The translations under genes were made by a program, and so were the position numbers. A DNA stretch of 64,000 nt from positions 922 to 64,921 of the forward strand of contig DATJZU010000026.1 in the NCBI GenBank assembly GCA_035498835.1. Reading direction: 5' to 3'. This stretch comes from Thermoanaerobaculia bacterium. GTDB lineage: Bacteria > Acidobacteriota > Thermoanaerobaculia > UBA5066 > Gp7-AA6. Shown one piece after another: positions 1-64,000 of this stretch. How positions within the stretch are numbered: position 1 is the stretch's first letter; each line of letters starts with the position of its first letter. Below the pieces are notes generated by a model, which saw only the letters and a program-made list of their open reading frames with translations, did no database searches and was not told the origin of the DNA.

Positions 1-2
1 GG

Positions 3-464
3 CCCCTCGACAATCCCGGCCTCGAAGCGGAGCTGACGCGCCGGCGGACGCGCTTCGGCAACGGCGTGATCGCCAAGCGCGAGGCGCTGCGCGAGATGCT
101 CCGCGCCATGCGCGAGAACCGGACCGTGGCGATCCTGCTCGATCAGAACGTCATGCCCGACGAGGCGATCTTCGTGCCTTTCTTCGGGCGGCTCGCCGCG
201 ACGACGTCGTCCGTCGCGCTCCTGCAGCGAAAGACCGGCGCGGCGGTCGTGCCCGTCTTCACCTGGCCGGAAGCGGGGGGCGGCTGGCGGCTCGCGTTCG
301 AGACGCCGATCCTTGCGGAGGAGTTCTCGGCGGGCGATCCCGGACGCGCCGAGCACGTGCGGCGCGCGACCGCGCGCTACGCCGAGGTGACCGAGGCCGC
401 GATCCGGAAGGCGCCCGAGGCGTGGCTGTGGTTACACGACCGGTGGAAGACGAGACCGGAGTAG
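3..464 (+). CDS. lpxL: Lipid A biosynthesis acyltransferase (LpxL/HtrB family), 5'-truncated by window edge
   Basis: Frame is open from base 3 (PLDNPGLEAEL...). Contains LLDQ, FVPFFG and the C-terminal PEAWLWLHDRWK motif typical of the family; adjacent to LPS genes. Confidence 0.85.
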   Translation, partial: PLDNPGLEAELTRRRTRFGNGVIAKREALREMLRAMRENRTVAILLDQNVMPDEAIFVPFFGRLAATTSSVALLQRKTGAAVVPVFTWPEAGGGWRLAFETPILAEEFSAGDPGRAEHVRRATARYAEVTEAAIRKAPEAWLWLHDRWKTRPE

Positions 465-544
465 CTATCAGCTATCAGCTATCAGCTGTCAGCCAGAGCG
501 GAAGATGCCGTCTGGCTGAGAGCTGAAAGCTGGCGGCTGACAGC
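464..544. repeat. Heptamer-built palindromic intergenic element, copy 1
   Basis: (GCTATCA)x3 GCTGTCA GCCAGA-13 nt-TCTGGC TGAGAGC TGAAAGC TGGCGGC TGACAGC; fills the gap between convergent stops. Confidence 0.95.
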
Positions 545-547
545 CCG

Positions 548-1129
548 TCACTTGAGCTCCGAGTTCCAATAAGCCACATCCAGAAAGTTCCGCCACGCCG
601 GGTGGAACTTGTTCGCGCCGAAATGGCCGACCGGATGCCAGCGCGGCTTCTTCGGGTGCGCGATGAGCTTCATCGACGCCTCCTGCGGCGTGCGGTTGCC
701 CTTGCGCACGTTGCACGCGAGGCAGGCGCAGACGACGTTCTCCCAGGACGAGTTGCCGCCGCGCGAGAGCGGGATGACGTGATCGAGCGACAGCTCGGCC
801 GACGGGAACTTGTGCCCGCAGTACTGGCAACGGTTCCCGTCGCGCACGTAGATGTTGTGGCGCGAGAACTTCACTTCCTGCCGCGGGAGATGGTCGTAGT
901 CCTTGAGCGCCACGACCCGCGGAATGCGAATCGCCATCGAGGGCGTCAGAACGACTTCGTCCTGAGGCTGCGGCGGAATGTCGCACCAGTTCTCGAACTC
1001 GTAGGTCGAATAGTCCGGCAGCACCGCACGCACGTGGCCCTTGTAGAAGAGCGAGAACGCCTTGCGGACGGACGTGACCTGGACCGCCTGGAAGACGCGA
1101 TTGAGGACGAGGACGTTCGAGTCGAGCAT
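548..1129 (-). CDS. HNH endonuclease (McrA-like, Zn-binding)
   Basis: CQYCG...DHVIPLSRGG..WENVVCACLACNVRKG; N-terminal VLVLN segment typical of the widespread HNH family. Start placed at MLDSN (1129). Confidence 0.9.
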   Translation of the reverse strand: MLDSNVLVLNRVFQAVQVTSVRKAFSLFYKGHVRAVLPDYSTYEFENWCDIPPQPQDEVVLTPSMAIRIPRVVALKDYDHLPRQEVKFSRHNIYVRDGNRCQYCGHKFPSAELSLDHVIPLSRGGNSSWENVVCACLACNVRKGNRTPQEASMKLIAHPKKPRWHPVGHFGANKFHPAWRNFLDVAYWNSELK

Positions 1130-1166
1130 TGGCGTTGCCGTTTGCCGGTCTTGCCGGAGGCCGATC

Positions 1167-1174
1167 ATTATAAT
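1167..1174. promoter_or_regulatory. Overlapping divergent -10 boxes (ATTATAAT)
   Basis: TATAAT on + (1169-1174) and on - (1167-1172), in the 56-bp gap between the HNH and heptose-kinase starts. Confidence 0.55.
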
Positions 1175-1185
1175 CCGCTCATTCC

Positions 1186-2208
1186 ATGGCTTTTGACGTC
1201 CCGCGCGACCGGCTCCTCGGGCTCGTGGCCTCGTTCTCCGGGCGGCGCCTCGCGGTCGCGGGCGATTTCGTCCTCGACCGCTTCGTCTACGGCCATCCCC
1301 GCCGCATCAGCCGCGAGGCCCCGGTCCTCATCCTCCGCTTCGCGCGCGAGGAGAGTCTCCCGGGCGGCGCCGGCAATACTGCCGCCAACGTGCGCTCTCT
1401 CGGCGGCGCGCCGATTCCGGTCGGGGCGATCGGCGCGGACGAAGAGGGCCGGGCGCTCCGGCGGGGCTTCGAGGAACGCGGCATCGCGACCGGCGGCCTC
1501 CTCGAGGTTCCGGGCTACGCGACGCCGTCGAAGACGCGAATCCTCGGCGGCGCGCCGCACGCGATCAAACAGCAGATCGTGCGGTACGACCGCGGCGAGC
1601 CGCTGCCCGCGGATCCCCGGATCGCGGCTGCGCTCGCCCGCAGTCTCGCCGACGCGGCGCGTGGCGCGGCGGGAGCGATCGTGTCCGACTATGCCTACGG
1701 CGCAGTGTCGCCGGCGTCGGTGACGGCGCTGCGCGCGGCGCTGCCCGCCGCCGCGCCGATCCTCGTCGATTCGCGGCATGCCCTCCTCTCCTACCGCGGC
1801 GTGGACGCGGCGACGCCCAACGAGGAAGAGCTCGAAGAGAGTGCCGGCGCCGTGTTCGGGGATTCGGAGGAGGCGCTTTCGCGGGCCGCGGCCGACATGG
1901 CGAAGAAGATCGGATGTCGCACCCTCCTCGTCACCCTCGGCTCCCGCGGGATGGCGCTCTTCAACGGGCCCGGGCCGCCCCGCCGCATCCCGGTGCACGG
2001 GACGGATCAGGTGGCCGACGTCACGGGCGCGGGAGACACCGTGCTGGCGACCTTCTCGCTCGCGCTCGCGTCCGGGGGCACGGCCCTCGAAGCCGCGCTG
2101 CTCGCCAACTTCGCCGGCGGCGTCGTCGTGATGAAGATGGGAACGGCGGTGGTCACGGGGGACGAGCTTCGAGAGGCGATTGCGGCGGACCGGACGATTT
2201 TGGCGTGA
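1186..2208 (+). CDS. hldA: D-glycero-beta-D-manno-heptose-7-phosphate kinase (HldA/RfaE domain I, PfkB family)
   Basis: AGDFVLDRFVYG..RISREAPV, PGGAGNTA, TPNEEE and DVTGAGDTV motifs; no fused nucleotidyltransferase domain. Confidence 0.85.
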   Translation: MAFDVPRDRLLGLVASFSGRRLAVAGDFVLDRFVYGHPRRISREAPVLILRFAREESLPGGAGNTAANVRSLGGAPIPVGAIGADEEGRALRRGFEERGIATGGLLEVPGYATPSKTRILGGAPHAIKQQIVRYDRGEPLPADPRIAAALARSLADAARGAAGAIVSDYAYGAVSPASVTALRAALPAAAPILVDSRHALLSYRGVDAATPNEEELEESAGAVFGDSEEALSRAAADMAKKIGCRTLLVTLGSRGMALFNGPGPPRRIPVHGTDQVADVTGAGDTVLATFSLALASGGTALEAALLANFAGGVVVMKMGTAVVTGDELREAIAADRTILA

Positions 2209-2216
2209 AGAAAAAA

Positions 2217-2299
2217 GCTATCAGCTCTCAGCTATCAGCTGTCAGCCAGACACGACCTTTCGCCTTCTGGCTGAAAGCTGAGAGCTGAAAGCCGACAGC
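2217..2299. repeat. Heptamer-built palindromic element, copy 2
   Basis: GCTATCA GCTCTCA GCTATCA GCTGTCA GCCAGA-15 nt-TCTGGC TGAAAGC TGAGAGC TGAAAGC CGACAGC; abuts the TTG start at 2300. Confidence 0.95.
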
Positions 2300-3265
2300 T
2301 TGAAACTCCTCATCGTCCGCCTCTCCGCCTTCGGCGACATCGTCCACGCGCTCCCGCTCGCCGCGAACGCGCAGCGCGCGGGCGCGACGGTCGGATGGCT
2401 CTGCGAGGCGCGCTACCGGGAGCTGCTCGAAGGGAACCCGAACGTCGATCGCCTCTTCCTCGCCGACACGCGCGGCTGGCGCCGCAAACCGGCGGAGGGC
2501 GGCACGCGCTCCGCGTTCGCGCAGATGCGCCGCGACCTCGCCGCCTTCGGCGCCGACTTCACGATCGACGTGCAGGGACTCTGGAAGTCCGCGATCCTCG
2601 CCCGCGCGGCGCGCGCCCCGGTCGTGGGCTTCGACTCCTCGGAGCGCCGCGAGGGGCTCTCGTCGCTCCTCGCGTCGCGAAAGGTGCGGCCGCCGGATTC
2701 GTCGCGTCACATCGTGGACCGCAACCTCGCGCTCCTCTCGGCGATCGGCATCCCCGTCGTCGAGCCCGCTCCCGACGCGCGCTATCTCCTCGCGGCGCCG
2801 AGCGCCGAGGCCGCCGAGTTCCTTCCGTCGGTCCGGCGCCCCTACGTCCTCTACCATCCGGGCGCGGGCTGGCCCGAGAAGCGGTGGGACCCCGAGAAGC
2901 TCGCTGCCGTCGCGCGCACCCTCGAAGCGCGATGGGGCCTCTCTCCCGTCATTTCCTGGGGACCGGGCGACGAGGCGGTCGTTGCGATCTTCGAAGCCGC
3001 GCTGCCCGGCGCCCGGCGGATCCCGCGGCTCTCGCCTCGCGCCCTCGCGCACGTCGCCGCGGGCGCGGCGCTTTTCGTGGGAAACGACACCGGACCGCTC
3101 CATCTGGCCGACGCCCTCGGCACGCCCACGCTCGCGCTCTTCGGCCCGACCGATCCCGCCCGCAACGGACCCTATCGGGGAGCGTCGTTCAAGTTCGATG
3201 CGTCCACCACGACCGCCGAGGTCGCCCGGAAAGCGGCTGAAATCGTCGCGGTCGACGCGCCCTGA
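2300..3265 (+). CDS. waaC: LPS heptosyltransferase I-like (GT9)
   Basis: LIVRLSAFGDIVHALP, DVQGLWKSA, HPGAGWPEKRW, VGNDTGPLHLA motifs. Confidence 0.85.
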   Translation: MKLLIVRLSAFGDIVHALPLAANAQRAGATVGWLCEARYRELLEGNPNVDRLFLADTRGWRRKPAEGGTRSAFAQMRRDLAAFGADFTIDVQGLWKSAILARAARAPVVGFDSSERREGLSSLLASRKVRPPDSSRHIVDRNLALLSAIGIPVVEPAPDARYLLAAPSAEAAEFLPSVRRPYVLYHPGAGWPEKRWDPEKLAAVARTLEARWGLSPVISWGPGDEAVVAIFEAALPGARRIPRLSPRALAHVAAGAALFVGNDTGPLHLADALGTPTLALFGPTDPARNGPYRGASFKFDASTTTAEVARKAAEIVAVDAP

Positions 3266-3277
3266 TGCGTCCCGCTG

Positions 3278-3306
3278 TTGACTGACGGCGGTCGACGCCT
3301 TACCAT
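3278..3306 (+). promoter_or_regulatory. sigma70-type promoter of pilB
   Basis: TTGACT-N17-TACCAT ending 12 nt before the pilB ATG. Confidence 0.65.
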
Positions 3307-3318
3307 CGTCCAAATCCC

Positions 3319-5151
<1,833 letters not shown>

Positions 5152-5284
5152 GACAGGGATTCCCTCCGTTTGCGGCGAATCGCGCGGCGGAAAGCTGCTT
5201 CGTTTCTGAACAATTCGCCTTCCTTTTTCTCTGCCGTGGGCCTAAACTAGCGGGACACAAATTGTCATAGAGCCTGGGGGACCG

Positions 5285-6445
5285 ATGGCCAGCGATACCA
5301 CGCTCCATCAACTATTGAAACAGATGGTCGAAATGGGGGCGTCCGACCTCCATTTGACGACGCAATCGCCACCCATGGTTCGGCTCGACGGCCGCCTGAT
5401 CCCGCTGCCGTATCCCCCGCTCACGGTCGCCGAGACCAAGCAGCTCGCTTACTCGGTTCTGACCGACACGCAGAAGCATCGCTTCGAGGAAAATCTCGAG
5501 CTCGACCTCTCCTTCGGCGTCAAGGGACTCGCGCGCTTCCGCGGCAACAACTTCCTGCAGCGCGGCGCCGTCGGCGGCGTCTACCGGCAGATCCCGTACG
5601 AGATCCTCGGGTTCCGCGAGCTGGGGCTCCCCCCGGTCGTCGAGAGCCTCTGCGAGAAGCCGCGCGGCCTGATCCTCGTGACCGGGCCGACGGGCTCCGG
5701 CAAGACCACGACGCTCGCGTCGATGATGGACAAGATCAATCGCGAGAAGCAGCTCCACATCATCACGATCGAAGACCCGATCGAGTTCCTCCACACGCAC
5801 AAGAAGTGCCTCGTCAACCAGCGCGAGCTGCACGCCGACACGCATTCGTTCCCCAACGCGCTCAAGTCGGTCCTCCGCGAGGACCCGGACGTCGTGCTCG
5901 TCGGCGAGATGCGCGACCTCGAGACGATCGAGTCGGCCCTGCGCATCGCGGAGACCGGCCACCTCACGCTCGCGACCCTGCACACGAACTCGGCCGTCTC
6001 CTCGATCAACCGCATCATCGACGTCTTCCCGGCGCACCAGCAGACGCAGATTCGCACGCAGCTCTCCTTCGTGCTCGAGGGAATCATGTGTCAGTCGCTG
6101 ATCGAGCGCTCGAGCGGGAAGGGGCGTGCGATGGCGATGGAGATCATGGTGCCCAACGCTGCCATCCGGAACCTCATCCGCGAGGACAAGGTCCACCAGA
6201 TCTACTCCATGATGCAGACCGGCCAGGCCAAGTACGGGATGCAGACCTTCAACCAGTCGCTCGCGACGCTGTACCACAAGAAACAGATCACGCTCGAAAA
6301 CGCGCTTTCGCGCTCGTCCAACGCGGACGAGCTGCAGGACATCATCAACCGGGGCGCCGGAATCAACGCTCCCACGGGACCGTTGACTCCCGCCGCCGCC
6401 GCCGCCGCCGCCCGGAAGGCCGGGGCCGGATCGGCCGGTTCGTAA
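5285..6445 (+). CDS. pilT: Type IV pilus retraction ATPase PilT
   Basis: GPTGSGKTTT, LREDPDVVLVGEMRD, GHLTLATLHTNS and the PilT-specific AIRNLIRE motif. Confidence 0.95.
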   Translation: MASDTTLHQLLKQMVEMGASDLHLTTQSPPMVRLDGRLIPLPYPPLTVAETKQLAYSVLTDTQKHRFEENLELDLSFGVKGLARFRGNNFLQRGAVGGVYRQIPYEILGFRELGLPPVVESLCEKPRGLILVTGPTGSGKTTTLASMMDKINREKQLHIITIEDPIEFLHTHKKCLVNQRELHADTHSFPNALKSVLREDPDVVLVGEMRDLETIESALRIAETGHLTLATLHTNSAVSSINRIIDVFPAHQQTQIRTQLSFVLEGIMCQSLIERSSGKGRAMAMEIMVPNAAIRNLIREDKVHQIYSMMQTGQAKYGMQTFNQSLATLYHKKQITLENALSRSSNADELQDIINRGAGINAPTGPLTPAAAAAAARKAGAGSAGS

Positions 6446-6460
6446 CGGGGGACACGCGCC

Positions 6461-7663
6461 ATGCCCAACTACGCCTGGAAGGGGCGCAACCGCGCCGGGA
6501 TGGTCCAGGAGGGCGTCCTCGCCGCCGACACGAAGGACGTCGCGCTCGCGACGCTGCGGCGCCAGAACATCGTCGTCACCGGCATCCGCGAGCGCGGCAA
6601 GGAGATCTCGCTCAGCAAGATGGGCCGCAGGGTCCCGCCGAAGGTGCTCGCGGTCTTCACGCGGCAGTTCTCCGTCATGATCGACGCCGGTCTCCCCCTC
6701 GTGCAGTGCCTCGAGATTCTTGCGAATCAGCAGGAGCACAAGAACTTCCAGAAGATCCTCCTGCAGGTGCGCCAGGACGTCGAGGCCGGCTCGACGCTCG
6801 CCGACGCGATGCGCCGTCATCCCAAGGCGTTCGACAACCTCTACGTGAACATGATCGCCGCCGGCGAGGCGGGCGGTATTCTCGACGTCATCCTGCAGCG
6901 CCTCTCGACCTACATCGAGAAGGCGGTCAAGCTGCGCAACCAGGTCCGCGCGGCGCTGATCTATCCCGTCGCCGTCATCGTGATCGCCGCGATCGTCGTC
7001 GCGGTCATCCTGCTGAAGGTCATCCCGACTTTCGCCGCCCTCTTCACGAGCCTCGGGGCGGAGCTGCCGCTGCCGACCCGCGTCGTCATCTTCTGTTCCA
7101 ACTTCCTCGCCCGCTACTGGTGGGCGTTCGTGGCGCTGATCGCCGCGGCCGTTTTCGCGTTCCGGCGCTACTACGCGACCTACAAGGGCCGCCGCGTCGT
7201 GGACGGGGCAATGCTCAAGGCGCCGATCATCGGCATGATCCTGCGAAAGATCGCCGTCGCCCGGTTCTGCCGAACGCTCGCGACACTGACCTCGTCGGGC
7301 GTCCCGATCCTCGAGGCCCTCGACATCACGGCGCGCACGTCGGGCAACGCGATCGTCGAGGATGCGATCATCGGCGTCCGGAAGAGCGTCGAGGGCGGCA
7401 AGACGATCGTCGAGCCCCTCCGGGAATCGGGCGTCTTCCCGAACATGGTCGTGCAGATGATCGGCGTCGGCGAACAGACCGGCGCGCTCGATGCAATGCT
7501 CAACAAGATCGCCGAGTTCTACGAGGACGAGGTGGACGTGGCGGTCGCCGGCCTCGTGAAGCTGCTCGAGCCGCTCATGATCTTCATCCTCGGCGTCGTC
7601 ATCGGTGGCATCGTCATCGCCATGTACCTGCCGATGTTCACGCTGATCAACAAGATCGGATAA
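6461..7663 (+). CDS. pilC: Type IV pilus platform protein PilC (T2SS F family)
   Basis: FTRQFSVMIDAGLPL, AGEAGGILD, GEQTGALD, LLEPLM..., MYLPMF. Confidence 0.95.
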   Translation: MPNYAWKGRNRAGMVQEGVLAADTKDVALATLRRQNIVVTGIRERGKEISLSKMGRRVPPKVLAVFTRQFSVMIDAGLPLVQCLEILANQQEHKNFQKILLQVRQDVEAGSTLADAMRRHPKAFDNLYVNMIAAGEAGGILDVILQRLSTYIEKAVKLRNQVRAALIYPVAVIVIAAIVVAVILLKVIPTFAALFTSLGAELPLPTRVVIFCSNFLARYWWAFVALIAAAVFAFRRYYATYKGRRVVDGAMLKAPIIGMILRKIAVARFCRTLATLTSSGVPILEALDITARTSGNAIVEDAIIGVRKSVEGGKTIVEPLRESGVFPNMVVQMIGVGEQTGALDAMLNKIAEFYEDEVDVAVAGLVKLLEPLMIFILGVVIGGIVIAMYLPMFTLINKIG

Positions 7664-7670
7664 GGGTAGA

Positions 7671-7736
7671 GTTATCAGTCTTCAGTTGTCAGTTATCAGT
7701 TCCGGAACTGATAACTGATGACTGATCACTGACGAC
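7671..7736. repeat. Heptamer-built palindromic element, variant copy 3 (GTTATCA units)
   Basis: GTTATCA GTCTTCA GTTGTCA GTTATCA GTTCCGGAAC TGATAAC TGATGAC TGATCAC TGACGAC. Confidence 0.9.
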
Positions 7737-7751
7737 TTCAAGGCGTCCGGT

Positions 7752-9454
7752 ATGGACAACTCCCTCAAACGATCCGTCGGGTGGCTGACGGCGGCGCGCA
7801 TCGTCGTTCTGCTGCTGATCCTTCTGTCCGCGATCCTCGTCCAGGCGACTCCCGGAGTGCAGTTCGACCGGCAGGCTTTGCGGGACCATGGGCCGGCGCG
7901 GGACGAGCTCTCGTTCCTCTACCTGCTCAACGGCGCGGCGGTCCTCCTCGCTCTTTTCCACTGGACGCTCGGCCGGCACCTGCCGGCGCGGCTCGAGGCG
8001 GGGATCCAGCTGCTGGGCGACCTCGCGATCGTCACGACGCTCGTTTACGCTTCGGGAGGCCCGGACTCCGTCTTCAACTTCCTCTACCTCGTCGTCATCG
8101 GCGTTTCGGCGTTCCTGCTCTACCGCACGGGCGCCGTCTTCATCGCGTCGGTGGCCGCGGTGCTCTACGGATCGGTCGTGCAGCTGCTCGCCTACGGCAT
8201 CCTGCCGCCGCCGCCGCTCGCGCCGGTGTCCGACTGGGGCGGCACGCGCATCCGCTACAACCTGGCGATCACGGTCGCCGGCTTCTACGGGATCGCGTTC
8301 ATGGTCTCGTACCTCTCGGAGAAGCTGCGCGCGGCGCGCGACGAGCTCGACCTCCGGCAGAAGGCCCTCCAGCGTCTCCAGCATCTCCACGGCAACGTCA
8401 TCGCGACGATGTCGTCCGGCCTCATGACGGCCGACGCGCAGCAGCGCGTGACGTTCCTCAACCGCGCCGGCGGGGAGCTGCTCGGCGTCGATCCGGGGCG
8501 CGCGCCGGGACACCTCCTCGCCGACGTCGGATTCCGTTTTGGCGAGGACTGGGACCGCATCCGGGAGCGCGCGCGCGGACCGGAGACCTACCGCGACGAG
8601 ATCGAGATCGCCCGCGGCAACGAGCGGCGGATGCTCGGCTACTCGTTCCGCCTGCTCAAGGACACGGAAGGCGAGGAAGGCGCGCTGCTCCTCTTCCAGG
8701 ACCTCACGGACCTGAAGAAGCTCGAGCGCCAGGCCCGGTTCCACGCGCAGCTCGCGGCGGTCGGCGAGCTCGCGGCGGGCATCGCCCACGAGATCCGGAA
8801 CCCGCTCGCCTCGATCTCGGGATCCGTGCAGGTCCTCTCGAAGGAGATCCCTGCCGGCTCCGCGGAGCGGCGGCTCATGGAGATCATCGTCTCGGAATCG
8901 AACCGCCTGTCGAAGATCCTCGAGGAGTTCCTCCGCTTCGTGCGGCCGCAGGAGCGCCGGGTCGCGGAGTTCGACGTGGCGCGCACGATCATCGAGGTGA
9001 TGGACCTCTTCCGCCTCTCCGACGAAGTGTCCGACGCGCACCGCATCGAGGCGGACGTCGTGCCGGAGCACTCGATGATCGAGGGAGACCGCGATCAGTT
9101 GCGCCAGATTCTCTACAACATTGCCAAGAATGCCGTCCACGCGATGTCCGCGGGCGGAACGCTCCGGGTCGTCGGCCGCGAGGAGGATGCCTGGTATCGC
9201 ATCCGATTTGCCGACACCGGGCGCGGGATGAGCGAAGAGGAGCTGTCGCGCCTCTTCACGCCTTTCTCGACGGCATTCGACGGAGGAACGGGGCTCGGCA
9301 TGGCCATTGTCCGGAAGATCGTGGAAGACCATGGAGGCGCGATCGACGCGGAGTCGCGACCGGGCGAGGGGACGGCGGTCACCGTCCTCCTCCCCCGCTC
9401 CGCCCGTCGCCGGTCCGACGGCGCGCGGCGCGAGCACGTCGCGGCGGGGGTGGC

Positions 9455-9458
<4 letters not shown>
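7752..9458 (+). CDS. pilS: PilS-like membrane sensor histidine kinase with PAS-like domain
   Basis: Multiple N-terminal TM helices, AHEIRNPL H-box, N-box NIAKNA, DTGRG, GTGLG; follows pilC. Confidence 0.85.
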
Positions 9459-10887
<1,429 letters not shown>

Positions 10888-10891
<4 letters not shown>

Positions 10892-11370
10892 GGTCCGGCT
10901 CGGGCCTCCTGGCAGCCGGTCTCGTCTTTCTCGCGGCCTGCGGCGCCGCGCCGAGCGCCTCGCCGACGCCGGCGGCGGCTCCGACTCCCGCCGCGGGCCC
11001 GCGCGTCATCATGCCGTCCGGCGCCGTCTACACGGTCGAGGTCGCGCGCACGCCGGAGGACCAGGCTCAAGGGCTCATGTATCGCGAGAGCCTGCCGCCG
11101 CGCGCCGGGATGATCTTCCTCTTCACCGACGGCGGCGCGCACAACTTCTGGATGAAGAACACGATGATCCCGCTCGACATCATCTGGATCGACGCCGGCG
11201 GCAAAGTCGTCTTCGTCTCGGCCGACACGCCGCCCTGCAAGTCCGACCCGTGCCCGAACTACGGTCCAAAGACTCCGGCACCGACCGTCCTCGAGATCGC
11301 GGGCGGGATGGCCGCGAAGGAAGGGATCGTCGCCGGCGCGACGATCCAGGTCGCCGACGTCGGCCGCTGA
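10888..11370 (+). CDS. DUF192-family protein, probable lipoprotein
   Basis: Lipobox-like FLAAC; GLMYRESL...GMIF...FWMKNTMIPLDIIWID...VLEI signature. Confidence 0.8.
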
Positions 11371-11373
11371 CGA

Positions 11374-11449
11374 GCTATCAGCTATCAGCTATCAGCCGGA
11401 TGGCTCGAGTCGGACTCTGGCTGACAGCTGACAGCTGACAGCTGACAGC
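11374..11449. repeat. Heptamer-built palindromic element, copy 4
   Basis: (GCTATCA)x3 GCCGGA-15 nt-TCTGGC (TGACAGC)x4, between convergent genes. Confidence 0.95.
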
Positions 11450-11456
11450 TAATTCC

Positions 11457-13244
11457 TCACGGCTCGAAGAGGTAGAGCCCGTCGCCCGCCGTCCCGATGT
11501 AGACCCGTCCGCCCGCGGCCGACGCGGCGGTCGCGAGAGCCAGACCCGCGCGCGGGCTCGTCAGCGCAAGACGGCGGTTGCCCTCCTCCCACACGAGCTG
11601 CCCGTCCACGTCCTCGAGGCGGCTCCAGGCGCCGGCGGACGAGGCCGCGTTAGCTTCCGCGGCGAAGAGGCCGCCCGAGAGGACCGCGCGCTTGCGCTGC
11701 GTCCACCAGCGGCCGTCCCATCGGTAGTCCGTGTCGGACGTCTTGACCTCGAGCACCGGCGCGCGAGCGGCGCCCGCGACGAGCTCCGCCGCAATCGCGC
11801 CCGTCGGCGACCCGCGGATGGCCTCGAACGTCGCGCCGCCGTCGGCGGTACGGAAGACGCCTTCGGACGTCACAAGCACCGGCTGGCGATAGGGCGGACC
11901 GAAGACCGCGACCGGCGATCCCGCCGGCGCCGCGGCCGCGGCCGTCCAGCGCGCGCCGCCGTCGCGCGAGAGCTTCAGTCCCGCCGACGACGCGAGGAGG
12001 AGCACCGTCTTTCCCGCCGGATCGCGGAACGCCGTGAGCGAACCCGCCGGCGGCAGCGGGTCGACCGAGACCCGGCGCACCGACGTGCCCTCGGCCGCCC
12101 AGACGCCGCTTTCCTCGCCGCCGTACGCTCGGAAGAAGTAGACGCGCGACGGATCGTTCGGATCGGCCACGAGATCGGCCACGCGCCCCTCGGCCAGGCC
12201 GCTCGAGGCGGCGGCGAGCGTCGTCCCGGCATCGTCCGACGTGAAGACGCCCTCGCCCTCCGTGCCGACGAAGAGGCGGCCGCTGCGGGGATCCACGGCG
12301 AGCGCCGTCACGACGAGCGATTCGCGCGAGATGCGCTGCCAGGATTTCCCGCCGTCGATCGAGCGATGGAGGCCGCCGACCGTCGCCGCGTAGATCGTTC
12401 CGGGCCGCGTCGGGTCGCGCCGCACCGCTTGCGAGCGCCGGTTGGTGAAGCCCTGCGTGAAGCGCGTCCAGCGGTCGCCGCCGTCGTCGGAGTGATAGAC
12501 CCAGCCGCAGGTCGACACCCAGACGTCCCGGGGATCGTTCGCCGCGAAGTCCCAGGAGTACACCGTCGCGTCGAGCACCATGCCGTCGGCGATGCGCACC
12601 CACGTCGCGCCGCCGTCCTTCGTGCGGAAGGCCTGGCGCCACGTGCCGGCGTAGAGCGTCTGCGGATCCTTCGGGTCGAAGGCGAGCGACTCGACCTGCC
12701 GCAGTCCGTCGGTGTCGCCGCCGGTCGGCGTCCAGGTCCGGCCGCCGTCGCGGGAGAGCCGCACGCCGTCGTCGCCGCCGATCGCGAGCACCGGCCGAGG
12801 ACCGGGCGAGAGCGCGAGCGCCCGCGTCGCGACGGAGTGCTGCCACCGCGCGAGCGTCGTCCAGGTCGCGCCGTGGTCCGAGCTGACCGCGACGAGGCCG
12901 CCCTCGTACGGTCCCGCCAGCGCGGCCCAGAGCCGGCCGGGAGCCGACGGATCGGCCACGAGCCCCGTCGCGACGAAGCCGAGGAAAGCCGGGCCCGGCG
13001 CGAGCGGCTTCCAGGTCGCGCCGCCGTCCGTCGAGCCGTAGAGGTTGCCGCGGGACGTGCCGAGATAGACGCGCCCGGCGTCGAACGGGTCCACGGCGAA
13101 GGCGCGCACCTCCGCGCCCCAGAGCGGCAGGCGGAGCCAGCGCGCCGCGGAGGCGATGCCGGGAAGGCACGTCGCGAGCGCGGCAGCGCACAAGAGGGCG
13201 CGCCGGCGCGGAGACCGCGGCCGTTTCGTTCCGCCGTTGGACAT
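11457..13244 (-). CDS. Exported BNR/Asp-box repeat beta-propeller protein
   Basis: Signal peptide followed by about nine S/T-x-D-x-G-x-T/S-W Asp-boxes (STDGGATW, SSDHGATW, SRDGGRTW, TKDGGATW, SIDGGKSW...). Start at 13244 chosen from an upstream TACAAT box. Confidence 0.75.
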   Translation of the reverse strand: MSNGGTKRPRSPRRRALLCAAALATCLPGIASAARWLRLPLWGAEVRAFAVDPFDAGRVYLGTSRGNLYGSTDGGATWKPLAPGPAFLGFVATGLVADPSAPGRLWAALAGPYEGGLVAVSSDHGATWTTLARWQHSVATRALALSPGPRPVLAIGGDDGVRLSRDGGRTWTPTGGDTDGLRQVESLAFDPKDPQTLYAGTWRQAFRTKDGGATWVRIADGMVLDATVYSWDFAANDPRDVWVSTCGWVYHSDDGGDRWTRFTQGFTNRRSQAVRRDPTRPGTIYAATVGGLHRSIDGGKSWQRISRESLVVTALAVDPRSGRLFVGTEGEGVFTSDDAGTTLAAASSGLAEGRVADLVADPNDPSRVYFFRAYGGEESGVWAAEGTSVRRVSVDPLPPAGSLTAFRDPAGKTVLLLASSAGLKLSRDGGARWTAAAAAPAGSPVAVFGPPYRQPVLVTSEGVFRTADGGATFEAIRGSPTGAIAAELVAGAARAPVLEVKTSDTDYRWDGRWWTQRKRAVLSGGLFAAEANAASSAGAWSRLEDVDGQLVWEEGNRRLALTSPRAGLALATAASAAGGRVYIGTAGDGLYLFEP

Positions 13245-13311
13245 GGACGGCACCATTGTAGCGTCCGGCCGGGTCGAACGGTGCCGTCGGGCCTTCGGCT
13301 ACTATCTGGCG

Positions 13312-14178
13312 ATGCCGAAGATCCGCGTCGCGGTGTTCCCGGCCGCTGGCCTGGGAACGCGATTCCTCCCGGCCACCAAGGCGCAGCCCAAGGAGATGCT
13401 GCCGCTCGTCGACCGGCCGCTCGTGCAGTACGTCGTCGAGGAGGCGCGCCGCGCCGGCCTCGAGCGCATCGTGATCGTGACCGGCCGCGGCAAGAACGCG
13501 ATCGAGGACCACTTCGACACGTCCTTCGAGCTCGAAGCGATGCTCGAGGAGCGCGGGAAGGCGGATCTGCTCGAGGAAGTGCGGGCGATCTCCGACCTGA
13601 TCCCCGTCTCCTACGTCCGGCAAAAGAGCGCGCTCGGACTCGGACACGCCGTGCTCCAGGCGAAGGATCTCGTCGGGAACGAGCCGTTCGCCGTGATGCT
13701 CGGCGACGACATCGTGGACGCCGACGAGCCGTGCATCGGGCAGATGCTGCGGCTCTACGAGCGCCGCGGCAATCCGGTGATCGCGCTCCAGGAAGTCCCG
13801 CGCTCGGAGACGCGGCAGTACGGGATCGTGGCAGGAAAGAAGATCGAGGACCGCGTCGTCGCGATCGAGGACATGGTCGAGAAGCCGTCGCCGGACAAGG
13901 CGCCGTCGAACCTGGCGATCATCGGGCGGTATCTGCTGCCGCCGGAGATCTTCCAGATCCTCGAGGAGACGCACTCCGACGTGGGCGGCGAAATCCAGTT
14001 GACGTCCGCGCTCAAGACGTTGCTCGCGCGGCGGCCGATCGACGGCTATCTGTTCGAGGGCAAGCGCTACGACGCGGGCGACAAGCTCGGGTTCCTGAAG
14101 GCGACCGTCGAGTTCGCTCTGAAGCGGAAGGACCTGGGCGCGCCGTTTCGGGGTTATCTGAAGGGGCTGAAGCTGTAG
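13312..14178 (+). CDS. galU: UTP-glucose-1-phosphate uridylyltransferase
   Basis: AVFPAAGLGTRFLPATKAQPKEMLP, VEKP, YDAGDKLGFLKA; start at MPKIR. Confidence 0.95.
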   Translation: MPKIRVAVFPAAGLGTRFLPATKAQPKEMLPLVDRPLVQYVVEEARRAGLERIVIVTGRGKNAIEDHFDTSFELEAMLEERGKADLLEEVRAISDLIPVSYVRQKSALGLGHAVLQAKDLVGNEPFAVMLGDDIVDADEPCIGQMLRLYERRGNPVIALQEVPRSETRQYGIVAGKKIEDRVVAIEDMVEKPSPDKAPSNLAIIGRYLLPPEIFQILEETHSDVGGEIQLTSALKTLLARRPIDGYLFEGKRYDAGDKLGFLKATVEFALKRKDLGAPFRGYLKGLKL

Positions 14179-14200
14179 TCCGCTCCACGGCGCCCCGCCC

Positions 14201-14225
14201 GGGCGGCCGCGAGGGCCGCCCCTAC
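14201..14225 (-). repeat. Single GTAG-type REP palindrome
   Basis: Reverse complement reads GTAGGGGCGGCCCTCGCGGCCGCCC, nearly identical to a unit at 47673. Confidence 0.75.
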
Positions 14226-14545
14226 TCCTTCGCCGCCTTCTTCTCCTTCTTTTCCTTCTTCTCGACCTTCTCGGATTTCCCGGCGGACTCGGACTTGGTC
14301 TCGCTCTTCGATTCGCTCTTCGATTCGGTCTTCGACTCGCTCTTGCCGCCGCCGCCCTCGCCGCTCGCGCGCGCGTAGTCGGTGATGTAGAACCCGCTCC
14401 CCTTGAACTGGATGGCGGGCGCGGAGATCGCCTTCTTCAGTTTCCCGCCACAATGCGGGCAGACTCTCAGCGGCCGCTCGCCGATCCGCTGGATGACCTC
14501 GGTCTTCTTGCGGCATTTCTCGCAGAGGTACTCGTAGATGGGCAT
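14222..14545 (-). CDS. FmdB-family zinc-ribbon protein with Lys/Ser/Glu-rich tail
   Basis: MPIYEYLCEKC...CPHCGG...FKGSGFYITDY. Confidence 0.9.
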   Translation of the reverse strand: MPIYEYLCEKCRKKTEVIQRIGERPLRVCPHCGGKLKKAISAPAIQFKGSGFYITDYARASGEGGGGKSESKTESKSESKSETKSESAGKSEKVEKKEKKEKKAAKE

Positions 14546-14553
14546 GGAAATAA

Positions 14554-14617
14554 GCTATCAGCTATCAGCTTTCGGCTCTCCGCTCTGGCTGAAAGCTGAG
14601 AGCTGAGGGCTGATAGC
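14554..14617. repeat. Heptamer-built palindromic element, copy 5
   Basis: GCTATCA GCTATCA GCTTTCG GCTCTC-CGC-TCTGGC TGAAAGC TGAGAGC TGAGGGC TGATAGC. Confidence 0.9.
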
Positions 14618-15378
14618 TATGCCAGGCTTCCCCCACCCGTGTTGTACCGGATCTTCTTCGCGCCGGGCGGAGTGGCCGCGCTCTTGCGCAGAAGACCGAG
14701 ACAGAAGAACGCGTACAGGAGGCGCGCGTTGTCCGCCGCGGCGCCCGGGCCCTTGCCGCACAGCGGCTGGAGCGCCGTCTTCCCGTCCACACGGTCGTAG
14801 TACGCGCGTTCCTCCGGGGCGAAGAGCGACAGGAGATCGCCCGGTGTGCGCTCGAGCAGCGTCGTGGCCTGCCCGAGCCGCTGGACGAGCCGGCGCGGGT
14901 CGGCCGACCGCCGGATCCCTTCGACGATGACTTCCGGAATCGAGAGATCGATGCGGATGACCTCGTCCGACCGCCGCTCGCCGATGTCGAAGACGACTTC
15001 TCCCGAATCCCAGTCGAAGGCGCCCCAGAGGATCTCGCGGATCTGGCCCGACACGGCGTCGCGCAGGCCGTCCTCGTCGAGGACTCCCATCTCGAGCAGG
15101 ATCTGCCCGAGACGCACGCCCTGCCGAACCTGCCGCGCCGCTTCGCGGGCGACGTCGGCCGCCAGGATCCGCCGCCGCAGCAAATACGCGCCGAGGCTCG
15201 CTTCGCGCTCGTTGGTCGCGGCGAAGACGACGAGCCCGTCGTCGATGTAGACGAGCCGCTGCCGCGCCTCCCGCGAGACGCGGACGACGCCGGGAACCCG
15301 GTAGCGATGGATCGTGGCCAGGATCTCGGCGAGCGGAGTCACCGCGAGGTCGCCGCGGTACTCGAAGCGCTTTTCCAT
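14617..15378 (-). CDS. DUF4388 (PATAN-like) domain protein
   Basis: YRGDLAVTPLAEILATI...G...IYxxxGxVVFA, RLGQILLEMG, WDSGEVVF pattern. Confidence 0.75.
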   Translation of the reverse strand: MEKRFEYRGDLAVTPLAEILATIHRYRVPGVVRVSREARQRLVYIDDGLVVFAATNEREASLGAYLLRRRILAADVAREAARQVRQGVRLGQILLEMGVLDEDGLRDAVSGQIREILWGAFDWDSGEVVFDIGERRSDEVIRIDLSIPEVIVEGIRRSADPRRLVQRLGQATTLLERTPGDLLSLFAPEERAYYDRVDGKTALQPLCGKGPGAAADNARLLYAFFCLGLLRKSAATPPGAKKIRYNTGGGSLA

Positions 15379-15460
15379 TCTCGGCTTGGGATCATGGTAG
15401 CGCGGCCGGGCGGCGCGCGGTAGGGGATTCCGGGCGCCGGGACCGTAGAATCGGGCGGCA

Positions 15461-16666
15461 ATGATGACGGTCGCCGAAGCCCTCGCCGCGATCGGCCGCC
15501 TGACGCCCCTCGGAACGGAGGAGATTCCGCTCGCCGAGGCGTCGGAGCGCGTGCTCGCCCGCGCGGTTCGCGCCGACGTCGACTGGCCGCCGTTCGAGAC
15601 CTCGGCGATGGACGGTTACGCCGTGCGGCTCGAGGACGTGCGCGCGCCCGGGACGACGCTCGCCGAGCGCGAGGGACTCGTCGCGGCCGGCGACGCGCCT
15701 CCCCCGCCGATCCGGCCCGGACAGGCCGTTCGCGTCATGACCGGCGCCGCGATGCCGGAGAACGCCGAGGCCGTCGTCCCGGTCGAGCAGGTGCGCCGCG
15801 AAGCCGGGCGCGTCCGGCTGGAGGTCGTCCCGGCTGCCGGCGCGCATCTGCGCCGGCGCGGCGAAAGCATCGCGGCCGGCACCGAGCTGCTGGCCGCCGG
15901 CCGGCGCCTCGCGGCGAGCGACATCGCCCTCGCGGCGATGGCCGGCGCCGATCCCGTGGCGGTCTTCCGGCGGCCGAGGATCGCGATCGCGGCCACCGGC
16001 AACGAGCTCGTCCCCGCCGGCGAGACGCCGAGGGCCGGGCAGCTGCGCGACTCGAACGGCCCCATGCTCGCGGCGCTCTGCCGCGAGCGAGGATGGCCCG
16101 CGGCGGCGCGTCCGCGCGTGGCGGACGACCACGCCGGCGTGGCCCGGCTCTTCGCCGAAGCGGGGGCGCACGAGGACATCCTCATGACGTCCGGCGGCGT
16201 CTCGGCGGGCGACCTCGACCTGCTGCCTCCCGCGGCGCAGAAGGCCGGCTTCGAGCTGCTCTTCCACGGCGTCGCCATGCGTCCGGCAAAACCCGTCGCC
16301 GTCGCGCGCCGCGGCGCGACGATCTGGATCGGGTTGCCGGGCAATCCCGTGTCCACGTCGGTCGGCTTCCACCTCTTCGCCCGCGAGATCGCGGGCCGCC
16401 TCGAGGGCGACGCGCGCCCCGGAGCCCCGCGCGTCACGGCGAAGCTCGCGGCGCCGATCGGAGCGGCCGGCGCGCGGGAGTCCTACCGCGACGCGGTCTG
16501 GGAAACCTCCCACGGCGAGAGCCGCGTGACGGAATTGCGCTCGGCCGGCAGCCACGACATCGGCGCGCATGCGCGCGCAAACGCCCTGATCGTCCAGCCC
16601 GCCGGATCCGGCGCGCTGCCGGCGGGCGCGGTCGTCACGTGCCTCCTCACCCGGGACCTCCCGTGA
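15461..16666 (+). CDS. moeA: Molybdopterin molybdotransferase MoeA
   Basis: PPFETSAMDGYA, VMTGAAMP, ATGNEL, DSNGPML, SGGVSAGDLD, GLPGNPVS. Confidence 0.9.
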   Translation: MMTVAEALAAIGRLTPLGTEEIPLAEASERVLARAVRADVDWPPFETSAMDGYAVRLEDVRAPGTTLAEREGLVAAGDAPPPPIRPGQAVRVMTGAAMPENAEAVVPVEQVRREAGRVRLEVVPAAGAHLRRRGESIAAGTELLAAGRRLAASDIALAAMAGADPVAVFRRPRIAIAATGNELVPAGETPRAGQLRDSNGPMLAALCRERGWPAAARPRVADDHAGVARLFAEAGAHEDILMTSGGVSAGDLDLLPPAAQKAGFELLFHGVAMRPAKPVAVARRGATIWIGLPGNPVSTSVGFHLFAREIAGRLEGDARPGAPRVTAKLAAPIGAAGARESYRDAVWETSHGESRVTELRSAGSHDIGAHARANALIVQPAGSGALPAGAVVTCLLTRDLP

Positions 16667-17451
16667 GACGCAGCGCCGCCGCGGATCACGCGACTCCTGT
16701 AGCCGACCACCGGGAGACGTGCTCGGCCGACGGCGTCGCGATTGCCTACACGCTCTGGCGGCGGCCGTCGAAGCAGCTCATCGTCCTCGCGCCGGGCTTC
16801 TGGCGCGTGCGCCTCGCGCGCGAGAACCTCTTCCTCGCGACGTTCTTCGTGCGCCGCGGCTACGACGTCGCCGCCCTCGACTTCCGCGGACACGGCGACA
16901 GCGCCGGCGCGTACACCTTCGGAACGTTCGAGCCGAACGACCTGAAGGCGGTCCTCGACGAGCTCGTGGGGGCCGGCCGGCCCTACGATGAGTTCGCGCT
17001 GCTCGGCCTGTCGCTCGGAGGCACGATCGCGGCCGAGGCCCTGTCGCGCTGGCCCGAGCTTCCCTGCCGCGGGCTCGTGATGGTCTCGTCCCCGGCCGAC
17101 CTGCGCGCCATCCGCCCGAAGCCCTGGAAGTCCGGCGCGGTCCGGCAGGTGCGCCTGCGCCACGCGCTGCGGCCCCCGCGCGTTTCGCGCCACACGCGCC
17201 TGTCCGCGACGCCGCGCGGCCACGAGGCCATCGCGAACCTCGCCATGCCGAAGCTGATCGTGACGGCGGAGGGCGACTGGCTGGTCGATCCGTCGCATGG
17301 ACGGCGCCTCGCGCGCGCCGCGGCCCCGCCGGTGGACGACGTGCACCTGAACCTGCCGGGGTCGCTGCACGCCGACGGACTCGTCAAGTTCCGGCCGCTG
17401 CGCTTGCTGCGCCTGCTGGACCGGTGGTTCCTTCGGAACGCCCCGCCGTAG
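16663..17451 (+). CDS. Alpha/beta hydrolase
   Basis: GTGA coupling to moeA; DFRGHGDS and GLSLG nucleophile elbow. Confidence 0.8.
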   Translation: MRRSAAADHATPVADHRETCSADGVAIAYTLWRRPSKQLIVLAPGFWRVRLARENLFLATFFVRRGYDVAALDFRGHGDSAGAYTFGTFEPNDLKAVLDELVGAGRPYDEFALLGLSLGGTIAAEALSRWPELPCRGLVMVSSPADLRAIRPKPWKSGAVRQVRLRHALRPPRVSRHTRLSATPRGHEAIANLAMPKLIVTAEGDWLVDPSHGRRLARAAAPPVDDVHLNLPGSLHADGLVKFRPLRLLRLLDRWFLRNAPP

Positions 17452-17453
17452 GA

Positions 17454-17534
17454 GCTAGCAGCGATCAGCTGTCAGCTGTCAGCCGGAGTCTGCGATTCCG
17501 TCTGGCTGAAAGCTGAGAGCTGAAAGCTGACGGC
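17454..17534. repeat. Heptamer-built palindromic element, copy 6
   Basis: GCTAGCA GCGATCA GCTGTCA GCTGTCA GCCGGA-13 nt-TCTGGC TGAAAGC TGAGAGC TGAAAGC TGACGGC. Confidence 0.95.
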
Positions 17535-18277
17535 TAGAAGTTCAACGCCCCTTCCGGCGTGAAGAACTTGTCGTCGATCTTTGCCGAGCGATAGTCGAGA
17601 TATTCGAGCCGCGTGACGGTCCGAGGCTGGTTCGTCAGGAGGTCGCGCACCTCCATGGCGGCGACGAAGGTCTGGCCGCCGGACTTCCGGAATTTCAGAA
17701 ACGTGACGTCCTTGGCCTGCTTGCCCGACGGCAGCGAGAAGAGAAGCCGGCACGGCAGCCGCGCCGCCTCGTCGAACCAGAGCACGACCTTGCTGTAGGG
17801 CGCCTTGTCCGACTTCGCCGTCAGATCCACGACGCGGCAGGGCTTGCCGCCGACGGTCTCCGTTCCGGGCCGCGCGACGCCCGCGTAGTCCTTCGCGAAC
17901 TCGATGCGCGCCACGTCGCCCACCGAGGCGCCGCCGAGAAGCCGCTGGTTCGGCGTGATCGGCAGGGCCCGCGACGCGCCGGGCACCATCAGCCACATCT
18001 TCTCGCCGACGTTCAGGATCTTGCGGCCGTCGTTCTTGCCGCCGCGAAACACGATGAGCCCCTTGTCGTCCCCTTTCGTGTAAATCTCGAAGTCCGCGCT
18101 GCCCGTGACCTTGCCGTCCGTGACCTGGCTCGCGCGCGCGGTGATGACGGCCTCGGAGAAGGCGTTGCGCGCCCGATCCACGTCCACGAGCCAGGACGCG
18201 ATCTGGTCCGGTGTTTGCGCGGGCGCCGCGCCGGCCAGAAGGACAAGAAGGACGGCGAACCTCCGGACCCTACACAT
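17534..18277 (-). CDS. LolA-like 'outer membrane lipoprotein-sorting' periplasmic protein
   Basis: Signal peptide; G.K.L..G..MW...PG.SR.L.I...QRLLGGAS.GD pattern; last gene of the ABC operon. Confidence 0.7.
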   Translation of the reverse strand: MCRVRRFAVLLVLLAGAAPAQTPDQIASWLVDVDRARNAFSEAVITARASQVTDGKVTGSADFEIYTKGDDKGLIVFRGGKNDGRKILNVGEKMWLMVPGASRALPITPNQRLLGGASVGDVARIEFAKDYAGVARPGTETVGGKPCRVVDLTAKSDKAPYSKVVLWFDEAARLPCRLLFSLPSGKQAKDVTFLKFRKSGGQTFVAAMEVRDLLTNQPRTVTRLEYLDYRSAKIDDKFFTPEGALNF

Positions 18278-19493
18278 GCGTCAGCGCCTCCACGATCGAG
18301 ATCCGCGACGCCCGGCGCGCCGGGAAGTAGGACGCGACGAGCATCGTCAGGACCATCGCGAGAATTCCCGCGGCATATGCCAGCGGATAGAACTCCACGT
18401 TGATCGGCATCCCGTGCGTCGCGCCGGGCGGCGGCGGCAGGATGATGCCCGACGCGTTCAGCGCCGATCGGATGATGAGCGCGAGCACCGCCCCGGCCAC
18501 GCAGCCGATGAGCGCTATCGCGACGCCCTCGGTCAGGAACATCCGCTGGATCCCGGACGGCCGCGTCCCGAGCGCGCGCAGCGTTCCGATCTCGCGGGTG
18601 CGCTCCGTCACCGCCATCGTCATGACGATCGCCGCCGAGAGGATCACGATCACGATGAGAACCGCGCCCACGAAACCGAAGATTCCGATGTAGAGGAGCT
18701 TCACCTGCCCGTAGAAGACGGCGAGATCTTTCCAGTGCCGCACCGCAATCGGATAGCCCGCCGCCGTGAGCGACTGCTCGAGGCGCTGCGCGACACGGTT
18801 CTCGTCGGCGTCTGGCTTGAGGAACACGACGAGCTTCGAGACCGTGCCGTCGGACTGCAGGAGCCGCCCGGCCAACCGCTCGCCGATCGCGACATAACGG
18901 TCGTTCAGTTCCTTGATGCGCACGTCCACGAGGCCGACAACCGTCGCGTCGACCGCGTTCAAGGTCGCGTCCGGCGTCGTGGCCATGAGCGTGATCGAGT
19001 CGCCCGGCTTGACCGCGAGGGCCGAGGCCATCCCCGTGCCGAGGACGACGCCGTCGCCGCCGTCGCCCGAAAGGTAGCGCCCCGAGACGATGAGGTCGCC
19101 CGCCAGGGTCGCCTTCGCCTCCGGCTCCGGGTCCACGCCGACGCCCAGGAACGGCACCGAGCGGGCCCCGTTGGTCCCGAGGCCGACGAAATCGATGCGC
19201 GGGATGACCGCTTCGACCGCCGGATCGCGGGCCACGATGGCGCGCGCGCGGGCGCCGTCGTGTAACCCGAACTCGAGCGTCTTCTCCTCGGTGCCCGAGA
19301 CGGCGCGGCGGTCCACGACCTGGAGCTGTCCGACGCTCTGGATCGTGCCCTCCTTCAGGCCGGCGAAAGACTGGGCGATGAAGCCGCCCGCCAGCGCGAA
19401 CGCCGCGAACCCGAGAGCGACGACGGCGCCCATCAGGATCGTCCGGCGCCGCTGCCGGAGCAGATTCCGCCAGGCCAGCGCGAAGGCGTTCAT
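18270..19493 (-). CDS. ABC transporter permease (LolE/FtsX/MacB family)
   Basis: LAWRNLLRQRRRT, large periplasmic loop, AVTERTREIGTLRALG, SYFPARRAS. Confidence 0.9.
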   Translation of the reverse strand: MNAFALAWRNLLRQRRRTILMGAVVALGFAAFALAGGFIAQSFAGLKEGTIQSVGQLQVVDRRAVSGTEEKTLEFGLHDGARARAIVARDPAVEAVIPRIDFVGLGTNGARSVPFLGVGVDPEPEAKATLAGDLIVSGRYLSGDGGDGVVLGTGMASALAVKPGDSITLMATTPDATLNAVDATVVGLVDVRIKELNDRYVAIGERLAGRLLQSDGTVSKLVVFLKPDADENRVAQRLEQSLTAAGYPIAVRHWKDLAVFYGQVKLLYIGIFGFVGAVLIVIVILSAAIVMTMAVTERTREIGTLRALGTRPSGIQRMFLTEGVAIALIGCVAGAVLALIIRSALNASGIILPPPPGATHGMPINVEFYPLAYAAGILAMVLTMLVASYFPARRASRISIVEALTHV

Positions 19494-20239
19494 CGCGCGA
19501 CGTCCGATTCGACGCGCCCGTCGTGGAGCAAGACGACGCGCCGCGCCCGCGCGACGACGCGCGGATCGTGCGTGGCGAAGAGGAACGCGACGCCGCCCGA
19601 CTCGCTGACCTCGCGCATCAGGTCGAGGATCCCGTCCGCCGTGTGCGAATCGAGGTTCGCCGTCGGCTCGTCCGCGAAGACGAGCTCGGGACGATTGGCG
19701 AGCGCCCGCGCGATCGCGACGCGCTGCCGCTGTCCTCCGGAGAGCAGATCCGGTCTCACGCCGTACTTGCCCTGCAGACCGACCGCGTCGAGCAGCTCCC
19801 GCGCGCGCCGCGAGCGCTCCTCCGCCGCGACGCCGGCGAGCGCCATCGGGTAGGCGACGTTCTCCTCGGCCGAGAGGACGGCGAGCAGGTTGAACGTCTG
19901 GAAGACGAAACCGAACCGGTCGCGGCGCAGGTCCGAACGCGCGTCCTCCGAGAGGGAGTTCGCGTCCTGGCCCGCCACCGCGATCTCACCTTGATCCGGC
20001 CGGTCGAGAAGCCCGAGGAGATTCAGGAGCGTCGTCTTTCCGGAGCCGCTCGGGCCCTGGAGCGCCACGAACTCTCCCCGGCGGACCTCGAGCGACACGT
20101 CGCGCACCGCCGGCACCACGGCGGCGCCGAGGCGATAGAAGCGCGAGACCTCGCGGGCGGCGACGAGCGCGGGAGCGGCCGCGCCGGCCGCCGAGGAGCG
20201 CCCGCCTCCGCCCGCTTCCGTTCCCGCCGAAGTCGCCAC
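19490..20239 (-). CDS. ABC transporter ATP-binding protein (LolD-like)
   Basis: GPSGSGKTT, FVFQTFNL, LSGGQRQRVAIARA, ADEPTANLD, FATHD. Start placed at a GTG after GGAGG. Confidence 0.9.
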   Translation of the reverse strand: MATSAGTEAGGGGRSSAAGAAAPALVAAREVSRFYRLGAAVVPAVRDVSLEVRRGEFVALQGPSGSGKTTLLNLLGLLDRPDQGEIAVAGQDANSLSEDARSDLRRDRFGFVFQTFNLLAVLSAEENVAYPMALAGVAAEERSRRARELLDAVGLQGKYGVRPDLLSGGQRQRVAIARALANRPELVFADEPTANLDSHTADGILDLMREVSESGGVAFLFATHDPRVVARARRVVLLHDGRVESDVAR

Positions 20240-20442
20240 GTCGATCCATCCTCCCGAGGTCTTCGCCGTGCGGAGTCTAGCCCGCCCGAGAAGACGCAAA
20301 TCGCGCGCCCGGTGGCGCGGCGCGCCGCGGCGTGCTACCTTTTTCGATGCCCCGGCGGACCGGACCGGTCGACCTGTCGCCCCGCAAGACACTCGGAGAA
20401 AGCGGCGGCGGGAGCCCTCCGCGCGCGGGCGGAGGTCACCGC

Positions 20443-22509
20443 TTGAAGTCGATCGCGCTCGCCGCCCTGCTGCCGATCCTCGCGTCTCCGGCCCTGCGGG
20501 GGCAGGAGACGCCGCCCGGTCCCACGCCGACTCCCGCGGCGGCCGGGAAGGTCCATGAGGAGATGGTCGTCACGGCCGAGCGCGGGCCGGAACCGCTCGC
20601 GGAGACGCCGGCTTCCGTCTCCATCCTGACCCGCGAGGACATCGGTCGCGTGCCGGCGCAGGACCTGTCCGAGCTGCTCGAGTTTCTGCCCGGCTTCCAT
20701 GCGCTCTTCCGCGAGAGCTTCGGCGGGCCGCCCCCGATCGTGACGTCGCGCGGCTTCTTCGGCGGCGGCACGGCCGACTACGTGCAGCTCCGCGTGGATG
20801 GCGTGCCGGTCGAAGACGTCGAGTCGGGCCTCGCCGACTGGCGGCGCATCCGCGCCGCGGACATCGAGCGCGTCGAGGCGCTGCGCGGCCCGGCGTCGTC
20901 GCTCTACGGGGACACGGCGCTCGGCGGCGTCATCCAGGTCTTCACGCGGCCATCGCCGCCGCCCGGCGGCACGTCGCTTTCCGCCTCGGCTTCCGGCGGC
21001 AGCTTCGGCACGGCCGCGGCGGACGTCTCCGCGGGCTTCGGCGGCTCGGCCGTTTCGGGCGGAATCGGCGGCACGTACTTTCGCACCGACGGCTATCGCG
21101 CCCACAACTCGGAGGAGAGCGGCATCCTCGGTCTCTCGACGTCGGGAGCGCTCGGCTCCGGCAAGTGGTCGGTCGATCTCGATCTCGACCGGACGAACCG
21201 CGAGGACCCCGGTGCGCTCCTCGGCGACCAGTACGCGGCCGACGACCGCCAATCCGATCCCCTCTACCGCTTCGACGAGACCGACACCGACCGCGGCCGC
21301 CTGGCTCTCTCCTTTCGCCAGCCCGATGGGCCGGTTCCCTACCAGGCAACGCTCTCCGGCCTGATCCGCAGCGCCGGCATCCTGCAGACGCTTCCCGTCG
21401 CGCCGGGCATCGGCAACCGCACGTTCCGCGATCTGCACTCGGGCGCGCTCGGGGGAATCTTCGAGGGCGAGAAGTCCTGGCGCCTCTTCGACCGAGACGG
21501 CCTGATACGCCTCGGCGCCGAGCTCGGGCACGAGACGCTCGACACCAACTATCGCTTCGTGGACGAATCGGGCGAGAAGGGACCGATCGTCTCGAGCGAG
21601 GACGGCTCGCGCAACCGCACCGCGGTGTTTCTGACGGGCGACTACCGCGTGACCGATCGCATGCGCCTCACGGGCGGCGTGCGGTGGGACCGGATCGCCG
21701 ACGATTTCCACGTCGAGGGGACGACGCAGACGAACGAGGCCTGGTCGCCGCGCGCCGGCCTGAACTATCGCGTCGGCGATCTCGCCGCCGCGCCGGTCGC
21801 CTTCTATTTCCAGTTCTCGCGTTCCTTCAAAGCGCCGACGCTCGATCAGCTCTTCGACCCGCATCCCTTCGACGACTTCCAAGGCGGCACGATCTCGATC
21901 TCCAACCCGCACCTCGTCCCGCAGAAAGCCCAGAACTTCGAGGTCGGCGTTTCGCAGGACCTGAAGGACCTGCGTTGGGACGTGCTCGCGTATCGGATGA
22001 CCGTGGACAACGAGATCGACTTCGATCCGGCGACCTTCTCGTACCAGAACATCGGCGCGAGCCTCCACCGCGGCGTCGAAGCGACGGTGCGATTGAACGC
22101 GCTGGGCTTCCTCACCCCCTACGTCTCCTACACCTGGACGCGCGTCGAGTCGCGCACAGGAGAGCACGAGGGCTCGCAATTGAAGAACGTACCCGAGCAT
22201 CTCGTCCGCGCCGGCCTCTCGGCGTCGCTGCCGGCCGGGCTCGGCGCCGAGGCGATCTGGACCTGGATGGGCCGGCGCTGGCTCGACGACGACGACGTCC
22301 TTCCGCTGGGCGACGCGTCGATCGTGGACCTGCGGCTCTCGAAGTCGTTCGGCTCGCTCCGCGCGCGCCTCGACCTGTCGAACCTGACGAACACCAAGTA
22401 CGCGCAGTACGGCTTCGCGCTGACGGACTTCTCGACGGGCCAGCCGGCGCCGTTCTACTATCCCGGCGCGCGTTTCGCGGCGCGATTCGGGATCGACTGG
22501 ACGAAGTAG
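20443..22509 (+). CDS. TonB-dependent receptor
   Basis: GGAGG then TTG start, signal peptide, EEMVVTAER TonB-box region, IERVEALRGPASSLYG plug motif, barrel ending in FGIDW. Confidence 0.9.
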   Translation: MKSIALAALLPILASPALRGQETPPGPTPTPAAAGKVHEEMVVTAERGPEPLAETPASVSILTREDIGRVPAQDLSELLEFLPGFHALFRESFGGPPPIVTSRGFFGGGTADYVQLRVDGVPVEDVESGLADWRRIRAADIERVEALRGPASSLYGDTALGGVIQVFTRPSPPPGGTSLSASASGGSFGTAAADVSAGFGGSAVSGGIGGTYFRTDGYRAHNSEESGILGLSTSGALGSGKWSVDLDLDRTNREDPGALLGDQYAADDRQSDPLYRFDETDTDRGRLALSFRQPDGPVPYQATLSGLIRSAGILQTLPVAPGIGNRTFRDLHSGALGGIFEGEKSWRLFDRDGLIRLGAELGHETLDTNYRFVDESGEKGPIVSSEDGSRNRTAVFLTGDYRVTDRMRLTGGVRWDRIADDFHVEGTTQTNEAWSPRAGLNYRVGDLAAAPVAFYFQFSRSFKAPTLDQLFDPHPFDDFQGGTISISNPHLVPQKAQNFEVGVSQDLKDLRWDVLAYRMTVDNEIDFDPATFSYQNIGASLHRGVEATVRLNALGFLTPYVSYTWTRVESRTGEHEGSQLKNVPEHLVRAGLSASLPAGLGAEAIWTWMGRRWLDDDDVLPLGDASIVDLRLSKSFGSLRARLDLSNLTNTKYAQYGFALTDFSTGQPAPFYYPGARFAARFGIDWTK

Positions 22510-22618
22510 AGGGCGCTCGCGGGCCGCCGACAGGCTCTCCGCCCCCCCGCTGCCTACCCGGCAACTGATGCGATCGCCTCAGGCAGGCGGGCGAGGGAAC
22601 GCGCCACGATTGAGCGTC

Positions 22619-23044
22619 ATGACATTTCCGCTGCAAATCCAATTCCATTCCCTGTCGCCTTCCGAGGCGATCGAGACGAAGGTCCGGGACCACTTCGAGC
22701 GCCTGGAGCGCTTCTCGGACCGGATCCAGAAATGCCACGTCTGGATCGAGAAGCCGACGGGCCATCACCGCAAGGGCTGGCTTTACAAGGTCCAGGCGCG
22801 ATTGACGGTCCCCGGCGAAGAGATCGTCATCTCCCAGCCGGCCGAGGAGGACGTGGGCGCGGCGATCCGGAACGCTTTCGACGCGACCCGGCGGAAGCTC
22901 GAGGATCACGAGCGCCGTCTTCGGGGCCGTCTCAAGTCCCATCCCCGCCGGCGGGCCCGATCGGCCGCGGGAGGCGCCGCGTCGGAGAAGACGCGAACGG
23001 GCGGTCAGCGGCCGGTGAAAGACCGAATGAAGAGGCTCCCATGA
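22619..23044 (+). CDS. HPF/RaiA-family ribosome-associated protein
   Basis: LQIQFHSLSPSEAIE...LERFSDRI..CHV...H...V...L.VPG.EI...AAIRNAFD.TRRKL. Confidence 0.75.
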   Translation: MTFPLQIQFHSLSPSEAIETKVRDHFERLERFSDRIQKCHVWIEKPTGHHRKGWLYKVQARLTVPGEEIVISQPAEEDVGAAIRNAFDATRRKLEDHERRLRGRLKSHPRRRARSAAGGAASEKTRTGGQRPVKDRMKRLP

Positions 23045-23730
23045 GTCGCTCGGCGCTCACGCCCGAAACGCAGGGGCTCGTCCGCATCGGCGCCGGGCGC
23101 GCCGGTCTCGAAGGAAGCCTGGCCATTCCGGAGGGCGCCACCGGGCTCGTGGTCTTCGCCCACGGCAGCGGCAGCAGCCGCCACAGCCCGCGAAACCGCT
23201 TCGTGGCCGAATCTTTGCGCCGAAAGGGGCTGGGCACGCTGCTCATCGACCTGCTGACGGAAGACGAAGAGGACGTCGACGTACGGACGCGGCGCCTGCG
23301 CTTCGACATCGATCTGCTCGCCGGCCGGCTCGTCGCCGCGGCCGACTGGCTATCGCGCCAGGACGCGACGCGCCACCTGCGCATCGGCTTCTTCGGTGCT
23401 TCGACCGGCGGCGGCGCGGCCCTCGTCGCCGCGGCCGAGCGCCCCGACCTGGTCGGCGCGGTCGTCTCGCGCGGCGGCCGGCCGGACCTGGCGGGCGCCG
23501 CGCTCGCGCGCGTTTCGGCGCCGACGCTTCTCATCGTCGGAGGAGAAGACGACGTCGTGATCGATCTCAACCGCGCGGCCTTGGCCCAGCTGCGCTGCGA
23601 GGCCAGGCTCGAGATCGTCCCCGGCGCGACGCATCTCTTCGAAGAACCGGGAGCCCTCGGCCGAGTCGCCGATCTGGCGGGCGCATGGTTCTCCCGGCAC
23701 CTGTCGACCGAGGCGCCCGGCCGAAAGTAG
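23041..23730 (+). CDS. Dienelactone-hydrolase-like alpha/beta hydrolase (type usually paired with phosphoribosyltransferases)
   Basis: FAHGSGSSRHSPRN, RFDIDLLA, FGASTG, VSRGGRPDLA, ATHLFEEPG; ATGA coupling. Confidence 0.85.
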   Translation: MSRSALTPETQGLVRIGAGRAGLEGSLAIPEGATGLVVFAHGSGSSRHSPRNRFVAESLRRKGLGTLLIDLLTEDEEDVDVRTRRLRFDIDLLAGRLVAAADWLSRQDATRHLRIGFFGASTGGGAALVAAAERPDLVGAVVSRGGRPDLAGAALARVSAPTLLIVGGEDDVVIDLNRAALAQLRCEARLEIVPGATHLFEEPGALGRVADLAGAWFSRHLSTEAPGRK

Positions 23731-23738
23731 CCGTTCGG

Positions 23739-24830
23739 CTACGCCGCGAAGTCCTTCAACCGGACCGGAACCCGCCGCGCTCCCCAGATCCCGGGCTCGT
23801 CCTCGAAGACCCCGGCGCAGGGTGCGCCGCAAACCCCGCACCGCCCTTCCTCCAGGTTCCAGTCGGTCAGGACGTAGCCGTCCCGTCCGATGAGCAGGGC
23901 GCCGCAGGCGTGGCAGAGGGTGTCGCCTCCCTCCCGCTCCATGATGTTGCCCGTATAGGCGTAGCGCACTCCGTTCTTGAGCGCGATCCGGCGGGCGCGA
24001 AACAGCGTCTCCGAAGGAGTCCGCGGGACGTCGAGCATCTTCCAGTCCGGATGGAAGGCGGAAAAGTGCAACGGCACGTTCGGCCCGAGGTTTTCGACGA
24101 CCCACTGCGTCATCTCCTCGATTTCGCGGTCCGAGTCGTTGTGGCCGGGAATCACGAGGTTCGTCAGCTCGAGCCAGACCTTCGTCTCCTTCTTCAGATA
24201 GACGAGGGTCTCGAGCACCGGCTCGAGGTGCGCTCCCGTCACCTCCCAGTAGAACTTCTCCGTGAACGCCTTCAAGTCCACGTTGGCCGCGTCGATGTGC
24301 GCGTAGAAGTCGCGGCGCGGCTCGGCGCACATGTACCCCGCCGTCACCGCGACGGCCGCGATCCCTTTCTCGTGACAGGCGTCGGCCACATCCATGGCGT
24401 ACTCGTAGAAGATCGTCGGATCGTTGTACGTGAAGGCGACGCTGCGGCAGTCGAGCTCCCGGGCGGCGCGCGCGATCTTCTCCGGCGAGGCCTCGTCGGC
24501 AAGCTTCGCGATCTCCCGAGACTTGCTGATGTCCCAGTTCTGGCAGAACTTGCACGAGAGATTGCACCCCTCGGTCCCGAAGGAGAGAACCGGAGTGCCG
24601 GGCAGGAAATGGTTGAGCGGCTTCTTCTCGATGGGGTCGATACAGAAGCCGCTCGAGCGCCCGTACGTCGTCAGGACGATCTGCTCGCGCTCACACGCGC
24701 GAACGAAGCAGAGACCGCGCTGGCCCTCCCGCAGGGTGCAAAAGCGCGGACAGACGTCGCACTGCACACGGCCGTCTTCCAGCCGATGCCAGTACTTCGT
24801 GTCAACGACCGGTCCCTTCGATCCGGGCAT
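23739..24830 (-). CDS. amrS: AmmeMemoRadiSam system radical SAM enzyme
   Basis: N-terminal CDVCPRFC..CFVR, DPIEKKPLNHF, GCNLSCKFCQN (CxxxCxxC), FTYNDP, FSAFHPD, C-terminal CHAC/CGVC. Confidence 0.9.
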   Translation of the reverse strand: MPGSKGPVVDTKYWHRLEDGRVQCDVCPRFCTLREGQRGLCFVRACEREQIVLTTYGRSSGFCIDPIEKKPLNHFLPGTPVLSFGTEGCNLSCKFCQNWDISKSREIAKLADEASPEKIARAARELDCRSVAFTYNDPTIFYEYAMDVADACHEKGIAAVAVTAGYMCAEPRRDFYAHIDAANVDLKAFTEKFYWEVTGAHLEPVLETLVYLKKETKVWLELTNLVIPGHNDSDREIEEMTQWVVENLGPNVPLHFSAFHPDWKMLDVPRTPSETLFRARRIALKNGVRYAYTGNIMEREGGDTLCHACGALLIGRDGYVLTDWNLEEGRCGVCGAPCAGVFEDEPGIWGARRVPVRLKDFAA

Positions 24831-24965
24831 GTCGCAGCATGGCCTCCCCGCGCCGGGCATCGATAGATCCGTTTGCATCACGCCGCCGGAGCGTCTCCAT
24901 CGCTGATGCAATCGGATCTTGGCCGTACCGCCCGCGCCGCCGACACTCGGCCAGGAGGAGTTTCT

Positions 24966-25445
24966 ATGAAAGTCCGCAATGTGATGAAGAAGGACGTCAA
25001 GTTCTGTCCTCCGGAGGCGACGCTCGCAGACGTCGCGAAGCTCATGGCAAGGAACGACTGCGGGGTGGTTCCGATCATCGATGCGCAAAAGCGGGTCGTC
25101 GGCATGATCACCGATCGGGACGTCTGCCTCGAGGTCGGGACGAAGGATCGGCTTCCCTCTCGCGTCTCGGTGCGGGAGATCATGAAGCGCCGCGTCTACG
25201 GCTGCGGACCCGACGAGGAGATCCAGGCCGCGCTCGAGCAGATGCGCAACCGCAAAGTGCGGCGCCTGCCCGTGCTCGAGGAGGACGGCCGTCTCTGCGG
25301 GATCCTGTCGCTCGACGACATCGTGCTGCGGGTTGAGGAGGGGTTCGGGCCCGAGCGGCCCGAGCTTTCCGACATGGAGGTCGTCGAAACCTACAAGAGC
25401 ATCACGCGACGGCCGGCCAAACCCCAGAGGATCATCCAGGCATAA
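24966..25445 (+). CDS. CBS-domain protein
   Basis: Two CBS repeats (GMITDRD; VRRLPV...GILSLDD); strong GGAGG. Confidence 0.85.
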   Translation: MKVRNVMKKDVKFCPPEATLADVAKLMARNDCGVVPIIDAQKRVVGMITDRDVCLEVGTKDRLPSRVSVREIMKRRVYGCGPDEEIQAALEQMRNRKVRRLPVLEEDGRLCGILSLDDIVLRVEEGFGPERPELSDMEVVETYKSITRRPAKPQRIIQA

Positions 25446-25473
25446 ACCGGCGGACTCGCGGCTCCCGGCCGGT

Positions 25474-27120
25474 CTACGAGGGCCTGCCGCGCCGGTACCG
25501 CCGGATCAGGTTGTTCGTCGAGCTGTCATGGGCGGGCGGCGGGTCCTCGCGGCTCTCGAGCTGCGGAAGGATTCGCTGCGCGAGGACCTTCCCGAGCTCC
25601 ACGCCCCACTGATCGAACGAGTCGACGCCCCAGATTGCGCCCTGCGTGAAGACCACGTGCTCGTAGAGCGCCACGAGCGCGCCGAGGGTCTCCGGCGTCA
25701 GCCGCGGCGCGAGGATCGTGTTCGTCGGGCGGTTGCCCTCGAAGACGCGGTGCGGCACGAGCCATTCCGGCGTGCCCTCTGCGCGGACCTCCTCGCCCGT
25801 CTTCCCGAACGCGAGCGCCTGCGTCTGCGCGAAAACGTTGGCGAGCAGCATGTCGTGGTGCCGGCCGAGCGGGTTCAGCGTCTCGACGAACGCGATGAAG
25901 TCGCATGGGATGAGCGGCGTACCCTGGTGGATGAGCTGGTAGAAGGAATGCTGGCCGTTGGTTCCGGGCTCTCCCCAGAAGACCGGTCCCGTCGCGTAGT
26001 CCACCGCCGCGCCCGAGAGCGTCACGTGCTTGCCGTTCGACTCCATCGTGAGCTGCTGCAGGTACGCCGGGAAGCGTTTGAGGTACTGCTCGTACGGCAG
26101 CACGGCCACGGTCTGCGTCCCGAAGAAGTCCGTGTACCAGACGCCGAGCAGCCCCATCAACGCCGGCAGGTTTTTCTCGAACGGGACCGTCCGGAAGTGC
26201 TCGTCCATCGCGTGGAAGCCCCGCAGCATTTCGCGGAAGCGATCCGGACCAATCGCGATCATGGTCGAGAGCCCGATCGCCGAGTCCATCGAATAGCGGC
26301 CGCCGACCCAGTCCCAGAAACCGAACATCTGCGCCGTGTCGATGCCGAATTCCGCCACCTTCGCCGCGTTCGTCGAGACCGCCACGAAGTGCCGCGCCAC
26401 GGCGCGCGTGTCGCCGCCCAGGCCGACGAGCAGCCACTGCCGCGCGCTCGCCGCATTCGTCATCGTCTCGAGCGTCGTGAAGGTCTTCGAGGAGACGATG
26501 AAGAGCGTCTCCGACGGATCGAGGTCGCGCGTCGCTTCCGCGAAATCCGTGCCGTCCACGTTGGAGACGAAACGCATCGTGAGGTTCCGATCGGCGTAAT
26601 GCCGGAGCGCCTCGTTCGCCATGACGGGGCCGAGATCCGAGCCCCCGATGCCGATGTTGACGACGGCGCGGATCCGCTTCCCGGTGTGGCCCTTCCAATC
26701 GCCGCTTCGCACGCGGCCGCTGAACGCCGCCATGCGATCGAGCACCTCGTGCACGCCGGGCACGACATTCTCGCCGTCCACGGCCATTGACGCGCCCTTC
26801 GGCGCGCGAAGCGCCACGTGCAGGACCGCTCGGTTCTCCGTGACGTTGATCCGGTCGCCGCGGAACATCGCGTCGATCCGAGCGCGCAGGCCGCACTCGT
26901 CCGCGAGACGGAGAAGCAGCGCGAGGGTCTCGTCGGTGACGCGGTTCTTCGAGTAGTCGAGGAACAGTCCCGCGCCCTCGGCCGTCAGCCGTTCGCCGCG
27001 TTTGGGATCTTTCGCGAAGAGCTCCCGCAGGTGCAGGCTCCGAACCTGCGCGTGGTGCGCCGCGAGCGCCTTCCAGGCCGCGCGCGCGGTGAGATTCCCG
27101 GCGCCCATTTGTTCTCCCAT
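25474..27120 (-). CDS. pgi: Glucose-6-phosphate isomerase
   Basis: [65 protein letters not shown]. Confidence 0.97.
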
Positions 27121-27236
27121 CGCGCCTCCCGCGTCTCTCTATACCTCTTTCCGACGCCTTCCCGCGACGCTCTCGACCGCTTCGGTATGATCCGAGCCCC
27201 GGGGCGAGATCTTCGCGTCTCGGGAGGAGGCGTCCC

Positions 27237-28256
27237 ATGCAGCTCGGAATGATCGGCCTCGGACGCATGGGGGCCAACATGGTCCGCCGCCTCGTGAAGG
27301 GCGGCCATTCCTGCGTCGTGTTCGACCGGAGCGCCGACGCCGTCAAACAGCTCGCCGGCGAGGGCGCAAGCGGCGCGTCCTCGCCCGACGATTTCGTCAA
27401 GAAGCTCTCCCCGCCGCGCGCCGCGTGGCTGATGGTGCCGGCGGCGGCCGTCGACGCGACCCTCGCGGATCTCGCGCCGAAGCTCGCGAGGGACGACACC
27501 GTCATCGACGGCGGCAACTCCTATTACATCGACGACATCCGCCGCCAGAACGACCTGCGCCCGCGCGGCCTCCACTATCTCGACGTCGGCACGAGCGGCG
27601 GCGTCTGGGGCCTCGAGCGCGGCTACTGCATGATGATCGGCGGCGACCGGGATGCCGTCCAGCGCCTCGACCCGATCTTCAAGACGCTCGCTCCGGGCCG
27701 CGGAAACGTCTCGCGAACGCGCGGACGCGAGAAGGCCGGCGGGACTGCAGAGGAAGGCTACCTTCACTGCGGGCCGTCGGGCGCGGGCCATTTCGTCAAG
27801 ATGGTCCACAACGGCATCGAGTACGGCTTGATGGCGGCGTACGCGGAAGGTTTGAACATCCTGAAGAACGCGAACGTCGGCAAGCACGCGCGAGAGGTGG
27901 ACGCCGAGACGACGCCGCTGCGCCATCCCGAGCACTACCAGTACGACCTGAACCTGCCCGATATCGCCGAGGTCTGGCGCCGCGGGAGCGTCGTCGCCTC
28001 GTGGCTCCTCGACCTGACCGCGGACGCGCTCTTCGAGTCGCCGCAGCTCGACAAGTTCTCGGGCCGCGTTTCCGACTCGGGCGAGGGCCGATGGACGGTC
28101 CAGGCCGCGATCGACGAGGGAACGCCGGCGGACGTCCTGACGGCGGCGCTGTACCAGCGGTTCAGCTCGCGCGGCGACGCCGAGTTCGCCAACCGCGTTC
28201 TCTCCGCCATGCGCTTCGAGTTCGGCGGGCACGTCGAGAAGCCGGCGAAGGGATAA
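27237..28256 (+). CDS. gnd: 6-phosphogluconate dehydrogenase, short (YqeC/NAD+-type) form
   Basis: [50 protein letters not shown]. Confidence 0.92.
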
Positions 28257-28258
28257 CC

Positions 28259-28993
28259 GTGGCCCGCGCCCGCCGGTCCTCGCCGCGCACCCTCGCCGTG
28301 GACATCGGCGGCTCGGGCATCAAGACGATCGTCCTCGACGCCGCGGGCCGGCCGGTCACCGATCGCCAGCGTGTCGACACGCCGAGCCCGGCGACGCCCG
28401 CGGCCGTCCTCGGCGCGATCACCGGACTTGCTCGATCGCAAGGACGGTTCGACCGCGTCTCGGTGGGCTTTCCGGGCGTCGTCCGCCGCGGCGTCACGGG
28501 GACGGCCTTCAACCTCGGTCCCGGCTGGGTCGGGTACGACCTCGACCGCGCGCTCACGACGGCCCTCGGCAGGCCCGTGCGCTGCTGCAACGACGCGGAC
28601 GTCCAGGGCCTCGGCGTCGTGAAAGGCCGCGGCATCGAGCTCGTGATAACGCTCGGCACCGGCTTCGGGTCGTCGCTCTTCCTCGAGGGGCGGCTCGTGC
28701 CCAACCTTCAGCTCGGCCATCACGCGGCCTGGAAGAACAAGACCTACGAGGACGAGCTCGGGCTCAAGGCGCTCAAGAAGGCGGGCAAGAAGAAGTGGAA
28801 TCGCCGGCTCCGCAAGGCGATTGAGACTCTCGAGGCGCTCTTCAATTTCGACGTGCTCTACATCGGCGGCGGAAACGCCCGACTCGTCGAGGGAAAACTG
28901 CCGCCGCGGGCGAAAATCGTTTCGAACGACGCCGGGTTGCTCGGCGGCATCGCGCTCTGGCACGGCAAGGAGGGCCACTATGGTGTCCGCTGA
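28259..28993 (+). CDS. ppgK: ROK-family sugar kinase, polyphosphate glucokinase-like
   Basis: [37 protein letters not shown]; lacks the Cys-rich Zn site of Glk-type ROKs. Confidence 0.7.
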
Positions 28994-30395
28994 GGGGCCT
29001 ACCGCCGGCCCGTCCGACGCCCCGGGCCGGCAAGGCCCGTCCGACGCCTTCGTCTTCTTCGGCGCGACGGGCGACCTCGCCTACAAGAAGATTTTTCCCT
29101 CCCTTCAGGGCATGGTGAAACGGGGCCGCCTGTCCGTTCCCGTCATCGGCGTCGCCAAGTCGGGCTGGACGGTGGACCAGCTCCGGGAGCGAGCGCGCGC
29201 GAGCCTTTCCGAGCACGGCGGCGTGGACGAAGAGGCCTTTCGGAAGCTGTCCGTGCTCCTCCAGTACATCGACGGCGATTACGCCGACCCCGCGACGTTC
29301 CAGAAGCTCCGCCAGGCCCTCGGGCCCGCGAAACATCCCACGCACTACCTCGCGATCCCACCGAGCCTCTTCGGCGCGGTCATCGAGGCGCTCGGCAAGT
29401 CCGGCTGCGCCGACGGCGCGCGCGTCGTCATCGAGAAACCCTTCGGCCACGATCTCGCGTCCGCGCGGGAGCTCAACGTCACGCTGCACTCCGTCTTCCC
29501 CGAGCCGTCGGTCTTCCGCATCGACCACTATCTCGGCAAGGAGGCCGTCGAGAACCTGCTCTACTTCCGGTTCGCCAACACGTTCCTCGAGCCGATCTGG
29601 AACCGCAATTACGTGGACTGCGTGCAGATCACGATGGCGGAGCAGTTCGGCATCCAGGGACGCGGCAAGTTCTACGACGAGACCGGAACGATCCGCGACG
29701 TCATTCAGAACCACCTGCTCCAGGTCGTCGGATACCTCGCGATGGAGCCGCCCAATTCCATCGATTCCGACCGGGTGCGCGACGAGCAGGTCAAGATCTT
29801 CCGCGCGATCCCGCCGCTGCGCCCGGCCGACGTCGTGCGCGGACAGTTCGACGGATACCGCAACGAGCCCGGAGTGAAGCCCGGCTCGACCACCGAGACC
29901 TTCGCCGCCGTCCGGCTCACGATCGACTCCTGGCGCTGGGCCGGCGTTCCCTTCTTCATCCGCGCCGGGAAATGCCTGCCGCTGACGGCGACCGAGGTGC
30001 TCGTGGACCTGAAGCGCCCCCCGCTCTCGAGGCTTTCTCCCGAAGACAGCAACTACTTCCGCTTCCGCCTCGGCCCCATGATCACGATCTCGATCGGAGC
30101 GCGCATCAAGAAGCCCGGCACGGAGCCGCTTTCGATGCCGACGGAGCTGGTCGCGGTGCGGGACGCCGGCCGCGACGAAGTGGACGCCTACGAGCGCCTT
30201 CTGACCGATGCGATGAAAGGCGAGGCGACCCTCTTCGTTCGCGAGGACGCCGTCGAGGCGGCCTGGGCGGTCGTCAACGGCGTGCTGGGCGATGCGACGC
30301 CGGTCCATCCCTACCCGCCGGGAACGTGGGGACCGGCCGAGGCGATGAAGATGACGGCCTCGAAGGAAGGCTGGCACGACCCGTCCCAAGACTGA
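28980..30395 (+). CDS. zwf: Glucose-6-phosphate 1-dehydrogenase
   Basis: [42 protein letters not shown]. Confidence 0.95.
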
Positions 30396-30428
30396 GGACG
30401 CGGGGTCTCCGGCAAACGGCCCGGCGCG

Positions 30429-30444
30429 CGGCACGACTTTCGCT
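30429..30444 (+). promoter_or_regulatory. sigma54-like -24/-12 promoter
   Basis: CGGCAC-GACTT-TCGCT (GG-N10-GC), upstream of the small ORF at 30499. Confidence 0.45.
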
Positions 30445-30498
30445 TAGAATTTCGACGTGGCCCCATTTCGCCCCGGGAACCGGGAGGAGACCTGCCCG

Positions 30499-30699
30499 GT
30501 GATCGTCTTCACGACGCCCGGGCGCGTCTACGTCGGCGCGCTCGAGCCCGGCCCCGTGCCCGCCGTCCGTGTCTTCGGCGCGAAGTACACGCCGGGAGAC
30601 TCGATCCGCGGCGAAAAGATCGTCGGCGTCAGCGTCCCGCGCGGCGTCGGTTCCCGCCGTGCGGCGGCCTTCAACGCCGCAACGTTGCGCCTCCGTTAG
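30499..30699 (+). CDS. Small hypothetical protein (66 aa)
   Basis: GGAGGAG 9 nt before a GTG; no recognisable family. Confidence 0.4.
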   Translation: MIVFTTPGRVYVGALEPGPVPAVRVFGAKYTPGDSIRGEKIVGVSVPRGVGSRRAAAFNAATLRLR

Positions 30700-30720
30700 G
30701 GGACCGCCGGCGCTCGCCCC

Positions 30721-30906
30721 TCAGGCGCTCTTCTTCTTCGGGACCTTCGCCCCGGCCTTCCGCGCTTCCGACAGGCCGATCGCGATCGCCTGCTTGCGGC
30801 TGGTGACCTTCTTGCCGGAACGGCCCGATTTCAGCGTTCCGTGCTTGCGCTCGCGCATGGCGCGTTCGACCTTGCTCTGAGCCTTCTTGCCGTACTTTCT
30901 CGCCAT
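30721..30906 (-). CDS. DUF6496-family small basic protein
   Basis: KVERAMRERKHGTLKSGRSGKKVTSRKQAIAIGLSEAR signature. Confidence 0.85.
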   Translation of the reverse strand: MARKYGKKAQSKVERAMRERKHGTLKSGRSGKKVTSRKQAIAIGLSEARKAGAKVPKKKSA

Positions 30907-30978
30907 CGAAAATCTCCTTGTTCGTGCGGCCGATCGAGACGGGCCGGCGATTGCCGACCGCCGGCCCCGTGCGGCGGA

Positions 30979-31179
30979 CTACCGTTTTTCGTTCTCCAGA
31001 GTGTCGTCGTCCGATTTCTCGCCACGGCTCCCGGTGAGCGAGTCCTCCGCCTTTCCGCCCGTGAAATGCCCTTCGCCGTTGCGGGCACGGTCCTCTCCCG
31101 TCTTCTGCCCGTGCGCGCTCTTCCCCGGCGAGCCGCTTCCCCCGTGAGGGCTCTTCTTGTCGCGATTCCGATCCGGCAT
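30979..31179 (-). CDS. Small hydrophilic Gly-rich protein (stress-protein-like)
   Basis: GGAGG RBS; highly charged and Gly-rich, including GHFTGGK. Confidence 0.55.
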   Translation of the reverse strand: MPDRNRDKKSPHGGSGSPGKSAHGQKTGEDRARNGEGHFTGGKAEDSLTGSRGEKSDDDTLENEKR

Positions 31180-31220
31180 GGTTGACCTCCCTGGAAGATT
31201 CCTCTTCCGCGGAAGTTCGA

Positions 31221-31236
31221 TTCAAGGAGCGTGCCG
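31221..31236 (-). promoter_or_regulatory. sigma54-like promoter (variant -12)
   Basis: Minus strand CGGCAC-GCTCC-TTGAA upstream of 31179; GA replaces GC at -12. Confidence 0.35.
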
Positions 31237-31250
31237 CGTTCGCCCTCGAG

Positions 31251-32264
31251 TCAGCGGTGGCCGACCACGGCCGCTCTCGCCGCGGCGGGCGCGGCCATCG
31301 CCGGCGCCGCACCCGTCACGGGCGCGCCCGAAAAAGTCATGGCCGCCCCTCCGGCGGCGAACGTCGGGGCCAGGACCGGCGTGCCGTTGGCGTCGATCGC
31401 CAGCGGCACCGAGCCGGGCGAGCCCGCCGGCGCGAGGATCGGCGTCCCGTTCGAGCCGATCGTCAGAGGGACCGACCCGGGAGTTCCGGCCGGCGCGAGG
31501 ATTGGCGTCCCGTTCGAGCCGATCGTCAGCGGAACCGAGCCCGGAGTTCCCGCGGGCGCCAGAATCGGAGTTCCGTTCGACGCGACCGCGAGCGACGGCG
31601 CGTTCGGATCGAGGATCGGAGTGCCATTGGGTCCGATCACGAGCGCCGCCGCCGTCGGAGAGATCGTGGGCGTCCCGTCGGGCCCGATGACCGTCACCGG
31701 CGTGCCCGGAACGACCGGGAATCCGTTCGATCCGACGAGCGCCGGCGTGCTCGTGCCCGATGCGAGCGCGAGATCGGTCGACGACGGAACGGAAGTGAGC
31801 AGCGTGTTGACGGGGGTTTGCGCGGGCCCGCCGCCGATCCCGATCCCGTAGTAGAAGCCGTTCCACATCGGCGTTTGCGGCGCGGCCGCCGCGGAGGCGC
31901 CGCCGCCGGACGTGTCGGCGCGCGGTGTCACGTAGGCGTCGTCCGTCGTCCCGAGATCCACGACCTCGCCGGGCTCGAGCTCCTCTCCGGGCGCGCGAGC
32001 CGACACGGCCGTAGCGGCCCCGTGCAGCCGGGGAGCCTCGCCAGCCGCCTCGATCCGCGCGACCATCTCCGCCGGCACGCCGTCCAGCCTGCCGTCCGAT
32101 GCGCGGTGGAAGATCAGCACACTCCCCTCTTGCGCAGGAGCATCCATCGTCGCGACCTCGGCTCCGTTCGTCAGCTCGATGCGATGGCGGCCCGTCGGCA
32201 GCGCGGCGAGCGCTGTCCCCCCGACGGCGATGGCGAAGGCACAGATAGAAATCGTGCGGACCAT
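31251..32264 (-). CDS. Secreted protein with 21-aa tandem repeats (LAPAGTPGSVPLTIGSNGTPI)
   Basis: GGAGG RBS and signal peptide; two 63-bp units differ only at synonymous positions in this frame. Confidence 0.8.
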   Translation of the reverse strand: MVRTISICAFAIAVGGTALAALPTGRHRIELTNGAEVATMDAPAQEGSVLIFHRASDGRLDGVPAEMVARIEAAGEAPRLHGAATAVSARAPGEELEPGEVVDLGTTDDAYVTPRADTSGGGASAAAAPQTPMWNGFYYGIGIGGGPAQTPVNTLLTSVPSSTDLALASGTSTPALVGSNGFPVVPGTPVTVIGPDGTPTISPTAAALVIGPNGTPILDPNAPSLAVASNGTPILAPAGTPGSVPLTIGSNGTPILAPAGTPGSVPLTIGSNGTPILAPAGSPGSVPLAIDANGTPVLAPTFAAGGAAMTFSGAPVTGAAPAMAAPAAARAAVVGHR

Positions 32265-32290
32265 GGCAGACCTCCTCCGTCTCTGGAGAC

Positions 32291-32306
32291 TGCACCATCG
32301 GTGCCG
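32291..32306 (-). promoter_or_regulatory. sigma54-like promoter for the repeat-protein gene
   Basis: Minus strand CGGCAC-CGATG-GTGCA (GG-N10-GC). Confidence 0.5.
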
Positions 32307-32334
32307 GCATTACGCGCTCGGGCGACTCGCGGCG

Positions 32335-32350
32335 TGGCCCGTCGATTGCA
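32335..32350 (+). promoter_or_regulatory. sigma54-like promoter for the 32393 gene
   Basis: TGGCCC-GTCGA-TTGCA, one mismatch from TGGCAC-N5-TTGCA. Confidence 0.6.
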
Positions 32351-32392
32351 GAAGAATCCGCCGGACCCCTTCCGGTCCGAAAGGAGGATTCG

Positions 32393-32776
32393 ATGAAGAG
32401 ATTCTTGACGCCGATACTCGCGGCGGCCCTCACGCTGTCCGCGGCCGCCCTCGTTGCCCAGCAGGACAACCGACGGCCGAACAGCGCGCGGGATGAAAGC
32501 CCGCAGACGTACGACTCGGCCAGGTCCGCGGGAACGTACGAGGGAACGGTCTCGCAGATCGACTCGAGCGGAAGCTCGTTCGTTCTTCGCGACCGCTCCG
32601 GCAGTGAGGTCACGATCTCCTGGGATCAGTCCACGCGCCTGACCGGCGTCGAAGCGAGCCAGGGAACGGGCCTGTCGGCACTGAAAGTCGGCGACGAGGT
32701 CGTCGTGAAGACTTCGGCCCAGGGCGGCAAGAACGTCGCCTCGATGGTCCAGGTCCGCCCGAAGAAGTCGTCGTAA
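32393..32776 (+). CDS. Small secreted OB-fold-like protein (DUF5666-like)
   Basis: AAGGAGG RBS, signal peptide, GTVSQID...T...T.L...LKVGDEV.V pattern. Confidence 0.65.
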   Translation: MKRFLTPILAAALTLSAAALVAQQDNRRPNSARDESPQTYDSARSAGTYEGTVSQIDSSGSSFVLRDRSGSEVTISWDQSTRLTGVEASQGTGLSALKVGDEVVVKTSAQGGKNVASMVQVRPKKSS

Positions 32777-32846
32777 GGGTTTCCGGCGATCACGCGGGAA
32801 GCGGGGATCTTCCCCGCCCCGCGGCGATCGCGATCACACGAGGAGA

Positions 32847-33434
32847 GTGGTCATGGTTCGCAAACTGAGCCTTTTCGTTCTCGCGGGCGTCCTTGTCGCC
32901 GCCGCATCGGCTTCGGCGCAGGCGCCGCCGGAGGCCGGGTCCGTCGATCTCGGAGACTTCGCCCGGAAGGCCGCGATCGGCGGCATGACCGAAGTCGAAC
33001 TCGGTCGACTCGCCGTCGAAAGAGCGTCCAATGCCCGCGTCAAGGAGTTCGGGCAGCGGATGGTGAACGACCACACGCGCGCCGACACCGAGCTGCGCGT
33101 CGCCGCCCGGGAGCAGGGCATCCCCCTCCCCGCCGAGCTCGACGCCGAGCACAAGGCGGCCGTGAACAAGCTTTCACGGCTTTCGGGATCGGCCTTCGAC
33201 CAGGCGTACATGCGCGACATGGTCATGGACCACGAGGAGGACGTCGCGGAGTTCGCCCGCGCGGCGCAGAGCCCGGGCGATTCGCCGGTCAAGAGCTTCG
33301 CCGCGAAGAACTTGCCGACACTGCAGGATCACCTGAAGATGGCGCGTGACGTCGACGGCGAGCTCGGCCGGAGCAGCGGCGGCGGGGCCGAGGGGATGGT
33401 GTTCCTGCCGCGGTGGGCGTCGGCACGGGCCTGA
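32847..33434 (+). CDS. DUF4142-domain secreted protein
   Basis: FARKAAIGGMTEVELGRLA, VKEFGQRMVNDH, FDQAYMRDMVMDH, LPTLQDHLKMA. Confidence 0.9.
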   Translation: MVMVRKLSLFVLAGVLVAAASASAQAPPEAGSVDLGDFARKAAIGGMTEVELGRLAVERASNARVKEFGQRMVNDHTRADTELRVAAREQGIPLPAELDAEHKAAVNKLSRLSGSAFDQAYMRDMVMDHEEDVAEFARAAQSPGDSPVKSFAAKNLPTLQDHLKMARDVDGELGRSSGGGAEGMVFLPRWASARA

Positions 33435-33521
33435 ACGGCACTCCTCCGGGCGGTATCCTTCCAGCCAAAGCAATCGGCTTCTCGACCAGAGCCGCAGCTC
33501 GCCGATGAGGAGGGATGGGCC

Positions 33522-34073
33522 ATGGACAAGCGTCGTTCGACCCGCCGAATCGCGATCCTGAGCGCCGTCATAGTTCTCGCACTCGCAGCGATCCCGTTCG
33601 GCCTCGCCCTGAGGGCCCAGGAGGCCCGAGAGCAGATCACCCTGTCGACGGGATTCCGATCAACGGAGGCGACACCGACTCCGACACCTTCCGCGCCGCA
33701 CCCGACACCGACAGTGCCAGCCGGACCGGTGACCCTGAAACAGATGCAGGGATCCTGGGTGGCGGCCCTGAGCGGAGTCACGGGATGCGGCGTGTCGACG
33801 CTTGCCATGGAATTCACGCTGGATGCCCAGGGCAAGGGCACGCAGCTGTCCTCGGCGGAGCACACGGCCGGTTGCGGCGAGCTCGACCACGCCGGCGACT
33901 ACGTCGACCTCCAGGTTCTCAACCCGGACGGGAGCGGTTTCATCGCCTTCGGCTGCGGCGTCGGCTGCGGGTTCGGGTTCACGTTCCAGCTTTCCCACAG
34001 CAAGGAGGTCTTCAACATGGCGCCGGAGCCCGTGCCCGGCAACTACCTGGCAGGCCTCGCCGTTCGGAGGTGA
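33522..34073 (+). CDS. Hypothetical exported protein with four Cys
   Basis: GGAGG RBS, signal/TM segment, Pro/Thr linker, compact beta-rich domain (GCG x2, FGCGVGCG). Confidence 0.6.
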   Translation: MDKRRSTRRIAILSAVIVLALAAIPFGLALRAQEAREQITLSTGFRSTEATPTPTPSAPHPTPTVPAGPVTLKQMQGSWVAALSGVTGCGVSTLAMEFTLDAQGKGTQLSSAEHTAGCGELDHAGDYVDLQVLNPDGSGFIAFGCGVGCGFGFTFQLSHSKEVFNMAPEPVPGNYLAGLAVRR

Positions 34074-34081
34074 GGCCCGAA

Positions 34082-34205
34082 CGCGGCGCAGGGCCCGGGC
34101 GATTCGCCGGTCAAGAGCTTCGGCTTTAAGACGCCGACGCACCAGGGCCACCTGAAGACGGCGCGCGACGTCGACGGCGAACTCGGCCGGAGCAGCGCCG
34201 ACGGC
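34082..34205 (+). pseudogene. Degenerate duplicate of the 3' end of the DUF4142 gene (33260-33385)
   Basis: AAQGPGDSPVKSFGFK-TPTHQGHLKTARDVDGELGRSS versus AAQSPGDSPVKSFAAKNLPTLQDHLKMARDVDGELGRSS; no start codon of its own. Confidence 0.8.
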
Positions 34206-34231
34206 TTTCAGCGAGGACGCTTCCGAAACTC

Positions 34232-34960
34232 CTACTTCAGGTAGACGCTCAAGATCAGACCGAAGCCGCTGACGTTCGGCACGGCGTGGTTGTAGTCGCG
34301 CTGGAAGTAAACCTCCGGCACGAACCTCTCCCATGCCTGAACGTCGAGACCTGCCGACGCCCGGGTCTTGACCCACGTTCCGGCCTCGAAATCGTAGAAG
34401 AACTCCCCGTTAGCATATGGGATGAGCTTGGTCTTCCCGAGATCGATGCCGCGCTCGAGCCGAACCCGGTTTCGATAGCGCGCATCGAACTTGCCATTCG
34501 TGAAGTTCAGATCGAAGCGATTCCGGTCGCCGAAGAGGACCTTCCAGGGCAGGAGCAGGCGAAAGGTCCCCTCGACGTCGATCCCGTTTGAAGCAGGCAA
34601 TTGCCCGCGCGAGGCGGTGTAAGCGTAGCCAACGCGAAACTGAAGCTGGCGGCGGCGGGCGTCGTTTGCCGGTCCGTAGAGGTCGAGTTTCGTGAGCGGC
34701 GACGTGAAGTAGTCCAGGTACACTCCAATCGTCCCGTTCTCGTAGGAGTTCGACTGGCCCTCGCGCGTCTGGCTGACCGGGACAAAGAGACGCAGATCGT
34801 CGTTGAATTTTACGTACGTATCGACTTCAGGCCAGAACTGAGTGTCTGCGGTCTGCGACTTCGCCGGCGACGCCAGCGCCAGCGCTGCGAGCGTGAACAG
34901 GACGCCCAATCGTTCGCAGGTGCCGGCTTTGCCTTCGCGAGACCCAGACCGACCGCCCAA
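34232..34960 (-). CDS. DUF2490-like outer-membrane beta-barrel protein
   Basis: Signal peptide, QFWPE.D, alternating aromatic strands, RYRNRVRLE, PYANGEFFYD, C-terminal YLK; start uncertain. Confidence 0.65.
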   Translation of the reverse strand: MGGRSGSREGKAGTCERLGVLFTLAALALASPAKSQTADTQFWPEVDTYVKFNDDLRLFVPVSQTREGQSNSYENGTIGVYLDYFTSPLTKLDLYGPANDARRRQLQFRVGYAYTASRGQLPASNGIDVEGTFRLLLPWKVLFGDRNRFDLNFTNGKFDARYRNRVRLERGIDLGKTKLIPYANGEFFYDFEAGTWVKTRASAGLDVQAWERFVPEVYFQRDYNHAVPNVSGFGLILSVYLK

Positions 34961-34973
34961 GACGCCGCCGTGC

Positions 34974-35897
34974 CTAGATCGGCACGGCGAACTGTACGTA
35001 CAGGCCCCGGCCCTGCGTCGAGAACTTCCCTCCGAACTGCCAGAAGTAGCGAATTGTCAGCGCGCCTTGCAGGGTCGTGAACTCCGGGCCCAGTGCGTAG
35101 ATCTGTGTCTTGTTCGCGGCGATGAATCCGGGCACGTCGGCGCCGTGAGTCTCGGTGACCTGCCATTGTGCGTATCCCGCGACACCTGCCCATCCCTTGA
35201 AAAGCTGCCCCGATCCGTAGTTCGCCCCGACGCCGTACATCAGCGTGATCGGATTGCCGGTGGTCCAGTCGGTGCCCTGCTTCTTGCTGTTGATGTCGTA
35301 GAAGAGCGACGCCGAGGCGTGAAAGTTCTTCTTCTCGTCGAAGAACACCGTCGAAAGCACCGACACCTCGTTGCACCACATGCCGAGGCCCGTGTTGTTC
35401 GACGCTCCGGGCGTGTAGCGTCCGGTGGGCGGGTAGAAGGCGTATTGGAACATGACGTCGGCCTGTGAAAAGTGCCAACCAATGTTGACCGGCACGATCC
35501 AGAGCTGGGAGAGGCCGAAGCTGGTCGAGTTGCTCACATCCAGGCGCGGAAAGTCCGTCGTTACGTTGGCAAACGGAACGGCGAGGACCGCCCCGTAGTT
35601 CCCGCCGAGGATCTTGATGTTCGAGACCCACGACACGAGGGGCCCGAAGTAGTACTGGTTGAAACTCGCGTCCCCCGAGGGGACCTTGTTTCCGTTCGGG
35701 CCCCGGAGCTCATCGGCCCAGGAGATCCCGCCGAGCAGCCCGGCATAGAGACCTGGCGGCGCCTGCGTGCCCGCCATGAGGCCGTACTCTCCTTTGAGAA
35801 TGAGCTGCTGGGCTTGCGCGCTCCGGGCGGCCTGGCAGGTCACCAGCAATGCTGCGAGAACGGGAAGAACCCGTCTCGTCGTTGACCGTCGATTCAT
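34974..35897 (-). CDS. SphA/MetA-pathway-type outer-membrane channel ('transporter')
   Basis: Signal peptide; AGTQAPPG.Y, ILGGNYG..LAVP, P.NIGWH, PTGRY...NTGLG motifs. Confidence 0.7.
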   Translation of the reverse strand: MNRRSTTRRVLPVLAALLVTCQAARSAQAQQLILKGEYGLMAGTQAPPGLYAGLLGGISWADELRGPNGNKVPSGDASFNQYYFGPLVSWVSNIKILGGNYGAVLAVPFANVTTDFPRLDVSNSTSFGLSQLWIVPVNIGWHFSQADVMFQYAFYPPTGRYTPGASNNTGLGMWCNEVSVLSTVFFDEKKNFHASASLFYDINSKKQGTDWTTGNPITLMYGVGANYGSGQLFKGWAGVAGYAQWQVTETHGADVPGFIAANKTQIYALGPEFTTLQGALTIRYFWQFGGKFSTQGRGLYVQFAVPI

Positions 35898-35929
35898 CTC
35901 GCGCCCTCCGTATCCGAACCGATCAGTCT

Positions 35930-37441
35930 TCAGTGTTGGGTGAAGTTCGTCAGGTTCCCGGCGGGCGGGTTCGGATACTTCTTGACCGACGCCTCGTATT
36001 CTTGGATCGCCTTGAAGACAGGTTCGCCCGCCCACAGGTAGTTGGGAAGTTGGAGATCCTCGTGCGGGTCGACCTCGATGTTGTAGATCTTCGGGTAGTA
36101 CATCGGGGCCGCGCTGCCAAACATCCCACCGAGCATCTGCTGGCCTGTGCCCGTCAGGCCCATGTCCTTGAAGTAGATTCGCCACTGCTTCCAGCGCGCC
36201 GCCACGATGTCCGGGCCGATGAAGGTGAGCAGCGTTTCGCGGTTTCCCATCGCGCTCTTACCCGTGAGCACGTCGGTCTGGTCCACGCCGTCGATGGCGC
36301 GGTCCGTAGGCAGCTTGGCGCCGATGATCGCCGCGAAGGTCGGCAGGAAATCCATCTCCGAGAACATCGCGTAGGACGTGGTGTTCGGCATCACGTGCCC
36401 GGGCCAGCGGACGAAGGCGAAGGTGCGGATCGAGCCCTCGGTCGCGTCGCCGAGCGAGCCGCGGAACGGCCCCGGGCTGCCCATGTCGGGCAATCCCAGG
36501 CCCGAGGCATCCCACGTCATGAAGTACTGGCCCGTCGGTCCGTTGTCCGACGCGAAGACAACGACGGTCTTGTCTTCGAGATTCAGCTCCTTGAGGGCGT
36601 CGAGCACTTGCCCAACGTGAAAGTCGCCTTCCATGATCTTGTCGCCGTACTGCCCGACGCGGGACTTGCCAGCGAATTCTTTGGATGGCAGGCTCGGCGC
36701 GTGCCCCATCGAGAACGGCAGGTACACGAAAAACGGCTTGCCCGCGGCCTGCTGCTGCTTGATGAACGCGAGGGCGTGGTCGGTGAGTTCGTTGTCGATC
36801 TCGGCGCGAACGGCGAGCGTGAAGGGCTTGACCCTCTGCAGGGGCCCGCCCACCTTCTGCTGCACGATCCAGGCACCCCTCTCGATCAGGACCTTCTCGG
36901 GGACGTCTCCGGCGCTGTGCGTTTGCACGATCTGCGGGATGTCCGCTGCGGTGTCCCACGAACTGTCCGGCGGGATGCCGTAGAAGTCATTGAAACCGTG
37001 CGCCGTCGGCACGCTCTGCGGGTCGCTGCCGAGATGCCACTTGCCGAACATTGCCGTCGCGTAGCCCGCGTCCTTGAACAACTGGCCCATCGTGTAGGCC
37101 CTGGCCGAGAGCGTATTGGGTGAGCCCGGCAGACCCAGGAGCGACAGTCCGTTGCGGATCGAATACTGGCCCGTCATGAGGGCCGTGCGCGACGGGGTGC
37201 AGCCCGGCTCGACGAGATACTGTGTCAGGCGAATCCCCTCGCGGGCGAGCCGGTCGGCGTTCGGTGTCGGATAGCCTCGCAGCTCGCCTCCCCCGTAGGG
37301 TCCCAAATCGCCGTAGCCGACGTTGTCGGCCAGGATGAAAACGACGTTCGGCCTCTTCGCCTGTTGCGCCGGCGCCGGCACCGCAAGCCCGACGGCCAGC
37401 GAAATAACAGCAACGATTCGAGGCAGTGTTCCTGATTTCAT
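35930..37441 (-). CDS. Exported Cys-type (aryl)sulfatase
   Basis: Signal peptide, PNVVFILADNVGYGD, CTPSR (CxPxR), GKWHLG, SDNG. Confidence 0.9.
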   Translation of the reverse strand: MKSGTLPRIVAVISLAVGLAVPAPAQQAKRPNVVFILADNVGYGDLGPYGGGELRGYPTPNADRLAREGIRLTQYLVEPGCTPSRTALMTGQYSIRNGLSLLGLPGSPNTLSARAYTMGQLFKDAGYATAMFGKWHLGSDPQSVPTAHGFNDFYGIPPDSSWDTAADIPQIVQTHSAGDVPEKVLIERGAWIVQQKVGGPLQRVKPFTLAVRAEIDNELTDHALAFIKQQQAAGKPFFVYLPFSMGHAPSLPSKEFAGKSRVGQYGDKIMEGDFHVGQVLDALKELNLEDKTVVVFASDNGPTGQYFMTWDASGLGLPDMGSPGPFRGSLGDATEGSIRTFAFVRWPGHVMPNTTSYAMFSEMDFLPTFAAIIGAKLPTDRAIDGVDQTDVLTGKSAMGNRETLLTFIGPDIVAARWKQWRIYFKDMGLTGTGQQMLGGMFGSAAPMYYPKIYNIEVDPHEDLQLPNYLWAGEPVFKAIQEYEASVKKYPNPPAGNLTNFTQH

Positions 37442-37923
37442 CCTCTCTCCTTCCTTCGGCAAGCACGACGTCGGCGAGCCACCGCCGATCATTTAACGTC
37501 GCAGCACCGGCGATCGCGGTCTTGAAAATCCCTCAGCGAGCGACATCGCGAGCCTTCCGAAACATATCTCGACCGGCTCAACTCCCGTGACCGGAATGCA
37601 GCGCAAACGGGTGAACGGCGCAGCGTAGATAAATCCGGGATAAATGTCGGCTCAACCACGCGCCCCTGCCTGCCGGCCCATATGTACCCTCGGCCTCGAA
37701 GGACGCCATGCGTACGCCGACGACGTCCGCTCCCATAAGCGTGTCGAACGAGCCGTACGCCCCTGCTCGACTCCTTGAAGAACGAGCAGGCCCTCCTCGC
37801 GGAGGAGCGAGATCGTCGGCGGCAGCAGCCCTTGAGCCGGTGACGCATTCACACGTCGAGTCAGGCCTCAAGCTTCGGCTCAGAGGCCGAGCGGAACGAG
37901 CGCGATGCCGAGTCTCGCGCGCA

Positions 37924-38811
37924 TCAGAACGTCACAATCAGAAAGAGCCGGGGTCCGTCGTACCGGTACGAAAAGTCGATGAACGAGTTCGTCTCCTCCT
38001 TCTTGAGAGCGACCTTGGTATAGCCGTACGCCGCACCGATCCCGAAGTTGTGCGTCGCGTACCAATCGAGGTGCGCGTCCGCCTCGAAGACCGATCCGAC
38101 GTACGGGTGCACCGGGGCGAAGATGCCCAGCACACGAATCCCGCCGGAGAGTCCATCGGCCAGGCGGCCGTCGAAATTGAGGCCGAGAAGGGGCACGGGC
38201 GTCGACAGCTTGGCGCTCTTGGTTACCGAGTTTCCGACGACCGGCCCTCCGGGCCCGATGACCCCTGCGGCGGCGCTCAGCTCCGCCTCGAGAATCGGGT
38301 ACGCGACGCCGAGCGACAGCCCGAACTGCACGTTCTCGTTCTTGACGAAGCCGTAGCTGTAGTCGATGTAGGGAAGGTTCGACTTCGATGTCGCCGATAC
38401 GGAAGCGCCTGCCGTGTAGGTGCTGTCGCCGAAAGTGACATCCCTCGAGAGGGTCTGCGTCCGCCCGCGGGAGAACCCGACGTAGCCGAAGTCGATGAAG
38501 CTACGGCCCGCGAAGTTCCATGAGCCCCAGCCGTTGAATCCCGCGGTTGACTGAGGCATCCCGAGGACGTTTTCGAGGCTGACACCGCCGCCGATGGGTC
38601 CCCCTTGAGTGATGTTCTCCTGAAAGGTGACGCTGGTGTTGAACCAGGCGTACATGGCCCCGAGCCGCAGCCGGAAGGTGTCGGGCACATCGCCGGGAAA
38701 CTGAGCCTGCGCCGGCATGGCGGCCAGGAGCAACCCCGACGCAATCAACAGGGGAATCAACCTGCGAGCAACCGCGGACCGACGCGTCGGGACCCCGCAA
38801 ACACACTGCAT
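37924..38811 (-). CDS. Outer-membrane beta-barrel protein of unknown function
   Basis: Signal peptide ending AQA; amphipathic strands; terminal Phe (FLIVTF). Confidence 0.7.
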   Translation of the reverse strand: MQCVCGVPTRRSAVARRLIPLLIASGLLLAAMPAQAQFPGDVPDTFRLRLGAMYAWFNTSVTFQENITQGGPIGGGVSLENVLGMPQSTAGFNGWGSWNFAGRSFIDFGYVGFSRGRTQTLSRDVTFGDSTYTAGASVSATSKSNLPYIDYSYGFVKNENVQFGLSLGVAYPILEAELSAAAGVIGPGGPVVGNSVTKSAKLSTPVPLLGLNFDGRLADGLSGGIRVLGIFAPVHPYVGSVFEADAHLDWYATHNFGIGAAYGYTKVALKKEETNSFIDFSYRYDGPRLFLIVTF

Positions 38812-38837
38812 GGGGGATGTCTCCTTTTTCCTCGAAC

Positions 38838-39866
38838 TCAAGTAGCCGCCGTCGCGGCGCCCGAAATGCAGGAAGCAACCATCTTCTCGAGTTGACTCGC
38901 GTTCACCCCACCGGCGGCGCCGATCGCGACAATCCGGCTGCGCGGCGAGAGGCGGCCCCACTCCTCGTGCAACGAGATGTCCACTCGCCTCCCGACCACC
39001 TGCAGCACCGCCTTCCGTCGCGGGGCGTCGGCGGAGTAGATGAATCCCTTGGCCCGGTAGACCGTCCCGGGCAGGCGACGCATCGCCTCCTGCAACGCTT
39101 CGAGCACGAGAGGCTGGTCCGTCTCGTAGCTCCATGTGCTGAAGACGCTCGAGTGATCGAGGCCCGGACGAACGTCGCGGCAGCCAGGGTCGGCGCAGCT
39201 CGTCTCGATGTGCTTCGAGTCGATGCTTGTTCGAGCCGGGTCGAAGCGCCCCACACCCAGGAGGACCTCGTAGGGGACGTCGCAGTAGTCCGTCTCGAAG
39301 ATCCGAAGGCGGTTGAAATGCTCGTCCAGCCAGGCTCGGGCCTTCCCGACTTTCTCGGGACCGGCAAGGCTCACCTTGTTCAGGATCACCATGTCGGAAA
39401 ACCCCACCTGGTGGAGCTTGAGATCCATCAGGGGCGGATATTCGGGGTGAGCGAAGACCTGGTCTGCGTCCAGCACGCAGGTGACGCTGTCCAGACGGAT
39501 TCGATCCCGAAGATTGGGATCGTTGAAAGTCACGAAGATGCCGGCAGGATCCGCCACGCCGCTGGCTTCGAGCAGGATGTATTCCACCTTCTCCGGACGT
39601 TCGAGTAGGGCGGCGACCGACTCGACGAGGTCGTCGCGAATCTGGCAGCAGACGCAGCCGTTGGCGAGGCTGATCATGTTGTCGTCCACCCCGACGACAA
39701 GCTCGGCGTCGATGTTGATCGAGCCGAAGTCGTTGACGAGGACCCCCACGCGCAGGCCGTGATTCCCGGTCAGGATGCGATTGAGCAGCGTCGTCTTGCC
39801 CGCCCCGAGAAAGCCGGTCAGGACCGTGATGGGAACGGCCGTGCCGTTGTCATCTATGAGTTCCAC
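38838..39866 (-). CDS. COG0523/CobW-family GTPase metallochaperone
   Basis: TGFLGAGKTT, VNDFG, NGCVCC (CxCC), EASG, NK.S and a CobW_C domain (YRAKG). Confidence 0.9.
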   Translation of the reverse strand: MELIDDNGTAVPITVLTGFLGAGKTTLLNRILTGNHGLRVGVLVNDFGSINIDAELVVGVDDNMISLANGCVCCQIRDDLVESVAALLERPEKVEYILLEASGVADPAGIFVTFNDPNLRDRIRLDSVTCVLDADQVFAHPEYPPLMDLKLHQVGFSDMVILNKVSLAGPEKVGKARAWLDEHFNRLRIFETDYCDVPYEVLLGVGRFDPARTSIDSKHIETSCADPGCRDVRPGLDHSSVFSTWSYETDQPLVLEALQEAMRRLPGTVYRAKGFIYSADAPRRKAVLQVVGRRVDISLHEEWGRLSPRSRIVAIGAAGGVNASQLEKMVASCISGAATAAT

Positions 39867-39870
39867 GTTG

Positions 39871-41310
39871 CTACTTCATGAACTGCTTCAGATCGATCCC
39901 CATCACCTTCGCCATTTCGCGAAGATCGACCAGCTGCGGGTTTGGGAGCTTGGTGAGGGGCTGACGGTAGACGTCCGGCGGGTAGTACTTGTGCGGATCG
40001 ATCTCGAGATCGCGCGTCCTCTGCTCCTGCTGCTGCTCGCGCGGCAGCCGGGGCTGTGGGACGACGCCCTGGCCTGTTGCGAGGGGGAGCGGGTCGCCGA
40101 ACAGCAACGTGGGTGGCGGGAGCGGCTGGCCCGAGAAGCCGGGAAGGACAGCATCGCGCTGCCAGATCGCGTCCTTCGTGACATTGACGGTCACCACGTC
40201 CGGCGCCCCGTAGAGGAAGAGCCCCTTCCAGTGGGCGCGGATGTCCGCGCTCTGCTCGTTGAGCGTGTCGTCGTCGAACGCGAGGTGCGTGGCCATGCCG
40301 ACGCGCGGGCCGACCTGGTTGATGAGGTAGCCCGTGGCGTATGCCACCGTGTGGTGAATGTCCACGGTGTAGTTGTAGAGGAATTCGGGGAGCCCGTACT
40401 TGAGCTGGTTGAGGCGGGACAGATCGGGCTGGAGCTCCGTGACGAAGACGTCGACGCCTTTCGCATACTTCGCCGTCAGCTCGTCGGGCCGGCCGTCGCC
40501 GGTCCAGACGAACGAAAGGCCGTTCCAGTCGAGACGGTAGGCCGAGGCGCCGTCCTTGGTGTGCGAACGGCGCCAGTGCCGGATCGTGACGCCGTTCTTG
40601 TCGTAGCAGATGCCGTTCTCGTCCTTCCAGTCGAACTCGTTGACCTCGACCTCGTAGCCATCGCCGATCGGGCAGCTGTCGAAGGCTTCGAGGTGCCACT
40701 TGAGCATCTGCTTCATGCCGGCGACCATCGCCTTCGTGCCGAGGTCCGGCGTGCGGCCCGAGGGCCCGGTGACGCGCAGCGGCATCTTCCAGCGCCCCGC
40801 CCACGCCGAGAAGGGGAGCAGGTAGGACAGGTCGTGGTAGTGGTCCACGTGAAGGTGCGTGATGAAGATGTCGTTGATGCTCGGGACGGGGACGCCCATG
40901 GCGAGAATGTTCTTGACGCAGCCCGGTCCGAAGTCGAAGAAGAAGCGGTCGCCGTTGCCGAGCTCGACCATGATGCACGTGCCGGCCTGGTCGCGCCGGG
41001 GTGGGAACGGGCAGCTGCCGACGAACGAGATGCGCATCTCGTCGGGCCCGAGGGTCTCGCTGCCGGGGAAATAGTTCATCCGGCTCCGGACCGACGGCGT
41101 CGGCTGGTAGTAGGGCGGGAACTGCAGGCCGGTGCTCGGCCCCCCGCCATACGGGTTCGTCGGCATGGTCGAGCCGGTCTGCCCGAGGGCCACGGTCGGG
41201 TCGGCGGCGGCAAGCCCCACCGCCGCGGCGCCGGCAATGGCGGTCTTGAGCATGGAGCGTCGATCCAGATCGCTTCGGGCCGGTGCCTTCGTGTCGTCGT
41301 CGGTCGCCAT
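39871..41310 (-). CDS. Tat-exported metallo-beta-lactamase-fold hydrolase (RNase Z/AtsA-like)
   Basis: Twin-arginine signal DRRSMLK; THLHVDH (HxHxDH), SHTKDG, WTGDG, DIHHT, ATHL metal ligands. Confidence 0.85.
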   Translation of the reverse strand: MATDDDTKAPARSDLDRRSMLKTAIAGAAAVGLAAADPTVALGQTGSTMPTNPYGGGPSTGLQFPPYYQPTPSVRSRMNYFPGSETLGPDEMRISFVGSCPFPPRRDQAGTCIMVELGNGDRFFFDFGPGCVKNILAMGVPVPSINDIFITHLHVDHYHDLSYLLPFSAWAGRWKMPLRVTGPSGRTPDLGTKAMVAGMKQMLKWHLEAFDSCPIGDGYEVEVNEFDWKDENGICYDKNGVTIRHWRRSHTKDGASAYRLDWNGLSFVWTGDGRPDELTAKYAKGVDVFVTELQPDLSRLNQLKYGLPEFLYNYTVDIHHTVAYATGYLINQVGPRVGMATHLAFDDDTLNEQSADIRAHWKGLFLYGAPDVVTVNVTKDAIWQRDAVLPGFSGQPLPPPTLLFGDPLPLATGQGVVPQPRLPREQQQEQRTRDLEIDPHKYYPPDVYRQPLTKLPNPQLVDLREMAKVMGIDLKQFMK

Positions 41311-41452
41311 CGTTGTCCTCCTCTGTCGCAATTCTTCGGTCGGCTTCGATCTCGAATGGGATCAGGAAGCGGCACGCCCGTCTTGGTGATGCGATGGCAT
41401 CAGAGCCACTCTCCTTCCCACTTCTTACCGAAGTGGACGCGGCCCGGCCATT

Positions 41453-41466
41453 TAGACTTTGGTCTA
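41453..41466. promoter_or_regulatory. Candidate FixJ/NarL-type operator 1
   Basis: TAGAC-TTTG-GTCTA inverted repeat upstream of the hydrolase operon. Confidence 0.5.
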
Positions 41467-41515
41467 GCAGGGATCGCGCTCGGCTGCCCGCCCCGCGCCG
41501 GCCTCACGACACGAC

Positions 41516-41893
41516 TCACGATCTCCTCTCGAGCGCCGCGCCGATCGCGTCGAGGAGCGCGGCGTTCGCGAACGGCTTTCGGAGCAACCTCACGCCGCCC
41601 GCCTCCGAAGCGGCGGGAGTGAGCTCGAGGTACTGGTTCGCCGTGATGAAGACGACGGGAATGTCTTCGCCCGCCGCACGCATCCGCGTCTGCACTTCGA
41701 GGCCGGAAATCCCGGAGAGCTGAATGTCGAGGATCACGCAGGCGGGGCGACGGGTCTCGAGCGACGCGAGAAATTCCTCACCGGAACGAAAGGAGCCAAT
41801 GTCGTAGTCGTTGAGACGCAGGAGGCGACCGAGCGCGACACGGACCGGAGCTTCGTCGTCCACGACCGCGACATAGGGGCGCTCGATTGTCAC
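41516..41893 (-). CDS. Stand-alone response-regulator receiver (FixJ-associated type)
   Basis: VAVVDDE, VILDIQL, VFITA, LRKPF. Confidence 0.9.
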   Translation of the reverse strand: MTIERPYVAVVDDEAPVRVALGRLLRLNDYDIGSFRSGEEFLASLETRRPACVILDIQLSGISGLEVQTRMRAAGEDIPVVFITANQYLELTPAASEAGGVRLLRKPFANAALLDAIGAALERRS

Positions 41894-41932
41894 CGTGTCG
41901 GGAGACTACAGGCGAGAATTGAAATCCGAACT

Positions 41933-41946
41933 TAGACCTTGGTGTA
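41933..41946. promoter_or_regulatory. Candidate FixJ/NarL-type operator 2
   Basis: TAGAC-CTTG-GTGTA upstream of the receiver gene; matches operator 1 at 12 of 14 positions. Confidence 0.45.
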
Positions 41947-42055
41947 GTGGCTAGCGACTCCGATTCATTCGAGTCGTGGAGTTCCACGATGCGCCACGCG
42001 ATCCGGCGGCTCGCGATGCACATCCGCCAGGCGAATCGAGGCCCCTTCTACGGGT

Positions 42056-42685
42056 TCAGCGGGGCTCCGATCCAACGCCGAGCTTCGCGGCGATGTGCAT
42101 CAGCTCGGCGGCCGTTCGCGCATGCATTCGCTCCATGAGCCGGGCCCGGTGGAACTTGACCGTCTGTTCGACGATGCGGAGGTCGCCGGCGATCTGCTTG
42201 TTGAGCCGGCCGGAAGCCACCGCCGCGAACACCTGGCGCTCACGCTCGGTGAGACTCTCGAATCTTCGCTTGAGCTCCCCGAGAGCATCACCCTCCAGAC
42301 GCGCCGCGGCGTCCCGGTCGACGGCCGCTTGCACGGCTCGGAGGAGCACCGCGGCCTTCACGGGCTTCGTCAGGAAGTCGACGGCGCCCCCCTGCATTGC
42401 CCGGACGGTCATCGGAATGTCGCCATACGCGGTCAGAAATACGATCGGCGGCGTCCTTTCGGTCTGTGCGAGACGACGTTGCAGCTCGAGACCGTCGAGG
42501 CCCGGCAGTGACACGTCAAGCACGAGGCAGCTCGGCGACGGAAAGTTCGGGAGCGCGAGCACGGCCTCTGCGGACTCGAAGGTCTCGACGCTCCACCCTT
42601 TCGCGCGCAACAAGCGCGACAGGCTCTTGCGCACGGCGGGATCGTCGTCGACCAGGTAGACCGTCGGCGGGAGTGAAGCCGGCAT
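42056..42685 (-). CDS. FixJ/LuxR-family DNA-binding response regulator
   Basis: VYLVDDD, LDVSLP, LTAYGD, FLTKP, LTERERQV...GRLNKQIA..L...TVKFHR; ATGA coupling to kinase. Confidence 0.92.
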   Translation of the reverse strand: MPASLPPTVYLVDDDPAVRKSLSRLLRAKGWSVETFESAEAVLALPNFPSPSCLVLDVSLPGLDGLELQRRLAQTERTPPIVFLTAYGDIPMTVRAMQGGAVDFLTKPVKAAVLLRAVQAAVDRDAAARLEGDALGELKRRFESLTERERQVFAAVASGRLNKQIAGDLRIVEQTVKFHRARLMERMHARTAAELMHIAAKLGVGSEPR

Positions 42686-44592
42686 CAGGCGTCCGGGCTC
42701 AATCCCAGGGTCATGCAGAAGGCCGCTCCTCCGTCGGCGCCGTTGGTGACCTCCAATGTTCCCCCGTGTTTGGCGGCGATCGACCGGCAAAGAGCGAGCC
42801 CCATCCCGATGCCCCCGGGCTTGGTGGTCCAGAACGGCTCGAAGACGCTCTTGAGATTCTCGGCCGCGATACCCGGTCCGCCATCGGCGACAGTCAATCG
42901 AACCCCGGCGCCCGCCGTCGTGGTTCGGACGGCGACGCGGCGTTTTTCGATGGGCGTCTCGTCCATGGCCTCGGCGGCGTTCAGGATCAAGTTCAGAAGA
43001 ACCTGCTGGAGCTGGACGTGGTCGCCCCGGATCCGTGGCATCGGTTTCTCGAGTTCCAGCGCCACAGTGACATGCCGGGACTGGAGCTCCGTTTGCGTGA
43101 GATCGAGCGTCTCGGAAACGAGCTCGTTGAGATCGATCTCCCGGAGCTCGAGGTCACTGCGCTTGAAGAGCGCCGCCAGGCGATGAATCACGTCCGCGGC
43201 GCGGTGATCCTCGCTCACGATGTCGGCGCAAATCTCCCGGAGCTCCGCGAGATCGACGGGATTCCGGCCGAGGATGTCCTGTGCCACCTCGGCGTTGCTC
43301 AGGATCGAGGTGAGCGGCTGGCCGAGTTGGTGCGTGATGGAGGCGGAAAGTTGACCCAGCAAAGACACTCGGGTCATGTGATGCAGCGCCGCGCGATCCT
43401 GCTCGGCCTGGAGGTCGGCCCTCGCGCGCGCGGCGGCGGTCCGGAGACGCATTCGGCGCTCGGCGAGGAGCGACGCAATGAGCGCGGCCTGAATGAGGAC
43501 CACGACGATGGCTGTAATGGCCAGACCTCGATGGGCCTGCCACGCCGTCGGCTCGCGGAAGTGCACGACGGCGTCGGCGGGGATGTCGCTCCCGGCAATG
43601 CCCCACTTCTGGGCCTGCCGCCAGTCGATGTGAAGCTGCGTCGACATGATCTCCGGCAGCTGGAGCGAGGACGGTCCGGCGCCCGCGAGCAGCGCGTTCA
43701 CGATCTGCCCGGCCTGCCGGCCCTCGGCCTCGAAGGAGACCATCCGTCCCCCGACGACGCCCGCTCCGATAAACGTGTCGAAGGGGCCGTAGACGGGCGC
43801 CCTGGCCGCAGCGGCCATGATCGCGGCGGATTCGCGCGGCGAGTACACCCGGCCGGCCCCGTCCTTGAAGTAACCGGGCGTGAAGACCACGGCTTCTCGA
43901 CCGAGCTCCCTCAGACGGTCGAGAACCGCCCCGGTCGTTTGGCCGGATAGAAAATCGATCGTCGCGCGACGCTCGAACCGTGGGGCCTCGGCTCGCAGCA
44001 GCGCCTCCCACTCGCGATCCCGTAAGCCCGTCCCCGTCACGAGGACGAGCCGGCGGGCCTTCGGATGCCAGCGCAAGGCCTGCTCGATCGTGCCGGAAAA
44101 GTCGTATTCGACCGGGACTCCGATGACATCGGAGGGCAGAGGCGGAATCGTCTTCAGGAACGACCGCGAGACGTCCGTGTACACGACGGGGGTTTGCGGA
44201 AATAACTTCTTGCGATGTCGCAGGAGAAAGGTGAGCGCTTCCTCTGCCACCACCACGATGGCACCCGGCGGCCGAGAGGAGTATTTCTCGGCCAGGTAGC
44301 GGGCGGCCGCGCCTTCGTAGGGCTCACCGATGAACCACGGCTCATCGAGACTCTCGGTTTGCAGCTCCGTCTGGGGACTCGCGGAATGAGCGATTGCATC
44401 GCGTAATCCTCGATCGATCTCGATGTCCGCGGGCAGCGATCGACCGTACGAATGCAGGACAAGAACACTCGGGGTCTCTCCCCTCGCGGCCGCCGGAGCG
44501 AGAAGAAGCAAGAAACCGGCCAGCAGTGGCGTCGCGAGGGTTTTCGCGTCCCGATGCCAAACGCAGAGCCGAAGACGCAAGTCTGAGCGCAC
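42685..44592 (-). CDS. FixL-like sensor histidine kinase with periplasmic solute-binding-like domain
   Basis: Signal peptide, large periplasmic domain, one TM, H-box SITHQLGQPL, NLILNA, DGGPG, GIGMGL. Confidence 0.88.
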   Translation of the reverse strand: MRSDLRLRLCVWHRDAKTLATPLLAGFLLLLAPAAARGETPSVLVLHSYGRSLPADIEIDRGLRDAIAHSASPQTELQTESLDEPWFIGEPYEGAAARYLAEKYSSRPPGAIVVVAEEALTFLLRHRKKLFPQTPVVYTDVSRSFLKTIPPLPSDVIGVPVEYDFSGTIEQALRWHPKARRLVLVTGTGLRDREWEALLRAEAPRFERRATIDFLSGQTTGAVLDRLRELGREAVVFTPGYFKDGAGRVYSPRESAAIMAAAARAPVYGPFDTFIGAGVVGGRMVSFEAEGRQAGQIVNALLAGAGPSSLQLPEIMSTQLHIDWRQAQKWGIAGSDIPADAVVHFREPTAWQAHRGLAITAIVVVLIQAALIASLLAERRMRLRTAAARARADLQAEQDRAALHHMTRVSLLGQLSASITHQLGQPLTSILSNAEVAQDILGRNPVDLAELREICADIVSEDHRAADVIHRLAALFKRSDLELREIDLNELVSETLDLTQTELQSRHVTVALELEKPMPRIRGDHVQLQQVLLNLILNAAEAMDETPIEKRRVAVRTTTAGAGVRLTVADGGPGIAAENLKSVFEPFWTTKPGGIGMGLALCRSIAAKHGGTLEVTNGADGGAAFCMTLGLSPDA

Positions 44593-44655
44593 AGCTTCTC
44601 AGGGCGAGGATATTCCACGGCGGGCACACACGCCGGACCAACGACCGTGGGACAT

Positions 44656-44753
44656 TGGCGGAAGCGTGTGGGAGTCGAACCCACCCGTCCCGGCAGAACC
44701 GCGACGCCGACGGATTTGAAGTCCGCGAGGGTCACCGGACCCCGTGCGCTTCC
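44656..44753 (-). tRNA. selC: tRNA-Sec (anticodon UCA)
   Basis: GGAAGCGC...GGACTTCAAATCC...GGTTCGACTCCC...GCTTCCGCCA. 8-nt acceptor arm (C.A at position 8), 5-bp T stem, 6-bp D stem with 4-nt loop, long variable arm, encoded CCA. Confidence 0.95.
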
Positions 44754-44784
44754 GGGCGCGATTATGTCAGCGGTCCCCTGCGTC

Positions 44785-45264
44785 TCAGCGGTCTTTCGAT
44801 CCCTGCGCGCCCGCCGTGAACATCGGCCCCGCCGCCGCGAACCACGTGATCAGAAGGCCCAGCGCTTCCAGCCAGCCCTGGAGGTGCCCCTCGAGGGCCT
44901 TCGGATCGGTCAGGCCGATGTGGCGCAGCTTGAGGAGCGTGCCTCTCCCCCTGGGCTCCAGATGAAACGATACGACCGTCTCGAGGCTCGGGTGATCGGG
45001 CGAATACCACGTCATGACGAGACGGCGAGGTGGCTCGACCTCGCGAACGACGCCGTGGACGACCGCGATCTGGCCGTTGGGCATCGCGTACTCGAAGCGG
45101 TACTTTCCGCCCGGCCTCAGGTCCATCATGGCCCGCGAGATCCCGTGCATCCCCTTCCACCAGGCCGCGAGGTCCTCCGGATTCGTCAGCGCGCGGAACA
45201 CGCGCTCGGGCGGCGCCGGAAGCTCCCGCTCCAGCGTGACGGTTCCGGTCTTCTCGTCTTTCAC
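44785..45264 (-). CDS. SRPBCC (AHSA1/START-like) domain protein
   Basis: LERELPAPPERVFRALT, DLRPGG, EVEPPRRLVMTW, GWLEAL; GTGA coupling. Confidence 0.9.
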   Translation of the reverse strand: MKDEKTGTVTLERELPAPPERVFRALTNPEDLAAWWKGMHGISRAMMDLRPGGKYRFEYAMPNGQIAVVHGVVREVEPPRRLVMTWYSPDHPSLETVVSFHLEPRGRGTLLKLRHIGLTDPKALEGHLQGWLEALGLLITWFAAAGPMFTAGAQGSKDR

Positions 45265-45614
45265 GATCGACTCCCCTTTCGTTCGTTCTCGCTTTCGTCC
45301 GCCAGATAGCTCGCGAGCTCGTCCAGCCGCTCGCTCCAGAAGATCTCGTACCGTGCGAGCCACGTCTGCACCGTCCGGAGCGGGGACGGCCGCAGCTCGT
45401 AGATTCTCTGCCGACCGCGAGCCCGCGCGCGCACGAGGCCGGCGCCCCGGAGGACGCGCAGATGCCGGGCCACGGCGGGGCGCGAGGACGGAAATCGCCG
45501 GGCGAGATCCCCGGCGGACCGGCGCCCGCGCGCGAGTTCGTCGAGCAGGCGCCGCCGCGTCGGATCGCCGATCGCCCGAAAGACCGCCGACGCGGCCGCG
45601 CGACGCGTAACCAT
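45261..45614 (-). CDS. ArsR/SmtB-family regulator (SRPBCC-linked type)
   Basis: FRAIGDPTRRRLL, SRPAVARHLRVL..AGLV, YEIFWSERLDEL; no Cys metal site. Confidence 0.9.
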   Translation of the reverse strand: MVTRRAAASAVFRAIGDPTRRRLLDELARGRRSAGDLARRFPSSRPAVARHLRVLRGAGLVRARARGRQRIYELRPSPLRTVQTWLARYEIFWSERLDELASYLADESENERKGSRS

Positions 45615-45622
45615 TCGGTTAC
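45607..45622. promoter_or_regulatory. ArsR operator palindrome overlapping its own start codon
   Basis: GTAACC-ATTC-GGTTAC, perfect 6-4-6 inverted repeat. Confidence 0.65.
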
Positions 45623-45659
45623 ATTATCTCCGGACGGCCCGCGCCGGTCAATCCTTCCG

Positions 45660-47477
45660 TCAGAACCCGGGCGGCCGCTCCCCCGCGGCGCCGCAGGCCC
45701 TCTCGAGCGCGACGCCGGCGGTGCCGATCGTGCCCTCGTCGAACAGCTTTCCGATGAGGCTCACGCCGTGCGGCACGCGCCGCTTCGTCGTGAACGTCGG
45801 CATCGGGTGCGCCGGATCGGGCGCCCAGTCGCTGCGGGCCTGGCTCACCTCGACGAAGCCGGTCCGGAACGTCAGCGCCGGGTGTCCCGTGAAATTCGTG
45901 ATCGTCAGGATTTCGTCGCGCAGTGCGGGCACGAGCAGCAGGTCCACCTTCTCGAAGACGCGCGCCATCTCCTGCGCCACCTTCCGCCGCAGCCGGTCGG
46001 CCTGGACGAAGTCCACGGCCGAGAGGAAGCGCGCCTGGCGGAAGAGGTTCGGCCACGCGTCGTCGACCTGCATCTTCAGCGAGTCCAACTCGTGCGAGAG
46101 CGTCATCTCCTCGAACGCCGCCGCGGCCTCGGCGAAGAGGACCGTGTTGAGCGAGCCGTAGGGCCAGTCCGGCAGCGACACCTCGACACGGACCATGCCG
46201 AGGCGGCGCGCAGTCTCGAGCGTCGCGCGGTCGACCTCCGTGGCCGGAGGCTCGTTCATCCACGCCGGGAGGTAGCCGATCCGCAGGCCCTTCACGGAGC
46301 GAGAGGCGTCGTAGTCCATCCGGCTCGGAACGCTCGAAAGATCGCCCGCGTCGGGCCCCGAGATCGCCTGGAGGACGAGGTAGGAGTCCTCGACGCCGCG
46401 CGTCATCGGGCCGAGCTTGTCGAGCGACCAGCAGAGCGTCATCGCGCCCGTTCGCGCGACCTTGCCGTACGTCGGGCGCAGGCCCGTGATCCCGCAGCGC
46501 ATCGCGGGATCGACGATCGAGCCGCCGGTCTCGCTGCCGATCGAGAAGCCGACGAGCGCCGCGGCCGTGGCGGCGCCCGGACCCGCGCTGCTGCCGCCCG
46601 AGCCCTCCTCGAGGAGCCACGGGTTCATGGTCTGCCCGCCGAACCAGACGTCGTTCAACGCGAGCGCGCCGAGCGAGAGCTTCGCCATGAGGACGGCGCC
46701 GGCCTGCTTGAGCCGGGTCACGACGGCCGCGTCGGCGTCCGGGACGCGGTTGCGGAGCGGCTCCGCGCCCCATGTTGTGGGAATGCCTTTCGTGTCGAGC
46801 AGGTCCTTCACGCCGAACGGAATGCCGTGGAGCGGGCCGCGGCGCTTTCCGGCCGCGATCTCGGCGTCGGCGTGCCGCGCGTCGGCGAGGGCCTGCGCGC
46901 CAGTCAACGTGATGATGCAACGCAGCTTCGGGTCGTAGCGCTCGACGCGCGCGAGATAGATCTTCGTGAGCCGCTCGGACGTCAGCGAGCGATCGGTGAT
47001 CCAGCGAGAGAGGGCGGTCACCGGAGCGAACGCGATGTCCTCGTCGCGCGACGGGAGCGGGCCGGGATCCGAGGCACTCGCGATGAAGCGATCCTTGTTC
47101 GGACCGCCCGGCAGGTTCGGGAGCATCGGGTCCCACCGCGTTCCGGGCGCGAGCGTCGCTTCGAGCGCCACCTTACGAGGGCCGGTACGCCGCTCCATCG
47201 TGGACGCCATCGACTGGCGCCAGCTCCGGGCGAGCTGCGACTGCTCGGCCGCCGTCATCTCGACGCGGACGAGCTTCTGCGCCTGGACGACGGTCTCGGG
47301 CAGGATCTCGGGGCCGACCGGCGGCGCGGTGCCGAAGGCGGGCGGCGTTCCGGCCTCGGGCGTCGGTGCGGGGGCGGGGCTCGCGGTCTGGAGAGCGCGG
47401 GCGGCGCGTCCGGCCGCGGCGGCTCCCACGAGTCCCGCGGCGGCGCGGGACAGGAATTCCCTGCGGGATTTCGGCAT
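45660..47477 (-). CDS. Tat-exported amidase-signature enzyme
   Basis: SRREFL Tat signal; VKDL, GSGGSSAG and GSETGGSI Ser-Ser-Lys triad motifs. Confidence 0.88.
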   Translation of the reverse strand: MPKSRREFLSRAAAGLVGAAAAGRAARALQTASPAPAPTPEAGTPPAFGTAPPVGPEILPETVVQAQKLVRVEMTAAEQSQLARSWRQSMASTMERRTGPRKVALEATLAPGTRWDPMLPNLPGGPNKDRFIASASDPGPLPSRDEDIAFAPVTALSRWITDRSLTSERLTKIYLARVERYDPKLRCIITLTGAQALADARHADAEIAAGKRRGPLHGIPFGVKDLLDTKGIPTTWGAEPLRNRVPDADAAVVTRLKQAGAVLMAKLSLGALALNDVWFGGQTMNPWLLEEGSGGSSAGPGAATAAALVGFSIGSETGGSIVDPAMRCGITGLRPTYGKVARTGAMTLCWSLDKLGPMTRGVEDSYLVLQAISGPDAGDLSSVPSRMDYDASRSVKGLRIGYLPAWMNEPPATEVDRATLETARRLGMVRVEVSLPDWPYGSLNTVLFAEAAAAFEEMTLSHELDSLKMQVDDAWPNLFRQARFLSAVDFVQADRLRRKVAQEMARVFEKVDLLLVPALRDEILTITNFTGHPALTFRTGFVEVSQARSDWAPDPAHPMPTFTTKRRVPHGVSLIGKLFDEGTIGTAGVALERACGAAGERPPGF

Positions 47478-47532
47478 GGGGTGCTCCTTGGGGCGGAATC
47501 CTATGGCGAGTGTCGAAGGTGAACCTCATCAC

Positions 47533-47752
47533 GGGCGGGGACAAGCCCCGCCCCTACTCCCTATCGCATCGTAGGGGGCGGCCCTTGCGGCCGTCCGCCG
47601 AATCGCCGATCACGCCGACATCGTAGGGACGACCCTTGCAGCCGCCCGCCGAATCGCCGACCCGCCTCCATCGTAGGGGGCGGCCCTCGCGGCCGCCCGC
47701 CGAATCGCCGACCACGCCACCATCGAAGGGGCGGCCCTTGGGGCCGCCCGCG
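47533..47752. repeat. GTAG-type REP cluster: one inverted REP plus four tandem 50-52-bp units
   Basis: GGGCGGGGACAAGCCCCGCCCCTAC, then CATCGTAGGGGGCGGCCCTTGCGGCCG(T/C)CCGCCGAATCGCCGA-type units at 47567, 47619, 47669 and 47721. Confidence 0.85.
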
Positions 47753-47755
47753 CGC

Positions 47756-48991
47756 CTATAAGGCCAGCAGCGTCGCCAGGGCCAGCAGCAGTCCCATGCT
47801 GCACACGTCGGTCGCCGTCGTCAGGAAGATGCTCGACGCCGTCGCGGGATCGGCGCCCAGCTTCTTCAACGTCAGCGGCACGAGCGCGCCGGCGATCCCG
47901 CTGATCACGCACGACGCGGTCATCGCCATCCAGACGATACCGCCGAGAAGCATCGAGTTCGCCGTGTGGTTCTGGTGCGCGTACCACCACATGCCGCCTC
48001 CGGCGATCAGCCCGATCAGCACCCCGTTCAGGAGACCGACCCAGGCCTCTTTGATCACGAGCTTCACGGTCGAGAAGTTCCGCAGATCGCCCAGCGTCAG
48101 GCCGCGCAGCGTCACGGCGAGCGCCTGGCAGCCGGAATTCCCGGACTGCCCGGCGAGCACCGGGAGAAACGCGGCCAGCACGACGATCCGATCCACGGTG
48201 TGCTGGAAGGCGCCGACGACCGCCGCCGCCAGGAATGCCGTCAGGAGATTGAGCTGCAGCCACGGGTGCCGGAACCGGAAGCTTCGCCACCAGTGCGTCG
48301 CGACGCGCTCCTCCTTCTCGACGCCGACCATGCTGCCGGCCTGCGCGCTGATGTCGAACGCCTGCCGCTCGAAGAGCGTCTGCCCGCGCACCATCCCGAC
48401 GAGGACGCCGTTCGCGTCCGTGACCGGATACGCGGGATAGTGCCGCGTCACGACGGCGCGCATCGCCTCGACGAGCGGCATCCGCGGCAAGAGCGAGAAC
48501 GGGTCGCGCAGCATCACCTCGTCGAGGCGCTGGTCGCGGCTGGCGAAGAGAAGATCCCGGAACGCGAGCACGCCGATGAGACGGCCCGCCGCGTCCTTCA
48601 CGAAGATGTACGTGATGAGCGTCCGCTTGACGAGCTCTCGCAGCGTCTCGATGACGTCGCCGACCTTCGCGTCCGGCGGGAAGACGGCCGGCGCGCGCTC
48701 CATCAGCCGGCCGACCGTCTCCTCCGGATATTCGAGATTGACCTGCCACTGCTCGCCGCGACCCTCCGGCGCCGCCGCCACGATCCGGGCGCGCTGCGCG
48801 GCCGGCAGGCGCCCGATGACGTCCACGGCCTCGGCAGGATTCAGGAGCGCGAGCGCCCGTCCCGCGATGTCGTCGGCCACCGCCCTCAGTCGCCGCGCCG
48901 CTTCGGGCGGAGGCAGGGCGTGCAGCTCTTCCGAGAGCGCGACGATGCGCTGCGCGTCGCTCATCACCTGACCGGCATCGGCCTTGGCCAT
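47756..48991 (-). CDS. mgtE: Magnesium transporter MgtE
   Basis: CBS pair plus TM domain with FLPVLAGQSGNSGCQ and DPATASSIFLTTATD. Confidence 0.88.
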   Translation of the reverse strand: MAKADAGQVMSDAQRIVALSEELHALPPPEAARRLRAVADDIAGRALALLNPAEAVDVIGRLPAAQRARIVAAAPEGRGEQWQVNLEYPEETVGRLMERAPAVFPPDAKVGDVIETLRELVKRTLITYIFVKDAAGRLIGVLAFRDLLFASRDQRLDEVMLRDPFSLLPRMPLVEAMRAVVTRHYPAYPVTDANGVLVGMVRGQTLFERQAFDISAQAGSMVGVEKEERVATHWWRSFRFRHPWLQLNLLTAFLAAAVVGAFQHTVDRIVVLAAFLPVLAGQSGNSGCQALAVTLRGLTLGDLRNFSTVKLVIKEAWVGLLNGVLIGLIAGGGMWWYAHQNHTANSMLLGGIVWMAMTASCVISGIAGALVPLTLKKLGADPATASSIFLTTATDVCSMGLLLALATLLAL

Positions 48992-49084
48992 GGCTCCTCC
49001 TGATGTCGCGGGATCGGAAAGCCCGCGCCATGATAGCCGCGGGCCCGCGTCCCGCCGAGGCCGAAAAGTGGTGAAAGTGAGAAG

Positions 49085-49127
49085 GAAGTGAAGAAGCGGC
49101 GGAGGCGGATCCGTCCGCCCCCGCCGC
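49085..49127 (-). terminator. Intrinsic terminator after the Oar-type TBDR
   Basis: 14-bp GC-rich hairpin (49096-49127) followed on the minus strand by TTCTTCACTT. Confidence 0.55.
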
Positions 49128-49141
49128 CGCCTTTCGAGATC

Positions 49142-52009
49142 CTAGAAAGCGACCCGAGCCTGGAACTGGAACGCCCGCACGGGCTCGACGTTGTTGATGC
49201 CACCGAGTGCCGCGCCGAAGCTCGGCAGCGGAGTCCCGTCGGTCGCGTTCCCGTACACGCCGTTGCGCCCGACGATGTTCGCGTGGTTGGTCAGATTGAA
49301 TCCCTCCGCCCGCAGCGACAGCGTGAAGCCGCCGGAGAAGAGGATGTCCTTCTGGAGGAAGAGCGCGAGATCGAACGTGTCGGTGCCGCGCTGCGAGTTG
49401 CGGCCGAGAATCACGCCGTCCACGACCGGACGGTCGGTGTTGGCGCCGTCACCGTTGTTGTCCACGCCGGTCGTCGGATTGTAAGGACGCGGCGTCGCGT
49501 ACTGGATGACGCCGCCGCCGAGGAGATTCCAGGGCAGCGTCCACCAGCCGCTCGCCACCACGCGATGGCGCTGGTCGAGGAGGCTGTCCCCCCATTCGGC
49601 CGCGAGCAGGTTCGCGTCGTTTGGGTCGCCGCCCGGCGCGTCCGGCTCGACGTCGTTGCGCGTGTGAGACCACGTGTACGAGAGGAGCATGCCGCCCTTC
49701 GTCTCGAAGTTCTTCCGCAGGTTAAGCTGCAGCCCGTCGTAGTTGGCGTGGCCGGCGCTGATCGTCACGAGGATCCGGCGGTAGCCGTTCGGGACGGGAG
49801 TGATCGGCCGCGTGGCGTCGGCCGCCGCGCCGGACCGCGTCTGTCCCGCGGCCGTCCGGTCGAAGAAGTCCGGCGAGTTCTCGTCGAGATTGCGCGGGAT
49901 CCGCGTCGTCCGAGCCAGCAGCCCATCCACGGACAGGAAGAGCTGCGGCGCGACCTCCCGCTCGATTCCGAGCGACGCCTGCTGCGTGCGCGGATTGACG
50001 AGCGCGTCCGGATAGTCCTTCAACTGCGAAACGTCGAAGAACTGGTCGTAGTAGGCGGCCTCTCCCGGCCGGATCGTGATGTCGCGCGGCGGCAGCGTCG
50101 CCCCGGGCGGGAACTCCGGAAGCGGCGCGAGGTCGGTCGGAAACCCGAGCTGCCCGGGCGCCGCGCTGAAGGTGAAGATACCCGTCGGGCCACCGAGGGC
50201 CCAGGTCGCCGCGGTGTTGGTCTGGATCTGCGAGTAGTAGATGCCGTACGCGCCGCGAACCACCGTCTTCCCGCTCTTGTCCGCGTTCCACGCGAAGCCG
50301 AGACGCGGGCCGACCTGCTTGTGATCGTCGGTGAGCGACTGCCGGTCGTAGCGCACGCCCACGTTCAGCGCGAGATTCGGGAGCACGCGCCAGTCGTCCT
50401 GAAGGAAGACCGACCAGATCGTGTCGCGCACGTTGTAGTAGACCTGCCCGAACCCCTGGGTGAACCGCGTCGCGTCGTCGATCGTGAGGTCCTCGTTCGG
50501 CACCGACGGCGAGATGCCGGGCTTGAACGTGAACTGCCCGAGGACGAACGGAGAGCCGAACTCCGTGCCGTTGCCGCCCGAGTTCGAGTAGATCAGGTCG
50601 CCGCCGAACCGGAAATAGTGCGCGCCGGACGCCCAGGAAACCGTGTCCGCCGCGTAGTACTGGTGGTTGAAGAGCGTCGCCGAGCGCGACTCACCCGACG
50701 TTCCCACGCCCGGCCGCACGTACTGGGTCGAGGGCGTGACCGGTATGAACTGCGTGATCGGCGAGCCCACCTCGATGCCCGCGCGGAGCTCGTTGAAGAG
50801 GTCCGGCGAGAAGATCGCATTGTCGGAGACCTGGCCGGTGTACACGCGCCGCTCGAACGTGCGCGCCGTGGACGGCAGGTTCAGGCCGCCGACCGCGTCC
50901 GCGGGGTTGGAGTCGGTGAACTGGTCCATGTTGCCGCGGATCATGAGGTGATTGGCGTCGGTGAGCTGCGCGTCCAGGCGCGCGATCGCGAGGCCCTGCT
51001 TGAACTCGCCCTCGTAGACGCCGGGAGCCTGGGGTGAAGTGATCTCGGACCCGCGGTTCTGGTCGTTGTACTCGCCGCCGAGAAGGAAGTAGACCTTGTC
51101 CTTCACGAGCGGGCCGCCGATGACGCCGCTGCCCTGCCAGAGCTCGTCCGCGACGTCGAACCCCGTGACGGGCGCGTTCGGCTGAAGGCCGCCCGGCCGG
51201 TAGATGCCCAGGATGTCGCCGTGCAGGTCGTTGGTGCCCTGCTTGGTGACGAGATTGATCGCCGCGCCGGTCGTCCGGCCGTACTCGGCCGAGCCGTTGG
51301 CGGTGATGACCGTGAAGTCCTGGATCGCGGCGAGCGGGATGTTCGTCAGGATCGTCTGCCGCCCCCAGGCGTCGTCGCCCGTGCCGCCGTCGATCGCGTA
51401 CGTCGTCTGGCGGCGCCCGCCGCCGTCCACGACGAAGAGGGTGTTGTTCAGGAACATGTCGCCCGTCCCGCGCGCCGACCGCACCGCCGAATCGAGCAGC
51501 GGAAGACTCGTCAGCTTGCGGCCGAGGATCGGCGTCTCCTGGATCTTCTCGGGCGAGAACCGGTTGCCGAGTTGCGCCGAGTCGGAGCGCACGCCTTCGG
51601 TCGTCCCGTAAACGGTGACCTCGCTCCGCACGCCGGCCGGGTGGAGGACCGCCTCGACGGTCGCGGTCTCGCCCGCCCGCAGCGCGAACGTCCGGGTGTC
51701 GGGCGCGAAGCCGTCCTTCGAGATCTCGAGGCGATAAGAGCCCGTCAGCGGAAGGCCGGCGAGCGCGTAGTAGCCCGCGGCGTCGGTCAATGCCTTGTAG
51801 TCGATGCCGGTCGAAGCGTTCGAGGCCGCGACGAGCGCGCCGGAGAGCGGACGGCCCGTCTCGTCCAGCACGCGGCCGCGGATGGATCCGGTTCCGGGAG
51901 TCTGCGCGAAAGCGCTGGACGGCCCGAGCCCGGCCAGGATGACGAGGGCAACAAGCGGCGCGCGCAGCAGCCGCTCGGAGAACCGACGGAGTTTGGCAGG
52001 CAAAAGCAC
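49142..52009 (-). CDS. Oar-type TonB-dependent receptor with carboxypeptidase-regulatory-like domain
   Basis: Signal peptide, GSIRGRVLD..G, EVTV, NGSAEYGRTTG..INLVTK.GTN, LNVGVRYD, FNLTNHAN, terminal RVAF; start at GTG after AAGGAG. Confidence 0.9.
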   Translation of the reverse strand: MLLPAKLRRFSERLLRAPLVALVILAGLGPSSAFAQTPGTGSIRGRVLDETGRPLSGALVAASNASTGIDYKALTDAAGYYALAGLPLTGSYRLEISKDGFAPDTRTFALRAGETATVEAVLHPAGVRSEVTVYGTTEGVRSDSAQLGNRFSPEKIQETPILGRKLTSLPLLDSAVRSARGTGDMFLNNTLFVVDGGGRRQTTYAIDGGTGDDAWGRQTILTNIPLAAIQDFTVITANGSAEYGRTTGAAINLVTKQGTNDLHGDILGIYRPGGLQPNAPVTGFDVADELWQGSGVIGGPLVKDKVYFLLGGEYNDQNRGSEITSPQAPGVYEGEFKQGLAIARLDAQLTDANHLMIRGNMDQFTDSNPADAVGGLNLPSTARTFERRVYTGQVSDNAIFSPDLFNELRAGIEVGSPITQFIPVTPSTQYVRPGVGTSGESRSATLFNHQYYAADTVSWASGAHYFRFGGDLIYSNSGGNGTEFGSPFVLGQFTFKPGISPSVPNEDLTIDDATRFTQGFGQVYYNVRDTIWSVFLQDDWRVLPNLALNVGVRYDRQSLTDDHKQVGPRLGFAWNADKSGKTVVRGAYGIYYSQIQTNTAATWALGGPTGIFTFSAAPGQLGFPTDLAPLPEFPPGATLPPRDITIRPGEAAYYDQFFDVSQLKDYPDALVNPRTQQASLGIEREVAPQLFLSVDGLLARTTRIPRNLDENSPDFFDRTAAGQTRSGAAADATRPITPVPNGYRRILVTISAGHANYDGLQLNLRKNFETKGGMLLSYTWSHTRNDVEPDAPGGDPNDANLLAAEWGDSLLDQRHRVVASGWWTLPWNLLGGGVIQYATPRPYNPTTGVDNNGDGANTDRPVVDGVILGRNSQRGTDTFDLALFLQKDILFSGGFTLSLRAEGFNLTNHANIVGRNGVYGNATDGTPLPSFGAALGGINNVEPVRAFQFQARVAF

Positions 52010-52073
52010 GATTTCACGCTCCTTCGATGAAAGCGGATTCCGCCGACGGGAACGACGCGAAGGCGGCGTGAGA

Positions 52074-52706
52074 TCAGAGGCGCCGGGGAGGATCGAGCGG
52101 AGGAACCCCGAGGCGCTCGGACGCCGCGGGCGCGGCGGCCGGCGGAAAAGATTCAAGGGTGCGACCCGCCGTCGGCGGATCGGCCGCGATCTCTCGCGGA
52201 GGCAGCGCGCCGGAGGCGTCGGCATCCAAGTGCGCCATCCAGGCCGCGCCGACGCGGCGATCGGAGAGCGGCACCGGACCTTCCCATCCGTCGGGCAGCG
52301 GCGCCCAGGTTTCTTCGTCTTCTTCCGACGCGTCGCCGGCGCCTTCGTCTCCGCTGGCGGCGATCGTGAACGCCGCGCTCCGGCCCGCGAGGATCTCGCC
52401 GCGCTGGTCGCCGACCCGGAGCGCGAGCACCGCCTCGGCGGACGCCAAGTTCGGAACGACCCACCGGTAGTCGCGCGCGGAGGGATCGAGGCGCCGCGTC
52501 ACGAGGCGGAAGTGCCGGCCGCCGTCGAGCGAGAGGAGGAGCTCCTGCTCCTCGACGTCCGCGGGAACGTCGCTCCAGCGCACGCGCACCGCGTCGCCGG
52601 CCAAGACGCGCTGGCCCGCCGCGGGCTCGAGGATGAGCGGACGGTCCTCGGCGCGCATCGCCGCGGCGGCGCAGGAGAGGAGCGCAAGAACGAGCCCGGC
52701 CCGCAT
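52074..52706 (-). CDS. Secreted protein with Ig-like domain and acidic/Pro-rich tail
   Basis: Signal peptide; P..G.......V.VRW...LSLDGG....YRWVVP pattern; TATCAT box upstream. Confidence 0.55.
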   Translation of the reverse strand: MRAGLVLALLSCAAAAMRAEDRPLILEPAAGQRVLAGDAVRVRWSDVPADVEEQELLLSLDGGRHFRLVTRRLDPSARDYRWVVPNLASAEAVLALRVGDQRGEILAGRSAAFTIAASGDEGAGDASEEDEETWAPLPDGWEGPVPLSDRRVGAAWMAHLDADASGALPPREIAADPPTAGRTLESFPPAAAPAASERLGVPPLDPPRRL

Positions 52707-52818
52707 GGTTGTCGCGGCATGATAACGGCTCGCCGCGCCGACGGGAATCGTCGTGTCGGCGGCTCGCACTCGTCAGGATCGGAGACGAGATCGGCGGCCC
52801 TGAGGAGTCACGGCCCGC

Positions 52819-55340
<2,522 letters not shown>

Positions 55341-55415
55341 CTCGGGTATCGGTCTCCGACCGCTCGCATTCCGCCGGAGGCGCGCGCGGAAATGGGGGTC
55401 ATGCGGCCACGACGA

Positions 55416-55428
55416 ATCGTAACACGAT
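55416..55428. promoter_or_regulatory. Candidate MarR operator 1
   Basis: ATCGT-AAC-ACGAT between the divergent clc and marR genes. Confidence 0.55.
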
Positions 55429-55474
55429 ATGTGAAGATACCTCGACCGACGGCCGGATCGCGCGGGGAGGGCGG

Positions 55475-55885
55475 GTGGTGAAGAGACTCGGAGACGCGGA
55501 CTACAAGGCCCTCGCGGAATGGCGCCAGGCCCTGCGCCGATTCCTCCACGCGTCCGAACACTTCACGAGAAAGGCGGGCGTCTCCCCGACCCAATATCAG
55601 CTGCTTCTCTTCGTCCGCGGGTCTCCCGACGGCGCGCCGGGCATTTCCGAGCTCGCCGAGAAGCTCCAGATCAAGCACCAGAGCGCCGTGGGCCTCGTGG
55701 ACCGGTGCGAGAGGGCCGGGCTCGTCCGGCGCCGCCGCGACCCCGGAAACCGGCGGCGCGTGCTCGTCGAGACGACGCGGCGCGGCGCCCGCTTGCTCTC
55801 CCGGCTGGCCGCCGAGCACTTCGGCACGATCGAGCAGCTCGGGCAGGCGTTTCTTCCGCCCCTTCCAAGCGGCCGGAAGGGCTAG
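55475..55885 (+). CDS. MarR-family transcriptional regulator
   Basis: ALAEWRQALRRFL, PTQYQLLL, ISELAEKLQIKHQSAVGLVDRC, RRRDPGNRRRV. Confidence 0.9.
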   Translation: MVKRLGDADYKALAEWRQALRRFLHASEHFTRKAGVSPTQYQLLLFVRGSPDGAPGISELAEKLQIKHQSAVGLVDRCERAGLVRRRRDPGNRRRVLVETTRRGARLLSRLAAEHFGTIEQLGQAFLPPLPSGRKG

Positions 55886-55915
55886 CGGCCCGGAAGCCCG
55901 CTCCGCCGTCCCGGT

Positions 55916-56215
55916 TCAGTGCGCGGGCTGCTCGGTCTGCTTCAGGATCGACACGGGCTCCGAACGCGGCCCGGCGAAAGCATTGTAGAAAAAGGCCGGA
56001 ACGAGCCCGGCCACGAACCCGTCCACGAAGGCCCAGGCTCCGCCGATGAGACCGCCCAGGAACGTCGGAGCGTAGCCGACGTACACGCTGGACAGCACAT
56101 CGACGAGGCGCCCTCCCCAGCCCCCGCCGGACACCCAGCCGAGAAGCAAGACCCCGAATCCCCAGGTCAGGCCCGCGGCCAGCGCCACGGAGACGACCCG
56201 CAACCGCGTCGTCAT
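55916..56215 (-). CDS. Small Gly-rich membrane protein (holin-like family)
   Basis: Two to three TM segments with VYVGY...GG.IG..WAFVDG...FYN pattern; GGAGG RBS. Confidence 0.65.
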   Translation of the reverse strand: MTTRLRVVSVALAAGLTWGFGVLLLGWVSGGGWGGRLVDVLSSVYVGYAPTFLGGLIGGAWAFVDGFVAGLVPAFFYNAFAGPRSEPVSILKQTEQPAH

Positions 56216-56242
56216 CTACGCCTCCTTTGCCATTCCGATAAC

Positions 56243-56259
56243 ATATCGTATTACGATAT
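56243..56259. promoter_or_regulatory. Candidate MarR operator 2
   Basis: ATATCGTA-T-TACGATAT, perfect 8-1-8 palindrome with the same ATCGT-N3-ACGAT core. Confidence 0.65.
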
Positions 56260-56327
56260 ATATTTCGAGCGCGCCCTCTCCTCGAAATCCGGCGGCCCGA
56301 AAACGTGTTGGAACTCGCGAGGGGATC

Positions 56328-56918
56328 GTGAGCGCCATCCCGAAAGAAGAGATCGTGCGGCAAGCCGCCGTGGCGGACGAACCGGCCAATCGCGACGCGA
56401 CGGCCGCGGCCGATGTCGTGCGGACCGAAGCGATGGACCGCCGGTCCGCGCTCAAGTGGATGGCCCTGGCATGGATCGGCTTCACCGCAGCGATGGCTGT
56501 TGGCCTGACCGCGACGGTCCGTTTCCTCTTTCCGAACGTCCTCTTCGAGCCCCCGACGCGATTCAAAGCCGGCGATCCGTCGAGCTACGGCATCGGCGTC
56601 GACGAACGCTGGAAGGAGAAGTTCGGCGTGTGGATCGTGCGAAACACCGACAGGATCTACGCGCTCGTCGCCGTCTGCACGCACCTGGGGTGCACCCCAA
56701 ACTGGCTCCCGGCGCAGAACAAGTTCAAGTGCCCCTGCCACGGATCCGGCTACTACGTCTCGGGAATCAACTTCGAGGGCCCGACGCCTCGCCCGCTCGA
56801 GCGCGCGGAGATCACGCTCTCCCCCGACGACGGACAGATCGTGGTCGACAAGGCGGTCCGATTCCTCTACGAGCGCGGCCAATGGAGCGACCCGAAGGCA
56901 TTCATCGCGCTGACCTGA
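56328..56918 (+). CDS. Rieske [2Fe-2S] subunit of a cytochrome bc-type complex
   Basis: Tat-like DRRSALK plus TM anchor; CTHLGC and CPCHGS; GPTPRPL. Confidence 0.92.
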   Translation: MSAIPKEEIVRQAAVADEPANRDATAAADVVRTEAMDRRSALKWMALAWIGFTAAMAVGLTATVRFLFPNVLFEPPTRFKAGDPSSYGIGVDERWKEKFGVWIVRNTDRIYALVAVCTHLGCTPNWLPAQNKFKCPCHGSGYYVSGINFEGPTPRPLERAEITLSPDDGQIVVDKAVRFLYERGQWSDPKAFIALT

Positions 56919-56992
56919 CCGCGTGATCCGATTGGCCGCGCCTCGCTTTCCCTTCGTCCGGCGGCCGTGCTATTCTTCGCGCCCTCTCGCGT

Positions 56993-57069
56993 GGGGCTGT
57001 AGCTCAGTTTGGGAGAGCGCCTGAATGGCATTCAGGAGGTCGACGGTTCGATCCCGTTCAGCTCCACCA
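56993..57069 (+). tRNA. tRNA-Ala (anticodon GGC)
   Basis: GGGGCTGTAGCTCAG...CCTGA-ATGGCAT-TCAGG...GGTTCGATCCC...CAGCTCCACCA; G3.U70 pair. Confidence 0.97.
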
Positions 57070-57356
57070 AACCGTCGCCTTCGCTTCGCTCGCGATCTGC
57101 GCCTCTGGCGCACCGGCGCTTGGCTCGCTCAAAGGAGCTCGACCAAGCGCCTGATCGCTCCCTACGCTCCGGCTCCCGCGGCGCAAGGCTCCTCCGCTCG
57201 GTTACTTCGCGGAGACTCGTCGCGCCGCGAACGATACAAAATGCCCTGAGGCTCCCTTCGATCCAAAACTCTCGGCTGCCGGTCGTTTCGCGCCTCTTCG
57301 CGCGGCGGAATCGATCGACGCGGCGTGGCGCCAAGCGACCGCCGCAGCCGAAAGCC

Positions 57357-57409
57357 TCGATCCCGTTCGGCTCCACCAAACCGTCGCCTTCGATTCGCTC
57401 GCGATCTGC
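57357..57409 (+). repeat. Direct repeat of the tRNA-Ala 3' end plus trailer (copy of 57048-57100)
   Basis: 53 bp with 2 mismatches, 309 bp downstream of the first copy. Confidence 0.9.
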
Positions 57410-57741
57410 CCTGCGGGCAGCGAGCCGCGGCTCGGCGAACCGTCCTCGACCGCGGCCCTGGTCCTCTCGTCGCTACGCTCCGGCGAGCTCGAGTGACGCG
57501 GCCGCTCGACGAGATACCGAACGCCGATCGCGTCGCGGCTCCTGATGATGAGACAGCTGGCCGACGCGAATCTTGAATCGCGCGCCGCGCGCACACGAAC
57601 ACCACCCACGAGATTCGAACCTCGCTCCCGACACAGGAATTCCTCGTCGACGGAGCGCGCGCGGCCGATTCACCGTCCGTTCATCGACTCCCTGTAACCG
57701 AGGGAACAATGCCTCCGTCTCCCTCGATGGAGGCAATGATC

Positions 57742-58176
57742 ATGAGGTTCCTCGGAAAGATCACTCTCGTTCCCCTGGTGATGGCGTTCGGACTCGCGGC
57801 GATGGCTGCGACCGCGCGCGCTCAAGAGCTCGTCAAAGCGGACGTGCCGTTCGACTTCACCGCCGGCGCGGCCGAACTTCCGGCCGGCGAGTACACGATG
57901 GCCGTCGACTGGAACGATCACACGTTGACGATTCGCGATGATGACTCCGGCGACGGCTGCTTCGTTCAGATCCTGACGCCTCTCGAAAAGGACCCGCGAA
58001 CGGTGGCGCCCGCGTCCGCCTATCTCCTCTTCGACGAGCGCGGCGGCGGCCACGTCCTCTCGCAAGTGTGGTACGAGCACTCCGAGGGCGCTCTCGTGGG
58101 AGAGATGAAGCGAGAACAAGAGCGGCCGAGCCCGCTCGCGGCGGGCCCGACGGTGGTGCCCGCCTCGGGTCAGTAG
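57742..58176 (+). CDS. Small secreted protein (acidobacterial type)
   Basis: GGAGG RBS, signal peptide, VKADVPFDFTAG...LPAGEY...LLFDE.G..HVLSQVW. Confidence 0.75.
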   Translation: MRFLGKITLVPLVMAFGLAAMAATARAQELVKADVPFDFTAGAAELPAGEYTMAVDWNDHTLTIRDDDSGDGCFVQILTPLEKDPRTVAPASAYLLFDERGGGHVLSQVWYEHSEGALVGEMKREQERPSPLAAGPTVVPASGQ

Positions 58177-58358
58177 AAGTCGGAACAGGACATGTAGTAC
58201 CCGCAGGAGGGATCCGGGCAGAGAAGCTTGCACTTTCGCTCGAGGAGCGCCGCCCCGCAGGTCGGACACACCCGCTCGGGGCGGCGCTCGGCGGGCTTCT
58301 CGGCGTTTCGCCGCTCGGGCTCTTCTGAAGGACGCGGACGCGGGGACGCCTCGATCAC
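58170..58358 (-). CDS. Small Zn-ribbon protein (62 aa)
   Basis: CPTCG.....KCKLLCPDPSCGYYMSCSDFY; GTGA coupling to the upstream lipoprotein. Confidence 0.7.
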   Translation of the reverse strand: MIEASPRPRPSEEPERRNAEKPAERRPERVCPTCGAALLERKCKLLCPDPSCGYYMSCSDFY

Positions 58359-58603
58359 GACTTGGAATTCCCCGCGGGCGCGGCGGCGGGCGTCGGGGTC
58401 GCGGCAGAATGCTCCGGCTTCAGCAGCAGCCACCCGGCGGGCGTCCGCAGTCTGGCGATCGGCGTCGTGTCGGGAGTCGGAGGAGCGGGAGCGGGAGTCG
58501 CGGCCGTCCCGTGCGCCGCGTGGCTCTTCTTCTTTCCGCACGCGACCCCCGAGAGCGCGAAGACTGCCGCCAGGATCGCCGCCGCCAACCGAACCGATCG
58601 CAT
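58355..58603 (-). CDS. Small Pro/Ala-rich lipoprotein
   Basis: GGAGG RBS; LSGVAC lipobox followed by GKKK. Confidence 0.65.
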   Translation of the reverse strand: MRSVRLAAAILAAVFALSGVACGKKKSHAAHGTAATPAPAPPTPDTTPIARLRTPAGWLLLKPEHSAATPTPAAAPAGNSKS

Positions 58604-58649
58604 TCCGCCTCCCATCGCACACCGAATCGGACAAAATTTGTCGGAAACG

Positions 58650-58838
58650 CACGTTGGAAGCTGCCTCGGATTGCCGCTCGGCTGCGGCGACTCCGACGCA
58701 AGCTCTTGAGCCGTATAGATCGAGTCTTCGTGAGCTCCCTGGTACGCGTCTTGATATTACCTTACGGCAATTGAGAGTGCCGGCATGGGAGTTCCGGCAA
58801 CGGGGGAAGTCGAAAGGCTTCCCCCGTTGTCTTTCTGG
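58650..58838 (+). ncRNA. Candidate structured ncRNA, 6S-RNA-like (strand uncertain)
   Basis: Nested pairings CGTTG/CAACG, GGAA/TTCC, ATTGCCG/CGGCAAT, central bubble, GACGC/GCGTC, AGCTC/GAGCT; followed by a terminator hairpin. Confidence 0.35.
58799..58838 (+). terminator. Intrinsic terminator-like hairpin
   Basis: CAACGGGGGAAG-TCGAAAGG-CTTCCCCCGTTG followed by TCTTTCT. Confidence 0.6.
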
Positions 58839-58856
58839 CGCATCCCGGGCGGCGTC

Positions 58857-60122
58857 TCAGACCCCTGCCGCCGCGGCGTCTCTGGCCTCTCCGACGAGAT
58901 AACGCGACAGCGCTCCGAGGCGCGCCCGCTCTCCCGCAACGGTGAGGACGAGCGCGTCGCCGCGGTCCTCCTCGGCGATCACGCGGCACCGCGCGCGCAC
59001 CGCCGAGATGGCACGGCCGTCCGCGTAGGGAATCGCGAGGCGCATGCGCGCCGTCTCCGGCCGCGCGCGCAACGCGATCGCGCGTTCGAGATCGCCGATG
59101 CCCGCTCCCGTCGCGGCCGACACGCGCACGGCGCCGGCCGGCCCGAGCGCGCCGGGTAGATCGCGCTTGTTCCAGACCGCCAGGATCTTCTCTTCGGGCA
59201 CGCCGAGCTCGGCCAGAACCTCCGAAGCCACGCGCCGCTCTTCGTCCACGCGCGGCGAGGACGCGTCGAGCACCTGCAGCACGAGATCGGCGTCGCGGAT
59301 CTCGGCGAGCGTCGAGCGAAACGACGCGACGAGCCCGGGCGGCAGCTTCCGAACGAATCCGACCGTGTCGAGGAACACGACGTCGCGCAGCGCCGGCGAG
59401 ACGCCGTGGGCGGCGCGCGAGTCGAGCGTCGCGAAGAGCCGATCCGCGGCGTACTCGCGCGCCTGCGTGAGCCGGTTGAAGAGCGTCGTCTTGCCGGCAT
59501 TCGTGTAACCGGCGATCGCCACGTGGTAGCGGTCCTTGCGTCCGCGCCGCCGGACCTCGCGTGCCGTTTCGATCTTCTCCAGGTCGCGCCGCAGCCGCGC
59601 GATCCGGTCGCGGATCCGCCGGCGGTCGAGCTCGAGCTTCTGCTCGCCGGCTCCCCCACGCGCCCCGATGCCGCCGCGCAGGCCGGACAGGCGCTCGTAG
59701 CGGCCCGCGAGCCGCGGCAGCAGGTACTGGAGCCGCGCGAGCTCGACCTGCGTTCGCGCCTCGCGCGTCCGAGCGTGCGAAGCGAAGACTTCGAGGATGA
59801 GGCCCGGGCGGTCGAGCACGCGCACGCCGTCCCATTGCCTCTCGAGGTTGCGCGTCTGCGCCGGCGTCAGCTCCTCATCGAAGACGACGAGCTTCGCGCG
59901 CTCGTCCGCCGCGGCGGCGCCGATCTCCTCGACGGCGCCCTTCCCCACGAAGGTCGCCGGATCGGGCGCCGAGCGCTCCTTCACGAACCGCGCCACCTCG
60001 ACGCCGCCCGCGGTGTCGAGCAGCCGCTCGAGCTCGTCGAGATGCTCCTCGGCCACGGCGCGCGGCACGCCGCGCGAGGCGATCCCGACGAGAACGGCCT
60101 TCTCGCGTGCCGGAGCCTTCAT
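58857..60122 (-). CDS. hflX: Ribosome-splitting GTPase HflX
   Basis: ELTPAQTRNLE, QVELARLQYLLPRL, AGYTNAGKTTLFNRLT, LFATLD, DTVGF, WNKRD. Confidence 0.95.
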   Translation of the reverse strand: MKAPAREKAVLVGIASRGVPRAVAEEHLDELERLLDTAGGVEVARFVKERSAPDPATFVGKGAVEEIGAAAADERAKLVVFDEELTPAQTRNLERQWDGVRVLDRPGLILEVFASHARTREARTQVELARLQYLLPRLAGRYERLSGLRGGIGARGGAGEQKLELDRRRIRDRIARLRRDLEKIETAREVRRRGRKDRYHVAIAGYTNAGKTTLFNRLTQAREYAADRLFATLDSRAAHGVSPALRDVVFLDTVGFVRKLPPGLVASFRSTLAEIRDADLVLQVLDASSPRVDEERRVASEVLAELGVPEEKILAVWNKRDLPGALGPAGAVRVSAATGAGIGDLERAIALRARPETARMRLAIPYADGRAISAVRARCRVIAEEDRGDALVLTVAGERARLGALSRYLVGEARDAAAAGV

Positions 60123-60148
60123 CGCGTCAATCATGGCAGAATCCGGAC

Positions 60149-61045
60149 GTGGACCTCTCGCCCCGCGAGCGCCTGCTCGGCGAACGCCTCGAAGGCCTCT
60201 ACCGGACCTATGGACCGGAGACGGCGTCGAGCGATCCGATCGGTCTCCTCGCGCCGTACCGCGAGCCCGAAGACCTCGAGGTGGCCGGCTGGATCGCGTC
60301 GGCGTTCGCGTACGGGCGGGTCGAGACGATCCGCGCCAACGTCTCGAAGCTCTTCGCGGCGCTCGGGCCGCGGCCGGCGCGGGCGCTCGGCGAGATCCAC
60401 GACTTCCGCGCCTTCGCGGGGGAGCGTCTGAGAGATTTCCGCCACCGCTTCCACGGCCCGTTGGACGCCGCGGCGCTCTTCCAGGCCATCGCGCGCGTCC
60501 GCGAGGAGGCGGGCTCCGTCCGCGCCTTCTTCGAGGCGCGCTTCCGCCCCGAGGACGCCGATGCCGGTGCGATGGTGTCGCGGGTGACGCAGGAGCTGGT
60601 CCGCCTCGACTACCGCCCGGCGCTCGGCCGCCGGGAGCTTCCCGAGGACTCCCCCGTCCGGTTCTTCTTCCCGGACCCGGCCTCCGGCTCCGCCTGCAAG
60701 CGCTGGAACCTGTACCTGCGCTGGATGGTGCGGCGCGACCGCCTCGACTTCGGCCTGTGGCCCGGCATCCCGGCGAGCCGCCTGATCGTCCCGACCGATA
60801 CGCACATCCACCTCGTCTCGCGGCGCCTGGGATTGACGCGGCGGAAGACCGCCGACTGGACCGCGGCGCGTCAGATCACGCGGCGGCTCGCCCGGTTCGA
60901 TCCGGCCGATCCGGTGCGCTTCGACTACGCGCTGTGCCGCGTCGGCATCTTCGGCATCTGCCGCAAGAGCCCGCGGCAGTCGCGCTGCGGCGAGTGCCTG
61001 GCGCGCGAGGCGTGCCCGGTCGGGCGGCGGAGGATCGCCGCGTGA
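60149..61045 (+). CDS. TIGR02757-family (HhH-GPD-like) protein with C-terminal Cys cluster
   Basis: SDPI, ASAFAYG, SACKRWNLYLRWMVR, DTHI, DPVRFDYALC, C-x8-C-x2-C-x5-C. Confidence 0.85.
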   Translation: MDLSPRERLLGERLEGLYRTYGPETASSDPIGLLAPYREPEDLEVAGWIASAFAYGRVETIRANVSKLFAALGPRPARALGEIHDFRAFAGERLRDFRHRFHGPLDAAALFQAIARVREEAGSVRAFFEARFRPEDADAGAMVSRVTQELVRLDYRPALGRRELPEDSPVRFFFPDPASGSACKRWNLYLRWMVRRDRLDFGLWPGIPASRLIVPTDTHIHLVSRRLGLTRRKTADWTAARQITRRLARFDPADPVRFDYALCRVGIFGICRKSPRQSRCGECLAREACPVGRRRIAA

Positions 61046-61578
61046 AGACCCGCACGCTCCTCGCGCTCGCGTTCGGCGTGGCCCTCGCGTCGGTCGGCGT
61101 CGTCTGGGTCAAGTCGCTGGCGCCGCCGCCGTCGCCCTCGGGATCGCTCGCCTTCCTGTCGGCCGCGCCGAATCTCATCGTGAAGGATCGTGAGGGCAAG
61201 ACGACCGACCTCTCGAAGCTGAAGGGCAAGATCTTCGTGATCCACTTCTGGGCGACGTGGTGCCCGCCGTGCGTCGAGGAGATCCCGGCGCTCTCGCGGT
61301 TTTGGGACAAGTACCGGAGCCGGAGCGACGTCGCCCTCTACGCCGTGTCGGTGGACAAGGACTGGAAGACGATCGACGCGTTCTCCGCGAAGAGCCCGAA
61401 CAACCTGCCGATCTACATCGACCCCGGCGCCGCGGCCGCGAAGCGGTTCGGGACGGTGCAGTACCCGGAGACGTACATCGTCAACGCGAACGGACGCGTC
61501 CTCGAGCGGGTGCCCGGCGCCGTCTCCTGGGACGACCCCGAGGTCCGCAAGCGCATCGAGCAGCTGCTGGCGTCGTAG
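61042..61578 (+). CDS. TlpA/ResA-family membrane-anchored thiol-disulfide oxidoreductase
   Basis: N-terminal TM, HFWATWCPPCVEEIP, YPETYI; GTGA coupling. Confidence 0.9.
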   Translation: MKTRTLLALAFGVALASVGVVWVKSLAPPPSPSGSLAFLSAAPNLIVKDREGKTTDLSKLKGKIFVIHFWATWCPPCVEEIPALSRFWDKYRSRSDVALYAVSVDKDWKTIDAFSAKSPNNLPIYIDPGAAAAKRFGTVQYPETYIVNANGRVLERVPGAVSWDDPEVRKRIEQLLAS

Positions 61579-61608
61579 AGCCGTGGCGCGCGGCCTCGAG
61601 GGCCGCAG

Positions 61609-61740
61609 CTACGGGCGATTGGAGTTCCGCTTCTCGCGATCCTTCCGCGGCTCGCGGATCAGCCAGAGGAACACCACGACGGCGGCGGCGGACATCGCGA
61701 GGCTCGTGTAGAAGAGGGTCGCCGAGGAGTCGAGGGGCAC
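61609..61740 (-). CDS. Putative 43-aa single-TM peptide downstream of the multiheme cytochrome
   Basis: VPLDSSATLFYTSLAMSAAAVVVFLWLIREPRKDREKRNSNRP; GTG 12 nt after the cytochrome stop; below the ORF-track length cutoff. Confidence 0.4.
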   Translation of the reverse strand: MPLDSSATLFYTSLAMSAAAVVVFLWLIREPRKDREKRNSNRP

Positions 61741-61752
61741 GGCGCGCCCGCT

Positions 61753-63999
61753 CTACGGAGCTCCGGCCTCGCGCGGACGCGCACCGCCGGCCGGCCGCGC
61801 GGCGCGCGACGTCGGCGGCGCGGGAGCCGGCGAGGCCCCGACCGGGGCGGTACCGCCGTTGACGCCGACCGACCACACGTAATCGCGCAGCGCCTTCGTT
61901 ATGGCATCGGGGTTCGAGAGGAAGGCCTTCGCCTCGGCGTCGCCGCCCAGGATCTGGGCGTACTCCTGCCGGTCCTTCGCGAAGGCCGGCGCGTCGAACA
62001 TGCCGGCGATCGGAGAGGTCCGCTGGCCGCCGTCGCCGACCGGGAAGTTCGTCGGCATGCGCGTGCCCGGCATCCACTCGTCCGGCCGTCGGATCCAATC
62101 GTTGATCCAGTCGTGCCGCAGGCGCGACGAGGCCATCTGGAGGTTCGGCGCGAGGCTCGCGCGGTCGACGCCGGGCGCGTTCATCTCCTGCTCGTTGCGC
62201 GGATGGCACTGCTTGCAGCGCAGCAACTCGAAGGTCTTGCGCCCCGCCTGCCAGATCTTGGGATCGGTCACGTAGTCGCCCGCGTCGAACGGATAGCGCG
62301 CGCGGTCGAGCGCCGCGAAATAGCGCGTCAGGTCGTTGAGCTCGTCGGTCGAGAAGCCGAACGTCGGCATGTGGACCTCGAGCCACGGCCGGATCTGGCC
62401 GGTCTTCGGCGCCTTCAGGAACGCGAAGAGCCAGTCGCTCTGCGTCTTCGCGCCTTCGCCCTGGATGATCGGCGGGGCGAGCGACGGGTCGGCCACGAGG
62501 GACCGGAACGAGCCGCCATATCCCTCGAGAACGTGGCAGCCCTGGCAGTTGTGGTTCTTGATGATGCGGCGGCCGCGCTCGATCGCGACCTCGTCGGAGT
62601 TGAGCTCCTTCTTCGCGGCGGCCGAGGCGTTCAGCTTCTGGAAGCCGAGCACCGCCGTCGTGACGTCGTCGAGCTCCTTCGGCGAGAACCGAAAGAGCGG
62701 CATCTTGAGCTTCTCTTCCCATCCGCGCGCGCGGTCGCGGTCGAAGAGGCGCGTGTTGTTGAGCTTCGCGCGGAACCAGTCCTGGCGCGTGTGCGTCAGG
62801 TGCACGAAGCCGAAGTCGAGGCGGTGGACGGCCTTCGACCCCTCTTCCGTAAGCTCCGTCCCGATCGGCTTTGCGTCCTCGAAGCCGGGGATCTGGTGGC
62901 AGGCGAAGCAGCCATAGTACGCGATGAGCTTCTCGCCGACGTAGACCTCCTTCGCCGGGAGATCCATCTTCGCGAGGTCCGCCTTCGCGTCGAAGACCGT
63001 CTTCGTCGCCATCTCGAAGTAGAGGCCCATGCGGTCGAGCGTCGCGGGGTCCGTCTTCGGGAGCGGCATCGCGTCGAACGCAGCCGGCGCCTTCAAGGTC
63101 GAGAGGTATTCCGCGATGTCGAGCGCGTCCTCGTTCGAGAGGCGCAGGTTCGGCATCTTGGTGTCGGGATTCCAGGCCTTGGGGTCCAGGATCCAGCGAT
63201 AGATCCAGTCGCGGGACGTCTTCGAGCCGACGCCCGCGAGATTCGGACCGAACTGCCGGTAGGTGCCGACGAGGTCGCGCTGCGCGTGGGGATCGACGAG
63301 GTGACAGCCGAAGCAGCCGCGGCTCGCGAGGAGCTTCTCGCCGCGCGCCGCGTCGCCGTGCCCGGGCGCCGGCTCGATCGCCACCCGCTTGGACCTGGCG
63401 GCGAGGTAGGCCACGATCGAGTTCACCATGGCGTCGTTCTCGACGCGGCCGACGGCATTCATCCGCTGCTGCGCGGCCGTGGGCGGCGTGGGCCCCGAGA
63501 CGTTCACGAAGTTCTCCAGATAGAAGAACGTCGGCATCTTCGTGTTCGGCCGGAAGGCGGCGGGGTTCATCACCCAACGCGTCGCCCAGTCGATCGACGA
63601 CACCTTCGAGGCGATCTTCTCGAGCGACGGCCCCACCTTCGGCAGGCCCTGCTTCTCGAGACCCTCTATGCGGTGGCAGCCCCAGCAGCCGAGGGCCTCG
63701 ATCGTCTTCATGCCGGCGTCGAGCCGCGGCGCGTCTGGGAAATTCGTCTCCTCGGCGTGGCAGCGATAGCAGCCGGCCTCCGTGTACTTCATCGGGAGGA
63801 TCGGCATTTCGTTGAACTTGTCGAAGCGCCAGTCGAAGTCCTTCTCCCAGCGCGCCGCCTCTTTCTCCGTCTCGGGCGAGTGGCCGGCCGACCAGAACGA
63901 CGAGGCGCGGTCGCGGCCGCCGTGGCACGGAGTGCAGCCGAAGGAGCCGTAGGGATGCGGCGACTCGCTGCCGACCATCAGGTTCAGCGACGGGTGCGT
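61753..63999 (-). CDS. Large multiheme cytochrome c, 5'-truncated by window edge
   Basis: Seven CxxCH motifs (CTPCH, CYRCH, CWGCH, CFGCH, CFACH, CQGCH, CKQCH); frame stays open to the window edge. Confidence 0.92.
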   Translation of the reverse strand, partial: THPSLNLMVGSESPHPYGSFGCTPCHGGRDRASSFWSAGHSPETEKEAARWEKDFDWRFDKFNEMPILPMKYTEAGCYRCHAEETNFPDAPRLDAGMKTIEALGCWGCHRIEGLEKQGLPKVGPSLEKIASKVSSIDWATRWVMNPAAFRPNTKMPTFFYLENFVNVSGPTPPTAAQQRMNAVGRVENDAMVNSIVAYLAARSKRVAIEPAPGHGDAARGEKLLASRGCFGCHLVDPHAQRDLVGTYRQFGPNLAGVGSKTSRDWIYRWILDPKAWNPDTKMPNLRLSNEDALDIAEYLSTLKAPAAFDAMPLPKTDPATLDRMGLYFEMATKTVFDAKADLAKMDLPAKEVYVGEKLIAYYGCFACHQIPGFEDAKPIGTELTEEGSKAVHRLDFGFVHLTHTRQDWFRAKLNNTRLFDRDRARGWEEKLKMPLFRFSPKELDDVTTAVLGFQKLNASAAAKKELNSDEVAIERGRRIIKNHNCQGCHVLEGYGGSFRSLVADPSLAPPIIQGEGAKTQSDWLFAFLKAPKTGQIRPWLEVHMPTFGFSTDELNDLTRYFAALDRARYPFDAGDYVTDPKIWQAGRKTFELLRCKQCHPRNEQEMNAPGVDRASLAPNLQMASSRLRHDWINDWIRRPDEWMPGTRMPTNFPVGDGGQRTSPIAGMFDAPAFAKDRQEYAQILGGDAEAKAFLSNPDAITKALRDYVWSVGVNGGTAPVGASPAPAPPTSRAARPAGGARPREAGAP

Positions 64000-64000
64000 C

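Follow-up and report, generated by a model that had tools for sequence, protein, structure and literature searches.

Intergenic palindromes built of heptamer arrays in a Thermoanaerobaculia bacterium, with an arm found in MAGs labelled as about ten phyla

Heptanucleotide tandem repeats (STRR) have been known since 1990 and have no accepted origin or function (PMC4679880, PMC4692102). Besides the STRR and the heptanucleotide long SSRs (Mazel 1990 and Mrazek 2007, both as cited in PMC4679880 and PMC4692102), the described cases include the GGGAATC repeats of Xanthomonas (Rehm 2015, PMC4692102) and the TAACTGA repeats of Beggiatoaceae, Cyanobacteria and Bacteroidetes (MacGregor 2015, PMC4679880). 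The latter occur as 169 direct sets against 1 indirect set, carry forward stops in all three frames while the reverse stays open, and show a patchy cross-phylum distribution with no known vehicle (PMC4679880). REPs are imperfect palindromes of 20-40 bp, one end of which carries a GTAG or CGTC tag (PMC3733652), and REPINs are REP doublets that form hairpins and are mobilised by RAYT transposases (Bertels & Rainey 2011, PMC3116915).

The window that we analysed, a 64-kb stretch of DNA, holds six heptamer palindromes of 65-85 bp in six intergenic gaps of its first 17.5 kb:

Copy 1, 463-545, main (CTGANAG/TCTGG) family: left arm 463-497 (AGCTATC three times, AGCTGTC, AGCCAGA), loop 498-510, right arm 511-545 (TCTGGCT, GAGAGCT, GAAAGCT, GGCGGCT, GACAGCC); flanked by an lpxL-like gene and an HNH gene that converge on it, with a TAG stop (462-464) overlapping its first AGCT.
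Copy 2, 2216-2300, main family: left arm 2216-2250, loop 2251-2265, right arm 2266-2300; between the stop of a PfkB-type kinase gene (2206-2208) and the TTG start of a GT9 heptosyltransferase gene at 2300.
Copy 3, 7670-7737, sister family: NNACTGA units, core GTTCC/GGAAC, loop absent; flanked by the stop codon of PilC (7661-7663) and the start codon of PilS (7752).
Copy 4, 11373-11450, main family: left arm 11373-11400 (three units and AGCCGGA), loop 11401-11415 (including the ancestral word GAGTCGG), right arm 11416-11450 (TCTGGCT and GACAGCT four times); between convergent DUF192 and BNR genes.
Copy 5, 14553-14618, main family with a degenerate left core; both flanking genes on the minus strand, the TAG stop of a DUF4388 gene overlapping the right terminus and the start of an FmdB zinc-ribbon gene lying 8 nt from the left terminus.
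Copy 6, 17453-17535, main family: left arm 17453-17487, loop 17488-17500, right arm 17501-17535; the convergent neighbours are a hydrolase gene and a LolA-like gene, whose TAG stop overlaps the right terminus.

A preliminary description of this DNA had reported six copies, and we confirmed all of them at their positions, with exact limits that now include the terminal AGCT boxes. The regular expression proposed there matches these six only within the 64 kb, and pattern, TRF and inverted-repeat searches returned zero copies from the remaining 46 kb, as had been claimed. Elements occupy 6 of the 12 gaps in the first 18 kb against none of the ~27 later gaps (P ~3e-4), and base composition is similar in the two parts. 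Allowing up to three mismatches, the 20-base arm core TCTGGCTGANAGCTGANAGCTG finds 9 arms of five copies versus 0.00 expected from 100 shuffles, and these make up the window's top five inverted repeats in an inverted-repeat search. The elements do nearly fill their gaps (71-163 nt, one element each) and abut stops and starts: stop codons overlap the element ends or sit 0-7 nt away, and the last base of copy 2 is the first T of the GT9 start codon TTG. Both convergent and tandem contexts occur, with three junctions of the former kind and three co-directional ones, where 0-15 nt separate the end of the forward arm from the start codon of the downstream gene. The window also encodes a CarboxypepD_reg-type outer-membrane receptor; together with the DUF4388 gene and the carriers of similar GC, it would tentatively fit Acidobacteriota.

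Five of the six copies belong to the main family, whose arm consists of TCTGGCT and about four GANAGCT units with an AGCT end. From the centre outward, each strand gives TCTGG, usually four CTGA-N-AG units and CT, ~35 nt in all; since the arms end in CT after the last unit, every element starts and finishes with AGCT. We show that this arm is the conserved module of the family. Across phyla, the unit is free only at its fifth base, the other six positions being fixed, both arms have the same outward-reading unit spectrum, four units is the modal length (88 of 134 arms), and the terminal CT comes right after the last unit in most arms (120 and 108 of 134). Typically, two inverted arms with their TCTGG ends inward (67 pairs, versus ~2 with the cores outward) enclose a short unconserved spacer between neighbouring stop and start codons. 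The fifth unit base and the loop are not common even to copies within one genome: the N-pattern identity of copies is 0.315 within genomes and 0.279 between them, so that copies are not clonal, and the loops are unrelated (similarity 0.297 within, 0.299 between). In the window, too, the spacer differs in every copy, as first described. The core CC(A/G)GA...TCTGG stands for copies 1, 2, 4 and 6, but not for copy 5, with its degenerate left core, or for copy 3. The latter had been read as a compensated derivative; we instead assign it to a separate family with the unit CTGATAA and its own core GGAAC. This unit is a rotated TAACTGA: copy 3 contains two exact TAACTGA units, the others differing by 1-2 bases, and the main-family copies have only CTGA-N-A in common with TAACTGA.

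The preliminary description saw a likeness to STRRs in unit size only, which undersold it, for the start-codon position, three-frame stops and cross-phylum spread match TAACTGA (PMC4679880). As in those repeats, the 7-nt unit has a CTGA core, and the arrays are intergenic, end a few nucleotides before start codons, give three-frame stops forward and open reading in reverse, and are patchily distributed across phyla. TAACTGA arrays are nearly always direct, whereas inverted pairs dominate here, with a conserved variant inner unit (TCTGG) and a mode of four units; moreover, the seventh base is G and the host phyla are new. What the elements have in common with STRR, long SSRs and GGGAATC repeats is an over-represented heptamer period in intergenic DNA, length and sequence that vary at the same junction between related species, and occasional inverted pairs between convergent genes. 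Those repeats, however, were described, in part as cited by later papers, as lineage-specific simple repeats, without defined termini, a conserved inner unit or cross-phylum identity. With a TRF period of 7, a slippage signature and no occurrence in genes, the elements belong to the class of heptanucleotide tandem repeats.

Like REPINs, the elements are non-autonomous and extragenic, with two conserved inverted arms, a less conserved spacer and a long hairpin (PMC3116915); in both, target duplications are missing, singlets occur beside doublets, copies cluster locally and stems show compensatory changes. On the other hand, their arms are tandem 7-nt arrays and not single 20-40-bp REPs, the GTAG/CGTC tag is lacking (GTAG occurs at copy 1 only by accident), the spacer length is variable, one spacer being ancestral DNA, and no RAYT was found in the 64-kb window or near 123 loci. 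REPIN-RAYT systems are, furthermore, lineage-specific and vertically inherited, whereas the heptamer arm occurs in MAGs labelled as ~ten phyla and in phage contigs. With MITEs the elements share small size, a non-coding nature, terminal inverted repeats and many copies; unlike MITEs, they have an inner end as sharply defined as the outer one, an unconserved interior, no target-site duplication and no parent insertion sequence that we could find. Hence, the dispersed, non-autonomous repeat proposed earlier stands, but its MITE-like side does not, given the missing target-site duplication, the unconserved loops and one loop that is ancestral. Eukaryotic foldback transposons (Galileo, FB) have long inverted arms of short tandem repeats around a variable or absent middle; they are kilobase-scale and transposase-dependent, and the resemblance is one of design only. 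Our preferred reading, with a probability of roughly 0.45, is a non-autonomous REPIN-like repeat with a conserved arm of ~35 nt, which would change by 7/14-nt slippage, be carried horizontally and be tolerated through loop-out of its hairpin.

The family extends well beyond the window. The arm core occurs in at least 118 genome stretches, all from MAGs with a host GC of 33-72% and labelled as ~ten phyla, labels that are the depositors' own, while short contigs may be mis-binned; among the carriers are Acidobacteriota, Planctomycetota and Chloroflexota contigs 0.1-3.4 Mb long. Arms outside the core search likewise have the family's unit and the CCAGA core. Genes for a portal protein and a head-protease protein (phage head modules) lie on two IMG/VR contigs that carry 2-3 copies. 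Such a near-unchanged arm across ~ten phyla and phage DNA is unusual for a tiny non-coding element. Elements are never inside genes and lie at medians of 4 nt from the upstream stop and 9 nt from the downstream start; the junction types are occupied in background proportions, and half of the arms are turned towards the 3' ends of genes. BLAST searches of plasmid and phage collections found no match, a result to be read with a low-complexity filter that may mask the query, and Rfam with permissive filters returned only miRNA-hairpin look-alikes (23-38 bits against cut-offs of 60-88). Among the indexed literature no paper contained the literal repeat strings, keywords led only to related heptamer and REP papers, and a 2024 MITE survey leaves heptamers, tandem repeats and hairpins unmentioned.

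That all genome matches are MAGs, and that de Bruijn unitigs break at the elements, would be compatible with adapter-like or chimeric repeats produced by assembly or sequencing. Such an artefact is effectively refuted, since an independent strain contig (98.5% identical) has the same copies in the same places, unitigs from other runs span copies 2, 5 and 6, and elements occur inside multi-megabase long-read contigs, always exactly between ORFs. Runs of named organisms contain array words as well, at high multiplicity in one case, and so do cDNA contigs of sludge metatranscriptomes.

Relatives of the source genome have the same palindrome design at the same junctions, including the PilC/PilS junction of copy 3, but with unrelated heptamers, and one relative has no element at all. 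This amounts to presence/absence among relatives and to rapid turnover. Together with the further copies outside the window and the pairing-preserving change described below, it contradicts all three outcomes that would have refuted the original proposal. Several unrelated heptamer families occur together in one genome. At loci chosen only by PilC homology we counted 45 strong period-7 arrays, with 58 different units, versus 6-8 arrays for periods 6 and 8. At the DUF192/BNR junction, the word GAGTCGG recurs in the loop of copy 4, in the bare L125 spacer and in the loop that an element of an unrelated family has in L128 (4 of 20,000 shuffles). Judged by this shared word, the loop of copy 4 is demonstrably ancestral spacer, so that this element was not inserted as one piece. 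The genes between successive elements were also considered as mobile cassettes and rejected, as synteny is kept in relatives without these arms. The shared flanks seen in a Blastocatellia MAG go back to tandem paralogous genes.

Adjacent units resemble each other more than expected (N identity 0.351 versus 0.274+-0.015 in shuffles, and 0.438 at distance 2), which bears out the earlier view that arms change by slippage. Unit number does vary, by gains and losses of 7 and 14 nt, but it is not free-running, as the four-unit mode indicates. Logan contigs of the source population showed no +-7-nt or presence/absence alleles. The numbers of units in an element's two arms are almost independent of each other; a decayed partner accompanies 13 of the 63 solo arms (0 in the control), and the other 50 lack one. 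Arrays pair with complementary arrays (median 0.75 versus 0.55 in the control), which holds for at least 10 unrelated units. Pairing-preserving change, also part of the first proposal, was seen in the orthologous hairpins L126 and L127, whose arms are perfect over 29 and 28 bp despite four mirrored differences; in the main family, by contrast, the variable fifth base never covaries (60 Watson-Crick pairs of 259 versus 68.9 expected). The L126 and L127 arms are perfectly symmetrical with zero G-T pairs, which suggests symmetrisation at the DNA level.

An origin in situ without mobility would draw on several of these results. A strong mutational bias of the lineage towards 7-nt tandem duplication would let small hairpins already present between genes extend outward, one arm by slippage and the other by subsequent template-switch (quasi-palindrome) copying, as fast-turnover by-products; the dominance of period 7 at the PilC-homology loci, the unrelated heptamers at one junction in each relative, the ancestral centre at DUF192/BNR, the symmetrical L126 and L127 arms and the missing target-site duplication, transposase and enclosed gene all agree with this, and heptamer slippage has been hypothesised before (PMC4679880, PMC4692102). 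However, it leaves the identical unit, the TCTGG inner unit and the AGCT terminus at five sites and in ~ten phyla unaccounted for, it does not predict the sharp four-unit mode, and template-switch copying would give a complementary N between arms, which is not the case. We consider this origin rather unlikely, and retain the REPIN-like repeat as the preferred reading.

Heptad arrays are known as targets of ribbon-helix-helix repressors, for instance the omega repressor of pSM19035. If the elements were double-stranded DNA binding arrays (operator, centromere-like or nucleoid-organising) with one heptamer per binding unit, one would expect what we see in the units, namely six positions conserved regardless of pairing, a free and non-covarying N, the same spectrum on both arms, a dyad arrangement of fixed polarity and no sense-strand bias. 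Yet the sites lie between unrelated housekeeping genes at background junction types, several unrelated heptamer families per genome would need several proteins, a 7-bp spacing puts successive units on different helix faces, and no candidate regulator recurs nearby; we regard such an array as improbable.

At the RNA level, the six elements fold into very stable hairpins of -35 to -64 kcal/mol (z from -4 to -11), with values for copy 1 of -56.8 (+ strand) and -56.1 kcal/mol (- strand). The strand with the more stable fold is not always the sense one, and a sense-strand G-U advantage is absent. Of the 13 terminator-like sites in 1-19000, none falls on an element, and neither canonical terminators nor sigma-70 promoters were found inside the arms. 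No RNA run contains more than 7-9% of the words in the window or in a peat MAG locus, and in sludge cDNA contigs only generic array words were found. For TAACTGA, MacGregor proposed that start-codon arrays act as a single-stranded RNA signal (PMC4679880). Transferred to our elements, an OB-fold protein of the Csp or S1 type (footprint ~7 nt) or the ribosome would tune translation initiation or hairpin melting through the heptamers. The outward arms end a median of 9 nt before downstream starts and cover the ribosome-binding region, TAACTGA behaves in the same way with its three-frame TGA property (PMC4679880) and recurs as the unit of copy 3, and CTGA is the commonest 4-mer in intergenic period-7 units (8/39), though it leads other 4-mers only narrowly. 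Since half of the arms face gene 3' ends, paired hairpins would sequester the sites and a binding protein is not known, we regard this signal as improbable.

No transposase, RAYT or integrase is encoded within the 64-kb window, no arms enclose a gene or ORF, and among the 123 loci the neighbouring genes belong to housekeeping families only, with no recurrent protein family; the search for a mobilising protein among enclosed or adjacent genes, suggested earlier, thus yielded none. In 45 elements with clean termini, target-site duplications of k = 1-7 showed no excess over permutation, and no inverted repeat was found running on into the flanks. The earlier statement that the window has no cognate nuclease or transposase needs one correction: only 3 nt separate copy 1 from a free-standing gene for an HNH endonuclease (548-1168, minus strand). 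We rejected it as a cognate nuclease: it is a syntenic core gene in relatives with other families or none, and has a generic HNH domain only.

As a REPIN-like repeat, the arms would be copied or maintained by a sequence-specific process acting in trans, and might move between lineages on mobile DNA such as phages. A pair would be transcribed with its neighbours, and its arms would form a stem of 30-35 bp that is mismatched at one position in every 7 nt. Such a stem would loop the insert out and leave the upstream stop and the downstream start within ~13 nt of each other, so that the insert may do little harm inside operons. Secondarily, the hairpin may protect mRNA 3' ends or act as a processing site. 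We regard the elements as selfish or near-neutral passengers and not as a dedicated regulator.

A bolder reading takes the ~35-nt arm as an ultra-small mobile or enzymatically 'written' module, such that a sequence-specific enzyme widespread in soil, sediment and aquatic bacteria and in their phages would place or copy TCTGG(CTGANAG)4CT arms, usually as inverted pairs, at gene boundaries around existing spacer DNA. Candidate writers would include an HUH/Y1-type single-strand transposase, which leaves target sites unduplicated, and a templated repeat-adding polymerase that does not read the fifth position of its template. We hold this to be unlikely. If true, it would mean a new class of bacterial repeat-generating system and a mechanism for the long-unexplained heptanucleotide excess (STRR, TAACTGA).

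Whichever reading applies, the window points to an easily searchable family, its arm and termini fixed and its fifth base free, across distant phyla and phages, together with a clade in which one intergenic junction holds a different heptamer hairpin in each relative. It makes testable what reads or writes the 7-nt unit, whether the arm or the pair replicates, and by which route it crosses phyla. The elements may also be relevant to how operons are expressed in Acidobacteriota and Planctomycetota, two phyla with little-known transcript-end signals, and could be used to mark strains. Finally, short-read assemblies break at the elements.

Six palindromic elements built from 7-nt units, which the preliminary description had read from the sequence, were all confirmed at their positions, and its regular expression for facing heptamer arrays, run over the 64 kb, matched these six and no others. 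They are the strongest inverted repeats of the window, and each fills the intergenic gap in which it lies, according to a GC3-based gene map combined with Pfam annotation:

463-545, copy 1, including terminal AGCT boxes; between lpxL-like and HNH genes, convergent
2216-2300, copy 2, including terminal AGCT boxes; between PfkB and GT9, co-directional
7670-7737, copy 3; between PilC and PilS, co-directional
11373-11450, copy 4, including terminal AGCT boxes; between DUF192 and BNR, convergent
14553-14618, copy 5, including terminal AGCT boxes; between DUF4388 and FmdB zinc-ribbon genes, co-directional
17453-17535, copy 6, including terminal AGCT boxes; between hydrolase and LolA-like genes, convergent

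Copies 1, 2, 4, 5 and 6 share CTGANAG units and a TCTGG inner unit, and copy 3 belongs to a sister family with a TAACTGA-type unit. Stop codons overlap or almost abut the ends of the window copies, and start codons lie 0-15 nt beyond. The arm core TCTGGCTGANAGCTGANAGCTG was found in nine arms of the window with up to three mismatches, against 0.00 expected. The remainder of the window is indeed free of copies: its composition is similar and none of its roughly 27 gaps of 35 nt or more holds an element (P ~3e-4), and the clustering is therefore real. Furthermore, an independent strain contig (L001), 98.5% identical to window positions 1-6346, has copies 1 and 2 in identical locations, which excludes an artefact.

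Beyond window position 6346, this strain contig diverges abruptly (at L001 13029-15295, PilC is 56% and PilS 35% identical), which looks like an allelic replacement in the type IV pilus locus, beginning within pilT. Just 5' of pilT (window ~5235-5285) we also observed a conserved motif, GGCGTAAACT-N2-TGC-N-ACACAA-N-AATCGGGGG, which recurs between PilB and PilT in four relatives (L127, L128, L129 and L131) and is probably a promoter or operator. Two adjoining, near-identical G+C-rich hairpins in the gap between amidase and MgtE (47678-47749; GGGCGGCCC...GGGCCGCCC) are ordinary terminator-like structures, unlike the heptamer elements.

Arm anatomy was counted on 242 arrays collected from the window and 118 other loci. 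On either strand, the arm sequence running outward from the centre is TCTGG, then CTGA-N-AG units, then CT, and AGCT forms both the first and the last bases of the element. Within the unit, these harvested arrays are about 97% invariant at positions 1-4 and 7, have A at position 6 in 75% and vary freely at position 5; four units make up 88 of 134 arms among the matches listed. Pairs face inward in 67 cases and outward in about 2, with some 70 solo arms, and the loops span 6-149 nt without mutual similarity. Because 7 and 3 are coprime, the TGA present in every unit closes all three frames of each arm outward, while the arm is open inward.

The proposal that the arms expand by slippage was borne out by the free bases: their identity between adjacent units is 0.351 (chance 0.274±0.015) and reaches 0.438 at distance 2, the pattern left by slippage in steps of 7 and 14 nt. 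The predicted folds of the six window copies reach -35 to -64 kcal/mol on both strands (z -4 to -11), with no consistent gain in stability of the sense over the antisense strand. Covariation preserving these pairings, as anticipated from compensatory changes, is absent at the free fifth base (60 of 259 Watson-Crick pairs between arms, 68.9 expected); in relatives L126 and L127, whose hairpins belong to another family, perfect 29- and 28-bp arms are kept despite four mirrored differences.

The family extends well beyond the window: a search of the species-representative genome collection recovered the 20-base core in at least 118 stretches. Among the matches listed, the carriers, with taxa as given in the record titles, are MAGs of Acidobacteriota, Planctomycetota, Chloroflexota, Acidimicrobiia, Bacteroidota, Desulfobacterota, Gammaproteobacteria, Omnitrophota, Methylomirabilota and Binatia; their loci range from 33% to 72% GC, and several matches lie on contigs of 0.1-3.4 Mb. 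Partner arms, which the core search did not demand, have the same CTGANAG unit and a CCAGA core. Across the loci of these matches no element lies inside a gene; the median position is 4 nt past the stop and 9 nt ahead of the start, and the types of junction occupied follow background proportions. The core also occurs in five IMG/VR contigs; two of these, in which it is present 2-3 times, have genes for a portal protein and a head-protease protein and are therefore phage or prophage. Pure array words were likewise found in sequencing data of named organisms and in contigs from sludge metatranscriptomes. We conclude that the repeats form a discrete family, with sequence-specific constraint acting on the arm in many phyla. 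That the arrays serve as protein-binding sites on double-stranded DNA seems unlikely to us.

A PilC-based metagenome scan yielded 80 syntenic loci (PilC identity 63-91%), chosen regardless of repeats. CTGANAG arrays are almost lacking at the orthologous junctions of these relatives. The close relatives (86-91%) carry palindromes of like design there, made of unrelated heptamers (GTGAGAC, GATTTTG, AGTTNTT, ACGTGAA, GTCGAGA, CGTGAAC, TCATTGG; one case has period 8), and sister pairs share one repeat family. Between PilC and PilS, a stop-to-start palindrome is present in the window and in 8/8 close relatives, with conserved flanking coding sequence, and a structure of comparable stability in only 7/58 more distant ones. 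A long-hairpin family, GGGGTCAGGTC...GACCTGACCCC, with perfect 28-29-bp arms ending exactly at the next start codon, occupies this junction in L126 (1311-1410) and L127 (3310-3405), and that between PilB and PilT in L129 (~8030-8130). The expected presence/absence polymorphism was seen in L125, which has a bare 33-nt spacer at the site of copy 4. Strong tandem arrays in the PilC-chosen loci favour period 7 (45, versus 6-8 for periods 6 and 8), comprise 58 different units and pair with complementary arrays well above control. The CTGANAG/TCTGG family is resized by slippage, is found in some relatives and missing from others, also occurs on phage DNA, and invariably sits exactly between coding sequences.

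The stand-alone HNH gene beside copy 1 (548-1168, minus strand, 206 aa) was considered as an element-borne nuclease and rejected, since all relatives have it in synteny, flanked by the lpxL-like and rfaE-like genes; its domain is akin to the IscB/Cas9 HNH at the domain level only, far below family cut-offs. Two relatives have an extra cytidylyltransferase-like gene of ~0.5 kb between the PfkB-type kinase and GT9 (L134 3269-3912; L128 5299-5822), which in L134 has ACGTNAA heptamer palindromes with similar centres on both sides.

Several observations argue against insertion of whole palindromes. No target-site duplication was found at the elements, loops are unrelated even within one genome, and free-base patterns are scarcely shared (identity 0.315 within and 0.279 between genomes). 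At the DUF192-BNR junction, GAGTCGG is common to the window loop, the bare spacer of L125 and the loop of L128, whose element belongs to another heptamer family (4/20,000 shuffles); the centre is therefore ancestral, with arms added around it. In-situ growth by heptamer slippage and template switching, the main rival, would account for this centre and for the diversity of units, but leaves unexplained why unit, inner variant unit and terminus are identical across phyla, and we regard it as rather unlikely. Solo arms mostly lack a decayed partner (50/63), and the unit counts of paired arms are nearly independent; inverted pairs are far more frequent than independent arm events would give.

We tentatively favour, with a probability of about 0.45, a non-autonomous, REPIN-like selfish repeat whose hairpin makes the insert tolerable in operons. 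The hairpin would loop the insert out and draw stop and start together; a secondary use of the hairpin at mRNA 3' ends or in processing is conceivable. REPINs (PMC3116915, PMC3733652) have the same architecture, but their tag and vertical inheritance are lacking here, and the 64-kb window encodes no RAYT, transposase or integrase. No gene enclosed by arms was found, and at the loci of the matches listed the neighbouring genes include no recurrent protein family.

TAACTGA repeats (PMC4679880) have a unit that occurs exactly twice in copy 3, whose other units differ from it by 1-2 bases. They have the CTGA core in common with the elements, are comparable in their placement before start codons, and likewise show three-frame stops and a puzzling cross-phylum spread; unlike the inverted pairs described here, they are direct arrays. 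Sites for a single-stranded-RNA protein, as proposed for those repeats, would be an improbable explanation here. Heptanucleotide repeats are in general excess, and Xanthomonas has inverted GGGAATC pairs (PMC4692102). No Rfam family matches the elements and a literature search with the literal repeat strings found no paper; the CTGANAG/TCTGG family of inverted pairs with fixed termini, like its breadth, thus appears undescribed in the literature searchable here.

Two further arrangements were observed among the carriers. In Blastocatellia MAG loci L085, L092 and L107, tandem paralogous ORFs of ~800 aa are separated by single CTGANAG elements, each preceded by a TAA stop that overlaps its AGCT terminus and followed by a GGAGG...ATG start. 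An Acidimicrobiia MAG locus (L005, ~4550-4850), and also L003, contain ~93-nt tandem composite repeats of a (GCAGYAA)n heptamer array, a conserved linker and a TCTGG(CTGANAG)n arm, so that the CTGANAG arm is joined to a non-complementary partner array.

Follow-up and report, generated by a model that had tools for sequence, protein, structure and literature searches.

Introduction

The closest characterised and solved relative of the hydrolase described here is PNGM-1 (PDB 6J4N), a metagenomic MBL that has no known genomic context, was crystallised with zinc, and displays weak, promiscuous beta-lactamase and tRNase Z activities (PMC6882493). A second relative is GntH, the product of an MBL gene in the cyanobacterial guanitoxin cluster; because a review of the nine-step in vitro guanitoxin pathway lists GntA-G, I and J but leaves GntH unmentioned (PMC10673588), the name carries no demonstrated function. 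In SulfAtlas, ElaC-like MBLs that act as arylsulfatases make up family S4 (ElaC/AtsA-type; PDB 8GYG), which is tied to sulfate-ester use and has members of ~300-330 amino acids, with no GTPase partner reported in the same source (PMC5066984).

Two other kinds of gene arrangement bear on the locus. Genes for CxCC G3E GTPases of the COG0523 group adjoin those of presumed metalloenzyme clients, as in Nha3/Fe-nitrile hydratase, CobW/CobNST and ZNG1/METAP1, and many COG0523 proteins have been linked to zinc limitation (PMC11672702). Family S1 sulfatase clusters and other bacterial sulfate-ester regulons combine an exported CxPxR sulfatase with proteins for uptake across the outer membrane and a regulator of their own. 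The control known for sulfate-ester regulons is of CysB/SftR type, unlike the sensor kinase of the present locus.

Here we describe a gene cluster in a 64,000-nucleotide stretch of a Thermoanaerobaculia contig (the window) that brings elements of these systems together. Relative to S1 sulfatase clusters, it includes two extra elements, an MBL hydrolase accompanied by its own probable metallochaperone and a sensor kinase of binding-protein type; relative to the known COG0523 pairs, its presumed client is an MBL-fold hydrolase, and literature searches found no paper linking COG0523 to the MBL fold. The initial annotation knew of no characterised system with this architecture, and our literature searches likewise turned up none.

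Results

Six genes lie between positions 34232 and 41310, all on the minus strand, and their coordinates, motifs and gaps are as the initial annotation gave them. That gene list overlooked a histidine kinase and two response regulators on the same strand directly upstream (41516-44592). The features, in the direction of transcription, are:

42685-44592, minus strand: sensor histidine kinase comprising a periplasmic sensor of solute-binding-protein type (~aa 30-345), a transmembrane segment and the domains HisKA and HATPase_c (Pfam, AlphaFold2 model)
42056-42685, minus strand: FixJ/NarL (LuxR)-type response regulator (Response_reg and GerE)
41933-41946, no strand assigned: palindromic box TACACCAAGGTCTA (coding strand), candidate operator located 40 nt ahead of the gene for the small response regulator
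41516-41893, minus strand: single-domain response regulator, receiver only (Response_reg, 85 bits)
41453-41466, no strand assigned: perfect palindrome TAGACCAAAGTCTA, 143 nt ahead of the MBL start codon and a candidate operator for the LuxR-type regulator
39871-41310, minus strand: Tat-signal RNase Z-like binuclear MBL-fold hydrolase of the family of PNGM-1 and 'GntH' (NF041257, PNGM-1 match)
38838-39866, minus strand: COG0523 (G3E P-loop) GTPase, probably a metallochaperone dedicated to the MBL hydrolase (cobW and CobW_C)
37924-38814, minus strand: outer-membrane beta-barrel of an unnamed family, 'barrel3' (AlphaFold2 model)
37687-37757, minus strand: relic of a histidine-kinase sensor domain (similarity to 43721-43791)
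35930-37441, minus strand: family S1 (formylglycine-type) sulfatase (PF00884, 170 bits; CTPSR motif; Sec signal peptide)
34974-35897, minus strand: MetA-pathway-type outer-membrane channel (PF13557, 73 bits)
34232-34960, minus strand: DUF2490-family putative outer-membrane protein (PF10677, 31.9 bits)

The MBL hydrolase begins at the ATG at 41310, in agreement with homologue starts. Its twin-arginine motif, DRRSMLK, precedes a hydrophobic stretch, and HLHVDH occupies residues 159-164; Pfam reports Lactamase_B, Lactamase_B_2 and TAT_signal (E 5e-4). Its best solved match is PNGM-1 (E 1.6e-58, profile E 1.9e-71, ~320 residues; ~45% identity as read from the alignment), with which it has in common the fold and a seven-residue binuclear metal site; the window protein has in addition the Tat signal and, at its C terminus, a conserved extension of ~90 amino acids. 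The S4 enzyme 8GYG, which has the RNase Z-like scaffold in common with it, matches no more strongly than RNase Z does (E 5e-8 single sequence, 7.5e-13 profile), and PNGM-1 and the phosphodiesterases RNase Z and ElaC, rather than sulfatases, are its nearest solved relatives. With NF041257 (GntH; cut-off 333) the protein reaches 539 bits, so the NCBI pipeline would name it GntH; no gnt biosynthetic genes lie nearby in the window. Homologues already bear the GntH name.

The hydrolase is under very strong purifying selection. Its metal ligands (H159, H161, D163, H164, H257, D279, H326/H327 and H349) are invariant across 12 diverse homologues. Loci from several bacterial phyla encode proteins 82-90% identical to the window copy; the figure drops to 72-73% for Methanosarcina and Chloroflexota and to 61% for Pseudomonas jessenii. 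Four-fold-site identity is just 0.3-0.65, synonymous sites being saturated, and the GC content of the gene mostly follows that of the host locus. Thus, high protein identity with low four-fold identity and host-like GC points to old transfers under strong constraint.

The GTPase gene begins 4 bp past the MBL stop codon. Its product has the motifs GAGKTT and NGCVCC, matches cobW (162 bits), CobW_C (59 bits) and YjiA (1nij; E 3.5e-30), and its NCBIfam scores for CobW (174) and ZigA (150) fall far short of the respective cut-offs. Among 80 related loci from more than ten phyla and one archaeon, a co-oriented COG0523 gene lies directly downstream of the MBL gene in 78, the remaining two being contig ends, and at least 95% of 79 partner GTPases retain GFLGAGKTT, NGCVCC, LEASG and LNK. 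The coupling is therefore essentially universal in the clade examined; homologues about as distant as PNGM-1 (Ruegeria, 50%; strain M382, 37%) are encoded without a COG0523 partner. Such coupling argues that maturation of the hydrolase is very probably the task of the GTPase, in line with the initial annotation, which had further placed metallation before export. That second part did not stand: about half of the MBL orthologues have no export signal and nevertheless keep the GTPase, and the chaperone is thus not specifically a pre-export device.

Genes beyond the pair recur to very different degrees. The density of sulfatase ORFs is 11.8 per 100 kb up to 0.5 kb from the pair, 5.6 between 0.5 and 2 kb, and 0.6-2.5 farther away; nearly all of these ORFs are co-oriented with the pair. 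Orthologues of the window sulfatase, at 64-87% identity, adjoin the pair in L014, L022, L025, L028, L034, L049, L091, L093, L096, L103, L109 and L112. Of the 80 loci, 13 (or 14 of 81 when the window is counted) hold a relative of the MetA-type channel, which usually adjoins a sulfatase. About 75% of pair loci, however, hold no sulfatase at all, and the pair's function cannot therefore depend on it; sulfatase and channel are a frequent but optional partner. Elsewhere the pair's neighbours include AraC regulators, esterases, and HupE/DUF3604 or PpoB2. Starting instead from the sulfatase, well-flanked loci contain the two-component system in 9 of 16 cases and the pair in 3 of 16. The sulfatase itself most resembles arylsulfatase 7aj0 among solved structures (E 2e-63), then steryl-sulfatase and arylsulfatase A. 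A scan of ~39 window ORFs found no formylglycine-generating enzyme, and at E 1e-4 the radical SAM gene at 23739-25088 had no match to the SPASM domain.

The two-component system is likewise enriched near the pair. The ATG of the LuxR-type regulator and the kinase stop codon overlap by 1 nt, and both genes occur together in L002, L014, L015, L024, L025, L049 and L075, loci in which the single-domain regulator also recurs. The regulator scores 186 bits against FixJ and 153 against TtrR, each under its NCBIfam cut-off. The AlphaFold2 model of the kinase sensor (pLDDT 87) indicates the fold of PF04392-type solute-binding proteins, its best Foldseek matches being CD0873 (6hnj, TM 0.76-0.80), described just as 'ligand-bound', and 3lft, an L-Trp complex. 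Sensor homologues adjoin a LuxR-type regulator and sulfatases in two of three loci examined, and flank sulfatases even in loci that have no MBL gene.

Palindromic boxes accompany these regulators. The window contains three matches where 0.2 are expected, and TCS-bearing loci contain 6 per 114 kb (a count that includes the window's own two defining boxes) versus 9 per 1327 kb elsewhere. Boxes related to TACACCAAGGTCTA precede the small regulator in L015 and L049, and one lies 95 nt past the regulator's upstream end in L024, where the same TAGACCAAAGTCTA box also stands 262 nt upstream of the MBL ORF; no box was found upstream of the window sulfatase. A probable operator of the two-component system thereby precedes the hydrolase operon.

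The remaining barrels appear to be local additions. The barrel3 gene begins 23 bp past the COG0523 gene and its product has no Pfam or NCBIfam match; the AlphaFold2 model (pLDDT 81) predicts an outer-membrane beta-barrel of 12-13 strands together with a signal helix, with generic structural matches (Pla/OmpT and FadL, TM ~0.5). Three of its 156 homologues were examined; all have sulfatase genes in their vicinity, joined in two cases by HAD and Porin_O_P genes. Barrel3 was not found beside the pair elsewhere, one weak, non-adjacent match occurring among the 80 loci, and the same search yielded one weak, non-adjacent DUF2490 relative (L027); the DUF2490 assignment is marginal (cut-off 29.8 bits). 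Between barrel3 and the sulfatase, a 482-bp gap holds the kinase relic, 86% identical over 71 nt to 43721-43791 (E 4e-20) and matching kinase residues 263-291 at 20 of 29 amino acids when translated. This relic marks where rearrangement brought the two halves of the cluster together, which suggests that two operons were joined.

Discussion

The six genes are separable modules and not one fixed system. The initial annotation had treated them as a single system and proposed a search for recurrence of the neighbourhood; the pair recurs and sulfatases are enriched around it, while most pair loci lack one and the two local barrels do not follow the pair. One module, the core, would be the very highly conserved MBL hydrolase and its GTPase, another the Sec-exported sulfatase and MetA-type channel, and a third the binding-protein-sensor kinase with its LuxR-type and receiver-only regulators. 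All three occur together in other phyla with gene order shuffled. Regulated organosulfate scavenging is the best reading of this modular cluster: it would most likely serve the uptake and hydrolysis of organic sulfate esters, possibly aromatic or hydrophobic ones, and we hold this with about even confidence. Against it count the pair loci that have no sulfatase, the lack of a box ahead of the window sulfatase, the nearest solved relatives of the MBL protein, the failure to find a formylglycine-generating enzyme among the scanned window ORFs, and the cytoplasmic half of the MBL orthologues, a poor fit with purely periplasmic scavenging.

The pair could instead be a self-contained mobile module, unrelated to sulfate esters, that landed by a sulfatase operon on a lower-GC block, with the six genes not cooperating. 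The block at 34-45 kb indeed has a GC of 0.62-0.67, versus 0.68-0.72 outside, and abuts tRNA-SeC; the relic can be taken as a rearrangement scar, and the heterogeneous contexts of the pair, mostly free of sulfatases, and the non-recurring barrels fit as well. We nevertheless find this account unlikely, if deserving of some weight, given the 5- to 10-fold higher density of co-oriented sulfatase genes up to 2 kb from the pair and an operator-like box ahead of the MBL gene. Moreover, neither chance nor a single shared transfer would bring the same sulfatase orthologue, channel and two-component system back to the pair in varied orders in several phyla.

Two further readings concern the chemistry. 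If the MBL protein were a periplasmic phosphodiesterase of ElaC/RNase Z type and the PF00884 enzyme a promiscuous phospho(no)ester hydrolase, both could feed phosphate uptake, as the phosphate-selective Porin_O_P and HAD phosphatase genes beside barrel3 homologues and a weak NCBIfam match to PehA, a phosphoric/sulfuric ester hydrolase, might hint. Yet the PF00884 protein has CTPSR and is, over its full length, closest to genuine arylsulfatases and steryl-sulfatases (E 2e-63 to 1e-58), the PehA score is 50 bits where the cut-off is 900, the window showed neither PhoB/PhoR nor Pst genes, and the kinase and regulator are not of PhoR/PhoB type; phosphate scavenging is distinctly unlikely. A periplasmic, subclass B3-like beta-lactamase resembling PNGM-1, supplied by the GTPase when zinc is scarce, is highly improbable. 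Kinship to PNGM-1, the export signal and the zinc-limitation link of many COG0523 proteins favour it, but identity is only ~45%, comparably distant homologues (37-50%) have no GTPase, half of the clade is cytoplasmic, such strong constraint and occurrence in Methanosarcina are unlike a resistance gene, and the associated regulators are two-component systems or AraC, with no Zur-regulon genes nearby.

Under organosulfate scavenging, the two-component system would probably turn the genes on via the TAGACCAAAGTCTA operator. The GTPase would insert the catalytic metal or metals into the hydrolase's binuclear site in the cytoplasm, and in this organism the loaded, folded enzyme would then leave via the Tat pathway, perhaps to cleave a sulfo- or phospho-(di)ester beyond the reach of the S1 sulfatase.

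Organization of the locus

An ORF list combined with profile searches placed six co-oriented genes at 34232-41310, all on the minus strand, in agreement with the motifs and gaps that the initial annotation had reported. That annotation had overlooked a histidine kinase, a LuxR/FixJ-type regulator and a receiver just upstream on the same strand. From upstream to downstream, the genes are:

42685-44592, minus strand: histidine kinase (HisKA and HATPase_c)
42056-42685, minus strand: LuxR/FixJ-type regulator (receiver and GerE), whose ATG overlaps the kinase stop by 1 nt
41516-41893, minus strand: single-domain receiver, a response regulator consisting of the receiver alone
39871-41310, minus strand: MBL hydrolase, with HLHVDH and with DRRSMLK ahead of a hydrophobic stretch; the ATG at 41310 agrees with the start of its homologues
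38838-39866, minus strand: COG0523 GTPase, beginning 4 bp past the MBL stop, with GAGKTT, NGCVCC and a CobW_C domain
37924-38814, minus strand: predicted outer-membrane beta-barrel without a family match (hereafter barrel3), 23 bp past the COG0523 gene
35930-37441, minus strand: family S1 sulfatase, after a 482-bp gap (PF00884, 169.6 bits; CTPSR; Sec signal)
34974-35897, minus strand: MetA-type channel (PF13557, 73.2 bits against a gathering cut-off of 22)
34232-34960, minus strand: DUF2490 protein (31.9 bits against a gathering cut-off of 29.8, a marginal match)

The domains of the kinase and the LuxR-type regulator fit a two-component system (TCS) of the NarL/FixJ class. Within the 482-bp gap between barrel3 and the sulfatase gene, a 71-nt stretch (37687-37757) forms a direct repeat, 86% identical, with positions 43721-43791 of the kinase gene, and 20 of its 29 encoded residues match the kinase sensor domain. 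Judged by this match, the stretch is evidently the remnant of a second kinase gene, a pseudogene relic that marks the join left by a past rearrangement between the two halves of the cluster. An Rfam search of the gap revealed no RNA element, and promoter and terminator scans gave matches no more numerous than in shuffled sequence.

The block at 34-45 kb has a GC content of 0.62-0.67, as compared to 0.68-0.72 outside it, and may have been acquired. It is flanked by housekeeping genes and ends at a tRNA-SeC gene (44656-44753, minus strand; Rfam 67.9 bits, also found by ARAGORN) that precedes the kinase start by 63 nt. We did not retain a genomic island: the lower GC and the adjacent tRNA-SeC gene would suit one, yet no integrase, att repeat or repeat of the tRNA end was found around the block. 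At the edge of the block, the 3' end of a DUF4142 gene (32847-33434), spanning 33260-33385, is duplicated ~820 bp downstream at 34082-34204 with 86-90% identity; a small ORF for a secreted protein (33522-34073), which has no family match, lies between the two copies.

The MBL hydrolase and COG0523 GTPase form a conserved pair

With each species represented by one genome, a scan for the hydrolase gave 383 relatives, and the analysis was restricted to the 80 best loci. In 78 of these 80, tblastn and ORF clustering placed a COG0523 gene downstream of and co-oriented with the MBL gene, starting 3-297 nt past the tblastn-matched end of the hydrolase in 77 loci and 3.5 kb past it in one; the two remaining loci end at the hydrolase. 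These data support the proposal that the GTPase serves the hydrolase. The pair occurs in Acidobacteriota, Pseudomonadota, Actinomycetota, Planctomycetota, Verrucomicrobiota, Chloroflexota, Nitrospirota, Bacteroidota and Myxococcota, and in the archaeon Methanosarcina; cultured hosts include Pseudomonas jessenii DSM 17150, Rhizobium and Sinorhizobium (on plasmids), Rhodococcus marinonascens and Methanosarcina sp. Mfa9.

Hydrolases encoded in loci from several bacterial phyla are 82-90% identical to that of the window; the figure falls to 72-73% for Methanosarcina and Chloroflexota and to 61% for Pseudomonas jessenii. Identity at four-fold degenerate sites of the hydrolase genes is just 0.3-0.65 and gene GC mostly follows the host locus, which argues that the transfers are old and that purifying selection has been unusually strong. 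A library of 50%-identity clusters contains only 189 that match the hydrolase at E 1e-30 or better. More distant plasmid homologues, from Ruegeria (50% identity) and strain M382 (37%), lack the GTPase, and coupling to it thus sets a clade apart. P0113 (706 aa), which looks like a fusion of the MBL and COG0523 proteins, was rejected as a frameshift or assembly artefact, as its sequence contains out-of-frame stretches.

Other neighbours of the pair vary. In many Acidobacteriota a conserved AraC-family regulator (HTH_18) lies ~0.6 kb upstream of the MBL gene in place of the TCS, an arrangement found in 20 loci (including L001, L003-L009, L011 and L012). On the Rhizobium indicum plasmid pPR13E03 (L081, 3823-11597), genes for a DUF2092 protein, a peptidyl-prolyl isomerase, a HupE/UreJ metal permease and a DUF3604 protein precede the pair, a context that may hint at the metal used. 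We dropped HupE/UreJ as evidence for Ni/Co, since it was met solely on this Rhizobium plasmid, and likewise a link to Ni/Co uptake through an ABC ATPase cluster present in 7 loci, which is a generic family at variable distance.

Features of the GTPase and export of its putative client

The GTPase has the hallmarks of its family (Pfam cobW, 162 bits), and GFLGAGKTT, LEASG and LNK are each kept in at least 95% of 79 COG0523 partners. So is NGCVCC (residues 69-74), which falls under the definition of the COG0523 metal-binding motif as N(G/S)CxCC between G2 and G3 (PMC11672702). A CobW_C domain (PF07683, 58.8 bits) covers residues 242-333. The protein misses the NCBIfam equivalog cut-offs for CobW (174 bits against 332) and ZigA (150 bits against 600). 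In its linker, C225 and C230 form a Cys-x4-Cys pair present in at least 70% of the 79 partners, and H237 is present in at least 95%; these residues may constitute a second metal site. According to a 2024 review, bacterial COG0523 metalation clients are barely known beyond those of CobW and the nitrile hydratase activator Nha3 (PMC11672702), and our literature search found no paper joining COG0523 with the MBL fold, RNase Z or a sulfatase. Synteny (the 78 of 80 loci) points to the hydrolase as a putative client for GTP-dependent metal transfer by the GTPase.

The window hydrolase contains DRRSMLKTAIAGAAAVGLAAA...ALG/Q, a candidate twin-arginine signal, and scores 20.3 bits against Pfam TAT_signal, under the cut-off of 22.7. 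An RRxxLK twin-arginine signal is present in ~40 orthologues, and ~30 are signal-less, starting a few residues ahead of a conserved NPYGG motif; the latter include the Methanosarcina copy, Chloroflexota copies and many Acidobacteriota copies. Orthologues with and without the signal all retain the GTPase, which suggests that the chaperone is needed wherever the enzyme works and contradicts the earlier idea that it is tied to export. For the window's organism, metal loading ahead of Tat export would be the natural reading.

Relatives of the hydrolase

Residues H159, H161, D163, H164, H257, D279, H327 and H349 are invariant in 12 diverse homologues and align with the motifs of PNGM-1 (HxHxDH plus distal His, Asp and His). 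PNGM-1 is the best solved relative (E 1.6e-58, ~45% identity as read from the alignment, with all metal ligands aligned); its authors describe closer homologues from two other organisms as uncharacterised (PMC6882493). The hydrolase also matches the GntH model NF041257 with 539 bits against a curated cut-off of 333, over profile positions 1-373 of 374. No gnt (gntA-J) cluster was found near the window hydrolase, whose neighbours are the TCS, COG0523, barrel and sulfatase genes, and the best 80 of 383 related loci revealed no recurring biosynthetic partner of the pair. Where a review summarises the nine steps of guanitoxin synthesis in vitro, GntH is absent (PMC10673588), and our literature search found no paper containing 'GntH' together with guanitoxin. 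Against tRNase Z (RNase Z/BN), the hydrolase reaches at best 61 bits with an equivalog cut-off of 252, and its N-terminal half alone aligns; moreover, tRNase Z is expected to be cytoplasmic, whereas the window hydrolase bears a candidate twin-arginine signal, though about half of its orthologues are signal-less.

Sulfatase, channel and barrels

Orthologues of the window sulfatase (64-84% identity) adjoin the pair in six related loci (L014, L022, L025, L028, L034 and L049) in varying gene order, usually accompanied by a MetA-type channel. The sulfatase ORFs close to the pair are nearly all co-oriented and represent at least two orthologous groups. Neither of the sulfatase maturation enzymes FGE and anSME was found among the ~39 window ORFs scanned, and the radical SAM gene (23739-25088) did not match a SPASM domain at E 1e-4. 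Upstream of the sulfatase, at 37590-37625 (minus strand), lies a direct repeat, ATTTATC-CCGG-ATTTATC, a possible promoter or regulator site with an AT content that is high for this genome.

An AlphaFold2 model of barrel3 (24 homologues, pLDDT 81) consists of a signal helix and a 12-13-strand barrel whose structural matches are generic outer-membrane barrels only. Three barrel3 homologues have sulfatase genes nearby, and for two of them these form multi-sulfatase clusters with HAD and Porin_O_P genes. These two clusters (L084 and L085), in which three sulfatase genes are combined with genes for a phosphate-selective Porin_O_P and a HAD hydrolase, resemble a distinct locus for the scavenging of anions or esters. 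Among the 80 related loci (the best of 383), barrel3 and the DUF2490 protein each gave one weak, non-adjacent match.

Regulation

The three-gene TCS lies beside the pair in seven related loci (L002, L014, L015, L024, L025, L049 and L075), and homologues of the kinase sensor adjoin a LuxR-type regulator and sulfatases also where the MBL gene is absent. A perfect palindrome, TAGACCAAAGTCTA, is located 143 nt upstream of the hydrolase ATG. A one-mismatch copy precedes the small regulator gene by 40 nt, and 3 matches to this type of box occur in the window, with 0.2 expected. L015 and L049 each have a related box ahead of the small regulator, and L024 has one close to it plus a second copy upstream of the hydrolase. 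TCS loci contain 6 matches per 114 kb, including the two boxes of the window itself, as compared to 9 per 1327 kb elsewhere. No operator box was found upstream of the sulfatase. The modeled kinase sensor (pLDDT 87) has a PF04392-type binding-protein fold and best matches CD0873 (6hnj, TM 0.76-0.80) and the L-Trp complex 3lft. As a lead from this model, the sensor ligand may be small and perhaps aromatic.

A locus of separable modules

Together, the pair, the sulfatase with its channel, and the TCS are three separable modules, found alone and in every combination. The single fixed six-gene architecture proposed initially is therefore wrong, and barrel3 and the DUF2490 gene were not found beside the pair elsewhere in the best 80 related loci.

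We rank regulated organosulfate scavenging with an accessory chaperone-dependent esterase as the most probable reading of the locus, ahead of mere juxtaposition, then phosphate scavenging, and lastly beta-lactam resistance. Within 0.5 kb of the pair, sulfatase ORFs reach a density of 11.8 per 100 kb, which drops to 5.6 at 0.5-2 kb and to 0.6-2.5 further out. This supports a functional link between sulfatases and the pair and argues against juxtaposition; all three modules occur together in about eight independent contigs. A reciprocal scan from the sulfatase across metagenome contigs (80 loci) found the pair in 8 and the TCS in 11; where at least 4 kb was available on both sides (16 loci), these figures were 3 and 9, respectively.

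Turning to substrate, the sulfatase has arylsulfatases as its best solved relatives, and ElaC-derived MBL arylsulfatases constitute SulfAtlas family S4 (PMC5066984). The hydrolase matches S4 (8gyg, an MBL-fold arylsulfatase; 35-51 bits) about equally well as RNase Z (28-49 bits). Beta-lactam resistance would follow PNGM-1, whose beta-lactamase activity is weak and promiscuous, 3-4 orders of magnitude below true B3 enzymes, and accompanied by RNase activity (PMC6882493).

Beyond organosulfate scavenging, we put forward a broader proposal that we consider possible and somewhat unlikely: that the COG0523-coupled, 'GntH'-annotated, PNGM-1-related MBL clade is a new maturation-dependent metalloenzyme family, whose active site would depend on a G3E GTPase of its own, as in nitrile hydratase and urease. 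Its metal would perhaps not be zinc, its conservation would stem from a specific ester substrate widespread in soil, and it would include the first bacterial COG0523 client that is both a hydrolase and Tat-exported after loading.

The strict pairing and its presence in cultured strains make the hydrolase an obvious candidate client for a bacterial COG0523 GTPase. The family is common in soil and peat bacteria, and two misleading labels for it that keep spreading in databases, 'guanitoxin biosynthesis GntH' and 'ancestral beta-lactamase', would be corrected. Its natural versions, exported or not, both retain the chaperone and could serve as they stand to study where and how a metal is selected, and the pair points to an unrecognised enzyme in the turnover of organic sulfur (or phosphorus).
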